64,000 bases of DNA from an uncultured Methanosarcinaceae archaeon (GTDB lineage: Archaea; Halobacteriota; Methanosarcinia; Methanosarcinales; Methanosarcinaceae), in assembly GCA_963833425.1 (NCBI GenBank), contig CAWHXP010000012.1, positions 1-64,000 of the forward strand, written 5' to 3'. Made by a program: the position numbers and the translations under genes. Shown here one piece after another: positions 1 to 64,000 of the stretch (position 1 is the first letter of the stretch; each line of letters begins with the position of its first letter). The notes beneath the pieces are model-generated. The model saw only the letters and a list, made by a program, of their open reading frames with translations, had not been told where the DNA came from and ran no database searches.

Positions 1-600
1 GATGAGCCGGTTGGCAAGTACCAGTATCTGGGCGTTCTCAATGGAACGGCAAGCCGGATGGTGACCGGTGTTATGACGTGGCCGCTGTAATTGTCTCGCT
101 GACGACCGTCGTGCGGCCTCTTGCCGGTCGAATCCCGCCGCAGTCGGCTGGTGGAAAAGGGCGTTCTGCCGTCATTCGATGCGATCAGCCGGCGCGAACT
201 GAAGTCGCGGGGCCTGCCGCCGGTGACTGTGTCGGTCGCCCATGGCGATGGGTACGATGATTGGGCCACGGCGCGGACTGCGAGCTTGGCTGGCGGAGCG
301 GCCCGACGCCTCCCTGGTCGTCCTCTGCGGCGATTTTGGAAGCGCCACCTCCGATACGTGCTGGATGCGGTGCTCGATCGGTCCCAGGCCGCCCGCGTGC
401 GAATCCGGCCATTGCCCGACCGGCGATTGGACGAAACGAATTGGTGGACGAGCCGCGATGGGATCAAGGCGTTTGGCTACGGATGGCTCCGGCAGCTCCA
501 GGGTTGGTGTGCGGGCGGAGATCACCTGCCGCCGCCCTCCTGTAGCGTAGACGAGTATGAGAACCGTGTCCGACAATCTCTGGGAAAAGCGACGCCATGA
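1..600 (+). CDS. YdcF/DUF218-like protein, 5'-partial, frameshifted
   Basis: Joined frames read 'YLGVLNG...SRRELKSRGLP...GYDDWATAR / LRAWLAERPDASLVVLC / LRYVLDAVL...ETNWWTSRDGIKAF'. This parallels the downstream YdcF paralogue segment by segment. Confidence 0.5.
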
Positions 601-1414
601 GCCTCCCACGCCGATCTCTTATCGCCGCAGCGCGCTGGCAATCATCTTGACGCTGTTGTGGGCGACACACCCGCATCTGCTGCGGGCGATGGCAAGATGG
701 CTGGACGTGGGCGGCGTCCGCGGCCGGCCCAGTACGTGATGGTGCTCAACGGTGACGAGGAGACGCGGGCGCTGATGGCCGGCGTCCTGGTCAACGCAGG
801 GTTTGCCGGCGGTGTGCTCGTGACGGAGGTCGCCATCACGCCGCAGGAAACCGAGTTGGCGCTGCCGCCGACCCACGAGATCACCCGCCAAGTGCTGGTC
901 AAACGCGGCATCCCGTCCGACGAAATCACGATCCTTCCGGCCGCGGCGACGACGACCTTTGACGAGGCGCAAGCCCTGGGCGTCTTTCTCAAAGATCGGC
1001 CCAAGGCTTCGGTGCTGGTCGTCACCAGCGACTACCACACGCGACGCAGCCGATGGGTATTTGCCAAAGTGCTGGGTCCACGGGCGCGCGCAAGTCACCT
1101 TTGTTTCCGCCCCCGGCGACGACTTCCGAAGAGACTGCTGGTGGCAGGATGAAGCGGGACTGGTGGCCATGGTCAGCGAATACCTCAAATTGGCCTTCTA
1201 CATCGTCTACTATGGCTATCTGGGCTATTGGCTGGCGGCGTGCGGTGGGTTGCTGTTAATAGCGAGATGCGCTCGGCTTCGCCTGGGGCGGGCCTCGGAA
1301 CGGCCTGCTCCCAATTCCCAACGCCCGCGGACGGCGCGGTACGCAAGAGCCTCTCTGCGACACCGTCCGTCTGACAGGTTACGGCTGAATACGCCATTCC
1401 AACGCGACGGATAG
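597..1414 (+). CDS. YdcF/DUF218 (ElyC/SanA-like) family membrane protein, frameshifted
   Basis: N-terminal TM (AAALAIILTLLW), 'YVMVLNG', 'TTTFDEAQAL', 'VLVVTSDYHTRRS' and 'WWQDEAG...SEYLKLAFY', spread over ORFs 557-739, 658-1152 and 959-1414. Confidence 0.8.
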
Positions 1415-1750
1415 TAGCCAGGGTTGGCCACCCAGCCGGGCGAGTAGTCGTTGTTGAACGGATCGCTGCTGGCGCGCGGCCGGCTGTTCGAGAGTCCAAA
1501 CCACTTCATGGATTCGATCCGCCGCTGCCGTTGTTGGGCGCGAAGATCGGCCTGGGCGCGGACGGCCATCTGCGGATCTTTGTACTGCCGCAACGCCTGA
1601 TCGTAGAACCACATTTCCGGCGTGGCCTTTAGTTCGCCGGGCGAGACGGTGGTGCCCAGCCCCAAACCGGTGGTCGAACGGTTTTTCGGCCGCGCAGAGG
1701 CGGCGCCAACAGCAACAAAACAGGGCCGAACAGATAACTGGCCGCTTCAT
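1379..1750 (-). CDS. Secreted hypothetical protein, frameshifted; 3' end approximate
   Basis: RBS-like GGGGG before ATG 1750 and a signal-peptide-like start. Continues in the frame of ORF 1225-1665 ('ATPEMWFYDQALRQYKDP...RRIESMKWFGLSNSRP'). Confidence 0.5.
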   Translation of the reverse strand: MKRPVICSALFCCCWRRLCAAEKPFDHRFGAGHHRLARRTKGHAGNVVLRSGVAAVQRSADGRPRPGRSSRPTTAAADRIHEVVWTLEQPAARQQRSVQQRLLARLGGQPWLLSVALEWRIQP

Positions 1751-1938
1751 AGATCCCCCCTTGTGTCAACGGCGTGACTCATCGCCGACACCGCTATTAC
1801 ACCTTTCGGCCTGTAACGTTAGACGGGTTTAGGCAAACCCTGCCGATTAGCAGGCACACGTTCGTGTGCCGACTGCTGTCTGCCTGGATCGGCGGCAGAT
1901 AAGGCAGCACGGGATCGCCGCCTGTCTCTCTACAAGGC

Positions 1939-2571
1939 TTACGCCACCGGGCCATGCGGGATATTCGGATAGGCTCGAAAGGTGGCCGGATCTCCTTGCA
2001 CAACAAGGACATACAGCATCCCACCCTCCTGCCACGACGAGGCACAACACCCGGCGGTCGTGTAAGGGTGCAACGCTGGGGCCGTGCCAAACCCATCGAG
2101 TCCCTCAGCGTCTACCACATAGAGCGAGGCAGTCGTTCCGGCCGGCCCTGGCAGGTCGTAGACCACGCCGCGACGGCCCAAAAAGGCTTCCAGCGGCCGC
2201 CACCTCGTCCCCCGAAGCTGCAACACGGCCGTGCTGAAAGGGTAGCCGGCCGGGGCGGGCTTTTCGGCCAGCAGGGGCCCCGGCTCGTCCACGCCCACGT
2301 CGAACGACCGGATTGCCTCGTCGAGCACGAACGATTCCGAGATGCCTTCGCCCCTAGGCATGCCGAGCCAGACGGCAATCAGCAGCACTGCAGCCGTAGC
2401 CGCCAGAGACAAAGTGGGAACGAACCGTGAAGAACGACGAACTGGCACTGTCCTCGTGCTTCGTCCCGAATTCTTCGTTTTAAGGCGTTCCAAGAGCCTA
2501 TCGGCGAGCCCCTCGGGAACCGGTACGTCATGGAGCGCGGCAGTGAGTTTTTCGTCGAAGTTGTCTTTCAT
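1939..2571 (-). CDS. Putative membrane-anchored anti-sigma factor
   Basis: Starts 'MKDNFDEKLTAALHDVPVPEGLADRLL', has a single TM (LAATAAVLLIAVWL), and lies directly after the ECF sigma gene. Confidence 0.7.
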   Translation of the reverse strand: MKDNFDEKLTAALHDVPVPEGLADRLLERLKTKNSGRSTRTVPVRRSSRFVPTLSLAATAAVLLIAVWLGMPRGEGISESFVLDEAIRSFDVGVDEPGPLLAEKPAPAGYPFSTAVLQLRGTRWRPLEAFLGRRGVVYDLPGPAGTTASLYVVDAEGLDGFGTAPALHPYTTAGCCASSWQEGGMLYVLVVQGDPATFRAYPNIPHGPVA

Positions 2572-2576
2572 TGCTC

Positions 2577-3119
2577 TTATTTGCGCTGAGCCGGCACACG
2601 GACCGCCCGCCTTCGCCGCCCATGTTCGGGCTCGAACAATATCGCACGCAAATAATCCTTCGCCCGCGCCAGCCGGCTCATCACGGTGCCGATCGGCATC
2701 TCCAGCCGTTGGGCGATTTCCCGGTACGAACATTGTTCGAAGTAAAACATCACCAACACCAGGCGCGAGGCCTCGGGCAGTCGGTCTAGCGCGTCCTGGA
2801 GCCGGTCTCGGTCGACGCCCTCCTTGGCAGGGGAAGATGGAACCGATTCCATGTTCAACGGCAAATCGGCCGCCAACTCCGGCCGGCGCCGCTGGCGGTC
2901 CTTGAGAAAACAGTTCCGCAAGACGGCAAACAGCCAAGCCCTTGCATTCCCCACATTTCGCAATTGCCCTATCTTTCCCAGTGCCACCAAGAATACCTGT
3001 TGCGTCAGGTCTTCGGCATCCTGGACCGAGCCAGTCAGACGGTAGGCGTATCGGTACGCCGCCTGATGGTGTTCGGCGACCAGTTGGGCAACCTGGGGTA
3101 CAGATCCGGCGTCGGCCAT
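2577..3119 (-). CDS. ECF-type RNA polymerase sigma factor
   Basis: Region 2 'YRYAYRLTGSVQDAEDLTQQVF...AWLFAVLRN' and region 4 'LPEASRLVLVMFYFEQCSYREIAQRLEMPIGTVMSRLARA'. Confidence 0.95.
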   Translation of the reverse strand: MADAGSVPQVAQLVAEHHQAAYRYAYRLTGSVQDAEDLTQQVFLVALGKIGQLRNVGNARAWLFAVLRNCFLKDRQRRRPELAADLPLNMESVPSSPAKEGVDRDRLQDALDRLPEASRLVLVMFYFEQCSYREIAQRLEMPIGTVMSRLARAKDYLRAILFEPEHGRRRRAVRVPAQRK

Positions 3120-3325
3120 GCTCGGCCTTCCTGTAAGAGGCAACGAATGGCGGAGTTATTCCCTCGGGGGGTGGAAAAAAATCCGCCCTCAGCCCGCTGG
3201 ATTCTTACTCCATTGTACTTTATGTGGAATAATTGCCCAGTGGTCGGTATCTAACTGGACAGCAGGCAGGATGATTCCTCGCTGCGTATACGCGATCAAC
3301 CTAAGGCTTTAGAAAAGGTGAACCC

Positions 3326-3538
3326 ATGAAAAACCTTGTGGCTTTCGTAGTGATTTTGAGTCTGGGACTGTTTTGTGCGGTCGGCTGCAACAAGCCTGCT
3401 CCAAAGGCCCCACCGACGCCGCCGCGCCGAGGAAGCCAACCGAAGGCCGAGCCTCCGAAGGCAAGAGCCGAAAGCCGAAACCCCGAAGGCTGAGCCGAAG
3501 GCGGAGACGCCCAAGCCCGAAGAGAAGAGAAGAAGTAG
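3326..3538 (+). CDS. Small Pro/Lys/Glu-rich lipoprotein, frameshifted; absent from the ORF track
   Basis: AAGGTG RBS-like site, 'MKNLVAFVVILSLGLFCAVGC' lipobox, then PKAE/TPKAE repeats; stop followed by a hairpin. Confidence 0.6.
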
Positions 3539-3640
3539 GGCTCGCTCCTTTTCGAGACGAGCCCTCGCGAGGCGGCCCGAGCCGGCGCCGTGGACTGAAT
3601 CCAATAAGGGGAAGGGTTACCCATGGGTCCCTTCCCCTTC
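3538..3640. terminator. Two GC-rich hairpins
   Basis: GGGCTCG...CGAGCCC at ~3538-3564 and AAGGGGAAGGG...CCCTTCCCCTT at ~3606-3639. Confidence 0.45.
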
Positions 3641-3732
3641 GCGTTTTCTTGGGCCGGAACATTACTCTTTGGTGCAGAAATCGAATCGCTTGCACTTCGA
3701 GGCCCCGTGGCGGACAATAAGCTAGACTTGCA

Positions 3733-6159
3733 GTGAATATTCGCCAGAACTGCCACATGCCACACATTGGCCACAGACGTTTCTCCTTTGGTTGGCCTCT
3801 CCTGCTGATTGCTGCGGTCTGGAGCGGATCAGCGTGGCCGGCTTGGGGCACCGAAGTATTGCTGAAAGACGGCCGCGTGCTGCGGGGCAAGCTGGGCAAG
3901 GTCGCCGGGCTGGCCGAATCGCCGCAGGCTTCTGGGCCCGATGGCGGCCCGCTGCAACTGATTATCTTCCTTGACGACGACCTGCGACGGACCTTCTTTT
4001 CCGAGCGACTGGTTCGGGAGATTCAGCAGGAGGCCAACCGGCAGCTCGACGAGAAGTTCGCCATCCGGCAGTCGGTGGTGCGGTCCGGCCAGGCGATCAA
4101 GAGCGTCGGTCCGGCGTATGAGATCCAGCCGTTCGACGATTTCGGCCGCCGCATCTACACGATGCTTACCGCCAAGGGGCCCGTGGACGTCATCCAAGGC
4201 ATCACCGAGTTGACGCCCCGATGGACGAAGGTCGAAGGGAAGGCCCATGTCTGGGACATGCGGATCGCAACCAGTTCTATTCCTCGCGATACGCTGCAAC
4301 GAATCCTCCTGAAGCAGATTAATCCGAAGGAGATCGAGGACTATAAGAAGGTGGCCCGATTCTACTTGCAGGCCGAACGTTATGAGGAGGCGCGGCAGAC
4401 CCTCGAAAAGCTGCCCGCGGCGTTTCCCGATCAGCCTGACTTGAAGCAGCAGTTGGCGCCGTCGCTGCGTGCGATCGGACAACTCTCGGCTGAGCGGCTG
4501 CTGTCGGAGATGAAGTTGCGGCGCGATGCCGGTCAGCACCGGTTGGTGGCCGACGGGCTGAAGCATTTTCCAGCGGATGGCGTTGGCGGCGAGATCCTCC
4601 AGGGCGTCCGCGAGATGGTCCCGCAGTACGACATTCGCGAGGCCCGCCGCCAGAACGTCATCAAGGAACTCAAGGCGTTGGCTGCCCGCATTCCCGACAC
4701 GATCGCCCGAGAGAATCTCAAGCCGATTCTCGATGAGATTGCCGCAGAGATTGGTCCCAACACGCTGGACCGCATGGCGGCCTTCTTGCAGAATGCCGAC
4801 GATCAAGAAACGCCCGATACGGAGAAGCTCGCGCTGGCTGTCAGCGGCTGGCTTTTGGGGGCCGATTCGGCCACGGACAAGCTGGCCAGGGCGATTTTGG
4901 CCTACAGAGTCCGCGGGCTGGTACGCGATTACCTCAACGCGACGACCGGCCCTGATCGCCAGCGCACGTACGGCTACATTAAAGTGGAGTCGGGCGGAGA
5001 CTTAGGAATTGTAGCCGAAGTTGCTGGCCCACATGAAACCGCCGGTCAACCCGCCGGAGGGCATGGCCGACAAGCCGGGTTACTTTGAGCTCGAAGTGCC
5101 GGGAGTGGCCAAGGGGCCACCAGTGACCTACTGCGTTCAACTTCCCCCGGAATACGATCCCCACCATCTGTATCCGGCGATCGTCACCCTCAACGGCGAG
5201 GGGACCACCGCCGGGCAACAGATCGACTGGTGGGCCGGACCGCGCGGCAAAACGGGGCTCGCCTCGGTCAGGCATCGCGTTACGGATACATCGTGATTGC
5301 GCCCGTATGGACGGAGGAACACCAAAAATACTTCGGCTATTCGGCCCATGAACACGCCGCCGTGCTGAACTCGCTCCGCGATGCCTGCCGGCGGTTCTCC
5401 ATCGACACCGATCGCGTCTTTCTGTCGGGTCATTCCATGGGTGGCGACGCGGCGTGGGACATTGGGCTGGCCCATCCCGATCTGTGGGCGGGAGTGATTC
5501 CGATCGTGGCCCAATCGGACCGCTACTGCATCCGCTATTGGGAAAACGCCCGCTACGTGCCGTTCTACGTGGTGGCAGGCGAGTTGGACGGCAATAAGAT
5601 GATCAAGAACGCCAAGGAAGGGGGGCTGGATCGCTATCTCAAATACGGCTTTGATGCCACCGTGGTCGAATACGAGGGCCGGGGGCACGACGATTTCTAC
5701 GACGAGATCCTGCAAGTATTCGACTGGATGGGCCACTTTCGCCGCAACCCCTTTCCACGCGAGTTCGCCTGCGAAACGATGCGTCCCTGGGACAATTCCT
5801 TCTGGTGGCTCGAGGTTCAAGGGCTGCCGCCGCGGGCGATGGTTGATCCGGCCGACTGGCCGCCGCCGGCTGGTGCGCAGCCGGTGCAAGTGAAAGCCTC
5901 GATCAACACTAAGAACGGGATCAACGTCCGCACCGGTACCAGCCAGGTGACTGTCTGGCTCTCGCCGAAGATGGTCGATTTCAAGCAACGGGCAACGATC
6001 ACCGCAAACGGCCGGCGGCTGAACAACGCCGATCAGGTGATTCGGCCCGACTTGCACATATTACTTGAGGACGTTCGAACTCGCGGCGACCGTCAGCACC
6101 CATTCTGGGCCCGCGTCGATGGCGCCACAGGAAGGAAACCGGTTGGCGAGGAAAAGTGA
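3733..6159 (+). CDS. Large secreted alpha/beta-hydrolase (esterase/peptidase-like), split by frameshifts at ~5020 and ~5250
   Basis: Signal peptide and helical N-terminal part, then 'YCVQLPPEYDP', nucleophile elbow 'LSGHSMGG', 'GELD' and 'GRGH'. Confidence 0.8.
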
Positions 6160-6196
6160 GGGTGTCGCAGAGCTTTTGATACAGCCCCTTGGGGGG

Positions 6197-6224
6197 TTGA
6201 CTTGCATTCGGGCGGTGGTACGCT
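6197..6224 (+). promoter_or_regulatory. Putative sigma70 promoter
   Basis: TTGACT-16 nt-TACGCT with a TG extension, upstream of the Zn-ribbon gene. Confidence 0.35.
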
Positions 6225-6295
6225 GAGGGTGTGTGGTCCTCTTCTCGGTAGAACGGCGCAGCGAGCGGGGCGTTTGGTTGAAAGGCCTGTCCTTT

Positions 6296-6631
6296 ATGGC
6301 CGGTCCTATCAAATGTCCGAAAGGGCACTGGTATCAGCCGGATCCGTCTGGCAAGGCGGCACCGTGTCCACGGTGTCAAGCGGCGTCGAAGCCGCAGGAC
6401 GCCAAGGCCGTGTCAGAAGACGACGTCATGGCCTTTCTTAACGATTCCAGCAACGCCGATCCCACCAAACCGCCCTGTGACCCCTCGGGGTCGGAGCAAA
6501 AGCCGCATAAGAGCACACTGAAGCGGAATAAGAAGATATGCCGCCAGTGCCACAGCGAGACGTCGTTCGCTTTCGAGTATTGCCCTCGCTGCGGCGGCCC
6601 GCTGGAGATCGCGATGCTCGACGTCTCCTGA
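6296..6631 (+). CDS. Double zinc-ribbon protein
   Basis: 'CPKGHWY...CPRC' at the N-terminus and 'CRQC...CPRCG' at the C-terminus. Confidence 0.7.
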   Translation: MAGPIKCPKGHWYQPDPSGKAAPCPRCQAASKPQDAKAVSEDDVMAFLNDSSNADPTKPPCDPSGSEQKPHKSTLKRNKKICRQCHSETSFAFEYCPRCGGPLEIAMLDVS

Positions 6632-6711
6632 TCCAGGCTCAGTCTCCCAGCGAGTGCTCATTGTTGCCCACCTTTTCGGCCGTGAAGTCGCCGAGGCCAA
6701 CAGGCGAGAGG

Positions 6712-7194
6712 TCAGGACGACCGCAGGTTAACCTGGCGTGCGACTGGCCGTCCGTCCGCGTCTACGTCGACCAGGCGCGACCATACTGCCAGCCCGACCA
6801 TGCTCGCGTAAAAAAGCATCGCAAAGGCTTGATCGATCGCCGCGAACACCCAGTGCAACGGGTACAGAATCGACAGCCCGCCGATCACGGCGGGAACCGC
6901 CAGCAGCAGTAGCGACATCGAGCAGTACAACCACAGCCGCCCCGGCAGCCAGAAGGCACGGATGATCAATGCCACCACGGTGGCAAACACGATCAGCACC
7001 AACAGGCGATGGGACCACTCCCAGAAGACCAGCGGGGTCATTTGGGGGACCAGCCGACCGAAAGCCAGCGGCCAGTCCGGTATCGACGTGCTGGCCCCGG
7101 TGACCCGCACGATCTTGCCGAAAACGATGACAAAGAACGTGCCCACAGCGGCAATGGTGGAAAGCACCCTACGGATCGCATGAACTCCTCGCAT
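6712..7194 (-). CDS. COX15/CtaA (heme A synthase)-like half-size membrane protein
   Basis: 'VRVTGAS...PDWPL..G...FWEWSHRL' motif and four TM segments. Confidence 0.7.
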   Translation of the reverse strand: MRGVHAIRRVLSTIAAVGTFFVIVFGKIVRVTGASTSIPDWPLAFGRLVPQMTPLVFWEWSHRLLVLIVFATVVALIIRAFWLPGRLWLYCSMSLLLLAVPAVIGGLSILYPLHWVFAAIDQAFAMLFYASMVGLAVWSRLVDVDADGRPVARQVNLRSS

Positions 7195-7302
7195 TCGTAA
7201 TGGGGGTGGTCAGGGCGGACGCCGAGCCGATATTCGACCGTTTGGGTATGTTAACGAACCGGCACGCGGCGGTCTAGCTGGCGAGCCACTACTTCAGGTG
7301 GA

Positions 7303-7331
7303 TTGTGAGAGCGGGCGGCTCGCCGTACAAT
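7303..7331 (+). promoter_or_regulatory. Putative sigma70 promoter, possibly for a leaderless purF transcript
   Basis: TTGTGA-17 nt-TACAAT, ending 7 nt before ATG 7339; no Shine-Dalgarno seen. Confidence 0.45.
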
Positions 7332-7338
7332 GCTTGGT

Positions 7339-8175
7339 ATGAGTGACCTTCACGAGGAATGCGGTGTGGCTGCCGTCTATCACCTGCCGGGACGGGGGGT
7401 AAGCCCTCTATGTTCCGAGCAGGGCCCCGAGGATATCTCTCGGCTAGTGCCGCGCATGCTTCTGGACATCCAGAACCGCGGCCAACTGGCGGCCGGCATG
7501 ACCACTTATAATCCCCATCGGCACCAGCTTATTGACACCCACAAAGAGGTGGGGAACGTGAGCGAGGTGTTCCGGCTCAACCATCGCGGCAAGTACGAGA
7601 GCCTGATGGAGGAATATGCGGGCCGGGCGGCGATCGGCCACGTGCGCGACGCCACCTGCGGCCAGGACGACCGCAGCTATGCCCAGCCGTTCGAACGCCA
7701 CCACATCAAGAAGCACAAGTGGTTCAGTTTCGCGTTCAATGGTCAATTGGCCAACTACATGGACCTCCGCGAGGAATTGCTCGACGACCACGATAACTAC
7801 CTCGCTCGCGAGTCGGATACCGAAGTGCTCATGCACCAGATTTGCGGGCGCTGTCGACGGAGCGGCGGCCGTCGTTGCTGGACGTTTGCCGTCACTTTGC
7901 CCGCAAGTTTGACGGCGCTTACAGTCTCGTGTTCCTCGATGCCTTGGGGAACATGATGGTGGCCCGTGACCCGCTGGGCATCAAGCCGCTGAGCTACGCG
8001 GTGGAGGGGCCGTTGTTCGCCGCAGCCAGCGAGAGCGTGGCGCTGTTGAACATCGGGTTTGCGGCCGAGAGCATCAGTCGGTTCCGCCGGGCCATGCGGT
8101 AATGATCAGCGACGGCAAGTTGGATATCCAGCCCTTCGCCGGGCGGAGTTCCCGCTTCGCCCATTGCTTCTTCGA
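7339..8175 (+). CDS. purF: Amidophosphoribosyltransferase, N-terminal glutaminase domain only; truncated at the junction and frameshifted
   Basis: 'HEECGV', 'QNRGQ', 'AAIGHVR', 'AFNGQL', 'SDTEV', 'GAYS', '[10 protein letters not shown]', 'ASESVAL'. Ends at 'HCFF' where 'E..YF' would be expected. Confidence 0.92.
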
Positions 8176-9460
8176 CGCCCCCGATCACCGGGCGCTCTTC
8201 TGCACGACGAACGAGGAGCCGGCCGACAAGGTGTACGCGGCCGTCCGGATCGCCCGCTTTCCCTGGCCGTTCGACGCCGCGCGGCGCGAAGTGCTCACGG
8301 CATCCCTCGACCGCTCGGTCGGCCGCTTCGCCCTGCCCGCCGGCAGCGGCCGCGTCTGGTTCACGGCCGAGGACGCGGGGCGCGAGAAGCTCTACTCGGC
8401 TGCCCTCGCCGGCGGCGACCTCCGCGAGGAGAAGCTCCGGGACGCCGGATCTTTCACCGGCCTGGCGGCGGGCGGGCGCACGCTGCTGGCGGACTGGGAG
8501 TCGGCCACCCATCCGCCGGAGGTGTATGCGATCGGCCCGGACGGCGCGGCGCCGCGGCCCCTGACCGGCTTCAACGACGAGAAGGTGGCCGCGCTCGATC
8601 TCGCGCCGGTCGAGCATTTCTGGTTTGAGAGCAGCGGCGGCAGGCGCATCCACAGCCTGTTCGTGCGGCCGCCCGCCTTCGACCCGGCGAGGAAGTATCC
8701 GCTCCTGGTGCTGATCCACGGCGGCGCCGCCAGCATGTGGCGCGACGCCTGGGTCACGCGGTGGAACTACCACCTGCTGGCCGCGCCCGGCTACGGCATC
8801 CTGCTGACGGATTACACGGGCTCGACCGGTTACGGGGAGAAGTTCGCCCAGGACATCCAGTTCGACCCGCTGCGGGGTCCGGCCCGGGAGATCAACGAGG
8901 CGGCCGACGCGGCGCTGCGGCGGTACGCCTTTCTCGACCCGGCGCGCCAGGCGGCGGCCGGCGCGAGCTACGGCGGCCACCTGGCGAATTGGCTGGAGGC
9001 GACGACCACGCGGTACCGGTGCATCATCTCGCATGCCGGCGAGGCCGACCTGGTGATGCAATGGGGCACGAGCGACGGGATCTACGGCCGCGAGGTGAGC
9101 AGCGGCGGCCCGATCTGGGGCGACAGCAAGGTGTGGCGCGAGCAGAGCCCGGTGATGCAGGGCGCGAACCGCGGGAAGGGCACCGGGTTCGTCACGCCGC
9201 TGCTCCTCACGGTGGGCGAGGAGGATTTCCGCGTGCCCATGAACAACGCGATCATGTTCTTCGCCGTCCAGCAGCGCCTCCAGGTGCCGACCCGGCTGAT
9301 CGTGTTTCCCGAGGAGAACCACTGGATCACGAAAGGCGAGGACAGCCGCTATTGGTACCGCGAGGTCCAGGCTTGGCTGGCGCGATGGATGCCGCCGCCG
9401 GGAGCGGCCCCCCGGGGCGTTCCCGACGCTCGACCGGGAGATCCGGCCGTGGCACAATGA
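8175..9460 (+). CDS. S9 (prolyl oligopeptidase / acylaminoacyl peptidase) family peptidase, 5'-truncated
   Basis: 'YPLLVLIHGG', 'GSTGYGEKF', catalytic 'GASYGG', 'GEEDFRV' and 'FPEENHWI'. Confidence 0.92.
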
Positions 9461-9517
9461 CTTTCAGCCGCCGGCTCCCGTCGCGCCGGCGGACCGGTTC
9501 CGCCCAGTCCATCCCCG

Positions 9518-10892
9518 ATGAAATTCCCCCTCCTGCCGCTTGTCCCGCTCCTCAGCGCTCTCGTCATGATCTGCTGGCCCGCCTGGCGTCCGCCGTCGCG
9601 GCGGCGGCCGATCGAGATCGACCGCGCGATCGCGCGAGAGTACCCGTCCTTGGACAGGTTCTACAGGGACCTCCATTCCCATCCGGAGCTGTCGCTCATG
9701 GAGGAGCAGACGTCGGCGAAGGTCGCGGCCGAGCTGCGCGCGGCGGGATTCGCCGTGACGGAGCGGTTCGGCGGCTTTGGCATCGTCGGCGTCCTGGCCA
9801 ACGGGCCGGGACCGACCGTCCTCGTGCGGAGCGACATGGACGCCCTTCCCGGTCGAGGAACAGACCGGGCCTGTCCGTACGCGAGCACCGTCAGGACCAA
9901 GAATCTCGCCGGCCAGACCGTGGGCGTCATGCACGCGTGCGGGCACGACATCCACATGACGGTCATTCGTCGGGACGGCGCGGCTCCTGGCCGAAGCAGA
10001 GGGACCGCTGGAGCGGCACCCTGGTCATGATCGGCCAGCCGGCGGAGGAGATGGGGGTCGGCGCCCGGGCGATGCTGCGGGAGGGCCTGTTCCGGCGCTT
10101 TCCCAAGCCGGACTATGCGCCGTCGCGCTCCACGACAGCGCGAGCCTGCCGGCCGGGACGGTCGGACTGGTCGAGGGCTATGCCATGGCGAATGTCGACA
10201 CGGTGACGATCAAGGTCCACGGCGTCGGCGGACACGGGGCGTATCCGCACCTGACCAAGGATCCGATCGTGCTCGCGGCCCGCATCATCCTCGCCCTCCA
10301 GACGATCGTCAGCCGGGAAACGAGCCCGATCGATCCCGCGGTCGTGACCGTGGGCTCGATCCACGGCGGCACCCGGCCGAACATCATTCCGGACGTCGTG
10401 GAGCTCCAGCTTACGCTGCGCAGCTACTCCGACGATGTCCGCGCCCACACGATCGAGGCCATCCGCCGGATCTGCCGGGGCGAGGCGATCGCCGCCGGGC
10501 TCCCGGACGACCTGCATGCCCGAGGTCAAGGTCCTCGAGGACCAATACACGCCGGCGACCTACAACGACCCGGCCCTCACCCGCCGGGTGCGGCAGGCGC
10601 TCACCGCGCGGTTTGGCGCCGCGCGGGTGCAGGACGATCGATCCGGAGATGGGCGGCGAGGACTTCAGCGAGTACGGCCGCACCGTCGAGCATGTCCCCC
10701 TGTGCATGTTCCGGATCGGCGCCGTCGCGCCCGGAAAAATGGGCGGAGAGCCAGCGGACGGGAGTGGCGCTGCCGGCGCTGCATTCAAGCCGGTTCGCGC
10801 CCGTGCCCGAGCCGACGATCAAGACCGGCGTCGCCGCCATGTCGGCCGTGGTCCTGGACCTCATGCAGCGGAACCACCCCGCCGGGCCGTGA
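9518..10892 (+). CDS. M20D amidohydrolase, several frameshifts
   Basis: 'DLHSHPELS', 'RSDMDALP', 'MHACGHD', 'QPAEE', 'GGHGAYPH', 'MGGEDF' and 'LHSS'. Confidence 0.9.
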
Positions 10893-10959
10893 TCGGCCCG
10901 GATGGGAGCGGCCCGGCTTGCCCTTGCATCGCGGACGGAAGACGCGTAATCCCCCGCGC

Positions 10960-11460
10960 ATGAAGAGATCCGGCTTTCTTCAGGGCGTGATCGTGATGGC
11001 GGCTGCGATGATGGCGCCCGCGCTCTTGCGCGTCGCTCCGGCGGCGGAGCCGGCGGCTTTTCCCTACGCGGAAGCGACCATCGACCAGCTGCAGCGAGAC
11101 ATGGCCGCGGGAACGCTCACTTCACTGGAGCTGACCGAGGCGTACTTGCGGCGGATCGCCGGCATCGACCGGGCGGGCCCCGCGATCCACTCCGTCATCG
11201 AGCTGAATCCTGATGCGCTTGCGATTGCCGCCTGGTGCGACGCCGAGCGCCGGGCCGGGCGGGTGCGCGGGCCCCTGCACGGCATCCCGATCCTGCTCAA
11301 GGACAATCTCGACACGGCTGACCGGATGTCGACGACCGCCGGGTCGCTGGCGCTCGTCGGCGCCCGGCCCCAGCGGGACTCGGCGGTGGTTGCGCGCCTG
11401 CGGTCGGCGGGGGCGGTGATCCTGGGCAAGACCAACCTGGCGGAGTGGGCGGGCTTCCGC
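10960..11460 (+). CDS. Amidase-signature family protein, 3'-truncated at the junction
   Basis: 'RGPLHGIPILLKDN', 'TTAGSLAL', 'LRSAGAVILGKTNLAEWA'. The GGSSSG and catalytic Ser region is missing. Confidence 0.9.
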
Positions 11461-11755
11461 AAGAACCACGGCGATGGCCCGGAAGCCGCGACCGCACGGC
11501 GCTTCTTGGAGCGCCTCACGGCTGACGCCAAGATACACCCGCAGTAGAGCTTTCCCTCGCGCCTGTACACGTTGAAAATCCTGGCCTCTCACCTAATACT
11601 ACGCCCCAGCTAGCCCGCTGCTGGTCTCCTAACCGGCAGAACTGGCCAGCCTGTCTGTGCGTGTTTGCGCCGCGACTCTATCAGTAATAGAGTCTAAGTT
11701 GCAGGGGATCGACTTCGCTCCAAAAACAGAATAGGGATCGGAAAGGATACCGGAT

Positions 11756-12366
11756 ATGCGTAAGGCGCTGATTCTGGCGGTGGTTTTGTTCGTTGGCGTA
11801 GCGGCCTTTGCTCAGGCGCCCGCACTGACGAATGCGGACATGGCGAAGCGTGCGGACTCCTACGTCAGCAGAATGTCGCTCGAGGAGAAAATCGACTACA
11901 TTGGCGGAACGGGATTTGCTGTTCGGGCCGTCCCCTCGGTCGGCTTGCCGCCTTTCGAGATGTCCGATGGCCCCTTTGGTGTGCGCAGTAATGAACGGTT
12001 TCCTTCCACCACTTATGCGATTGGCGTCGGCCTCGCGGCGTCCGGATACCGATCTGGCGGAAAAGATCGGCGCAGCGATCGGCAGAGACGCGCCGGCCCG
12101 CGGCATTCATTTCATGCTGGGCCCCGGCGTGAACATCTACCGCTCGCCGCTAAACGGCCGCAACTTCGAGTATTTTGGAGAAGATCCATTCCTCACATCC
12201 TCGATCGCGGTTGGCTACATTAAAGGCATGCAGTCGCAGGGCGTTTCAGCCACCATCAAACACTTCCTGGGTAACAACTCCGAGTATCTGCGGCACGATT
12301 CCGATTCTTTGATTGATGAACGCACCCTGCGCGAGATCTATCTCCCTCTGTTTGAAGCGGCGGTGT
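11756..12366 (+). CDS. GH3 beta-glucosidase, N-terminal part; frameshifted and truncated
   Basis: Signal peptide, 'MSLEEKI', 'SDGPFGVR', 'LGPGVNIYRSPLNGRNFEYFGEDP', 'ATIKHF' and 'ERTLREIYLPLFEAAV'. Confidence 0.92.
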
Positions 12367-12504
12367 AGAAATAGGATGAAATACAGATTTTTTTATTAAA
12401 ATATATCTGCAGCTAAGAATCAAAAATGTTGCGTTTTTACTCTTGAAGGTAAAGAAACCCATAAAAATCATATATAAAATAAGAAAAACAGCTCCATTTA
12501 TTGA

Positions 12505-12583
12505 TAAAAGGTAGCCATTTCTCTGATTTTTAGCTATTTTTCAAGGCTAATAACAACATATAAACTAAAGCAGCTACCTTTTA
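12505..12583. repeat. Short inverted-repeat element (MITE-like)
   Basis: TAAAAGGTAGC ... GCTACCTTTTA, a perfect 11-bp inverted repeat spanning ~79 bp. Confidence 0.45.
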
Positions 12584-12677
12584 ATATTTTTAGCTATGAT
12601 CTTATTTATGAAAAAGGAATTATAGTCTCGGTCACACATTTTTCTTAGCAGCTAGTATAAGATACGGAGAATCAACA

Positions 12678-13097
12678 ATGACTGAAGAAAATAAACCTGA
12701 AGGAAAAATTGACCGCATCACGGGAATAACTGCCTGGGGAAATTTAACTATTGGCAATGTAAGTGGTCAAATTGCAGTGGGAGAAAATATAAACCAGATT
12801 CAAACGATAAACCAAACTGATTTTAAAGAACTAAGAGGAAATCTTCGTGAGTTTCAAAAGGGGATTGATAAACTCGGACTTGAACCAGAAGACCATGATA
12901 TTGTTAGTGCAAATATTAATTCCGTCATTAAAGAAGCTGAAAAAGAGGAGCCTCAACAATCAAAGATTAAAGAACTATTTGAAAGCGCAATTAAAACTAT
13001 AAAAGAAGCGGGGAAGACAATCACAAATGTTTCAGAGCTTTACGAGCCTGCTAAAAAAATAGCCAAACTATTTGGGATAGCTTTGACCTTTTTATAA
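12678..13097 (+). CDS. Small protein with an N-terminal RHIM-like motif and a C-terminal helical domain; putative NLR effector
   Basis: GGAG RBS and an intact 139-aa ORF. Residues 17-40 (ITAWGNLTIGNVSGQIAVGENINQ) match the N-terminus of the next gene. Amphipathic helices and a hydrophobic C-terminal tail follow. Confidence 0.8.
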   Translation: MTEENKPEGKIDRITGITAWGNLTIGNVSGQIAVGENINQIQTINQTDFKELRGNLREFQKGIDKLGLEPEDHDIVSANINSVIKEAEKEEPQQSKIKELFESAIKTIKEAGKTITNVSELYEPAKKIAKLFGIALTFL

Positions 13098-13121
13098 AAA
13101 TGGAAGGGGGTTTTACATTCG

Positions 13122-14939
13122 ATGAGCAAACAGCCTCTGGACAATAAAATCGTAACCGGCAGTATCGTACTAACAGCAGGTCGAGATGCCTCCATAGATG
13201 ATGTTTCAGGTCAGGTAGCCATTGGTGAATACATCAATCAATTTATGATAAAAGAACCCTCAGGAGAGGCATTAGTTAAACTGATAGCTTATCTGGAGCA
13301 AAAAAGACAAGAAGAAGCAAATCTCAAAATATTAAACAGTTATAATCCTTCTGTCCGTTCTTATTTTGATCCTAGAGTAAAAGAGTTTGTCACCACGAAT
13401 AGAGTGGAAGAATTAAACAACGCTCTCATAGATCTCCAGGATCATCGGCTTTTACTGTTTACCGGGATAGGTGGCGTTGGAAAGACAACACTAGCAAGAG
13501 CCCTTATAGATATTAGGCCAGCCAACGTACCTATGCCTTTCTGGTTTGATATCAGGCAGAATGAGAGTGCAAAACTAAGAGATATTCTAGAAAAACTTGC
13601 AGCTTATATGAAATCTCCGGATATTGCAATATTCAAGAAAGAAAAACGAGAGCCAGAAAAAAGGGATCTCGATAAACTCACTGACAAATTACAGCCAGGA
13701 AATCCTGTATGGCTTATTTTTGACAACCTGGAAACCATACTGGATGAAATCTATTTTCACGATGAATATATAGATCTGTTTTTTTACGTGTTTGCGTAAC
13801 AGTACTCACCAGGCAAGGATCATTATAACGAGTAGAACTTTCCCCAAGTTGAAAGATGGAGAATGTTTAATTGACATAATAGAAGGAGAAAAACAGGATA
13901 TCAAGGGGTTAAAGACCAATTTTGCAGTTGATTATCTTGTCAAAAATGGACTTGAGAATCTAGAATCTGATAAATTAGAAGAACTGGCTACAGGTGTGGA
14001 TGGACACCCTCTGGCACTACAACTTTTGGTAGGTCTTGTTAAGAAATTTGGAGCATCTGATACATTAAAAAATCTAATTCGATACAAGACACTCAAAGAA
14101 GGCACTATCAAAATAGCCAAAAAATTATTTGACAAACTGGCAGGGGATGAAAAGGAACTATTAGAACGCATATCAGTCTATCATAAGACTGAGACTATGA
14201 GCGCAATTGAAAAGATGTTACAGATAAGACACCCATAGGTGCTGTGGACAATCTGATAGATGAGTCACTACTAGAAACCGACCACAAAGGCAATTATTGG
14301 CTCCATCCTCTGGTACAGGAATTTGCGTATGACGATCTTAAAAACAAAACCGAAATTCACAAACTTGCAATGGAATATTACCTTTCCATACCTATTTCCG
14401 ATAAACCTGCAAAAAAAGAAAATATTCAGCCTTTAATTGAAGCTCACCATCATGCTTGCATGGCCAAAGAATATGATGAGGCTTTTGATATCATAATTAA
14501 GAACAAGCTAGATAAACTTCTTGATCTTTGGGGCAATTACACAGCACTTATTGACCTCTGCTTGAAAACATTGGCTAATGACAATTTTTCGACTAAAACA
14601 ATTTTAAAAAATGTTGTGGCTAACGGCTTAATTCTTGGAGATCTGGGGACCGCATACAATATTGGTGACTTGAGAAAAGCAATTGAATATTATGAACAGG
14701 CACTAAAAATTGCTCAAAAAACATGGAACAGGCACTAAAAATTGCTCAAGAAATCGGGGACAAGCCGAGAAGTAATTTGGCTTGGAGATCTGGGTAATGC
14801 ATATCGTGATCTTGCAGAAACGGAAAAAGCAATTGAATATTATGAACAAGGATTAGCAATTGGGAAAGAAATAGATGATAAGAACATAATTAACTTTTGT
14901 GAAGAAAATCTTAAGGCATTGAAAGACTCAAAAAGATAA
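13122..14939 (+). CDS. NB-ARC/STAND ATPase with TPR repeats (NLR-like), frameshifted at ~13785, ~14220 and ~14720-14770
   Basis: Walker A 'GIGGVGKT', Walker B 'LIFDNLE', sensor-1 'IIITSR', 'GHPLAL', MHD-like 'LHPLVQEF', and TPRs 'LGDLG.AY...KAIEYYEQ.L.I'. Confidence 0.9.
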
Positions 14940-14963
14940 ATTTTATCTTCAAACTTATAGATC

Positions 14964-15113
14964 GGTTCCGTTGCAAAAATAATATTCACTCAATTTTACA
15001 CTACAATTTTCACCTTTATATGTCATTTTCTTTCTAATGGAAACGATTAATTTTCCTAATTGTGAAGGTTTTTACTGATTTTGCAAGGAAGTCAGATTTT
15101 TTGCAACGGAACA
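14964..15113. mobile_element. IS6-family MITE, ~150 bp
   Basis: Ends GGTTCCGTTGCAAAAA ... TTTTTGCAACGGAAC match the right end of the IS6 at 57165-57180; no ORF inside. Confidence 0.8.
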
Positions 15114-15284
15114 AGATTATTTATGTAGTATCCAAATTTTATTACTGTTTTAAACTTGGAAATGAAGCATAGAAAATACAAAAAAAGAATAAACAAAAAA
15201 ATTACATGTGTTTGATATCATTATAAAATTTTGGACACCTAAAGTGTAAATATTTATAATTGTTTTTGAGTTTTACTTAACAAT

Positions 15285-17329
15285 TTATTTAAACTGTTTA
15301 TTTGTCCAGAGTCTTTTAAAATCATCGTCTTTCTTTGCTTCTTCTTTATGCGATGGGTCAAGCTCAATAGCTTTTTTTAAATTAAGGATTGAATGATCCT
15401 TGTTATTGATAATTGAATAAAAACGTGCACGATTATACCAACCCATTGAATTCTTCGGGTTAATTTCAACTACTTTATCAAATGCTTTCATTGCTTCATC
15501 AGACTTACCTAATTTGCTGAGAGCTAATCCTTTATTGTACCAAGCATATTCGTCTTGGGGGTAATTTTAATTGCTTTGTCATACGCTGCATTTGCTTCAT
15601 CAGTTTTATTTAAATTAAATAGAGCATCTCCTTTATTGGACCAAACTTCTATCTTATATGGGTAAGTTTCAATTGCTTTGTCATATGCTTTCAATGCTTC
15701 ATCATATTTACCTAAATTATACAAAGCATTCCCTTTGTTGTCCATGCATTTGAATTCTCTGGGTTAATTTCAATTGCTTTGTCATATGATTGTATCGCGT
15801 CACTAAACTTATTTAAGTCCAATAGAGAATCGCCTTTACAAATCCAAGCATCTGAATTCCGTGGTTTAATTTCAATTGCTTTGTCAAATGCTTTTATTGC
15901 TTCATCGGATTTATTTAGAGCATATAGAGCATTTCCTATATTATACCAAGCTTCTGAATACTGTGAGTTAATTTTAATTGCTTTGTCATGCGCTGAACTT
16001 GCTTCACCGTATTTATGCAAACTATCAAGAGTATTTCCCTTATTGTTCCAAAAATCTGAATCCTTTGGGTTAATTTCAATTGCTTTGTCAAATGCTTTTA
16101 ATGCTTCATTTGGTCTATTTACTTTAGTTAGAGCAAGTCCTTTATTATACCAAGCATCTGAATTTTTTGGGTTAATTTCAATTGCTTTGTCAAATGCTTT
16201 TATTGCTTCATCGTAGTGTTATCACAAGACAGACATAAAGTGACTCCTTTATTTTCCCAAGCTTTTGAATAATTCTGTAGGTTAATCTTATCTATAGGCA
16301 CTAAGTTTGTATTTGCTTCTTCAGCCTTTATAGGAGCAAGTTTTCCTATAAACTGTCCGGCGATAGGATCTGATCCGACATGCACTGTGGCCGTAACCAC
16401 GTTTGTAGCTGTGTCGATTACAGAAATGTTGTCAGCTTCACTATTTGCTACATAGACCTTTTTTCCATCTGGAGGGGTTGCAACTCCATAAGGATAAACT
16501 CCTACAGGCACTGTAGCTATAACAGTGTTTGTGGATGTGTTAATTACAGAAACAGTGTTGTTGTGAGAGTTTGTTACATATGCACTTTTCCCATTTGGAG
16601 TGACTGCAATTCCTAAAGGCCTATCCCCTACAGTCACATTGGTTGTGACATTGTTTGTTGCTGTGTCGATCACAGAAACAGTATTGTCGCTTGCAATGTT
16701 GTTCCCAGAATTTACCACATATACCTTTGTTCCATCTGGTGTGACTGCAATCACAAAAGGCCCGTTTCCTACATGCACAGTAACTGTATCAGCTTTGCCT
16801 GCGGTGTCAATTACATAAACATCGTTTCTGTCATGGTCTGTCACATATGACTTTGTTCCATCTGTACTAACTGCAACTTCATCAGCAAAGCCTCCATCTA
16901 AACCCATTGTTGTTTCTGTATCGTTATCTGTTGTGTCAAATACAGTGACGGTTTGAACACAATTGTTTGAAATATATACCTTTTTTCCATCTGGGCTGAC
17001 TGCAACTCCTTCAGGATACTCTCCTACACCTACAGTGTCTGTAACAGTATTGGTGGATGTGTTATTATAGAGACAGTTGGATCTGGATCGAACCAGTTTG
17101 CCACATATACCTTTGTTCCATCAGGGGTAACTGCAACTCCACAAGGATTGAGTCCTACAGGCACTATGGCTGTAACATTGTTTGTGGCTGTGTCGATTAC
17201 ATAGACTGTGCCCCCAAAATCAGAGCATGTCATATATGCAAATGGCGCTGCATCTATGATGCTTACTTGCATTAAGACCAAAGCTGTTGAAACTAAGGCT
17301 ATAAGATACAACTTTTGTATATTGATCAT
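15285..17329 (-). CDS. Secreted YVTN beta-propeller + TPR protein; one gene split by frameshifts
   Basis: Signal 'MINIQKLYLIALVSTALVLMQVSIIDAAPFAY', ~7 repeats of 'P.GVAVTPDGTKVYV.N...VSVIDTATN', then ~7 'AIKAFDKAIEINP..AW..KG' TPRs ending 'WYNRA..YS...LKKAIELDP'. Confidence 0.85.
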
Positions 17330-17999
17330 TCATTCCAACTCTTTTACCAATGTCATTAATTAGAAAAATCAAAGATCGTTACTTCTGATGGGAATTGATT
17401 AAAATATCAGAATTTGGAGAAAACATCGCATAAGTTCAATAAATATAAAAAATTTGAAGGGTAAATAACTAATTAAATAGCTATAAACAGTTAAGCGATA
17501 TATATATATATATATAATACTCTCAAAATAAATTTTAAATTATGGATATATTTGCAATTCGATTATATTTTTCTTTGACTAAAAAACCTGGATTAGTGGC
17601 TATGATACTTATACTGTGCACAGGTTTTATAGCAAAATATCTGCATCAATGAAAAAAATAAACACTGTTTTTGTGTTGGAGACAAAGCGCACAGAGCTAT
17701 GCAGAATTTAAAGAATTTTTGGTATACTGCCTATTTTAACTTTAGTGCTAAATTAGAGACTATTTTCAAAAATACTGTAGAATATAAGTTAAACATTTAT
17801 TTGTTTGGAGTTCTCATTCTTCAAAAACTAAATATAATCTCAACCGAAGGCTACATAGGACCAAAAAATAAATAATTAGATATCAAATTCAGCAAATTAA
17901 AGCTCTTTCATGCGATTTCCATGACATCTTGCAGAGTCACAAAATAAATAACATATTTATTACCTTAGGAACAAGCATCACTTAATTTCAAAGTAATAA

Positions 18000-18340
18000 C
18001 GAACTATAATTGTAAACAGTATAAGGTATTATGGTAGTTCTTAGTAAACTGTATTACATTGATTGGAAAACTATCTGATGTTGTAGATAGTTTACAGTAG
18101 ATATTAGCGTGAAACTGATAGTCGATTTATGCGTACCTGCACTTAATACAACTCCTGTTCTGAGCTACTGGAAACATTTCTTTTTCTGAAACAATTGCAT
18201 CTAACTGAGAGTTGCTTAATGCTGTTCCAGAGATTATGCTTAGAAGGTTAACTCCAAGTAATTGTTAGAGTTGTCTTCGTTATATTGATGCAGCAAATTA
18301 TATAATTACTGCCGTATGCAACTAAATCTAGTAAGTAGAA
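18000..18340 (-). pseudogene. Relic of a surface-protein repeat domain (ITWSNP...GTALS..QLDA type)
   Basis: Minus strand reads 'INITKTTLTITWS..IISGTALSNSQLDA...VLSAGTH' with disruptions. Confidence 0.55.
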
Positions 18341-18705
18341 ATCATTTTGAATGAACAAGTAATACATCTAGAAACAGCTAAAAAGTTAGGAGTCAAACAA
18401 TCTATCTATATTTTTAAAATATATTAAAATAAAACATGACTTTAAGTTATTAATCAACACCGAAAAATTAACCAGACTACATCAGATGTGTTTCTAATTG
18501 AAATTTTTAAATACATCGATTTTTTTGTTTATGCGTTTCAAATACCTTTTTGTATTTTTAGCTATAATCGATAGAAACTTGGATATTACCTCAAGACATT
18601 CACGACGAACCCAATAAAAATATTTAATTTTGTATAGGGCTCAGTTTGATGAGCAGAACGAAGAGAAAAAGTAAATGAAGATTATTAACTGGTGGAGATG
18701 AATAT

Positions 18706-19281
18706 ATGAAAGTTGTTGCATTTAATGGAAGCCCCAGAAAGGATGGAAACACAGCTACCTTAATTAAGCACGTCCTTGCTGAGCTTGAAAAGGAAGGAAT
18801 TAAAACAGAAACCGTGCAGATAGGAGGAAAAATTATCCATGGCTGCACTTCCTGTGGGAAATGTGTTGAAAATAAAGACAGAAAATGTGTAATAGATAAA
18901 GACATAGTAAACGACTGCATAGAAAAGATGCTCGAAGCCGAAGGTATCATTCTCGCATCTCCTACCTACTTTGCAGATCTGACCCCTGAGCTTAAAGCTC
19001 TTATAGATAGGTCAGGCTTTGTTGCCGGAGCAAATGGCGGGCTGCTCAAGAACAAAGTGGGAGCAGCAGTTGTTGCAGTAAGACGAGCAGGGTCAATTCA
19101 TGTCTTTGATTCTATCAACCATTTATTTACGATTTCCCAGATGATTATCCCAGGATCTAGTTATTGGAATATAGGTATGGGCCTTGCAGAAGGGGATGTG
19201 GAAAAAGATGAAGAAGGCATACGAACCATGCAGACTCTGGGACAAAATATGGTCTGGCTTTTGAAAAAGCTTAATGTATAA
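18706..19281 (+). CDS. Iron-sulfur flavoprotein (Isf) / flavodoxin-fold FMN reductase family
   Basis: '[10 protein letters not shown]', compact Cys motif 'CTSCGKC-x7-C', 'ASPTYF' and 'KALIDR'. Confidence 0.9.
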
Positions 19282-19323
19282 CTTAACTATGCTTCATTTA
19301 TTTCCAAGATACTTTTTGTAAAC

Positions 19324-19355
19324 TGTTACCAAGAAAAGGTAACATTACTTTTTTA
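19324..19355 (+). terminator. Hairpin plus T-run after the Isf gene
   Basis: TGTTACC-aagaaaa-GGTAACA followed by TTTTTT. Confidence 0.45.
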
Positions 19356-19969
19356 TCCAGGAAAATCAACAGTGTACCCAAAGTTCTTAAATTCGGATCG
19401 ATTCTACGTTTTTGTTCTTCATCACAAAAACAGTGTTTATTTTTTTTCATTTATTCAGAGATTTTAAGGGATAAATAGGTATTTTTTATGCATCAACGTG
19501 CCTTTACCATTTTTTTTTTGCACTACTACCCTAACTCACAAACCTAAAAGCATAGAAAAACTCATCCCTAATTTATGTCAAATGAACCAGTTCGTTTCTA
19601 GTCTAATTTGCTTTTCTGTTTACAAATATGATACTAACTTTTGTTTCATTTTCACGATTTATAGTTCAAAATGCTCCATACTTCAGATGCGGATCCCATT
19701 TTATAATAATGATACCACACATAATCATTTCTTAATATATTGATTTTATGGAATTTTCACAACTTCAATACATTTGACTATATTTTATTTCAAAATTTTC
19801 ATATTATCTATTATTAGCTTGACTAGAATTGAATTCAAAATTAGCATTGGAATCACTAAATCTAGACCTCCTTTCCTTCATATACGCGAACGAGTCTTTG
19901 TTTTTAAACATTAATTGAAACAGTTGATGATACTATAGCGTAGTTTACAATATCACTTGGAATGAAGGT

Positions 19970-20685
19970 AGTCTTCAATGTCTGATTCAAACCTACACTC
20001 AATTTAGTTCCTCCTGGTGGAGATAGACAAAGTGTCTATTTACTGAAGTAGTTGCACCTAGCTGAAAGTTGCTCAATACTTTTCCATGGGTCATGCTACT
20101 AGGGTTACTCCAAGTAATTTTAGAAATCGCCTTCATTGCATTGATTGCAACAGTTGAAGATGCTGTTTTATAGTTCATAGTATCTTTTGGCATGAGACTA
20201 ATAGTCAATGTATGCGTATCAGCGCTCAATCCGATTCATGAGGAGGATTATAGTCAAAGATTTTAGGTACCCAAGCAAATGCACCTCTTGATACCGCTCA
20301 ACGACCTCCCATAGAATATGTAAGCAGGGATACTCCAGGTAATGTAAAGGTAATTCGTGTAAGTATAAATTATCCTAAGGCAACAGAAATGTTTCCTACA
20401 GACACCTTGGCAGTAACAATGTTGCTTGCTGTGTCAATTACAGAGATAGTGTCTTCATGATTATTTGCCCATATGCCTTTGTTCCATCAGGGCAATCGCA
20501 ATTTCATCAGTCTATAGTCCTACATTTTGTAGCTGCAACAGGATTAGTGGCTGTGTCAATTACAGAAACATTGTTACTACCAGAATCGATAATGCCTATG
20601 GCTCTGCACCTGCAATACTTACCAGCATTAAAATCATAGTTATTGAAACTAAAGCTATCGGGTACAACTACCATTTATTGATCAT
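19970..20685 (-). pseudogene. Decayed YVTN / surface-repeat protein gene
   Basis: 'MINKW*LYPIALVSITMILMLVSIAGAEP*' signal, 'NVSVIDTATN' repeats and 'ITWSNPSSMTHGKVLSNFQLGA', with stops and deletions. Confidence 0.7.
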
Positions 20686-21722
20686 ACATTAAGCTCCTTT
20701 ACCCTACATCATTAATAAGAATAATTCGAAGATAGTTCTATTTGATGGGGAATAATCACAATCTAATCTAGGTATTGTAATACATCTAACTCTTGCCATT
20801 AAATAATTAAGTAGCGTAGTTATAATCTCAAATTTGTGAGTTTCTTATGCATCGATCCGTTTTTGATCAAAATATAAGAATTTAACGAAAACACCGAATA
20901 AGTTGATAAATATCTATCTTTGAAAGGCAAATGACTTTTAATAAATTTAAAATAAGACGGCCATATATAACCCATAACAAGAATTTTTTTAAAAACATAA
21001 CCACTTTCGAGATTCACTTATTTGTATTCTTATCTTTTCAGATAGATGATTATTATTTTGTAATAGGAATTTATAGGAAAACTCCCTTAACCCCCAAATA
21101 TTTACTTTTCGAAGAGAAGAAACGAATGAAAAGCCTTTAAATATCTAAAAGTCTAATAGTCCGTATTTGATTGAATCCGGTTATTTAATTGCCTAAAAAA
21201 AGATCTGGAGATCTATCAGTATCAAGAATCCATTTTGCATATCTGATCTTCAATATATGGGAATTTACGAAACTTTTGAATTCTACCATTCTCATAGATA
21301 AAACAAACAAGTTCAGCCAGAATGACTTCCCTAATGATGCATATAGCTTCGGAGTAGAATTTAGGATCAATAGCTTTAATTGACTCTCTACTATCCCACA
21401 CAAGCACAGTTTTTGTTTGAAAAACTATGAATCATTTTTTTTAGATGGCTATGTTCTACCATACATTGAAACTTTTTTTGGTTTTTTTGAAATTTAGATT
21501 AAAAGTTTTTCAAATAGCTGTTTTGCAAGTTAAAATGTTGTTGTCTTAATTATATTATTAAAATTGTTAAAAGTTTAACAACGATCAGTAATGTGGGAGT
21601 AATTTTAATGATAAATAAATATATTTTTCCGGTAGAAAAGTTTACTTTGTAGTTTGAAGTATTATTCATTTGTGTTTTTGTAGTTATTATTAAGCATTAA
21701 TATATGAACAAACATCGAGAGA

Positions 21723-22268
21723 TTGAAAATGAACGAAGCTAAATGCGATAAAGCAAGTAGAAAGCATGCAATTATTACGGTTTTAGGAATCACCGCATTG
21801 GCGCTTTTAATGCTAGTGTTTGTAGCAAGCGCAGCGCAATCTTTAAATTTTTGGTCCCATAAAGGGAGCGAGCTAATGAACTCAGAAAAGTACGATGAAG
21901 CAATAAAAGCGTATGACAAAGCAATTGAAATTAATCCACATGATTCATATGCTTGGGATGGCAAAGGCGTAGCTTTAGGGAATTTAGGCAATTTAGATGA
22001 AGCAATAACAGCATTTGATAAAGTAATTGAAATTAATCCACAGTATTCAAAAGCTTGGTACAATAAAGGACTTGCTCTAAATAAATTAAATAAACACTAT
22101 GAAGCAACAAATGCATATGAAAAAGCAATTGAAATTAATCCAAAGTATTCAATGGCTTGGTACAATAAAGCAGTTACTCTGAATAAATTAAATAAATCCG
22201 ATGAAGCGATAAAAGCATATGAAAAAGCGATTGAAATTAACCCCCAACTCAGAAGCTTGGAACAATAA
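21723..22268 (+). CDS. Secreted or membrane-anchored TPR protein
   Basis: Hydrophobic N-terminal segment and four 'EAIKAYDKAIEINP..AW..KG' repeats. Confidence 0.85.
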   Translation: MKMNEAKCDKASRKHAIITVLGITALALLMLVFVASAAQSLNFWSHKGSELMNSEKYDEAIKAYDKAIEINPHDSYAWDGKGVALGNLGNLDEAITAFDKVIEINPQYSKAWYNKGLALNKLNKHYEATNAYEKAIEINPKYSMAWYNKAVTLNKLNKSDEAIKAYEKAIEINPQLRSLEQ

Positions 22269-22752
22269 AAGTAATTTATCTAAATAAAAATAAATCAGAT
22301 TTTGGGTTGAATAGCTACTTAATTTTCATTTATTTTTATCATTCATGAGATAAATATAGCAAGTTTTTTGTTTTCCGTCACAATACATATTTCGATTAAG
22401 AAAATAAGAAGGCACATAGTTTTTTGATATAAAATATGTGTAGAAATCCTGTTGGAAATCCAATAAAATAATCGCTGTACATTTTTAAATAAAATAGAAA
22501 AACAAGAAACAAAGCAGGGGTCACGAATTTGCTGTAAATTCTAAGTTAAGTTTTTGCATAATGTGTATAACTTTCTTCTTTGATGTGTGATTTTCTACCC
22601 ATAACCCCTTGAAATTTATTATTTTATAGGCCAATTGACACACTTTCGTGGATACTACCAAGTTTGGATTATAAGGAGAATTCTGATGCAGAGAATTAAT
22701 TAATCCAATGTTATATAGATTCAAATTTATTATATATAAAAATATACACTTT

Positions 22753-23898
22753 AGAGAATTTCGATAACCTCCCTGCTCTTGAGCATGGTTGACTTTAAAT
22801 TTGTAAATATTTATGTATATTCATGAAAACTCTTATTGATTTTGCTCTTAAAGAAGAGTATAAACGTCTTGAATCTGTTGGAGATAAGCTTGCTGAAATT
22901 GCTTCCTTAATTGATTGGAAAACTTTTCGTATTATTCTTGAGTCTATGTATATTAACAAAACCGTTTCATGAGGGCGACCTGAAACTGGTGTCATTGTGA
23001 TGTTTAAAATGATTGTTTTACAACAATGGCAGGGGCTCTCTGATTTTGAACTTGAGAAACATTGTATAGATCGAATTTCTTTTAGGAAATTCCGTGGATT
23101 TCTGGAATACATACCTGACAGTACTACTGTATGGCTATTTAGGGAGAAAATTATCGAGAATTTCATAGAAAATATGGGAAAATTTGCAAAGCCAACTTGA
23201 TGCTCTGGGTTTACAGATAAAGCAGGGACCGAATCAGGATGCTACTTTTATCCATTCAGATCCAGGACACGCAAAAGGAGATAAACCTCGAGGAGATGAG
23301 GCAAAAACAAGAAGAAGCAGAGACGGAACCTGGACAAAAAAGGGAGGTAAGTCTCACTTTGGATATAAGTTTCATAATATAATAGACAGAGATTATGAGC
23401 TGATCAGAAGATTCAAAACAACAACTGCGTCAGTACATGATTCGTATGTAGATTTGAAGAGGAAAATGAAATGGTTTATAGGGACAGAGTATACTTTGGA
23501 GCAAAAACGAAAGGGTATAATGCAACAATGAAAAGAGCAGTCAAAAGACATACGCTGGGAATAAGGGATATATTAAGAAATAAGAGAATTAGCTCAAAAA
23601 GAGGCAAAGGAGATAGAGTTTATTCAGTAACGAAAGAAACTTTCAAAGCAGGAAGAGTTTTTGTTACTACTGTTAAAAGAGTAAATCTAAAAATGTTGTG
23701 TACGGCTTTTTGTTATAATCTCCATCAATTGAGAACATTGAAAATAAAAAAACTATATTGAAGATGGCGGAAGCTATCTTTAAAATCAAAGAATTGAGAA
23801 TAAGTAAAGCCAAAAAGAGGAATTAAAGAGAGAAATTGAGGGGAAGATATGAGAAATTCCTACTAAGAAATAAAATCCGAAGTTTATCGAAATCCTCT
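22753..23898 (+). mobile_element. IS5-family element, copy 1, transposase disrupted
   Basis: TIRs AGAGAATTTCGATAA / TTATCGAAATCCTCT. Motifs 'MFKMIVLQQWQGLSD', 'QDATFI', 'DGTWTKKGGKSHFGYK' and 'YRDRVY', with stops and frameshifts. Confidence 0.92.
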
Positions 23899-24532
23899 TT
23901 AATCTTATGCATCCATAAGTTTTTTCAACTTAGAGTGAGCTAAAAATGGGGATCTATTTTCAATTTAAATTCGTGGATATTATCAAATTTAAGTTGTAAG
24001 AAAAAGAATGAGTTTCATTGAAATAATCATTAATAATACATAAGAAAACTTTTAATTTATTTTAAGCATGGTATAATCTACTAAGCCTCATTATTCCATA
24101 AAACCAAAAATTGAATTTGAAAACAAAAACGAGTTCAAATAAATTCATCAATGGATAGAAAATAATTGATCAAATATAGGATGCAAAAGAGCTATTAACT
24201 TTCAGACGTTCTATTTAAAAACTTAAAACACTGCCATTAAACTCTACCAAAACAATTAATTTATTGAAAATTTATAATTTTAGGGATATTCGATTGTTTT
24301 TAAATTCATAAATTTATCTGGCCAGAACAAATACAAGCAAAAAAGATATGAAATTAAGGACTTCTCCTGAGTATTCACAATTCCGATGCGTATCAATTTT
24401 CGACCTTTTCTACCTTTTTGAACCATGCACGATAAAATAGGGGAGGATTTCAACAAACTCCTAAACTTCTTCATATGCTTACAAAAGAGATATTGAATGA
24501 ATCTTGTAAATCAGAGTTTATCGAAATCCTCA

Positions 24533-25975
24533 CTAATATGTTCTTGCTACATACACAAGAATTTTTGTTTCTTCCTTGCAGACAGGACATTTTCCTTTCC
24601 AGTCCTTTTTCTGCTCCAAAGGAATTCCAAGGATCCCTGCATTTATGTGGTCTTCCATAATAAGTCCACATTCTTTCTTACCACACCATGGGATTGTTGC
24701 AATGCCTGTTTGGATTTTATCCTTTACTTCTTCAAAATTAGTGCACTCAAATATACGGTTTAAGAGCCCTGTTTTCGCTTTATCATAAAGGTTCTTGTGG
24801 ATTGATTCAAATCTTGATATAACATCAGTTTCAATATCAGAAAGCGAGATCTGTTCTTTATTCCCTGTATCTCTCCTTACAGCCACAACAACATTATTTT
24901 CTAGATCTCTAGGTCCGATTTCAAGCCTCAAGGGAACGCCTTTCATTTCCCATTTATAATACTTTGCTCCTGGGCGAAGATCACTTGCATCTATTTCAAC
25001 TCTTAGCCCCATTTTCTTCAGGCGTTTTTGTACATCTTTGCAAGCTGCAAGCACATCCTCTGCTCTTTTCTTGAATATAATAGGAATAATTACAACCTGT
25101 ACGGGTGCAATCTCCGGAGGCAAAACCAGCCCTTTGTCATCTCCATGGATGGAAATAATAGCTGCAATAGATCTTTCTGAGATCCCATAACAGGTCTGGT
25201 GGGCATAGCACTGCTCCCCATCAGGAGCTTCGTATTTAATATCAAATGTTTTTGCAAAATTGTCACCAAGATGATGGACTGTACCTATCTGAAGAGTCTT
25301 TCCATCAGGCATAACTGCATCCAGAGCATCAGTGTAGTCCGCACCTGGAAACTTATCCCAATCAGGTCTTCTTGAACGAAGGATAGGAACTCCAACCCTA
25401 AGATAGATTTCGGTATAAAGCTCAATAGCTTCCCTAACCTGAACCTCTGCATCTTCCCACGTTGCATGCACTGTGTGAGCTTCTTTGAAGGAAGTAATCT
25501 CTCTTAATCTGATCAAGGGTCGGGTGTGTTTTGTTTCATACCGGAAAGTATTCACTACCTGATAGAGTTTGAGAGGCAAATCCGCATGGGATCTGATCCA
25601 TATTTTGTACATTGGGTAAATTGCAGTCTCACTGGTTGGACGAAGAACCAGAGGTATTTCAAGAGGGGCTTTTCCACCGTGAGTTACCCAGTATACCTCA
25701 TCCTCAAAGCCTTTAATATGCTCAGCTTCTTTCATGAATTCGTTTTCGGGAATAAGCAACGGGAAGAGAGTTTCTTGGTGTCCGCTATTGTCGAGGATTT
25801 CCCTTATTATATTATAGGTATTCCTCCGAATGGCAAAGCCAAAAGGATACCAGACATAGAGCCCTTTTACAGGATAGCGTACATCCATTATTTCGGCCAT
25901 CCAAAGGAGTTCGTTATACCAATCGCTGAATTTTTCTTTTGGAGGAAGTGTTGCTTCTTTTTCGCTTTCTGCCAT
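24533..25975 (-). CDS. proS: Prolyl-tRNA synthetase, archaeal type
   Basis: 'RPTSETAIY', '[17 protein letters not shown]', 'QTCYGISER', C-terminal Zn site and 'ARTY' end. Confidence 0.98.
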
Positions 25976-26327
25976 ACCTTCACCATATTATCACAATATA
26001 AATTAATTATTTAGTCCATCAAATTCAGGCATTTGCGAGTCACAGAACATTCCTAATATCAAATGCTATGTATTGGATAGGAAATACAAGCTTTTGTGCT
26101 GACTGAAAAGCTCTACTCCATGCAAGTAAAGTGCCATCCGAAACTGTAATTTCTCTAGAATTTTACAAAAGGATATTTTAGCTGTTATATTTTGAGACCT
26201 GATATCTAAAAGAAAACTGTTGAATAGCCGCAACGTTCTTTCTTTTATTTTAATAAAAGTTGATAACTATACGCGAACTAGATATACTGAATTTTAGCCT
26301 ATCTGCCTAAAAATAGGAAATAAAGAA

Positions 26328-26972
26328 TTAATTTTCTTCTAGAGGCTGAACATTTGTCAAACCTTTATGTGTAAATTCTGATTTTTCAATATCAAAAACT
26401 ATCATACCGTTATTTAGCTCTTCAGCTGCCTCTTTAGAGAGCTTGGTAGTAGTGGCCTTTTTTGAAATTATTGCGCTATTTCCGAAAGGATCTTCGATGA
26501 TAACTAGAATTTTTTTCTTGCCTGCGATAACTTCTTCGAGCATACACAAGAGTTCCTGGCTTCGGGAAAATTTATCTTCGTCTTCCTGTACCCATCTACT
26601 TGCAGTCATCAGTACACTCCTTACGCGATGAAGTACGCCTTCTATATTCGTTATGTAAGACTCGGAAGCCATCCCAGGCTCGATAATGACCCCCATTTCC
26701 GGGATGCGAATTGTTCCTGATGTTGAACGGATAACTCTTGCGTCCAGGTCTTCTTGAGTTTCAACTGATATTTCATAACGTATAGGTTCCTTGCTAGAGA
26801 GGCTTAGAGTATCTGAAAAACGGAAACTACATTGGCATCTTGCACTAATGTACATGATTTCCCCGAAATAGGGGATATTGTCCTTCTGCCAGCTTATCAC
26901 AAGATCGTTGTGACATAGCGGACATGAGACCCTAGTCTCAAAACTTTCATGCTTATAAAAATTATGATTCAA
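26328..26972 (-). CDS. ZPR1 zinc-finger protein
   Basis: 'CPLC...IPYFGE...CQCSFR', 'RVIRS.SGTIRIPE', 'ITNIEG' and 'IEDPFGNSAI'. Confidence 0.92.
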   Translation of the reverse strand: MNHNFYKHESFETRVSCPLCHNDLVISWQKDNIPYFGEIMYISARCQCSFRFSDTLSLSSKEPIRYEISVETQEDLDARVIRSTSGTIRIPEMGVIIEPGMASESYITNIEGVLHRVRSVLMTASRWVQEDEDKFSRSQELLCMLEEVIAGKKKILVIIEDPFGNSAIISKKATTTKLSKEAAEELNNGMIVFDIEKSEFTHKGLTNVQPLEEN

Positions 26973-27349
26973 TATTTCCCACCGATTATTTTGGATCTAT
27001 CGATTTTAATACCCGAGGGGGTTACAATCACAGTGTTTCCTTTAAAACCTGCAATATCTCCGCGGACATCGACGATTACATCTTTCAACTCTTTCAGAAC
27101 CCTGTCTCTCATGAGGTCATCGCCCCTGATGTTTGAGATATCTATCATCAGGATATTTCCATTGTAAATTTCCTGCTTGAGCAAGGATATCTGGTTGATA
27201 TTTGAGACTTCCGCGATCTTAACATAAGTCTCTGCAGGCTCTTCCTCTAGAGCCTCCTCATATTTACTAAGATCAATTTCGGTGTAGTCGTCGGCATTAG
27301 TTGTATTTCTTACATTGCTGCCAAGGATTTTGTCTATGAATTTTGCCAT
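26969..27349 (-). CDS. sepF: Archaeal cell-division protein SepF
   Basis: 'DDYTEIDL', 'EIYNGNILMIDI', 'GDIAG...VIVTP.GIKIDR'; overlaps the ZPR1 start, the usual archaeal neighbourhood. Confidence 0.85.
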   Translation of the reverse strand: MAKFIDKILGSNVRNTTNADDYTEIDLSKYEEALEEEPAETYVKIAEVSNINQISLLKQEIYNGNILMIDISNIRGDDLMRDRVLKELKDVIVDVRGDIAGFKGNTVIVTPSGIKIDRSKIIGGKY

Positions 27350-27524
27350 TTATGCACACCTTTTGTATTTTTTTAGATTTAAATGATAATTGTCTTATAT
27401 TGAAACCTATATTAATTAATTTTTGCTATTAAAGCTAACCTTGATTTTAGTCTCTGTTTCAAGGAATTATCCGCCTATTCGTGCAGATTTTAGTAGTAGG
27501 AATCTACATGCTTCAAGAGTATTT

Positions 27525-28010
27525 TCAAAGTTCCATGCACCATAGTTTATCTCCTACATGGGTTATTGACTTTATAGCTTTACCTGAATTGATCTCAACC
27601 ATCTGTGGACCTGTCATGAGAGCTTTTCCTATCGCAAGAGGTTTACTATGAATTTCTTCTACAATAATTACTAGATCTCCTTCTTCTATTTCGGGATCAG
27701 CCTCCGTGACTCCAGGAGCCATGATATCTGCCCCATCTGAAATAAAGCTAATAGCTCCTTTATCCACGATTACAATACGTTTTTTGAATTCAATCTCAAG
27801 AGCTCCACGGACGGTAGGAAAAAGCTGTCCTTCTATTTCGAAAAATAGGGGCTTGCCACCCACAAGAATAAGGGAATAATCCTCAATGATGATTTTTTCT
27901 AGGACTTTATTTCCCAGCCCCGTCATCGTTTCACCGAAGATAGACACAAGGTATTTTAACATCTTGTTCTTCGTATTTTTCCTCAGCTGAACTCTTGACT
28001 TCACTTTCAA
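27525..28010 (-). CDS. PUA-domain RNA-binding protein
   Basis: 'FPTVRGAL', 'VDKGAISFISDGADIMAPGV', 'KPLAIGKAL' and 'HVGDKLW'. Confidence 0.9.
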   Translation of the reverse strand: MKVKSRVQLRKNTKNKMLKYLVSIFGETMTGLGNKVLEKIIIEDYSLILVGGKPLFFEIEGQLFPTVRGALEIEFKKRIVIVDKGAISFISDGADIMAPGVTEADPEIEEGDLVIIVEEIHSKPLAIGKALMTGPQMVEINSGKAIKSITHVGDKLWCMEL

Positions 28011-29002
28011 TCAATCACCTGATTTCAAAAATCTCATGCACTATTTATAGCATAGGGTTTTTGTGCCTTTTAAAGCTTATGTGGATTCCAAGGATTCTGA
28101 AACAAGATTTCTCATAGTTTATTCGGATTTTTCCTTTAACTTTGCAAAGAGCATTATAAGAGGCATCAGAGCACCTTCGAAAATACAGGTTCATAGCAGA
28201 AGGGCTCTAGAATAAACTAACAAAAACCAGACTTTTCCTGAGAACTGAATAAATTCCTGTATTCAAAATTTCATTGCAGGACGCTGGAACTCATCTTATA
28301 CCATGTAGTAATCAACCCTAAATGATATTAATCCGCCCACTCCGATCAGGGAGAAAGTCACTAAAAGAATCGTCAAGGTGAGCAGGATACCTGCTATACT
28401 AAGGGAGAATTATCCCTCACCTCAAGACGTCCCTGAAACTTATGTTTAGCAGGCCTGCAACTAGAGAGATCAGCATTAATACCAAATATATGAGCTTAAA
28501 TTACAAGCCAGAATGCGATTTTACCAAGAAGCCAGTAATATAATACGGATAGTTTGCAATCAACTTCCCTGGAAGCCCATATGAAAATCCAATCTTTTTT
28601 ATCATTTCTCAAGCCTGCTTTTTAGTAGAATCCCACTTATCTTTTGAGGTAGCTCCAGAGTCCGAAAAGCGAGAAGTATTCAATTGATCTCCTACAAAAT
28701 AGCTACTATTTTGAAGAGCAATTTTTTCTTATTTTACCAAAGGGAATATTTATTCTTCTTAGAAATGAGTTAGATGCAGAGAAAGCATGCTAGAAGTGTG
28801 AAGATGCTTATTAGATCTTGATTCCAAGTCTAACAGGAGATCAGACAGATAAAATCCTGCAGCTAACCCAGAGTTTAACAAATAATTAAACTCACTAATA
28901 CTATTCTGTAAGCATCGGAAAGACAGCAGAGAAAAAGCCATGCAACCCACAAATTTTGGGAGCCTAGCGGTTTTAAAAATGCAGAATTTGTCAGAAAATA
29001 AA

Positions 29003-29910
29003 GTGGACTTCAACTCATCCGAAGACTAAGTTGCTTCTCTGTTCAATCCTTTATCTTTTGAGAACAAGTTTCCAAGTCCATCCCCCACATTCCACTGGTA
29101 CCAGAATCCAATTAGTTTTTAATTAATGATAGAAAATCTTTTGATGTCAATTTCAGCATTAAATGTTTCTAATATTTTGTATTGCAATCGGAACATTTCC
29201 ATTCGTTATCTTTTAGTGTTAGCACAGAGTTATGGCACCCACAAACATGACATGCCTTAGTGATAGTTTAAATTTTACTTAGCATAAGAATTATTTATCC
29301 AGACCATCACATTTTATTCTAACTTTGTTACAAAACTACTCCATGTCGGATCACCTTTAGCCTGTGCTAATGGTGATTCTTAATCGTGCCTTCAACATTC
29401 AGAGTTTCAACAGATATTACTTGGCTCTCGCTAACAAGTTTAAAAAAAAAGTTTGTGTTGAAAATCATTTCTCGTATTCGTTATTTTCTCACGAAATACA
29501 GCAAATTTTTGTTAATGTAACATATTATCTTTGCTTGTAAGTATGGAAAAAAAGATACTAGAATAGCTTAACGAAGAACTCAAAAAATGATTCATAAAAC
29601 TGAAAAGGAGCCCAATTTTGAAATACTAGAAATGGAAACGGACAAAGGCCAAATCCATCTACCTAAGAACAGCCAAAAATCAGCACTCTTGAGATCATTC
29701 GAAAACGGAAACAATAAACAATAATTATGCTAGAGATAAATCAAAAAGGTATTTGAAAAAATACTATTGAAAAGAACATATACCATGGAGTGAAGGATAT
29801 TTAGCATCTTTTATTGGCATTCTTGGCAAAGAAGCAGCCGGAAACTAGATACAGAACCAGGGTTGAAATTGACGCCTAGATCCACTAGGCTGAAAAATCC
29901 TGTGATTTTA
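29003..29910. mobile_element. IS200/IS605 relic with divergent, internally deleted tnpB (-) and tnpA (+)
   Basis: Minus strand: 'RNDFQHK', 'ISVETLNV', 'KACHVCG...WKCSDC', 'NAEI.IKRF' and an end hairpin at ~29011-29036. Plus strand: 'HIIFACKY', 'FEILEMETDK..IH', 'WSEGY' and 'IQNQG*'. Confidence 0.85.
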
Positions 29911-30609
29911 CGATTTGTTCTATATAAATGAGTTCTTTGTCATAATCCAACACTGCTACAGTAGAAAATCGAGCCACATCCTCATATATTGTATTCAAAC
30001 ATTTTAGACATTCATCAATTTTTTGATAGGCTTAGCTGCAATTGTAAATTTCAGTTTTTTCCTCCATTTTTAGATTGCTTCGCAATTAAAGAATCGATCC
30101 ATTTTGAGGTTTCTATTTTTTTACTTTATTTCTTTCAATCCTTTCAAATAAATCTTTTATTAGGAGCTGACATTCTTTGCTCAACCCATTTATATTAGTA
30201 AAATAAAATTTCGCTTAGAGTTTACATATATATTTCAGAACGACTCTCCTACGAAGATACATTCTGCGATTAAAAACCACTCATACATAGAGTGTCTATG
30301 TTTCCATAAATGAAATGTCAAGAAATCAAAAACCATGTTTTAATTTTTTTGAGATACATAATCTTAAAAATTCCACCTTTCTATATTCCAAAATGAAGAA
30401 AAACGTGTTTCAAATTAAAGCGAGTAGTCAGGAAAAGTTATTAATCAAAGATGGTAATGATTCCAGATACAGACAGCAAACTGGATGCATATGCCTATAC
30501 CAGAAGTTGAGTCATTTATCTAGCCCCATAATCAACAAACCATTACTTCCAATAGCATTTTTGAATTTATTATAATTTGTAAAAATTGTGGAGGAATGAG
30601 GTATTGATT

Positions 30610-30730
30610 CAAAAAAGAATAGAAATAACAATAATTAATTAGAAGAATGTGAGCGGGTTGGGGAGTGGGGGGTCATATGGGGAGTGGGGGGTATGGTATG
30701 TGAAAAAAGTTTTCCCGCTCACATCTTACA
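30610..30730 (-). ncRNA. Candidate small RNA: stem-loop with a duplicated C-rich loop
   Basis: 11-bp perfect stem (30647-30657 / 30714-30724) enclosing two copies of ACCCCCCACTCCCCA. TTTATATA box ~25 nt upstream on the minus strand (30752-30759), T-rich tract downstream. Confidence 0.55.
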
Positions 30731-31001
30731 ATTACTCTTATTAAAATTAATTATATAAATAGCTATGCATTCTGTTCCATGGGAATATAATAATCACATA
30801 ATATAATAATATTATGTGCAACCCACACATCGAATATTTAAATTTTCAGGTTTTGTTAATCCAATGTATGCCAGATAAAAAGCCTGCAAATTACTAAAGA
30901 AGCCTTAAGTATTCGCTTAAAACATTTTAAGCTATTCAAAGCAGGTTTTCAAAATTACTGCGACAAGAAAGTATTTACTTGAGTAACTGGTTCTTGGTAC
31001 T

Positions 31002-32127
31002 ATGAACCCTGATAGGCTTTTGATTTATGGAGCAGCTTTTGCAATTATGGGACTTTCGAATGCTGTCATCCCCATCCTTCCGGAGCTTGCGAGCCTGGAT
31101 TATAGCGCTTCCGGAAAAATTGCTTCAAGCTTACTCTTTTCTGCCTACTTTTTTGGAGCTCTGGTTACAATGATCCCTTTCGGGATTCTAGCTGATAGGT
31201 TCGGAAATTTGAGGTTTATAGGGTTTGGAGTTATTCTGACAGCAATTTCAGGACTAACCATCCTACTCTCAGAAAACCTCTGGATTCTTTTAATCTCAAG
31301 GTTTATAGAGGGTTCTGCCTGCGGAGCTTTTTTCCCGGCTGCATTTGCCACCCTCTCTAAATCTAAAGATCCAGAACGATATATTGGAGAATTCACATTT
31401 CTTTTCAACGCAGGACTGGCAGCAGGTGCTTTTTTTTCAGGTTTATTGGCTGATACATACCTAAAAGGAGCAATCCTTGTTTTTACATTTATCACTTTTT
31501 CTTTGATCTTATACCTTTTTCCAAGACACAGAGAATTGATTCATCCTCAGAACACAGAGAAGTCAGATTCATTACCCTATCCCCCCAGAAACCTTTTTAG
31601 AGATTCGTATAATGGAATTATAAAACTACTTAGCTGCAACAATTCAAGGATTTTGGCTCAGTTCTTTTCTCCTCAACGGCTCCATCGGAGTCCTTATAGC
31701 TTACTATCCGGATTATAGCCTGGGCACTATGACAAAAACCCAACTCGGGAGTTCTATTGCCAGCCTCTACGTCTGCGCCATGATTACATCTCTACTTGTT
31801 GGACGGTTTAGAGTCAAGGAAAAAAACATGATCCGGATCGGATTGACATTTTCTACCCTTGGAGCCTTTTTGGTCATTAAGTATCCTTTTCTCGGATTTT
31901 CAAGCCTGGGTGGTGGATCCGGAATTGCGATGGTAGGTTTTGCTCTGGCTGTTGCCAGAATGAATTCGGAAAAGGGCCTAATAATGGGGCTTTTTAATAC
32001 AACCATCTATGCCGGGCTTTCTTTTGCCCCGATTATTGCAGGGCTTTTTACAGGCTTTCTGAGTTTCGAAAAAATATTCCTAGCAAATGGATGTATTCTG
32101 GCAGTAGCTCTTGTATTGAAGGATTGA
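31002..32127 (+). CDS. MFS transporter, frameshift at ~31655
   Basis: Motif A 'GILADRFG', 'SRFIEG', and many TM segments over two ORFs. Confidence 0.88.
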
Positions 32128-32658
32128 AAAATTTCTTGCCGGCAAAAACTTTAGTTAAGTTCGGCAAGAAAGTGCATAAGGTTATGCATCTACATATTTT
32201 CCCACTTTTTTGTCCAAAATTACAATTACTTAACCAATTATTATTATATCTTCATCGACCAAAAGACCTAAGTCTTAACAATATTACTCTGTTTGATTTT
32301 ACCCCATCTGTACCTGTTCCATTTTTGTACAGTTCATCATTTGTAATAAGATACCATATTATTGTGGCAATTTTCCTTTTTCAGTTCAATAATTACTTTT
32401 GCATTTCTAATTGATTTATTTCTTCCTGTTAAAAAAAAATCATCTTACCTTGCTATTCTTCATTCCTGTTTCTGCCTTAATCAATCAATTAAAGAAATCA
32501 ATTTCAGCAAGTTCGTCACCACTGGTTAAATATATTTATAGAATTCTATGGGAACAAAATCAGTATAAGTTTATATGAATAAAAATAATTGATAAGAAAT
32601 TTAAACTCCCCAATACCCCAATGATGGAAATTTATCTAAATTATCTAATATAAATTAA

Positions 32659-33791
32659 AGAGATTTTAGATAACCTCCATGCTCTTGAGCATGGTTGGCT
32701 TTAAATTTGTCAATATTTATCTATATTCATGAAAACTCTTACTGATTTTGCTCTTAAAGAAGAGTATAAACGTCTTGAATCTGTTGGAGATAAGCTTGCT
32801 GAAATTTATTCCTGAATTGATTGGAAAACATTTCGTATTATTCTTGAGTCTATGTATATTAACAAAACCATTTCAGGAGGCAGATCTTAAACTGATGTCA
32901 TTGTGATGTTCAAAATACTTGTTTTACAACAATGGCGTGGGCTCTCTGATTTTGAACTTGACAAACAGTGTATAAATCGAATTTCTTTTAGGAAATTCCT
33001 TGGATTTCCGGAATACATACCTTACAGTACTACTGTATGGCTATTTAGGGAGAGAATTATCGAGCATTTCAAAGAAAATATGGGGAAAGTTGCAAAGCCA
33101 ACTTGGTGCTCTGGGTTTACAGATAAAGCAGGGAATGATTCAGGATGCTACTTTTATCCATTCAGATCCAGGACATGCAAAAGGAGAAAGATGAGGCAAA
33201 AACAAGAAGAAGCAGAGACGGAACATGGACAAAGAAGGGAGGTAAGTCTCACTTTGGATATAAGCTTCATAATATAATAGACAGAGATTATGAGCTGATC
33301 AGAAGATTCAAAACAACAACTGCGTCAGTACATGATTCGTATGTAGATTTGACAGAGGAAAATGAAGTGGTTTATAGGATAGAGGATACTTTGGAGCAAA
33401 AACGAAGGGGTATAATGCAACAATGAAAAGAGCGGTCAAAGGACATACGCTGGGAATAAAGGATATATTAAGAAATAAGAGAATTAGCTCAAAAAGAGTT
33501 CCAGTAGAAGGAGTTTATTCAGTAACGAAAGAAATTTTCAAAGCAGGAAGAGTTTTTGTTACTACTGTTAAAATAGTAAATCTAAAAATGTTGTGTACGG
33601 CTTTTTGTTATAATCTCCATCAATTGAGGACATTGAAAATAAAAAAAGTATATTGAAGATAGCTGAAGCTATCTTTAAAATCAAAGAATTGAGAATAAGT
33701 AAAGCCAAAAAGAGGAATTAATAGAGAAATTGAGTGGAAGATATGAGAAATTACTGCTAAGAAATAAATCCGAAGTTTATCGAAATCCTCT
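32659..33791 (+). mobile_element. IS5-family element, copy 2, transposase disrupted
   Basis: Nearly colinear with 22753-23898 and has the same TIRs; carries some different lesions. Confidence 0.92.
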
Positions 33792-34250
33792 AAAGTTATA
33801 TCTGATAGAATTATATATGTTATTGATACCACCAAGTGAATTTATGCTTTTCAATTAAAGCCAAAATACTTCTTTTCTAATTATGGGCAAACTCCAACCT
33901 TAAAAAAATCTCAATGAAAACATTAAATGTCTCGGTGACTCTTTTTTTTTGTCTGAAATTTTTCACCCATATGAGCATTTCATTCATTCGTAGTACCTTT
34001 TAATTTTTCAGGACTTGTTAGCCGTAGCCATTTTTTTAGATCATCTATATACATTACCTATATGACCCAGTATTGTATGTGCTATTTTTGGAAAACTGTT
34101 CAGAACTTATGAAGTTGAAGAATAATTGGTTAATATAATACCAGTAATATATAAATAAAAAAATAAAATATTGAGGAGTATTCTAGATCATAGAAATCAC
34201 CCTCTTTACGCTGAATTCTACTGCTGATATAGTGAGTTACATGTCCATTT

Positions 34251-36080
34251 TTATAAATTTTTACTTAAGTCAATTTCATTTGAACTATTGTTAATTGTGA
34301 AATCACTAATTATAAGTTCAATATTTTTCCCATTGGTTGGAGGCTGATTCCAATCCCACAACCATAAATTCATTAAAATATTCGAAGGATGCTGAGGGAT
34401 TCCAGAAACATTTGTATACTTATAATCTGATATAATTTTCCCGTTTTCCTGCAAAGATGTAAATCTTACATATTGGGTTTCCATTCAAGAGTATGCGTTG
34501 TGTTTGTGCCGTCAATGTTTGATGGAACCATATACTGTGTACATTGCCTTTGATTTTATTAGGCTGTACACTATAACTCAGTTGATCTCCGGTTGTCATT
34601 ACCCCATCTTGAAGCTTCAATGTCTAATTCATTATTATCGTCGAAATAAGTGAAAAATCCGACCACACTATTTATATCAAAGGTATAAATAGGTGAAGCT
34701 ACCTTCCATGTGAAAGTACCATAAAGATATTTATGTTGACTATTCAACATCGTACATTTCCATCTATCTTCGTCCTTTACAATTGTTAAATGTAATCCTG
34801 TTTTCGCCATCTATCCATGCACCGGTAGTATTCCAGTAATTATTAATAGGATCTGATTTTCCTTTACTCATATACCAATTTTGCCCTTTCCAATAAATTA
34901 CCCCATGTGAAGGATATTTATTCACTCCTTTATCAACTGTCCATAAACCATTTTCCTTAGTTGCTTGTGTGTAAAACAATGTCCAAATTCCATTAGTATC
35001 TTTCGCAGGGATCCACAGATTCAAAAAATTTCCATCATCACTAAAAACACCTGCACTGCGATCTAATTGAATATCCTTGTATATCGCACATGATGGATCA
35101 CTGATTTGTAGCAGTGGTAAACCTTGAACAGTAAAATTATCCGTGTAGTTATTTGCAGTCGCAAGATACAAATTATCATTACCTACAAATCTAAATAACG
35201 CATATATTGTTGATTTTCCGGGATAATTCATCATATTCATCATCCAGGGTTGATAGTCACTTGATTGACCAATTGCTTGCTTATTGCTAAAATGTACCCC
35301 ATCAGTTGAAGTGTATCTGTATATAACGTGAGGTTCTAGATCTATATCAACTATCCACATATAATAAATTCCTGTGGAATTATCATACAGAACGGATGGC
35401 GAAATTCCATGAGCAGTGACATTCATTTCAGATGAAACAGTACTGCCATCATATGTTCTAACTTTTGGGTCTTCTATAGTTAAGTTACCAACTACATCAC
35501 CAATTACGTAGTAGCACATGAGTTTTCGAGTAATAGGATCATATATGATATCAGGAGAAGACCCATGAGCTTTTGAGTCATACTCAGATACAATAGGCTT
35601 TCCGATAGGATTTGTCACTCCTGACGGTACATGCCAAAGAAGTCCATCATCAGAATAGTACAAACATGCATTTTCATAGGTACTATTCGAATATGGAAAT
35701 GGAGTAATAAGCATCCACCATTTGTGACCAAATACACCTGATGCATTATAATAGACATCAGGATGATTGAACTGGTTAGATCCATATGGGTCGGGTATCG
35801 ATAAAGAAAGTCGATTATTCGTACTGGTATTGAACAACAAATTATTCTGCTGAGGATTATTTTTGGCGACAACATTAATTGGGCCTGTCGAATTAGATGT
35901 TGTTATTTGTTCAGAAGATACTGCTATTGGCAAACTACCACTTGTAGTATCTGATGTGTTTAGGAGAGTACCATTTTCAATTTTATTTTCGTGGGATCTT
36001 TCTCCTGGTAATGCACCTGAAATACAGCCAGAGAAAAGAAGTAATAATGTTATAACAACGATTCCAATTTTAGAAAACAT
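34251..36080 (-). CDS. Lipoprotein with a putative beta-propeller glycoside-hydrolase-like domain and a C-terminal GH16 domain, frameshifted
   Basis: Lipobox 'LLLLFSGC', 'HPDVYY...WWMLITPFPY...YEN..LYYSDDG', then 'YLYGTF.W.V' and the GH16 catalytic pattern 'ELDIE', and 'MNLWL'. Confidence 0.7.
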
Positions 36081-37049
36081 ATCTTATTTTCTCCGTAATG
36101 TACGAATGACTACGCGATGAATTAAAAAACAACGGCAGTAAATCCTTACCTGTATAGATTGAATTAATATAAAGAGGTTCCATATACTTGATTTTATCCC
36201 TCAAAAAAACATATTATTTTTCTCTGAGCTTTGGATTGATTGCAGTCAATGAAAATGAATTGTGAAGCAATTTTTACGATCCCAGAAGATATTAAAACAA
36301 TCTTCCGGATAAAGGCTTTATGGAGCTGATGAAGTATATAAAAACGAGATCGATTTAAATTGAGCATCATAAATTATATTATGAATTCTATTTTACCCAT
36401 TCTCTGAATATATAGCTTGGATTATCTAGTTGAATGTAGAGTATCTAGTTACTACCATCATATAAGACAAATTTAGCATCACGAAATAATAGTACATAAT
36501 CAACATTATTTGCATATTTCGAGCAAAATGCAGATAAGTTTGAGAGTTTTGAAAAATATAAATTCAGAAGTTTACATATTTTTACATATTAAGTCACATC
36601 TTTATCGCATGTACATATTATATGATGATAGGTATATATATTTTATTATATCTGATATATATAATATACTTTATTTTATTCCTATCTGGGACATTTTACT
36701 ACGCATGATATTTATTGCTAAGGCGAAAATTTATTCCTGCAAAAAAAGAACCCTGGAACTTTAGGTCTTATTATTAGTTAAATATAATTTTGTATTGGTT
36801 AAATATAATTTTGAGTCCGGTTAACATTGCAGAAAATTTTCCGCTCACATGCCAAAGATTTATCCTTGGATAAAGCGTGCTGAAGAAGAAGATTTTCTCA
36901 GCCTTGAATGCAAATCTGTGAAGGAGTAGAATCTTTTTTAACAGAAGAACAAATTTCTGATTCAAGGATATACCTTTCAGAGCCAATTTCAAAAAAATAA
37001 TGGTTATTATCGCAGTTTGCAAACAAAAAGACAAAATCTAATTGTCAAT

Positions 37050-37600
37050 TAGAAATTCAATATCTTTTATTCCGAATCAAAAATGATATCCTAGATAAAA
37101 AACAAATGAAAACTCAGATACGAATTATATCTCTTCAATCCAAAAGGAATCTTAAACCCCAATCACCAATTGTCAACAATGAAATATTAGTTCTTTTGTG
37201 GATTCAAATAAATCAAGATGTTGGTTAATCGAGGACGCAAAACCATTAAATTTACGAGTAATTCAAAAGCCAAAATCATTAGTGGGGGATGTTATACTGA
37301 AACCAAGAATTTGATGGGTATATTTATTGCACAGAATACCTACTCTTTTCTAAAATCTTATTTGATTTTGAAAGAGTTACGGGAACAAAGATATTTCTTC
37401 ACTAAACCGAGCCACATGATATAAATTAAAAAATGCAGAGAAATTTATATTGAAACAATAAGCACTTGTTGTAAAGATTATTATACCTCATGTACACCAG
37501 AAAGAAACCAAACCGAATATTGTTGGAAAACGAAAATAAAGATGTTAAAGTCAAGAAGATCATTTAAAAAGATTAAAAAATAGGAGAAAAATTGGATGAT
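37050..37600 (+). pseudogene. IS630-family transposase relic
   Basis: 'RCW..RGRK' and 'SCTPERNQTEYCWK', resembling PYSPELNPIE.W; heavily decayed, boundaries approximate. Confidence 0.5.
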
Positions 37601-38537
37601 TTTGGGAAAAATATACACTCAAACATAAAACGTTGCTTAATTCAAAATACTGAATATAATTGATGAAAACGATGCAAGAATTCTACTTCAGAATTCTACA
37701 ATATTGAATTTTCTAGAGGCTATTACAAAGAAATGGAATTAAAATGTTTGGATGATTTTTTTATAACTACTGAAGAATAAGTGTAAATAAATAAGTAATA
37801 ACAATTAAACCACAGCAAATCTGGACTACTGATCAATTAATAAAAGTTATATATTTTAATGTTATATGACGTATGTGAGGTACTTGTAATATGGATACTG
37901 TTACTGCTACATCTTGGATTGATGTGTTAATAAGTATTATTGTTATTAGTGGTCTATTTGGTGTTCTTGCTAATATTGTTTATTTTTATGATGAAGGGCA
38001 TTAGATTTTCCAAAACAAAAGATTACAAATTCAACAACTAGAATAAGTTACTGGAAGCTGTAAACAATAGCTTCCTTTTAAAATGTGAACAACAAAGTAG
38101 ACGAATCCATCATATGTATGTTTAAACAATAGCTATGAAAGCAACATGATGGCGCTTGCTGTATAGTTAGTCCTTTAACTCATCTGATGTGGCCAAGTGT
38201 TTTCTGTCTAAACATTATCCTGCAACACTCGGTAATGTGTTAATTTGAATCAGATTCTTATGATGTTATCCTCTCATAATTTGGCAAAGTATGATGGTGT
38301 TCACAAATTTTGACGCATATAACTTATCGATAAAATTCACTAATTATGTACGCTTTTTACTTAATATACACGTACATCTGACAACCAGATCAGACATATT
38401 CATGAGTTGTTGAAAATCGTAATCATATGACTGTTGACATTTTTTTTTCGAGGATGGTAGATATTCAGAGTTTCGTAAATTTACACAAATGTAGAATTTG
38501 TTCGACGAGTTGTTCATTAAATCCATTTAAGATCAAT

Positions 38538-38621
38538 AGAATTTCGATAAATCACTGATTTCAAGAGTTATTCAAATATTTATGTGAATATGACGAAATT
38601 TAGGGACTTGTCGAAATTTTC
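38538..38621. mobile_element. ~85-bp MITE with IS5-type TIRs
   Basis: AGAATTTCGATAAATC ... GACTTGTCGAAATTTTC. Confidence 0.6.
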
Positions 38622-38671
38622 AAGATTTACTTTTGAGATAGTTCTAAATTAATTTAAATCATTTATTTAAA

Positions 38672-39060
38672 TCATAATAAACTATGTATATAATATGTGT
38701 TGGTATCGCCGTTTGAATATAGCCTATCAACTGAAACATATTCCTCCAATTTTTTAAAATCATTTTGATGAAATCTTCCAACAACATTCCAGACAGTTTC
38801 ATAAACTATTTTGTCAAACATTGCCATCATGAAATATTCGTTCCGAGTATAAGAATTCCCAAGGCTATTGGAGATGGTATAATTAAAATGATCCTTAATA
38901 TTCGCCTCTTTATAAGAAGACCAAAACAACTTTCCAGCTTCAACATAGCCCAATGAACCTGTTAAAAAATCTGTATACTGGACTCATTATATACACACTA
39001 TTAATAGCAGAATTTTTGAAATTTAAGAACCATTCAGCCCCATTCATATTCATTTTATGC
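38672..39060 (-). pseudogene. C-terminal fragment of an archaeal multipass membrane protein ending '..LYSNG..Y'
   Basis: 'MNGAEWFL' upstream and 'VDRLYSNGDTNTYY' at the C-terminus; no intact N-terminus seen. Confidence 0.4.
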
Positions 39061-39369
39061 TCATCAATTTTTGAGATAAGTTCCCTGTTAAAAAATTCAG
39101 CTCTTTGCTGCTTTGTGTAGGTTGAAAATAATTTCTAGTTGAAAAGACCAAGTGTAGAGAAAATGTAGAATACGAAGGTGATTTCCCACACCAAATATTT
39201 TCAGAGTATAATATATACATTTTGTCGTATATTCAAATCGACTCTAAACTTATTATTCAAAATAGTGAAAATCCTGATTTTCCTTATTTGTTACTCTTGA
39301 GAATTTTAATGTAAAAATTCTGTCATCGTTTATTTTTATAATTTTCTCTTATTTACTTTCCCACATATT

Positions 39370-39660
39370 CTTCAAGGACCAAAACCCAAGAAATGAGATC
39401 TTATCATAAAACAGAAGTTGTTTAAAAGAATATAGGATATTTTGGAATAAAATTAAAAGTTCATGATACAATCATGAAAAGAGTAGTAAAAGAAAATCCT
39501 CTGGCTTTTTGTGGTATCGTAAGAAATAAAAGAATCAAAAGAATCATCTTAAAAAAATATGGTGAAAAATTTACGCAGTGGTTAAAAAGCTAATCAAAGC
39601 AGGAAAAATTCTTGTCACTACTGTTTAAAAAATGAAGCCGAAGATGTAGTTTATGTATTC
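39370..39660 (+). pseudogene. Old IS5-family transposase fragment
   Basis: Decayed 'GYFG...TIMKRVVK...RNKRI...KAGKILVTTV', homologous to the two IS5 copies. Confidence 0.6.
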
Positions 39661-39702
39661 ATTTCATATTCTCTATTTATAAGGCTATCAGAATGGTTAT
39701 AA

Positions 39703-40065
39703 TTATTTGCCCAAATAAGTTTTTATTCCTACTAAAATAAGAAATGCTCCAAAAAACTTCCTCATTAAATCCATAGGAAGCATATTTGCAAATTGCGCTC
39801 CAAACTTTGCACAAATAACCATAGTGATACAAATAATTATCCCTGCATACAAATCAGCATTACCTCTTTTATAATATTCAAAAAATGCAAGTATGCCAAC
39901 CGGCGGAAGCAGTGCGATTAAAGAAGTTCCCTGAGCTTTTAATTGAGAAAATCCTATTAAATATACTAGTGCTGGAATAATAATCACCCCACCACCAATC
40001 CCAAAGAAGCCACTGAAAATACCTGCAATTATACCAATAATTAAATAAATTATTAAATCGATCAT
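39703..40065 (-). CDS. TauE/SafE (sulfite exporter) family membrane protein
   Basis: 'GIIAGIFSGFFGIGGGVIIIPAL' and 'AQGTSL'. Confidence 0.88.
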   Translation of the reverse strand: MIDLIIYLIIGIIAGIFSGFFGIGGGVIIIPALVYLIGFSQLKAQGTSLIALLPPVGILAFFEYYKRGNADLYAGIIICITMVICAKFGAQFANMLPMDLMRKFFGAFLILVGIKTYLGK

Positions 40066-40360
40066 AAAGTTCCATCTCAAATATAATTTATAATAAAGTG
40101 TATAAAGCTTTAGGATAGCTTTTTTAAACTACTATAGTTTCTATTCTGATAATTGAATGAAAGTGCTGTCGCCAATAAAACTTTAAAAATATTGAAGATT
40201 GCAAGAAGCTACTAATTTTTGTCACATGCTCATATAGCATATGAGAATGATTCGAGCAAATCAGAGATTTATTGGAAATTTTCTATTGTCTAGAATTACA
40301 TCCATTATGATACCTTTCTCAAATTTAGTTCATTATACAATTTTATCGAGATTTATTTAT

Positions 40361-40448
40361 AGAGATTTTAGATAAAAATTAATTTTTGATTGGTTTTTAT
40401 AGGATTATATAGCAATTTGTTTCAACATAAAATTTATCGAAATAAACT
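40361..40448. mobile_element. ~88-bp MITE with IS5-type TIRs; a more degenerate copy may lie at ~40263-40354
   Basis: AGAGATTTTAGATAAA ... TTTATCGAAATAAACT. Confidence 0.5.
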
Positions 40449-40939
40449 ACATCATAGATAACATATCAAGAAATTATTTAGAATAATATATATCAGATGT
40501 GTGTAATATATAACCTAGTAATTTTATAAAGGATTAAACTATGTTGCCCATTATAGTTAAATAAGAATAAAAAAAGACCTACTTTTGAAATTACCGATTC
40601 CGAGTTATTGTGGCATAATTTTGAGGAACAGTAGTTCCTTATCTTTTTCTAGACATTTAAACACATAAAATTCTCATGGCAAGTCCTATAAGGGGAAAAT
40701 AGCTTTTTGTATAGTTTCGATGATAGAGTTCTTTTAGGCATTGTATATTAGAAAATGAAAATGCCTGTTGAAGATCTATTTTTGATACTTACCACTTGGC
40801 TCTATGTCTGATATTTTATTCCTGAAAACCAAATATTTCTTTGCAAAGAAATGTATTTGTAGCTAGGCAAGGCAACTGTTTAGCAAAGAATGCATAGAGC
40901 ATTCATTGTACCAAACTTTGAAAAAACATCACCCATTTA

Positions 40940-41908
40940 TCAGTCAATTTTTTTTTTGAGTTTTTCCCATATCTTAAATCCTCCATAATAGAATAGGCAC
41001 AAAAATCCTATTACACTACTGACACCATAAGAAATTAAACGCTCCAAAAAAACGAAACTGCCTGCAGATGCTAAAGGTAACCCAGAATATAGAAGTAGAG
41101 AAATCAGACCACCTTCGATTATTCCAAGACCTCCGGGAGTTAATGGTAGGAGTCCTAAAAGGAAGGACAGGATTGAGACTGTTATAATAAGATTTATGGA
41201 TAGATGAATATTAAGAGCTAAAGCAACCAATTTAAGACGTAGTATATCCAGGATCCAAACCCCACAAGATAGAAGGAAAACAGATGTAAAAGATTTTTTA
41301 AGTTGTTTCCAATTTTTCTGCAAATTTTTAAGGAGGGCAGCAAACTTTGCTCGAAAAAACCTTATTGTAATCCCTGCTGCTAGGAAAACTAAGAGCATTA
41401 AATGTGTTGAGCTTAAAGTTAAACTACTTATTAGAGGTAGGAATTTAATATTAAAAGAGGGGAATGAGTACAGAACATAGATTAATAAAAGCGCAATCGG
41501 TATCGCTTCAACTAGTCTTTCGAAGAGGATTGTTTTGAAAGCGTTAGTATAGCTTATCCCAAATAGTTTGTTGGCCCAAAGTATCCTGAGAGGCTCTCCA
41601 CCGGTCATATTTGCCGGAGTAACGTTATTCATGAATATCGCTCCAAAATAAATGGGGACTAGACATGTGGCTTTTAGATTGTAACCAATACAAAAAAGAA
41701 CCTTCTGCCAGCGAACCGCAAATAAGTACACGCTCAGCAAGTAAACTAAGACAGCCGGAACAACATAGCGTATTCGAGCTTCTTGGAATGTTCTTAAGAT
41801 TTCTTCCAGAATAGGTATGATATCCATCCAGTAAGTATGGACCAGAAGCACCCCTGCTGTGAGCAGTAAAAGGACTGCGATGGCTTTTACCAAGGTTCCC
41901 ATGTTCAA
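40940..41908 (-). CDS. Lysylphosphatidylglycerol-synthase TM / UPF0104 (flippase-like) protein
   Basis: 'RW', 'NNVTPA..GGEPLR', 'FERLVE', 'PLTPGGLGIIEG' and 'ERLISY'. Confidence 0.88.
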   Translation of the reverse strand: MNMGTLVKAIAVLLLLTAGVLLVHTYWMDIIPILEEILRTFQEARIRYVVPAVLVYLLSVYLFAVRWQKVLFCIGYNLKATCLVPIYFGAIFMNNVTPANMTGGEPLRILWANKLFGISYTNAFKTILFERLVEAIPIALLLIYVLYSFPSFNIKFLPLISSLTLSSTHLMLLVFLAAGITIRFFRAKFAALLKNLQKNWKQLKKSFTSVFLLSCGVWILDILRLKLVALALNIHLSINLIITVSILSFLLGLLPLTPGGLGIIEGGLISLLLYSGLPLASAGSFVFLERLISYGVSSVIGFLCLFYYGGFKIWEKLKKKID

Positions 41909-43199
41909 AAATATACCTCACAAGATTCAGAGTGGGATTTTATTGTAAGTAAATATTTCCATTTGGTCCTCCCCATAATTTGCTTTTTGGATCCTTTATC
42001 TCGAATAATCCAATCGAGTTTAGATCATTAAAGCAATCCTGGAAATTATTAACTATCTGGAATAAAATAGCTTTGGAAATGAGCTCATTCAGAGATTTCC
42101 TGCCACCGTTCATGATATCAAATTTACATTATTAATGTACTTAGCCGGGGTTATTAAAGAGAAATGGAAAATAAAGGAAAATGTCGTTAATAGTTTCAAT
42201 TTGTTGTAGTTCTGAAGAGTCACTCCAATTAATTCACAATTCTTCCTCAATAATTCACAAGAAAAAGACTTTATCCATACATCTTGATTATTTTATTATA
42301 AGCGCTTTTAGAGAATTCAATATTGCAGAATTATTAAATAAAAATTATCCATAATTTCCTAAACTATTTTGTGATTTTTTTTGTCTGATTATATTTTAGA
42401 ATTTCGATATCTATTAGTTAACAAATCCGCGCTTGAGTTCTATCTCGATTAAATTTTGTTAAGTAATTCAGGAGTAATTTTGATGGAATATTGCATAATG
42501 CTCCAGTTCCGTCTGTTACTAATCAAATCATGTCCTCACTGATACAGATTTCATGATATGCTGTAATCCCATAAATGACTTTAATAAATTGATATTATAC
42601 ATAATATATGTATATTACAAAGAAATAGAGTTCTTATATGGAGTATTTAAAACATATTCGTAGCTTATAAACCTTTTTAACATGCATCGGGCATTCCATG
42701 GATATACACATATGTATAATTTGTTTGTCCACTTGCCTACATTTACTCCTGGAATTTAAATTAATTTTTAAACCGCCGTAATATTGAGAAAATCAATGAA
42801 ATTTCCATATATGTTCTGCAGAAAGTTAGAAATCTACCTCAAAATCAAGTTAAGATATCGAAATGATATCTTTCCTGATTAAAGGAAAAAAGCAGAAAAT
42901 AATTCATAATAAAATCTATATTTGCAGTAATATAATAATTTCTTTGAAAAAAATTACTTTAAAATATCATATTTTAAGTTTTCGTTAGTATCCTAATAAT
43001 CATGATTTTGTTGCATTATTCGAGTATAAATTTGTATCATACGACTTTAATTCTCAAAATTGAATCCTGAATAAAAACAAAAAAGAATTTCAATAAACAT
43101 CTAATTTTCAATAGCCATTGCATAATATAGCATTTATAAGCATATGACAAAATCGAGGGTTTATCAGAATTTTCAAAAGTATGTTCATAAACAAAGAAT

Positions 43200-44540
43200 C
43201 AGATAAAATATGGAGAGAATTATTTAATAGAAACAATTCAATATTAAATGTTTCTAAAAGTATTTGCCACGTATCTTCTATGCTCGCGGGGAAGTTAAAC
43301 ATATTGCATTTGAAGTTTTGACCTAACTCACAAACATCATGTTCAAACTCTCGATCGTCCATACCACTAAATATCCTGCTCGAGATAATATAGTGGAAGA
43401 TACGTTAGATCTTTGAAAGCGCCTGTAGAAAGATGATCCTCTGTCAAACGTTCTACGTGTAAAAATATCAATACCATAAGAGGTCTACCATATGTTCAAT
43501 GGTATATAATCAATTAAGCTCCTCTGCCACTTGCACGAAGATCGACCAAATCAGAAATCTGTGAGACTGGTATCAGGATCATATACGATAAATTAGTGCC
43601 CCTGGATTTAAAGACTAGGTGGACCTTTTGGAGAGGGGGTAAGAAATTGTTGCCAACTGAGATGATTCACAAATGATCAAGAATCACCAAGGAATAAGGA
43701 TTTTTTGAGGAATGGAAGAGTGTTGTTGTTAAGTGGAAGAACTTTAGAGTTACATGAAAAAATAGATGTGCTTCGAATGAGGGACTGATGGTAGATCGGA
43801 TTAATGACCCTTCTGAAGGTTATTTCCGAGTGAATTATAAGGAGCTTACAATTGCAGAATATTTACTGGATAATGAATATAGTGATGTTCTACAGCTGAT
43901 CGAGTAATATTTCCTGGTGCATCCTGCCCAGGTCGGAGGTGTTCTGTTTAATTGGACAGATACCATCCTTTGGCTATCAGCCAGGTAGCGGACACCAAGT
44001 TATTGGATCTTGAAGATCACATTTTTAACATCGATGCCGAAGCTAACGTCCATCCGAGCTATGCATGTACCATCTGACTATCTTAAAGATCATTCAGCTA
44101 TGTACACATTCTCACATCTCTTAAAATCTATTATTTATAGCACAAAATAGCAATTTCGAGTCTTTCTAGGTAATTGACTAAATGAAACCAAGTTCCGAAA
44201 TGGACATTAGAGAATTATCTTCTAACTCAAGAAATTCAGCAAATGCTCGCACAATATTCAGAACTTAAGGATATTATCTCTAGGCTTGGTACGGTATAAC
44301 TGTCGCAGGATGACAGCAATGCAATCTCCTGCACTTGTTGGCTGGGAGTTGCCTCAAGCAGTCGTTTTCACAACCTAGCATTTTTTTCATAGGCATAAAA
44401 GAAAATTTGTCGCCTCTTGGCGCTCTCGAAAGCTGTGAGTGGATCCTGTGCGATGAATTCAAAGACCAACACGGCAGATGAGATCTATATGATCGGAATG
44501 ATTGATGAAGCAATAGCCAAAAAAACTAAGTTGGGTAGAT
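43200..44540 (+). pseudogene. atpD: Heavily decayed N-ATPase beta subunit gene
   Basis: Colinear relic peptides: 'LKAPV', 'RRSTKSEICETGIR', 'TEMIH', 'NDPSEGYFRV..LTIAEY', 'GQIPS.GYQP', 'HVPSD...TFSHL', 'LAQYSELKDII', 'CE.ILCDEFKD' and 'LYMIGMIDEA'. Many stops; P-loop destroyed. Confidence 0.85.
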
Positions 44541-44541
44541 C

Positions 44542-44947
44542 ATGAGATCAATATTGATGAATCTTAAAATTATTCTACCGTTCCAGATATTCACCGAAAG
44601 GAAGAGCGTATCACGCATAGTTGCAGAAGCTCTTGAGGGGTTCATTTGGGCTCCTCCCACAAAGACTCGATTGTGTCATGGCTTTAGAGCCTGGTATTTT
44701 CATCTATGAAACCGAAGCAGAAGGTGAGGTTTATGTGGCTGTCGATGAAGGTGTACTAATCAAGACTGGTCAGAAAGTGCTAGTTTCAGTTCGCAACGCC
44801 ATTATCGGAACAAACTTAAGCCAATTGAGGGAGGCGGTGGAGAGAGAGTTTTTGACCCTGGACAAGAGCGAAGAAAAAATACGCTCAGTGATGGCAAAAT
44901 TGGAAAGCGAGCTTGTAAGTCGCTTAGTGGAGTTTCATAATGATTGA
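44542..44947 (+). CDS. atpC: N-ATPase epsilon subunit, frameshift at ~44640
   Basis: 'MNLKIILPF...RIVAE / GSFGLLPQRLDCVMALEPGI...VAVDEGVLIKTG..VLVSVRNA'. Confidence 0.9.
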
Positions 44948-45278
44948 CGAGCTAAAAATGAAAGAATCGAGGAATAAACAGACCTTAGCCAATCAGGTTG
45001 GAACAAAAGCTGAACGCAAACTCAGGGCGCAACGTAACGTGACTCGAACTGTTTGGCTTGGTTTAGGCATGATGGGGCTTATCGGTTGGTCTGTGACAAT
45101 TCCAACTCTTCTTGGTGCTGCAGTCGGTCTATGGTTGGACAAGCACTATCCAGTGAGCTTTTCCTGGACGCTTACGATGCTGCTTATCGGCCTGTTTATA
45201 GGGTGCATTAATGCATGGCATTGGGTGACTAAGGAACATCACGAAATGCAACAGGAACAGGAGGAGAACAATGAATGA
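44940..45278 (+). CDS. atpQ: N-ATPase AtpQ (AtpZ/AtpI family)
   Basis: 'KAERKLRAQR...WLGLGMMGLIGWSV.IPTLLG..GLWLD...SWTL...NAWHWV'. Confidence 0.85.
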   Translation: MIDELKMKESRNKQTLANQVGTKAERKLRAQRNVTRTVWLGLGMMGLIGWSVTIPTLLGAAVGLWLDKHYPVSFSWTLTMLLIGLFIGCINAWHWVTKEHHEMQQEQEENNE

Positions 45279-45560
45279 AACTTTGAATTTTGTCTCGGCT
45301 CTGGTAGAAGGCTTTTTGTTAGGAGCAATTTTCTTCGCCGGCCTTTGGTGGACTGTTCAGGAGGGGCCTTCGTCCAACAGACCTGCACTTCGGTTCCTCG
45401 GCAGCCTATTGCTACGGACTAGCTGCCTCAGTAGCTGGATTTTATTTTGTTTCAGGTGGCCATTGGGAAAGGTTGTTGATGTGCCTACTTGGGTTCTTTA
45501 TTGTGCGTTATATTGTAATGAGACTCATCAGACTTCCGGAGAAAGAATCGAATCAATTGA
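45271..45560 (+). CDS. atpR: N-ATPase AtpR, frameshifted; 3' end approximate
   Basis: 'GFLLGAIFFAGLWWTV...FLGSLLLR', then 'WERLLMCLLGFFIVR' in another frame. Confidence 0.8.
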
Positions 45561-45575
45561 CAAAGGAGGCAAATC

Positions 45576-46265
45576 ATGCGACTTAGTCCTGATGAGTTGA
45601 TTTTTTGGCAGTATGGTTTTATCAAACTCAACGCCACTATTGTGTACACATGGGGACTGATGCTCATAATGATAGTCGGTTCAAAAATAATTACACGAAA
45701 ACTTTCCACTGGTCTGAAGCGTTCCATTTGGCAGAATTTTCTAGAAATCATTGTCACGACAATTTTGAGTCAAATTGAGGAAGTAGGGTTGAGTCAGCCG
45801 CGGAAATATCTTGGCTTTCTGGGCACACTATTTCTGTTCCTAGCCGTAGCCACTTTATGCACTATTATTCCTGGCTATGAGCCCCCGACAGGATCGTTAT
45901 CAACCACTGCGGCGCTCGCATTAAGTGTATTTGTGGCCGTGCCGATCTTTGGTATAGAAGAGCAGGGGGTTGGCGAATACCTCAGATCATACACGGAGCC
46001 GACATTGATCATGCTACCATTTAATATCATCAGTGAAATTTCCCGCACGCTAGCTCTGGCGATCCGTCTGTTTGGTAATATGATGAGTGGGACGATGATT
46101 ATTGCCATTTTATTGACCATTACGCCATTTTTCTTTCCTATTTTTATGACTGCTCTCGGTCTGCTCACTGGAATGGTGCAAGCGTACATCTTCAGTATCT
46201 TGGCCACAGTTTACATCGCTGCTGCCACGCGCACCCACAAAGCAAAGCCTGAAAATGGAGAATAA
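45576..46265 (+). CDS. atpB: ATP synthase subunit a (N-type)
   Basis: 'SEISRTLALAIRLFGNMMSG' and 'LLTGMVQAYIFSILA'; intact ORF. Confidence 0.95.
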   Translation: MRLSPDELIFWQYGFIKLNATIVYTWGLMLIMIVGSKIITRKLSTGLKRSIWQNFLEIIVTTILSQIEEVGLSQPRKYLGFLGTLFLFLAVATLCTIIPGYEPPTGSLSTTAALALSVFVAVPIFGIEEQGVGEYLRSYTEPTLIMLPFNIISEISRTLALAIRLFGNMMSGTMIIAILLTITPFFFPIFMTALGLLTGMVQAYIFSILATVYIAAATRTHKAKPENGE

Positions 46266-46298
46266 AAATTGGAGTTATATCAATAGAAGGGAATATTT

Positions 46299-46568
46299 AT
46301 GGATACTTATATGACTACAATTGCGGTGGCATCAATTGTCACTTCCGGCATCACGATCAGTATCGGAGTAATTGGACCAGCAATTAGCGAAGGGCGAGCT
46401 GTCGCGACAGCGCTGAGTTCACTGGCACAACAACCCGATGCTTCCACGACCATCACTCGGACTCTATTCGTGGGCTTGGCTATGATCGAGTCCTTGTCGA
46501 TTTATTGTTTCGTGGTCTCGATGATTCTTATCTTCGCCAATCCTTTCTGGAACCGCGCAATTGTCTAA
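46299..46568 (+). CDS. atpE: ATP synthase subunit c (N-type)
   Basis: 'GPAISEG', 'AQQP' and 'FVGLAMIESLSIY', with a Glu in each helix. Confidence 0.95.
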   Translation: MDTYMTTIAVASIVTSGITISIGVIGPAISEGRAVATALSSLAQQPDASTTITRTLFVGLAMIESLSIYCFVVSMILIFANPFWNRAIV

Positions 46569-46589
46569 GCAACAGAGGAAAGTCAGCTT

Positions 46590-47356
46590 ATGCTTATTGA
46601 TTGGTTCACCGTAATTGCGCAGATACTCAACTTCTTAATATTGGTGTGGTTGCTGAAGCACTTTCTTTACAAACCCATTCTCAATGCCATCGACGCGCGT
46701 GAGAAGAAAGTCGCAGATGAACTTGCGAATGCCGAATGCTAAAAAGACAGAAGCGCAAAGAGAGAAAGAAGATTTCAAGCGTAAGAACGAAGAGTTAGAC
46801 CAGCAACGTGCTGCGCTCTTGAGCAAGGCGAAGGATGAAGCAAAACCGAAAGCTTACACCTCATAGAAGAAGCACGTAAAGAAGCCTTTGATTTGAAGTC
46901 AAAGCAGCAAGAGGCATTAAGGAATGAAAAACAGAACTTAAATCAGGCAATAAGACATCGAGCTCAACAGGAAGTCTTTGCCATAGCGCGAAAAACACTA
47001 ATGGATCTGGCTGAAACGAGTTTGGAAGAGCGCACAGTTGAAGTGTTTTCTCGAAAGCTACACGAGCTAAAAGATGAGGAGAAGGAACAAATGGCTCAGA
47101 GCTTAGCGCATCGCCAAGATCGCTGCTCGTTCTCACTGCCTTCGATCTTCCACAGGAACAGCGTGATTTGATTAAAAAGACGATTAAAGAAACTCTTGGT
47201 ATAGAAATTCAAGCCAAATTCGAGACTGCACCAGACTTAGTAAGTGGTATTGAGTTAACCACAAATGGACTAAAAGTGGCTTGGAGCATAGCAGATTATC
47301 TCACATCACTGGAAAAAGATATCAATGAACTTCTGGAAAAGCAGCCTAAGAGTTAA
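46590..47356 (+). CDS. atpF: ATP synthase b/delta-like subunit, frameshifted
   Basis: 'MLIDWFTVIAQILNFLILVWLLKHFLYKPILNAIDARE' ... 'GIELTTNGLKVAWSIADYL'. Confidence 0.88.
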
Positions 47357-47589
47357 GCAAAAGCCGAGCATTGAGTATAAACCTGCTGAACCTAAGTAGA
47401 AATCCGAACCTGAAAACCAAAGCCAGACTTTAACAACCTGATTGATCTAAGCTAGAAAAGAAGATGAGACCAAACAAAAATCTGAGATTAAAGAAGAATC
47501 TAGAAACAAAATCCGAGTCTATAACTAAGCAAGGAGTCAATACTTAGCCAAAGCTCACATGGAGAGTTACTAACATAATACCTAAAAAT

Positions 47590-49107
47590 TTGAAAGATGT
47601 TTTTGAGAATGCTTTCACTGAAATAAACGAGCTGCGTGGACTAATCACCCCTAAGCTCACTCTTCAGGAGGTCGGCACTATCACGACAGTTTCCACAGGT
47701 ATTGTCAATGTCTCCGGCCTTCATAGTGTGGGTTTTGAAGAAGTGGTGAAGTTTCCCAATGATGTATTTGGGATAGCATTTAACGTGGACGAAGAAGAAA
47801 TCGGCGTAGTTCTACTAGACGAATACTCACTTCTGCATGCAGGAGATAAAGTCGAACGCACTGGCCGGGTTATGGACTTGCCAGTAGACGAAAAATTGCT
47901 TGGGCGAGTCATCGATCCACTCGGTCGACCACTCGATGACAAAGAACCTGTGATCTCCAGCAAGCGCTTGCCTATTGAGCGCCCCAGCACGCCAATTATG
48001 GATCGTTCTCCTGTAAACATGCCTCTCCAGACCGGTATAAAAGTCATCGATACATTAATACCAATTGGACGAGGCCAGAGAGAGTTGATTATGGGTGACC
48101 GCCAGACTGGAAAAACTACAATTGCGATCGACACAATCCTTAACCAGCGCAACTACAATGTTCTGTGCGTTTATTGTGCCATCGGTCAGCGCGCATCAGC
48201 AGTTGCTAGGGTAGTAGCAACCTTGCGGGAAAAGGGAGCAATGGATTACACTGTTGTCGTCGTGACTGAAGGCAACGACCCACCAGGTTTAACCTATATT
48301 GCTCCTTACGCAGCGACCAGCATTGCAGAGTATTTTATGGAAGCTGGCCGAGACGTGCTGATTGTTTACGATGATTTAACCAATCATGCACGTGCCTATC
48401 GCGAACTCTCTCTCTTACTTCGCCGTCCTCCAGGACGTGAAGCATATCCTGGTGATATTTTTTATATTCACTCTCGTTTACTGGAGCGTGCTACACACCT
48501 ACTCAAAGAGCTTGGTGGTGGCTCACTGACTGCCCTTCCAATCATCGAAACCGAAGCGCAGAACATTTCTGCCTATATTCCAACCAATTTGATTTCAATT
48601 ACTGACGGGCAGATATACCTCTCCCCATCTCTTTTTGAATTGGGCGTGTCTGCCTGCAGTCGATGTCGGTAAATCGGTTTCGCGTGTAGGTGGTAAAGCA
48701 CAGCATGCTGCCTATCGCGGGGTGGCTGGAGATCTCAAGCTTGCCTATTCACAGTTTGAAGAACTCGAAGCATTTACCCGGTTTGGCGCTAGGCTAGAAG
48801 AAAACACCCTCAAGATTATCGAGCATGGAAAGCGAATTCGTGCACTTCTCAAGCAGCCAGAATTCTCTCCTGTATCCATGCCTGAACAAATCTTCATTCT
48901 ACTTGCGTTGAATGCAAAACTTTTTGATAACGTGCCGCTTGACCGGATGACAGATGCTGAACAGTTCTCTGCGAGAGGCGGTACAGAGATGTCTCTGCGG
49001 AAGTGCGCAAGTGGTTCGATACCAATGAAGAATTGAGCGACAAGGATCGTGAAATGATCCTCGAAATTACCTACAAAGCTCTAGAAATCTTCCAGCATAC
49101 TTCCTAA
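47590..49107 (+). CDS. atpA: ATP synthase alpha subunit, frameshifts near 48650 and 48965
   Basis: '[17 protein letters not shown]', '[13 protein letters not shown]', '[13 protein letters not shown]' and '[10 protein letters not shown]'. Confidence 0.95.
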
Positions 49108-49200
49108 TCCAAATTTAAACCGATAATTGAAAACTTAAGTAATAACAAGTAGGAAGCTACAACCGAAGTCAAATGCAAAACCTCAAAATAAGGAGAATGA

Positions 49201-50106
49201 ATGAGCGACACCATGGAGAGTCTGCGCCGAAATATCAACCGAGCAGGCGATCTTCAATCCGTAGTCCGCACAATGAAAGCTTTGGCAACCTCGAGCATAG
49301 GACAATACGAGAAATCAGTGAGCGCATTAGATGACTACTATCGCACCGTGGAGCTTGGGTTGAGCGTATGTTTTCTGGAAAATACACCAGAGATCTTTTC
49401 TTCACGACTAAAGAAGCAGGAAAAAGATATTGTGATTGGTGCGATTGTGTTTGGTTCAGATCAGGGACTTGTGGGCCAATTTAATGATGTAATAGCTGAT
49501 TACGCCGTCAAAATACTGTCAGGTTTGCCAGGCAAAGCTCATGTTTTAGCTGTCGGTGAGCGCGTTCATGCACGTCTGGTGGATACTAACCTGCAGATTA
49601 TGGGACTTTTTACAGTACCGAATTCTATCAAGGCCATTACCCCACTAATCGAGCAAATTCTCGTGGAGATCGAGACTAGTCCATAGCCAGGGTAAAGTTT
49701 CCGAAATCCATATATTCTACAACCTCCACAAATCAAGGACTTTATATGAACCAACTAGTCAATTACTATTACCGCTAGATCAGATCTGGAGGCGAACAAC
49801 TGGCTGAACTCCCCTGGCCAACTAAAAATTTACCCGAAATAATTGGTGATAGAGACATCAACTTTGCGAGCGCTAATTCGAGAATACCTTTTCGTCTCGC
49901 TCTTCAGGGCATGCGCCGAATCCCTTGCAAGTGAGAATGCGAGCCGTTTGGCAGCAATGCAACATGCCGACAAAAATATAGAGGAGATGCTAGAAGACCT
50001 CAATGGAAAATACTACCGTTTGCGACAAAATAGCATCGATGAGGAATTATTTGAAGTATTCTCCGGCTTTGAGGCGCTGTCCCATTCTCACAATTTTGTC
50101 AAGTAA
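49201..50106 (+). CDS. atpG: ATP synthase gamma subunit, frameshifted
   Basis: 'LQSVVRTMKALA', 'FGSDQGLVGQFN' and 'SLASENASRLAAMQ.A..NI...RQNSIDEEL'. Confidence 0.92.
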
Positions 50107-51399
50107 AAAAATAATATTTATAAAAATTAATTCAAGACATAACTTAAAAATAATAACTATAATTTTGAATTTGCCTGAAATGTAAAATAGTTCTCGCCAG
50201 GGAAGGTAACATGCTAAATATAGGACAATGTTTTAATCTCTTTTTTGAGGACAAAATGCTACAACTTTGGCAAACTCGTATGCTCAACCAATAAGGCCCG
50301 AGATTCCGCAGGTTTTATGATGAAGCTATTTGGGACAACTTCTAGAGTTCACAAAGATGGGGATAAAAAGTGCCAATTTTTGTTGGTATAAAAAAGTATT
50401 TTCTACACTTTACATTATCCTCAAATCAAAGGAATTGCAAAAATTGGCAAGTTGATGTACTTTATCTGGGAATATATTTTTGGAGGTAGGCCTCGGATAG
50501 GACTCACTTATAACACACTACTTCTTAATAATAATGTTCTTTTTAGCAAATTTATTTCGAATGTTCTTACAAATACCAATTCGTTTAGTTGTACAAATTC
50601 ATCTGACACTAGCATTTTTTGGGGTATATTAGCAAACCTAATGACAAAATCACTAAGAATAAACTAAAAAAGGATCTTTGATATTTCGACTGTAGAATTC
50701 ATAATCACTTTTGAATTATGGCAATACGGATCTAATTTATAAAAACTCCTTGTGAAAATCACACAATATGCTGTGTATACATAAATTTTCTATCAAAGCT
50801 ATGCATTAATAAAAACGATAAAATCCTATTTTTTTGTGCCTCTTAAATCATAGCAATTTTACAGTCAACGAGACCAAAATATCTTTTGGATAGTTATTTG
50901 TTAAAATAATTATACAGATATAAATAACAGTATATCCACAAGATATAGAAATTACACTTAAAAAATGAGCTATATAGATAATAAATTTACAAAGTATAAA
51001 AGCTAATATCATTCTGTACGACATCTGAGCATTTTGTTCGAAATAAATTGGATACCGTTGATGTTCGCATCCTCAACAGTATCTACCTCTCCTATTCATC
51101 ATAAAGTTTGATTTCTATACTGATTAATTTTTGCAATGCTCAAACCATACACCAAGTTCAATAGTCTTGCGCTTGAGCATGCGTTATATATATACTAAAA
51201 AATAAGCTAATTATTATAAACAAAAAAAAAATCACGTTGTTAAATTATAAATGTAATTACATATTGAATAATCCCAAAATTTCTGAAAAAGAGTTGAAAT
51301 AATACCACTTTAATACTTTATTAAATGTGGGGGGGGCTGAAAGAATGATATACTTTAACATTAATTTTATTGCGTGTTTATGCACACGACTTAGGACTA

Positions 51400-52470
51400 T
51401 AAAGTAAGGATAAGTGAATTAGATGTATTGAAGGGGGTCGCAATACTACTAATAGTCATAGGACATGCGGTTGAATATAATTATAATATAACCAATTTTC
51501 ATCAAAACGTTATCTTTAACATTATTTACTTTTTCAGTATGCCATTTTTTATGATTATCAGCGGTTACTTAGCATGGAAGCATACTGACAATAAACCAAT
51601 GTCATATCTGAGACGAAAATTTATAAATTTTATTATCCCTTTCGCATCTGGTACGCCGTTTGCTACGGTCTTATTAGAGTCATGAACACCGTAAAACCAG
51701 GGCTTTACAGAGCAATGGAATAATCGATTACCTCATTCGTGCAGTGTTAAATCCAAGTAACGGATTGTGGCACTTATGGGTTCTATTCCTCAACTTTTGC
51801 ATATTATATGTAGCACTAAGATTCGAAAAACTAGTTAGGCCAATCCCATCCATGTTTCTATTCATGATCCTGTTTATAATCTATCACCAATGGATTATTT
51901 TGGATTGAACATAATTAGATGGCATTGGCCATTTTTTTTGCAGCAGGATACATTATAAATAGATATGCCAGGGATCTTAGTAGATTGAAATATTGCATAT
52001 GTATTATCTGTAATAATCGCGATAAAATCGTTCATTGTTTGGATCGGCAGGTCTAATGTTATACCAATAGCTCTTACGAATAAAATTTTTTCTTACCATA
52101 TAACTAATACGGGAATGATATCTCAGTTAATTGGATACGTTATCGGATTCGCATGGATAGGAATCACAATTTTATTGATCAAGACTTTGATAATTAAATC
52201 TTCAACACTTCATAGGACATTGTCATTGCTGGGCACCATTACTCTAGATCTCTACGTAAACATCTCTCTAATATTAATATTATTTGCGTAGTTTCCGATT
52301 AAGTATTTTAAACGATTTGATGAACTTGGTGTATATCTAAATTATACTAATGGCATGTACCTCGATTCTAATTTCTCTTGCAATTTCTTTCCTCATCCTA
52401 AGACGATTTGACATATTGGCTTTGTTATTCCTAGGTAAATACAATAGCAAAAAAAGACGGAAAATAGTAT
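51400..52470 (+). pseudogene. Acyltransferase-3 (OafA-like) membrane acyltransferase with several frameshifts
   Basis: 'LDVLKGVAILLIVIGH', 'FSMPFFMIISGY', 'GLWHLWVLF' and 'LGTITLDLY'. Confidence 0.7.
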
Positions 52471-52599
52471 AGTGTTAAGTAACTTGACCATAGTAACAAA
52501 AACTCTTATCAAGTAACATCCTTTGATGCTTGCTAGGCTCATATTTTAGCTGAAATTGAAATTATACATAGGTTATGCTATAAAAACTGTGTATATCAT

Positions 52600-54560
52600 A
52601 TTAGTTGATGTTTTTTGATTTTTCTGCTACCATGAGCCTAATAGTAAATTCCGTTTCATTATTCCTTTTCAGCTTAAGTTCTCCATTTAACTGATTTACC
52701 AGGTGGTTACCAACTGCATACCAAGACTGTTGGGATTTTCTAAATCGAGACTTTCAGGTATACCTATCCCATCATCTGAAACCTTCAAAATGAAACTGGT
52801 ACTCTTAAAACCTTTACATTTGCTTTCTTCTCTGCTATTTATGAGTTCTCCGTTGTCTTCTCTGTGTAGTTTAATATAAATTTTTCCTTCATCTCTTCCT
52901 GAAAATGCATGTTTAAGAGAGTTTGAAACTAATTCATTGACAATTATTCCAAAAGGAACTGCATCATCCATATTTAGAATGCATTTTTTTCCAGATCCAT
53001 GTGCAGGGAAATATTTTTATTATCTAGTTTGTAAGTCTGGAAAAGTGTTTCAACCAATTGTTGAATGTATGCCGATAAATCCAAAGTTTCGAATTTGTTA
53101 CTCTTATATAGTTCTTCATGAATAAGAGCCATAGATCTCACTCTATCTCGGCTTTCTCCGAAAGCTTCTAAAACTTCAAAATCTTTAACCCACTCTCGAT
53201 TTTTAAATTGATCAGCTTGAAGATCCAGTAAGGAAGAAATCACTTGTAAATTGTTCTTGATCCTATGATGCAGTTCTTTCTTTCTGGTTTTTTCAGCTTT
53301 CAATAGAGATTTTTCGCTCTCAATTCGCTGAGTAACATCTCTAGTAATAGCTGAGATAGCTACAAGCTCTCTAGACGCATCATAAATGGAGAAAGAGCCA
53401 TTGAAATATTATATTAACTTACCATCTTTTCTTAACCTTGAAGTTATATAGTGTAGGATCTTTTCTCCCAGCTTAACGTCTTCAATTAACTTCATTGTTT
53501 CACTTTTTAGATCATCCGGTGCGAGTATTGATACGCTTTTTCCGAGAATTTGTTCAGATGAATAATCATAAATCTGCTCTGCACCTTTATTCCAGGTAGT
53601 AATTTTACCATCAGGTGATAAAGTAAGGATAGCATCACTTGATGATTCCACAATATTCACTAAGTTTTGAATTTTCTCTTCAGTTTTTTTCTGCTCAGTA
53701 ACATCTTGAACTGTTGATCTCATTCGAATAGGGGTATCTTTCTTCTCAAAAGTAACTTCTCCCTCTGAATGAATTATGCGCTCTTTCCCATAAGCTGAAA
53801 TTATTTTATAATCAATTGCATAAGTCTTTTCTTTTAAAGCTTCTTTAGTGGCATTCTCAACATAATCTCTGTAGTAGGGATCTATACAATTTAAAAATTT
53901 ATCATGTTTTATGCCCACTTCTTGAGAATCAAACCCAAAAATACGATACATTTCATCAGACCAGGACATTTCATCAGTTACAAGATTCCAATCCCAATTT
54001 CCGACATGAGCTATCATTTGAGCTTTAGCAAGCCTTGTTTCGCTTTCCTTTAGCGATATATAAGCATCCTCAAGTTCCAATTACGCTTTCTAACTAATTC
54101 TTCTAAATGGTCAAGTGTTTCTTTCAACTTAGCGTTTACTTCGTTGGCTGTCTTTACTATGTAGTCAAATGTTTCTCTTAATTTAGCGTCTACTTCTTTA
54201 GCGGTCTCTACTATTTCGTGGTACTTCTTTTCGCTCTCCTGAAGTTTTCTTTCAAGTTCTTTCTGATCACCTATATCGAATCCATAAATGTTTACTTCTT
54301 TTTCTTCGGGGGTAGGATGAAATGTTACCAAGTATACTTTATTTCCCACTTTAACTTCCATTTTTTTTTCCGGTCTATTCTGGGAAATTACCTTTTGCAC
54401 GAAATCTTCGATATAAGAAGGCAATTTTTCTCCGACTCTCACGTTCCACTCATGTAATAAGGACTCATCCGCCACATTTGAGTAAAGAACAGTCCATCAG
54501 TTCCCAGACTGATAACAGGATTTAAACTGTTTGCCGTAAATCTCTCCAGCTTTATTTTCA
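52600..54560 (-). CDS. PAS-domain sensor histidine kinase (HisKA_2 type), frameshifted
   Basis: PAS 'GNWDWNL..WSDEMYRIFG' and 'WNKGAEQIY', H-box 'ELHHRIKNNLQVISSLL', 'NELVSNSLKHAF' and 'VSDDGIG'. Confidence 0.9.
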
Positions 54561-54941
54561 TTTTATTCACTTTAGACACTTCTTTTTTGATGGTAGTATG
54601 CCTATATTTAATGAAGAATTAAATAAAATCACATTTTGACCGAAATAAAAGTGGTTATATTATTCGCCTATTTGGATTTTCTGAATGCCGCTTTCAGCAG
54701 CATGTATAAAAATGAAAATACTGTCAAGAAAAAAAAGTTAATTTAACAATGTCAAGTTAATAGAAATCAGTAAAAAAGAAAGATCTTTGCCCAGACTTGG
54801 TCATGCGATCCGTGGGAGTTAATAGTTATGCAAACAAAGTTTTCTTTCTTTCTAATTTTTATGGATGCATATGTTTTGCTATACAATATCTGTATTTATG
54901 AAAGCTAGATCTATGCATAATTGTATGTTTATAAACAGAAT

Positions 54942-55154
54942 TCATTCAGGTTCTTCAAAAAATGCAGGATATTCTTCTTTTAATAGCATGAGAAGCTCTT
55001 CATCTAATTTTGCATTGTAAAGTGTTTTCACCTTAGAAAGCTGGAAAAGCGATAAATTCTGAGTTCCTTCAAGGTTAGCTCCTGGAAGGTTAGCCTCTAC
55101 AAGATCAGCTCCTTGAAGATTAGCTCCTTGAAGATTTTTTCCTCTGTGAAACAT
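54942..55154 (-). pseudogene. Pentapeptide-repeat protein C-terminal fragment
   Basis: 'NLQGANLQGADLVEANLPGANLEG...LSKVKTLYNAKLD'. Confidence 0.6.
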
Positions 55155-55932
55155 CCATTTGTAATTATCGGCTTTGAACTAAAATAAACATTACTATACT
55201 AGGAAAATATCTTCTGTTCTTCAGGATTTAGTTTTTAAAAATGTATTTATTTATAGTTTGAGATTATAAAGCCCACATAAAATAATAATAGAGTAGATGG
55301 AATTAACAGTGAATAGGTTATATGGCGCTTAGACTGCTTTATGTCTTTGTAGCTTAAACTTAGATTTTAGACAGTTATATCTTATATTCTATGTCTTTTT
55401 TGTTCAACTGCATAAGTCCTAGAATGTTCTTATAAATCCAGATTGTCAAGTATTACATATACAAAATTTATATTGTTTTTTTGGACAAATTTCAATGTTA
55501 TTCATAAGTAAAGCGTTATTCTTATTCCTAGCTTGAATTCTTCTTGGATCTTAAATAGGTCCCAAAGAAACCAATAGACTGTAGTTCACCAGGACAACTA
55601 AGGATGTATTGGCTTAAACTCAATTCATGTACATGTTTTGTGCTAAAATCTCTGAATTCCCTAGATTTCATCCAGAATAAGAAACATTTCTGATCTATTA
55701 CTCATGGAGCTGATGGGACTCATAGAACATCTGGAGCTCATGGAACATTTGGAACAGTTCGAACTAATTAAAATAAAAAACGATCCTAAATGTGCAAGTT
55801 GGGGGAAAATAAATATATAGCTTTTGTAGATTAATTAAATTTCATAGACTTCATAGATCTTTAATAGGTATAATTAAAACTTCCAGGTATTTATGATCTT
55901 ATTTTTAAATTTGGTATCAAGACTTTATACAG

Positions 55933-56165
55933 AAATTAAAAGATACATTAGTACTTATAAGTTGCAATTACCCGTATAGGGAAGGCGATTACTATAGACA
56001 AACCTGTATTAAATAAAATGAAGTATAAGGAGTTATATTGTGGCACTAGACATTATAAATAAATTTAAAAATGCATTAGTACTTATGTTTTGCGATCAAT
56101 CTATATTGTACAGGCAATTACTACAAACAACCTGCATTAAATATAATTAAATATAAGGAGCTATA
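55933..56165 (+). repeat. Imperfect tandem duplication (~105-bp unit, ~128-bp period), each unit ending in TAAGGAG
   Basis: CATTAGTACTTAT...GGC.ATTACTA...AACCTG.ATTAAATA...TATAAGGAG occurs twice. Confidence 0.7.
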
Positions 56166-56169
56166 TATT

Positions 56170-56274
56170 ATGGGAAAGCCAGATTCAAAAGTTTCACCTA
56201 AAGTAGATAACGTTAATGCAGAAAAAACAGCTAAACCGATCATAAAAACAGACTCTTCTTCTAAGGTTGTTTAA
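56170..56274 (+). CDS. Putative 34-aa small protein
   Basis: AAGGAG RBS, then MGKPDSKVSPKVDNVNAEKTAKPIIKTDSSSKVV*. Confidence 0.4.
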   Translation: MGKPDSKVSPKVDNVNAEKTAKPIIKTDSSSKVV

Positions 56275-56327
56275 AAATAATGTTAATTATTTTTTAACAT
56301 TATAACCCCATTATTTATAAATAATAT

Positions 56328-57180
56328 TGCGCAGTTGCAAAAAAATCCTTTCTAATGATACAATTGAATAAAAAAACCAAAGATAGTAACATGCTATCTA
56401 ATTCCCTTAAATGGAAGCATTATGAAGGGGAAATTATTCTATTAAATGTAAGATGGTACTTAAAATATGCATTAAGTTATAGAAATTTAAAGGAAATGAT
56501 GGCAGAAAGGGGAGTAAAAGTCTACCATACAACAATCATGAGATGGGTACATCAATATTCCCCTGAAATAGAAACGAAAATAAGAAGACATTTAAGACCA
56601 ACAAATGATTCGTGGAGAGTTGCTGAAACCTATATCAAAGTAAAAGGTAAATGGAAATATTTTTACCGAGCAGTTGACTCAAATGGAGATACAATTGATT
56701 TCATGTTAAGTTCAAAACGAAATAGAAAAGCGGCGAAGAGATTCTTTAAGAAAGTTTTGAGTTCTAATCATAATCAAATTCCAAGAGTAATAACCGTTGA
56801 TAAGAATCCAGCTTATCCATCTGCTATAGATAAACTAAAAATTGATAAAATACTACCTAAAAACATAGGCATTCGACAAATCAAGTATTTGAATAACATT
56901 ATAGAACAAGATCACAGATTTATAAAGCGAATCGTTAATCCAATGTTAGGATTTCAGTCTTTTCGATCTGCTAATAAGACTTTAAAAGGAATTGAAGCTA
57001 TAAATATGATCAAAAAAGGACAAGTAATCGATCTAAATTACTCTGTTCTTAATGAAGTCAAATACATTAATCAATTATTTGGTATAGCTTTATAATATTA
57101 GTACATTTTCCTTTAATATTTTGATTTTTATTAATTACTTATAGATTTACATATTTTTTTGAAGTTTTTGCAACGGAACC
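56328..57180 (+). mobile_element. IS6-family element (transposase ORF 56355-57095)
   Basis: 'VRWYLKY.LSYRNL.EMM.ERG', 'YRAVD..G.TIDF', 'VDK...Y' and 'YLNNIIEQDHR'; TIR core GTTGCAAAAA at both ends. Confidence 0.95.
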
Positions 57181-57310
57181 ATCCCTGGAGATTAAAAAGT
57201 CTCTAATCTCAAGTATCTGTTTCAAGTGTATTTTATATTGTAAAGTTACACTAGGTCACAAAACTTTTCAGATAGGTCCTTAATCGACTTCAACTCCTAC
57301 ATATAACTTA

Positions 57311-57760
57311 TCAAAACCTAATTATAAATCCAGTCTTTATTCCCTTCTCAAATCCTACTCGCTCATAGAATCTCAGTACACTTTCTTCCTTTCTTCCGGT
57401 TAACAACACAACTTTATAACAGTCATTATTTTTTGCAACCTCCAAAGCTTTATGCAATATTGCGGTCCCATATCCTCTTTTTCTGTATTCTTTGTGAGTT
57501 ACCACATTTTCTATTAATCCAAATGGTCTTCCGCTTCGTGTTAAATTATCTATTATAACCAATGTGCTTGATGAGACTAATACCCCATCAACTTCCACCA
57601 CAAAATAATATCTATTTGGATCATTGAAAATTTTATCCCATAATTTGTTTATGTTATCCGATCCTTTCAAATTAGGATCATCAGGATTTAAATATTGATA
57701 TAGATCAAGTAATTCATTAAACTCTTCAAATTTTATTAACCTTACTTTATTATTTATGAT
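57311..57760 (-). CDS. GNAT acetyltransferase; frame is open to ~57760, where ATC follows a GGAG RBS
   Basis: 'LLDLYQYLNPDDP', 'IENVVTHKEYRKRGYG', 'CYKVVLLTG' and 'FYERVGF'. Confidence 0.88.
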   Translation of the reverse strand: MINNKVRLIKFEEFNELLDLYQYLNPDDPNLKGSDNINKLWDKIFNDPNRYYFVVEVDGVLVSSSTLVIIDNLTRSGRPFGLIENVVTHKEYRKRGYGTAILHKALEVAKNNDCYKVVLLTGRKEESVLRFYERVGFEKGIKTGFIIRF

Positions 57761-58782
57761 ATCGTGCTCCAGACTGTTATTTTAACGACTTTGCTGTTTT
57801 CCAGTAAAATACTTCCCAGCAAATGTTGCTAGATTTTAACGTAAATATAGGGTCGCTGCCCAAGAAAATATCTGTCAAGAGTCATGTATCCAGTCATTTT
57901 GATTGAAACTTACGTACTTGAAGCACAAAATAGATATATAGTAACCATTTTAAATAGTGTACGTTTTACGTGTAAATTATGTTTTTTCAAAAATTAATTC
58001 CGGTTTTCCTTTAATAGTTTTTAGATTTATGGATGTTTCTATTGGCTTTAACATTTCTCTGATCTTTTAAGACCATATTACAGGTCATTGGAAGAATATA
58101 TGGTATTTTGGTGCATATTTGCAGAAATTGAGTTTTATTAATTGAAAGTAAATAATTGTGCAAAATATCACTATTAGGATATTTTCGGAAACCTAGACTG
58201 TATAGAATAAGGTTGTAATATTATTAGTTTGTTATTTAAGTTTAGGTATGTTTATATTACCTAAATGTTAAACTTTTAGAAACCAAAATGATTTTTACAG
58301 GCAGATAATATGAGAGTTTTAAAAATTATGTTGCCCACCAATAAAGAGTTGATGTTTATAAAGAAAAATCATAGACTTGTTCATTGCATGCAATTCTCTA
58401 TGAGATCTAATTTATGGTTCTCTGCAATGGGATAACTTAAAAAATTAATATATTTAAACAGGGAATTCTAAAGTGAAAATAGCAACTAGCTAACAGAGAA
58501 AGACTGAATCAAGAATTCGATATAAAATTAAAATGAACCCTTTTTTTGGAAAAACTCAGTGTTAGATTCGTGAAGATATTGTAAAGACTCAAAACATGAT
58601 CCATATTAAATTTTTGTTCGATTTCAAAATATTTTATGCAGAAGTAAATTTTACTCATAAACTATTTTTGTATAATTAATTTAAATAACTAATAGTGAAA
58701 ATAAATATTGTAGCCGAGAGCGAACAGATAATGAAAGAATAAAAAATGACCGCTATAGTGTGTGAGTATCTTGGGTAATTAT

Positions 58783-58870
58783 AGAAATTTCGATAAGCCT
58801 CCGATTTCAACGAATTTCGGATATTTACTTTGTAGACGACCAGCAAAAAATTAGGTCTATCGAAATCCTT
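58783..58870. mobile_element. ~88-bp MITE with IS5-type TIRs
   Basis: AGAAATTTCGATAAG ... CTATCGAAATCCTT. Confidence 0.6.
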
Positions 58871-59617
58871 TTTTTATAAACAAGATTGCTTGAATGGCGT
58901 CGTTCCATTTCATGGTACAAAGGTAGCTTAAACATAGATAATTTATTTAATAACAGTTCACAGGAAGTTTTCATCCACTATAAAAAGTTGCATGGTATTT
59001 TACCTTAAGGTCGAATACAGAAATTAGTGGAAAGATTTGGGCACGATTACCGGTAAGGTAAAAGATCAAAGATAAATAGGAATCTTCTAAATATTTCGTT
59101 TTTGTTAGCAATGGAAAGGGAGATGTTGAGTAAAAAGAGTTAAGAGTTTAGGACATTTAAGACTGTCAAGTTTACGTACATCTCATAAGATTAATATATT
59201 TTTCCGCATGAAGGACCATTTATGTAATTATCAGCCAATTTATATTTGTCCATTGTTTTCAAATATATTATTAATATTTGAATGAGAATTGAGACAGAGT
59301 GAACAGAATTCTTGTTAACTGCTATACTCACAACAGTATGAAAAATGTATTTGTGTACAAGTAATCATGGCCTTGATAACTTATATACTGTTTGAAGAAT
59401 CATCATTAGCATCAATAGATTTTTTTGACTTCAATTCCATTTTAGGACTACAATGAGACACATATAATAAAGAAAAAAATATCGACGCGTTTTCATCACT
59501 TATAATAAAATATGCAGCATCTTTTATGGAGGAATTCGGATTAGTAGAGCACTAAATTTGGATGAAAGTCCATTATTTTTTTAAAAACTAGAGAAAAACA
59601 GAAAAATTAAGATAAAT

Positions 59618-59707
59618 AGATGATTTCGATAAACATCGAATTTTCACGAATTATTTTTACACCAGTTATGTGCATTTAAAAAAATTTAGTGATTTATCGG
59701 AATCCTC
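59618..59707. mobile_element. ~90-bp MITE with IS5-type TIRs
   Basis: AGATGATTTCGATAAA ... TTTATCGGAATCCTC. Confidence 0.65.
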
Positions 59708-59801
59708 GATATTCAATTGACTTCAATAAATAAAAAACCCAGAAAATAATTATAATTTTCAGAATCAAAGGGAAAAATAAAGAAAAAATTGGAAATAAAA
59801 T

Positions 59802-59831
59802 TTAGGATGAAAAGATTGAACCTCATCCTAA
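59802..59831 (-). terminator. Hairpin downstream of the NosD/PGF gene
   Basis: TTAGGATGA ... TCATCCTAA, followed by T-rich sequence on the minus strand. Confidence 0.4.
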
Positions 59832-59879
59832 CTTTCTTATGCACTGAAATTTTTCGCTCAAATTTTCTTATTTTATGTT

Positions 59880-62807
59880 TTATTTTCTTTTGTACAAGAA
59901 TACAGCTAACAGGGCAGTTATACCAAAAATAATTCCAAATCCAGGCGCGGTGCCTGAATTTTTGTTATTCTCAGACTTTGGCTCACCATTTGCTGGTGTA
60001 TTTACAGTGCTCATATTTTGCTTTGCTGTCATCTTACCAGTTATTACAAAGGGAGATAATCCAGGTGTTTGCGCTGTGAAATAAAGATACTTGTCATCTT
60101 CTCCTGATTTGCTTGTTGGTAATGGATTCCATTCCTTGTCAGAGTACCTGTTGAGGGTGATGGATGACTGATCTATATTATTCTCATGTACCCATGATTT
60201 TTCAACCTTGAAACATAATACCGCATTTTCTAGATTCTTTGAAGTTGCAAATCCACTGTTTCCAACCCAAATATTTAAGTGTTTGTATACAGTATCAGAA
60301 GGCAGACCTGAAGCTTGTAGAGATTTTTCTTTCAGCATCTCGACTATGGTAGTCGTCTTGCCATTGGTCTTCTTCGAATCGAAGCTCACATATACAACAG
60401 AAGTATAGTTCTTTGGGAAATCAAATTTCACAGATTTTCCGCTTGTAATGAAAGCCTGTGAAATTTCTTTACCCACTACATTACTTTGAGGCTCATTGGA
60501 ACTGCTTAAACCTGCACTTTCAATACTACTCCCGCTATTAGAGCTGCTGCTACTGCTGCTACTGCTACTACTACTGCTACTACTGCTGCTACTACTGCTA
60601 TCACTAGAACTACTCTCAGTTGTAGGATTGGTGTTGTAATCAAGAACAGTTATTGTGGTAGCCTTCGAAATCGTGTTATTTTTATTGCTAACTATAAAGT
60701 TAAGGGTGTAGTTTCCTGCTTTGGAATAAGTGTGCTTTGGATTCTGCTCGGTTGAATTAGTTCCGTCTCCAAAATCCCAATTCTTCGATATTGCATTTTG
60801 TGAAAGATCTGTAAGCTGGACATCAAGTGGAGCATAACCATGTGTAGTACTGGCTCTGAAGTCTGCAGCAGAAACTACTACATTTACTAGTGGTAATCTA
60901 TCGACAACATTTACTTCTTTATCGTATATGACATCAGCAATTCCATCGCCGTCTGAATCAGGTGCAGTTTGGGAAAATCCGTCACCAGTAATGCGTGCCC
61001 AGAAGTTACCGCCAAGATATGGCCCATTTACAATGTTTTTGCCTTTAGTCTTTTCTATGTACCAGGTACATTTTGCATTTTTAGCGTCAGTATTCTCAGT
61101 ATTGTTGAGATAGTTATTATAAATCATGTTATTGATGCTTTTAGGACATAGGAAAACACCCTTTTCGTTCCAGATAATATGGTTGCCTGAAATATTGTTG
61201 CTTACAGCAGAGTTTAGGTCAATACCATCGAGAGCATTATAAGATACCGTATTATTTGAAAGAGAGTTATTGTCTGCAGAGTAGAGCCTAATCCCCATAT
61301 TATTATATGGAGCTACATTGCTGGAGAGTATGTTCCGTTTTGAGCTTTCCACGTGGATTCCGATGTTATTGCCTCGTGCTGTATTGCTATCAAGGTAACT
61401 ATTATTTGAATTCACTAAGTAAATCCCATCTCCGCTGTTTGAAATTACACTGTTGTTGACGAGCTTATTATAATTGCTAGTATTCGCAAGACGAATACCG
61501 TTGCCAGTACTGAAATCCACAATGTTATTTGATAGCGTATTATTGTAGCATCCTGAGCCTAGTAAGTAAATACCTTTACCATTTCCAGTTGCATGATTAT
61601 TAGATATCACGTTATTATTTGTTTCCACATAGATGCCATAAAATGAGTTTGAATTTGCAATATTGTTATCCACAAGATTATTTTTGCCACAATAATTAGT
61701 CAGATGAATACCAACGTCACACGAATTTGCATTATTACCTGAAATCGTGTTCCCACTATCTTCATATGTGAAGTAAAGGCCTTCTTTATTTCCATCTGCA
61801 TTGTTTTTAATAATCTTGTTTTTATGGGAATACCTCATAGCTATTCCGTAAAGATTGCTTGAAACTTTATTATTTTGTACAACGTTGCTTTCACAGGTGT
61901 TAAAGAAAATACCATGGTCTGCAGAACTAGCATTGTTATTTGAAATTATGTTCGATTTGGAATTTTGAAGGTTTATACCGTTGGTGTTAGTTCTGTTGAC
62001 CGCACTGTTTGACATTAACACATTGTTATTTGTTAAGTTGTTTTCATCTGACAATGTCAGATAAATCCCATCGTTTTTGTTTGATTTCAAAGTGTTTTCT
62101 GATAGGGTAACACCTTTTGCAGATTCAAGTAATATACCCGAGTTAGTGTTCTGACTTATGGAGTTTCCTGATATAGTACTTCCCTTAGAATTAGAGCCTT
62201 TAATATGAATCCCGTCATGTTGGTTTGAGATCGAATTTCCAGAAACCAGTGTATTGCCAGATTGTTCAATATCGATCCCAGTGCCAGTACCAAAAGTACT
62301 AGTTCTGTTGAAGTTGTTGTTGCGAACCACACTATCAGTAAAACTAGTTAGTCTCACTCCAAGTCCATCGTTTAAAAATATGTTATTTTCAACTGTGCAC
62401 TGTTTACCTTGAGATAGGTAAACTCCTGCCATATCATTTCTGGCTCCAGTAATAGTAAATCCTTTGATTGTTACATGAGTTTTGTATTTAATCGAAATCA
62501 CACCTTTAACTGTAGGACTTGCTGTATTGTCGGCAACAATTATGGTGTCTCCAGGGTTACTAGATGATGACATCAGTACTAAATTATTAAGATTATTAGC
62601 ATAATCTCTGCTTATGTCTATGTTCCCAGTATAAGTTCCGGGTTCTACAATGATTGTATCGTCTGATTTTGCACTGTCCACTGCAGCCTGTATTGAACCT
62701 CCTGGTTGGACGTGAATCTCAGCTGCTGTTCCGACACAGGAGCTTAGTGTAAATATTAAATAGGCCAGTAATAAAATTTTGATGATATTTATGTCTAATT
62801 CCTCCAT
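59880..62807 (-). CDS. Cell-surface protein: NosD/parallel beta-helix + PKD + Ser linker + PGF-pre-PGF + PGF-CTERM
   Basis: 'GSIQAAVD', repeated 'GIYL..S..N.I..N', 'GGNFW...DGDGIAD', PKD 'WDFGDG', poly-Ser, 'YKHLNIWVG...TPGLSPF' and a C-terminal 'PGFG' + TM + KRK. Confidence 0.93.
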   Translation of the reverse strand: MEELDINIIKILLLAYLIFTLSSCVGTAAEIHVQPGGSIQAAVDSAKSDDTIIVEPGTYTGNIDISRDYANNLNNLVLMSSSSNPGDTIIVADNTASPTVKGVISIKYKTHVTIKGFTITGARNDMAGVYLSQGKQCTVENNIFLNDGLGVRLTSFTDSVVRNNNFNRTSTFGTGTGIDIEQSGNTLVSGNSISNQHDGIHIKGSNSKGSTISGNSISQNTNSGILLESAKGVTLSENTLKSNKNDGIYLTLSDENNLTNNNVLMSNSAVNRTNTNGINLQNSKSNIISNNNASSADHGIFFNTCESNVVQNNKVSSNLYGIAMRYSHKNKIIKNNADGNKEGLYFTYEDSGNTISGNNANSCDVGIHLTNYCGKNNLVDNNIANSNSFYGIYVETNNNVISNNHATGNGKGIYLLGSGCYNNTLSNNIVDFSTGNGIRLANTSNYNKLVNNSVISNSGDGIYLVNSNNSYLDSNTARGNNIGIHVESSKRNILSSNVAPYNNMGIRLYSADNNSLSNNTVSYNALDGIDLNSAVSNNISGNHIIWNEKGVFLCPKSINNMIYNNYLNNTENTDAKNAKCTWYIEKTKGKNIVNGPYLGGNFWARITGDGFSQTAPDSDGDGIADVIYDKEVNVVDRLPLVNVVVSAADFRASTTHGYAPLDVQLTDLSQNAISKNWDFGDGTNSTEQNPKHTYSKAGNYTLNFIVSNKNNTISKATTITVLDYNTNPTTESSSSDSSSSSSSSSSSSSSSSSSSSNSGSSIESAGLSSSNEPQSNVVGKEISQAFITSGKSVKFDFPKNYTSVVYVSFDSKKTNGKTTTIVEMLKEKSLQASGLPSDTVYKHLNIWVGNSGFATSKNLENAVLCFKVEKSWVHENNIDQSSITLNRYSDKEWNPLPTSKSGEDDKYLYFTAQTPGLSPFVITGKMTAKQNMSTVNTPANGEPKSENNKNSGTAPGFGIIFGITALLAVFLYKRK

Positions 62808-63349
62808 GAAAGTAGAAAAATCGAGAATGATACTTCCTCTAATTAATTAGAAATTGATTGCAAGTATCATATAAACATATTGGTACAAGTTACTATATTT
62901 CCATATTTATTTATTTTGCGAGAAACTCCAAAATTGTAACTTGTTTAGTGAAATATTTTCATAAACAATTCAATAATTTATTGAGGATTGGAGCTCATCT
63001 CTTATTTATATCTTCATGAGAAAAAAATAAGAGATAAATTCTAATCCTCTATAGTTTTATGGCTTTCGTTCGAATAGATTTGATTAGAGTAGAATTGTTT
63101 AAAACGGAGGAAATTAGCGAGAAATGGCTTGATGATTAGTTTTTTGAGCATTTATAACAATGAATTGCCATTTATTGCATAGTTTTCACTTATTGAAAAA
63201 TAATCAAGTCTTTAGGGAATGAATAAATAGTGAAAAAAGACAAGGATTTTCTTTCGGAAGTAGATAGTCTTTTATGTACATATGGGAAAGTGGACCTAAA
63301 AACTTGATGTATTAATCTAGCCACTTAATATCTTAGCAAATATATAATA

Positions 63350-63600
63350 AAGGTTAATTATCACTCAGCTGAAGACTAAGTGGCTTCTTGGTTCATTCCA
63401 TTGTATCTTGAGACAAGTCCATAAGACGTCACCCTCATGCCACTGATATCAGATTCCAATTAATTTTTAATTAATGGTAAAAAATTTTTTGATGTTTATT
63501 GCAGCGTTAATGCCTATATCATGTTCTGCCTTACAGTCAGGACATTTCTATTCTCTACCATGTAATATCTCTCTATAATTTAAATGAGTCTGCCACTTAA
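63350..63600 (-). mobile_element. tnpB 3' end plus IS200/IS605 right-end relic
   Basis: 'KCPDCKAEHDIGINAAINIKKF', then the end hairpin GAAGCCACTTAGTCTTCAGCTGAGTG, similar to 29011-29036. Confidence 0.75.
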
Positions 63601-63645
63601 TTTCCAGGGAAATAGTCACATCCCTCTTAGGTAATAGATATTACC

Positions 63646-64000
63646 CTATTTTTTTGAGGCTTCTGCGACACTTATTATTTTGTTTGATATATATCTAGAT
63701 TTAGCTTCTTTGATTACATTAACTGCTGCTTCGAGACCTTCCCAACCAATAATCATCACGTGTTTGTTCTCTAAATTTTTATAAGTTTCAAAGAAATGAG
63801 TAATTTCCTTCAACAAGTGTGGGGGTACCTGTTCAATTATTTCTATATAATTCCATACTGGATCACTCTTTGGAACACAGAGTATCTTTTCATCTCTTCC
63901 CGTATCATCTTCCATATCAAACAATGCGACAGGATATACATCAATTACACATCCTGGAAATGTAGGTTCCCATGTTAAAACAAGGGCATCTAAAGGATCA
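63646..64000 (-). CDS. ppa: Family I inorganic pyrophosphatase, 5'-partial
   Basis: 'DPLDALVLTWEPTFPGCVI...MEDDTGRDEKILCVP...EITHFFETYKNLE'. Confidence 0.93.
   Translation of the reverse strand, partial: DPLDALVLTWEPTFPGCVIDVYPVALFDMEDDTGRDEKILCVPKSDPVWNYIEIIEQVPPHLLKEITHFFETYKNLENKHVMIIGWEGLEAAVNVIKEAKSRYISNKIISVAEASKK

Follow-up and report, generated by a model that had tools for sequence, protein, structure and literature searches.

Two adjacent genes of an uncultured Methanosarcinaceae archaeon, one encoding a small protein of 139 amino acids and the other an NB-ARC-TPR protein of the STAND type, carry the same short glycine-rich tag near their N-termini. Judging from the sequences, we favour with a little better than even confidence the reading that this locus would be a two-gene sensor/effector module of the type known from NLR-associated amyloid signalling, with a reversed layout. 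The tag is shared by the two proteins and conserved, the adjacency of the genes is co-conserved, the small protein consists of a disordered segment followed by a helical bundle, and the tag-bundle unit is reused behind other switch proteins. In addition, other clades of the bundle family carry different tags, which fit their own neighbours.

Organization of the locus

The window is the whole stretch of DNA that was analysed, 64,000 nucleotides long. The features of the locus in the window are the following (all on the + strand).

12678..13097, +, effector gene of 139 aa (P0001), with N-terminal tag and four-helix bundle (ORF call)
12711..12803, +, effector-side tag, residues 12-42, conserved across alignment A1; the 24-mer is 12726-12797
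12813..13073, +, four-helix bundle, residues 46-132, as predicted by AF2 with A1
13059..13094, +, short hydrophobic tail formed by the C-terminal 12 residues (Kyte-Doolittle)
13098..13121, +, intergenic spacer of 24 nt, with a purine-rich GGAAGGGGG stretch ahead of the receptor ATG
13122..14939, +, receptor gene, a tag-NB-ARC-TPR STAND gene, interrupted (tblastn with the C5 paralogue; weak Pfam matches)
13170..13241, +, receptor-side tag, residues 17-40 (identity, tag profile, BLASTP)
13464..13487, +, Walker A motif GIGGVGKT, residues 115-122 (motif location)
13710..13733, +, Walker B-like motif WLIFDNLE (motif location)
13778..13799, +, lesion 1, where the frame shifts at or past a T7 run (13778-13784); TAA at 13797 (sequence, tblastn)
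14220..14243, +, lesion 2, second frame change, with the frame +1 TAG at 14236 and frame 0 from 14244 (ORFs, tblastn)
14616..14939, +, remnant TPR region, about 2 units, compared with about 17 in the C5 paralogue (Pfam, tblastn)
14694..14749, +, lesion 3, exact direct repeat of 24 nt at 14694 and 14726 within the TPR region (sequence, ORF ends)

The small protein gene and the receptor gene presumably form an operon.

The small protein and the receptor share a tag at the protein level

A previous sequence-only reading of this DNA had proposed that the two proteins share a 24-residue segment, that the genes are co-oriented 24 bp apart and that the rest of the two proteins is unrelated. All three statements held on recomputation. 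Residues 17-40 of the small protein (nt 12726-12797) and of the STAND ORF (nt 13170-13241) are identical at 13 of 24 positions, with the same coordinates, and the spacer occupies 13098-13121. When the small protein was compared with the STAND ORF by BLASTP, a single significant segment was obtained (15/32 identities, E 3e-6 for this one comparison), and outside the tag no alignment was found, the next segment having E 7.3. Within the two 72-nt stretches 40 nt are identical, and by codon position the identities amount to 13/24 at the first, 21/24 at the second and only 6/24 at the third. Since the synonymous sites are scrambled in this way, the match is a protein-level one and not a recent DNA copy, which rules out the recent local duplication that the previous reading had named as an objection to itself.

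We then searched the whole genome (23,136 ORFs of 50 aa or more in six frames) with a tag profile to which only homologues of the small protein contributed, namely 30 of the 31 rows of alignment A1, P0086 being left out because it has fewer than 20 residues in the tag region. Only four ORFs matched at E <1, all others having E of at least 1.9. They are that of P0001 (3.8e-16), the STAND ORF of the window (2.1e-7) and two ORFs of contig C5, one an open frame of 1359 aa (7.9e-9), the other of 467 aa and weakly matching (0.36).

The consensus of the tag family in A1 is G-I-T-A-G-G-N-V-T-F-G-D-V-S-G-Q-x-A-x-G-x-N-I-x-Q, and the cores in the window are S-G-Q-I-A-V-G and S-G-Q-V-A-I-G. The core tetrad of the RHIM is (I/V)Q(I/V)G. 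This tetrad is absent from the tag core G-Q-x-A-x-G, and the Pfam profiles for RHIM, HET-s and PP (Ses_B) gave zero matches with the proteins at E<=1 or with the tag peptides at E<=10, thresholds at which HMMER filters may hide very weak ones. The designation of the motif as RHIM-like is thus not retained. Searches of Pfam, NCBIfam and PADLOC gave no name for the tag, nor for the small protein as a whole, apart from a match of its bundle to the C-terminal part of PADLOC PDC-M14B. Over 986 residues the tag is rich in G (21.4%), I (14.4%), V (9.9%), Q (8.2%) and N (7.3%) and poor in K (1.2%), L (1.2%) and P (0.4%). This bias, rich in Q/N/G/V/I and poor in K/P/L, agrees with that given for bacterial amyloid signalling sequences (BASS) by Dyrka et al. 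(2020).

Two other roles of the tag were considered and rejected. A protease gene accompanies the tag only at the C5 locus, which speaks against a protease cleavage site, and a secretion or anchoring signal is disfavoured by the tag's lack of hydrophobic character and by its often internal position. A complex prediction with two receptor N-termini (A2, residues 1-50) and two effector N-termini (A1, residues 1-48) gave no call in either direction (score 0.06).

The small protein is a disordered tag followed by a four-helix bundle

P0001 has 85 homologues with 48-74% identity, mostly of 135-145 aa. AF2 with alignment A1 predicts residues 1-40, with pLDDT <50, to be disordered and places helices at 46-66, 70-88, 94-110 and 119-132 in a block with pLDDT 84-94. 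The tag (12-42) thus precedes the bundle (46-132), and the N-terminal position proposed for it was confirmed. The C-terminal tail has a mean Kyte-Doolittle value of +1.88 against -0.52 elsewhere (30 of the 31 A1 rows, without P0086). In none of the 30 rows does any 19-residue window attain 1.6, so the tail is not a classical transmembrane helix, and, as a segment of transmembrane grade is absent, membrane attack by the effector is a guess.

No specific structural relative of the bundle emerged. Foldseek of the model against the PDB gave nothing at E<=0.001, no PDB sequence matched A1 below E 0.06, and the structure matches (VIA-wide) were generic helical bundles only; the best rows, among them bacteriocin immunity proteins (PedB, for example), have a Z of 10.2, too low to be informative for a helical bundle. 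A Bell/HeLo-like killing domain is helical, with a hydrophobic helix that lines the pore at its N-terminal end; neither Pfam nor NCBIfam matched such a domain in the small protein, the hydrophobic element of which is at the C-terminal end. By tblastn, P0001 had no match among 72,556 plasmids. When the A1 profile was run against 1.84 billion proteins, 250 matches were returned at E<=1e-3; many of them fall on an N-terminal extension, itself unrelated, that three A1 rows carry, and the multi-stretch matches P0187 and P0135 proved on inspection to be unrelated repeat proteins. ESM Atlas offered as leads unnamed bacterial clusters of about 125-135 aa (0.92) and TCAD2 (0.90).

The receptor gene of the window is interrupted, and an intact paralogue lies on contig C5

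The receptor has no enzymatic N-terminal domain, as had been stated, and its Walker A is at residues 115-122. Residues G115, G117, G118 and G120 of this motif are invariant in the 11 class-A receptors, and the other four are kept in at least 90% of them. WLIFDNLE is what we take to be Walker B. For the N-terminal 125 residues AF2 gave a mean pLDDT of 40 throughout (A2, 11 rows), too low to be informative.

The previous reading had treated 12678..14939 as including one continuous receptor gene, and in this it does not stand, as two frameshifts and a repeat-borne stop interrupt the gene and leave about two TPR units. By tblastn, residues 130-353 of the C5 paralogue align with 13113-13784 (frame 3, 75% identity), residues 352-498 with 13780-14220 (frame 1) and residues 500-711 with 14223-14885 (frame 3). 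Past lesion 1 the NB-ARC resumes in frame +1, from 13792 to the TAG ending at 14238, and this stretch contains IIITSR (13819-13836) and GHPLAL (14002-14019). The frame is not restored if the TAG at 14236 is taken for a pyrrolysine codon, since a TGA follows within six codons. At lesion 3 the repeat has a period of 32 nt, and the stop (14736-14738) falls within the second copy. The receptor fragments match nSTAND6/NB-ARC/AAA and TPR profiles of Pfam weakly, below the cut-offs; an intact orthologue at locus L005 reaches 30.6 bits for NB-ARC (cut-off 23.5) and 559 bits for TPR_12. Walker A, the Walker B-like motif, NB-ARC and TPR are all found in the window; they do not lie in a single intact frame.

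These lesions may be either biological or assembly errors, and the copy in the window may accordingly be dead or mis-assembled; unless they are assembly errors, the module is probably inactive in the window. A search of public sequencing runs listed no RNA run with this sequence and one DNA run with 0.05 of its words, too little for the frameshift sites. Neighbouring TPR and beta-propeller genes likewise look split.

The paralogue on contig C5 is intact. It is a protein of 1354 aa (in the 1359-aa open frame) with the order TIR-tag-NB-ARC-TPR, the tag being internal, between TIR and NB-ARC, and it could in principle still address the effector. In the same genome the tag is also fused to TIR and trypsin/Trypco2 proteins.

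The gene pair is conserved in methane-cycling archaea

A tag-bundle gene lies next to a tag-bearing partner at 17 loci in GTDB genomes. Matches occur in 21 of 201 genomes of the order, with a patchy spread (3 of the 27 other genomes of the genus). After removal of duplicates there are 20 distinct effector/partner pairs, the window and 19 further loci that span Methanosarcinales, ANME and Methanoperedens, the partner being a tag-bearing STAND or TPR protein. The expected conservation of tag and pair in orthologous loci was therefore observed. Both genes of each of the 20 pairs have the same orientation, the distance between them ranges from -45 to +122 nt, and the partner is downstream in 19 and upstream in 1. 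The receptors paired with the small protein have no other output domain. Two further effectors with tag-TPR partners, L035 and L036/L051, lie below the profile threshold and were spotted by eye; in each, 0/5000 shuffles reached the observed score.

The sequence-only reading had also called for pairwise covariation, and here the outcome is divided. Within the main tag class, cognate tags are barely more alike than non-cognate ones (0.590 versus 0.572, permutation p 0.07), so that from the sequences partner-specific co-evolution within this class, of the kind observed with some motifs of fungi and bacteria, is not demonstrated. Between classes, the tag always fits its own partner, in only about three independent lineages. 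At the archaeal locus L060 another tag is common to the N-termini of the effector and the STAND protein, with 17 of 37 residues identical (E 7e-6). At six bacterial metagenome loci the N-terminus of the small bundle protein matches the C-terminus of an upstream protein of about 500-670 aa. The observed score was reached by 0/2000, 0/2000, 7/2000, 3/2000, 1/5000 and 9/5000 shuffles for these pairs, and three cross-class controls were not significant (922, 730 and 1924 of 5000 shuffles).

The tag and the bundle also occur together in single chains, as ATPase-tag-bundle (L013), tag-TPR-tag-bundle (L018) and HEAT-tag-bundle (P0088, P0092). In four proteins the order is Roc-COR-A-COR-B-(half tag)-bundle (L031, L032, L034, L037), and in three others Roc-COR and the tag are followed by a Pro-rich linker and two hydrophobic helices (L039, L040, L042), a membrane module in the place of the bundle.

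Relation to known amyloid signalling systems

In the HET-S/NWD2 system of Podospora and in the mammalian RHIM necrosome, oligomerisation of a sensor leads to a templated beta fold by which a helical bundle is activated and kills. No sequence relationship to either was detected, and the orientation of the present pair is reversed relative to HET-S. Signalling of the amyloid type from an NLR-like sensor to a helical executioner has been established for fungi, animals and, as of 2024, a single defence system of E. coli; for archaea, predictions had been limited to a few Bell-type pairs.

The closest parallels are the Bell-domain/BASS1-10 - NLR pairs described in filamentous bacteria and Methanosarcinales by Dyrka et al. 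2020 (10.1101/2020.01.06.895854). As described there, they share with the window a motif of about 25 aa, rich in G/N/Q/V/I and poor in K/P/L, at the N-terminus of an NB-ARC/TPR protein and on an adjacent collinear small helical protein, as well as "all-in-one" fusions and the occurrence in aggregate-forming Methanosarcinales. They differ in that the effector motif is C-terminal there and N-terminal in the window; the bundle of the window, moreover, matches no Bell/HeLo profile run and has its hydrophobic element at the C-terminal end. As that screen began from Bell C-termini, it could not find the N-terminal layout. By the text descriptions, the tag family is distinct from BASS1-10 and may coincide with one of the unclassified pairs of the same study.

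In E. coli, Ibarlosa et al. 2024 (10.1101/2024.11.07.622273) report experimentally that the Bab/Agp abortive-infection pair (BASS11) signals via a shared amyloid motif of about 20 aa, which is also described on TIR, NACHT and NB-ARC proteins. It resembles the window in its two genes, a TPR sensor and a helical executioner of about 110 aa with a common glycine-interrupted motif of about 20-25 aa. According to the same text, the motif is C-terminal and the sensor is composed of TPR-GreA/B-C-PIN and is not a STAND protein; the function and amyloid state of Bab/Agp are experimental, whereas the window pair is known from sequence only. An archaeal case is the Bell/NLR pair of Methanothrix soehngenii with a BASS3-like motif, of which the NLR-side peptide is described to aggregate in FTIR and Congo red assays (PMC8086366). 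Like the window, it has a motif at the N-terminus of an archaeal NLR, and it differs, as far as described, by a Q-rich RHIM/BASS3-like core and a Bell effector with a C-terminal motif. Since NLR-associated amyloid motifs had thus already been reported in Methanosarcinales, the present pair is no first for archaea.

Proposed mechanism and alternatives

The sensor would be composed of the tag, a helical linker, NB-ARC and TPR repeats, and the effector of an unstructured, beta-prone tag of about 40 residues rich in G/I/V/Q/N, the four-helix bundle and the short hydrophobic tail. In the favoured model, binding of a ligand to the TPRs would cause oligomerisation of NB-ARC and bring the sensor tags into a stacked beta structure, which would recruit and template the effector tag. 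Since only about 5 residues separate the latter from helix 1, the bundle would be pulled open as the tag folds, and once open it would free a toxic, probably membrane-directed activity, so that the infection is aborted or the cell killed. What we infer is that the tags stack as beta structure or amyloid, that the effector is toxic and directed to the membrane, and that the module serves in defence. Of the amyloid-signalling pair originally proposed, the pairing, conservation and composition are thus supported; the RHIM-like character and the intact receptor are not.

There is a smaller though appreciable probability that the tag is a homotypic adaptor which does not form amyloid. It would instead build a beta-strand zipper of finite size, or a small beta-sandwich, and so tether the bundle to the oligomerised sensor, in the manner of Death-fold or EAD modules. 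Indeed, since the tag is kept in cis fusions (L013, P0092, Roc-COR) and is internal in C5, trans-templating is not needed there, and a hinge or an oligomerisation element fits these fusions equally well. The uniformity of the tag across many proteins, with no clear cognate specificity, is also what one expects of a common docking element. Effector-associated domains (EADs) shared by a sensor and its adjacent effector, with proposed homotypic interaction, are established (Kaur et al. 2020, PMC7159879); they resemble the tag in being the same element on both partners, and the C5 locus itself carries Trypco2 and trypsin modules. EADs, however, are described in that work as protein domains, whereas the tag has about 25-30 residues and is predicted to be disordered. 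Moreover, amyloid signalling sequences are described as having this composition, and the experimentally tested motifs of such genomic arrangement are reported to have all formed amyloid-like aggregates so far (Ibarlosa 2024; PMC8086366).

We consider it unlikely that the small protein is a regulator or decoy (an inhibitor, chaperone or immunity factor) which caps or titrates the sensor tag, the output lying elsewhere, for instance in the TIR of paralogous sensors. The soluble-looking bundle, which has no transmembrane segment, would suit such a role, as would the immunity proteins among its fold matches, and class-A receptors in other genomes may carry their own TIR. But those fold matches are below the informative level, the paired receptors carry no other output domain, and the bundle holds the terminal output place behind Roc-COR, ATPase, HEAT, TPR and AbiTii modules, being replaced in Roc-COR proteins by the two-helix membrane module. 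That the similarity of the tags has no function at all, being a chance low-complexity match or the remnant of an old partial duplication beside a decaying gene, appears very improbable. The broken receptor and the split-looking neighbouring genes would agree with decay; against it stand the genome-wide profile match (E 2e-7), the amino acids kept while third codon positions are scrambled, and the recurrence of the pairing in 19 further non-redundant loci over several families, also with other tag classes.

If the tag does template, as the favoured model would have it, peptides of about 30 residues and an effector of 139 aa would constitute a tractable minimal system, with which one could ask how regulated cell death or virus defence is carried out in archaea and whether many sensors converge on one executioner. 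The tag family is well populated and easily recognised in methane-cycling archaea (Methanosarcinales, ANME-1/2, Methanoperedens), where a common four-helix or membrane output is linked by this one tag to STAND ATPases, to GTPases of the Roc-COR (LRRK2-type) class and to TIR and protease proteins.

Links of the bundle to candidate defence families

The bundle family reaches bacterial candidate defence genes (PDC-M14B, AbiTi-like; PADLOC-DB v2, PMC13064643, PMC3710099). Positions 153-262 of the 267 of the PADLOC profile PDC-M14B match residues 22-132 of P0001 (E 2.2e-10); the N-terminal 150 or so positions of the profile are missing from P0001, and the match is thus a partial one. PADLOC PDC systems are candidate, not proven, defences. 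A defence role would accord with the profile matches of the bundle family, with the patchy spread of the pair, with the fusion of the tag to TIR and trypsin/Trypco2 proteins and with the neighbours seen at some loci. The AbiTi profile of PADLOC gave no match to P0001 at E<=1, and a distant bundle protein at locus L053 matches it with E 1.5e-5. AbiTi is superimposed in a 2026 review on PDB 8VER, an entry that ranks third for our bundle model (Z 9.0). No mechanism is described for either PDC-M14B or AbiTi/AbiTii; in the literature, we found no link between these families and amyloid motifs and no mention of PDC-M14.

A broader reading, which we put forward tentatively and regard as doubtful, is that such bundles may be pan-prokaryotic "reverse" amyloid executioners. 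An AbiTi/PDC-M14B-like four-helix bundle would have its N-terminal templating tag swapped between lineages to suit the neighbouring sensor, be it a STAND, TPR-only, Roc-COR or AbiTii protein or the bacterial protein of about 500 aa with a C-terminal tag, and the one, nearly invariant tag of Methanosarcinales, ANME and Methanoperedens would wire a single prion-like death network. This network would join NB-ARC proteins, Roc-COR GTPases, TIR, a trypsin-like protease and transmembrane modules, as a functional counterpart of the animal RHIM network. If true, it would give a mechanism to the lactococcal AbiT system, long unexplained.

Of the 8 loci whose neighbours were scanned, one (L005) has a gene with an AbiTii domain upstream of the pair, and an AbiTii-(beta segment)-bundle fusion adjoins the pair there. 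IS elements, an integrase or an AbiTii gene are found beside the pair at some loci.

The effector and the receptor share a tag

The sequence-only reading stated that residues 17-40 of the small protein P0001 (the effector) and of the adjoining STAND (NB-ARC-TPR) product (the receptor) are alike, with 13/24 identical, and we observed the same. The two genes are arranged as follows.

The gene pair in the window
12678-13097, + strand: effector ORF, P0001, 139 aa, by ORF reading
13122, + strand: start of the receptor ORF, co-oriented with P0001 and separated from it by 24 nt

The 72-nt stretches encoding this G/I/V/Q/N-rich segment, hereafter the tag, are identical at 40/72 nt. They agree at 21/24 second codon positions but at only 6/24 third positions, so that the likeness is kept at the protein level. 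The likeness is thus not due to a recent local DNA duplication, named in the earlier reading as an objection. By BLASTP, the effector and the receptor align in a single segment (E = 3e-6, 15/32 identities); elsewhere they have nothing in common.

A tag profile built solely from small-protein homologues was searched against the 23,136 six-frame ORFs of at least 50 aa of the window's genome. Four matches were obtained at E < 1: P0001 itself, a 1359-aa open frame on another contig, C5 (E = 7.9e-9; the gene contained in it encodes 1354 aa), the STAND ORF of the window (E = 2.1e-7) and a 467-aa ORF on C5 (E = 0.36). The match between the effector and receptor tags is real and far beyond chance.

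Conservation and distribution of the pair

P0001 has 85 homologues, mostly of 135-145 aa and with 48-74% identity, the few named ones coming from Methanosarcina, Methanolobus and archaeal MAGs. In the alignment of 31 of these homologues, the tag is among the best conserved parts, with the consensus G-I-T-A-G-G-N-V-T-F-G-D-V-S-G-Q-x-A-x-G-x-N-I-x-Q. In GTDB genomes, 17 loci were detected, which come from Methanosarcinaceae, other Methanosarcinales, ANME-1/Methanophagales, one ANME-2 genome and Methanoperedens; two bacterial-labelled MAGs were also among them. One of these two is probably mis-binned, since its small-protein region is almost identical to that of an archaeal locus from the same isolate series. 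A match was present in 21 of the 201 genomes sampled in the order and in only 3/27 other genomes of the same genus. Accessory or defence genes typically show such a patchy occurrence.

We counted the pairs with HMMs of the tag and of the bundle (the four-helix part of the effector, residues 46-132) on all loci, after removal of duplicates between the two locus sets. Co-conservation of the two genes, proposed earlier as a check, was confirmed: with the window counted in, there are 20 distinct pairs of effector and partner. All of them are same-strand, with gaps of -45 to +122 nt and with the partner downstream in 19 and upstream in one. Some orthologous pairs are intact, for example those at L005 and L022. 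The partners are NB-ARC-TPR proteins like that of the window (class A), proteins of a second STAND-TPR class, proteins of this second class with an extra N-terminal helical domain of ~130 aa before the tag, or TPR-only proteins. Five further effectors have no partner by the automatic rule: L013 is a fusion protein, L035 and L036/L051 have a tag-TPR partner below threshold (0/5000 shuffles reach the score in each), at L020 the small gene is frameshifted and overlaps a tag-TPR ORF, and the L044 locus is too short.

The extra ~130-aa domain is carried by the STAND partners at L006:5284-8031 and L010:2877-5066. It has no match in Pfam and might act as a second output domain fused in cis.

Composition and modular reuse of the tag

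Over 40 tags (986 residues), the composition is G 21.4%, I 14.4%, V 9.9%, Q 8.2%, A 7.7%, N 7.3%, T 6.9%, S 6.5% and D 6.0%, with K 1.2%, L 1.2% and P 0.4%. Short hydrophobic or polar stretches are separated by glycines at intervals of 4-6 residues. The same compositional bias has been described for bacterial amyloid signalling sequences, BASS (Dyrka et al. 2020, bioRxiv 10.1101/2020.01.06.895854), and the tag resembles the description of BASS11 as "four strands separated by glycines" (Ibarlosa et al. 2024, bioRxiv 10.1101/2024.11.07.622273). Pfam, including RHIM, HET-s and PP, gave no match to the tag, even at E <= 10 on isolated peptides, and the RHIM tetrad is absent, so that "RHIM-like", as the motif had been called, is a loose analogy at best.

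The tag was found in various other architectures.

Tag-bearing architectures
L013: ATPase-tag-bundle
L018: tag-TPR-tag-bundle
P0088, P0092: HEAT-tag-bundle
P0123: unnamed N-terminal region-tag-bundle
L012, P0182: tag-TPR
P0170, P0171: tag, then unknown domains
L031, L032, L034, L037: Roc-COR-A-COR-B, degenerate half tag, bundle
L039:3-941, L040:1183-2553 (-), L042:1-1941: Roc-COR-A-COR-B GTPase, full tag, proline-rich linker, two hydrophobic helices

In addition, a paralogous conflict locus on C5 of the window's genome (L052, G000:C5:56000-70000, 5106-10893) encodes three proteins: the first is Trypco2, of 101 aa; the second, of 466 aa, joins a trypsin-like protease to TIR_2 through a half tag plus linker; the third, of 1354 aa, is intact and has the order TIR_2-tag-NB-ARC-TPR, so that its tag is internal. 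Read together, these architectures place the tag between a switch or sensor module and an output module, with the modules on a single chain or on two adjacent genes, which corresponds to the "all-in-one versus split" pattern of fungal and bacterial amyloid-signalling systems (Dyrka et al. 2020). We regard the bundle as a putative output rather than a regulator, mainly because a membrane module replaces it in Roc-COR proteins.

Anatomy of the effector

In the AF2 model computed with the 31-row alignment, residues 1-40 have a pLDDT below 50, followed by four confident helices (46-66, 70-88, 94-110 and 119-132; block pLDDT 84-94). As the earlier reading had pointed out, the tag of the effector is unusually N-terminal. 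Fold searches with this model returned generic four-helix bundles alone, with a best VIA Z of 10.2 (below the informative level for helical bundles), and a PDB sequence search with the effector family gave no match. The C-terminal 12 residues are hydrophobic, with a mean KD of +1.88 versus -0.52 elsewhere, and a TM-grade 19-residue window was found in 0/30 rows; both values leave out P0086, which has an aberrant end.

At the family level, P0001 matches only PDC-M14B, a PADLOC candidate, over its C-terminal ~110 positions (E = 2.2e-10), and the PADLOC AbiTi profile is matched by L053, a remote member of the bundle family (1.5e-5). In the literature searched, we found neither a mention of PDC-M14 nor a link between AbiTi and amyloids.

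Longer effector forms of two kinds occur among P0035, P0049, P0062, L053, L056 and L057. One kind has an N-terminal extension of ~100 aa that matches the N-terminus of PADLOC PDC-S35; in the other, from other archaeal families, the bundle is preceded by a wHTH-like domain and then a Q-rich segment (N-I-I-x-V-G-Q-M-I-x-S-Q-I).

Covariation of the tag with its partner

The check by covariation gave a divided answer: the tag changes together with that of its neighbour between tag classes, but covaries hardly at all within the main class, where cognate identity is 0.590 versus 0.572 for non-cognate pairs (permutation p = 0.07). The tag is uniform enough for cross-talk among several tag-bearing proteins of the same genome to seem possible; as many as 10 matches are present in a single genome.

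Another archaeal family (L060:1432-3256) has a 127-aa bundle protein and a downstream STAND with a different common N-terminal tag made of repeated A-G/Q-R-D-I/V units (17/37 identities, E = 7e-6). A large profile search found further bundle proteins of ~130 aa with other N-terminal G/N/Q/V-rich segments. For one such group, eight metagenome loci were inspected (L065-L072, GC 54-67%), 6/8 of which hold both required termini. In this bacterial arrangement, the N-terminus of the small protein matches the C-terminal ~30 residues of an upstream protein of ~500-670 aa in 6/6 loci; the upstream protein has no match in Pfam or PADLOC. The observed score was reached by 0/2000, 0/2000, 7/2000 and 3/2000 shuffles, and by 1/5000 and 9/5000 for the two other pairs, and three cross-class controls were not significant (922, 730 and 1924 of 5000 shuffles). 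The first ~30 residues of the bundle family thus match one terminus of the neighbour in at least three tag classes. With few independent lineages, this class-level covariation is suggestive and not a statistical proof.

The receptor gene of the window is disrupted

The stretch 13122-14939 had been taken as one gene, but we observed that it is interrupted by frame changes and stops, and the adjoining minus-strand genes look split too.

Interruptions in and beside the receptor gene
13797, + strand: TAA ending frame 0, directly after a T7 run
up to 14236, + strand: NB-ARC continuation in frame +1 (IIITSR, GHPLAL), ending at TAG
14244 to 14736-14738, + strand: frame 0 resumed, up to a stop
14694 and 14726: copies of a 24-nt exact repeat with 32-nt spacing, the second containing the 14736-14738 stop
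15285-16020, - strand: TPR-coding ORFs in three different frames
16200-17329, - strand: YNCE-like beta-propeller split into 235-aa and 99-aa ORFs

By tblastn, residues 130-711 of the intact C5 paralogue (1354 aa) align across the three frames of the receptor, with 75% identity in the first part; about 2 TPR units are left, versus about 17 in the paralogue. Right beside the pair, at about 12,370, GC drops from ~0.65-0.70 to ~0.35-0.40, and a GH3-family ORF is broken off there, at 12368. This probably is a chimeric contig join, which would place the pair effectively at a contig edge, and the upstream context is lost. With this apparent join beside the pair, the lesions may be due either to gene decay or to a local assembly error. 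On the 3' side, the broken TPR and beta-propeller genes are followed by housekeeping genes for FMN reductase, prolyl-tRNA synthetase (24533-25975, intact), ZPR1, SepF and a PUA protein. Being disrupted, the window's copy is a poor choice for experiments.

Overall, the left part (1-12370) has a GC of 0.59-0.72, carries genes of amidase and GH3 type and looks bacterial; the right part (12371-64000) has a GC of about 0.27-0.48. Within the right part, a 5-kb stretch (45000-50000) of GC 0.43-0.48 is surrounded by DNA of ~0.30.

Relation to known signalling systems

The proposal of a sensor/effector pair coupled by a short shared beta-prone tag stands in its core and is supported by the conservation, anatomy, modularity and class-level covariation; neither its RHIM label nor its single intact receptor gene can be kept. 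The pair falls into an established class, that of NLR-associated amyloid signalling. Dyrka et al. (2020), whose screen began from the C-termini of Bell proteins, described Bell domains and NLR architectures in Methanosarcinales, with two archaeal Bell/NLR motif pairs. A BASS3-like peptide from the NLR side of Methanothrix aggregates in vitro (PMC8086366), its sequence differing from the window's tag, and the E. coli Bab/Agp Abi system was shown experimentally to work via a shared amyloid motif (Ibarlosa et al. 2024). We lean towards an amyloid-type mechanism, in which templating would occur. Adaptor domains (EADs) of the same genomic logic have also been described (Kaur et al. 2020, PMC7159879), and a tag acting as a non-amyloid homotypic adaptor is conceivable but rather unlikely. 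Toxicity and a role in defence are presumed for the pair.

In the literature searched, which left aside the bioRxiv supplements listing unclassified archaeal pairs, we found no description of the tag, nor of an N-terminal effector-side motif with the bundle. What is new is the tag family, the reversal of the layout and a four-helix output domain of a different kind, which is connected both with PDC-M14B/AbiTi-like genes and with Roc-COR GTPases.

Flanking genes at other loci

Flanks vary among the eight other loci scanned. Directly upstream of the L005 pair lies an AbiTii-domain gene, and IS21 and DDE transposase genes are also present; L009 has a phage-type integrase, L011 an IS110 transposase and L007 another STAND, and at the remaining loci the flanking genes are ribosomal or encode tRNA synthetases. 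The AbiTii protein at L005 (L005:4784-5701) ends with a short beta-prone segment and a helical region that looks like the bundle of the effector. Homologues of this protein with at least 80% coverage are on 65 of the 119 matching plasmid records, which come from Klebsiella, Ralstonia, Burkholderia, Synechococcus and others.
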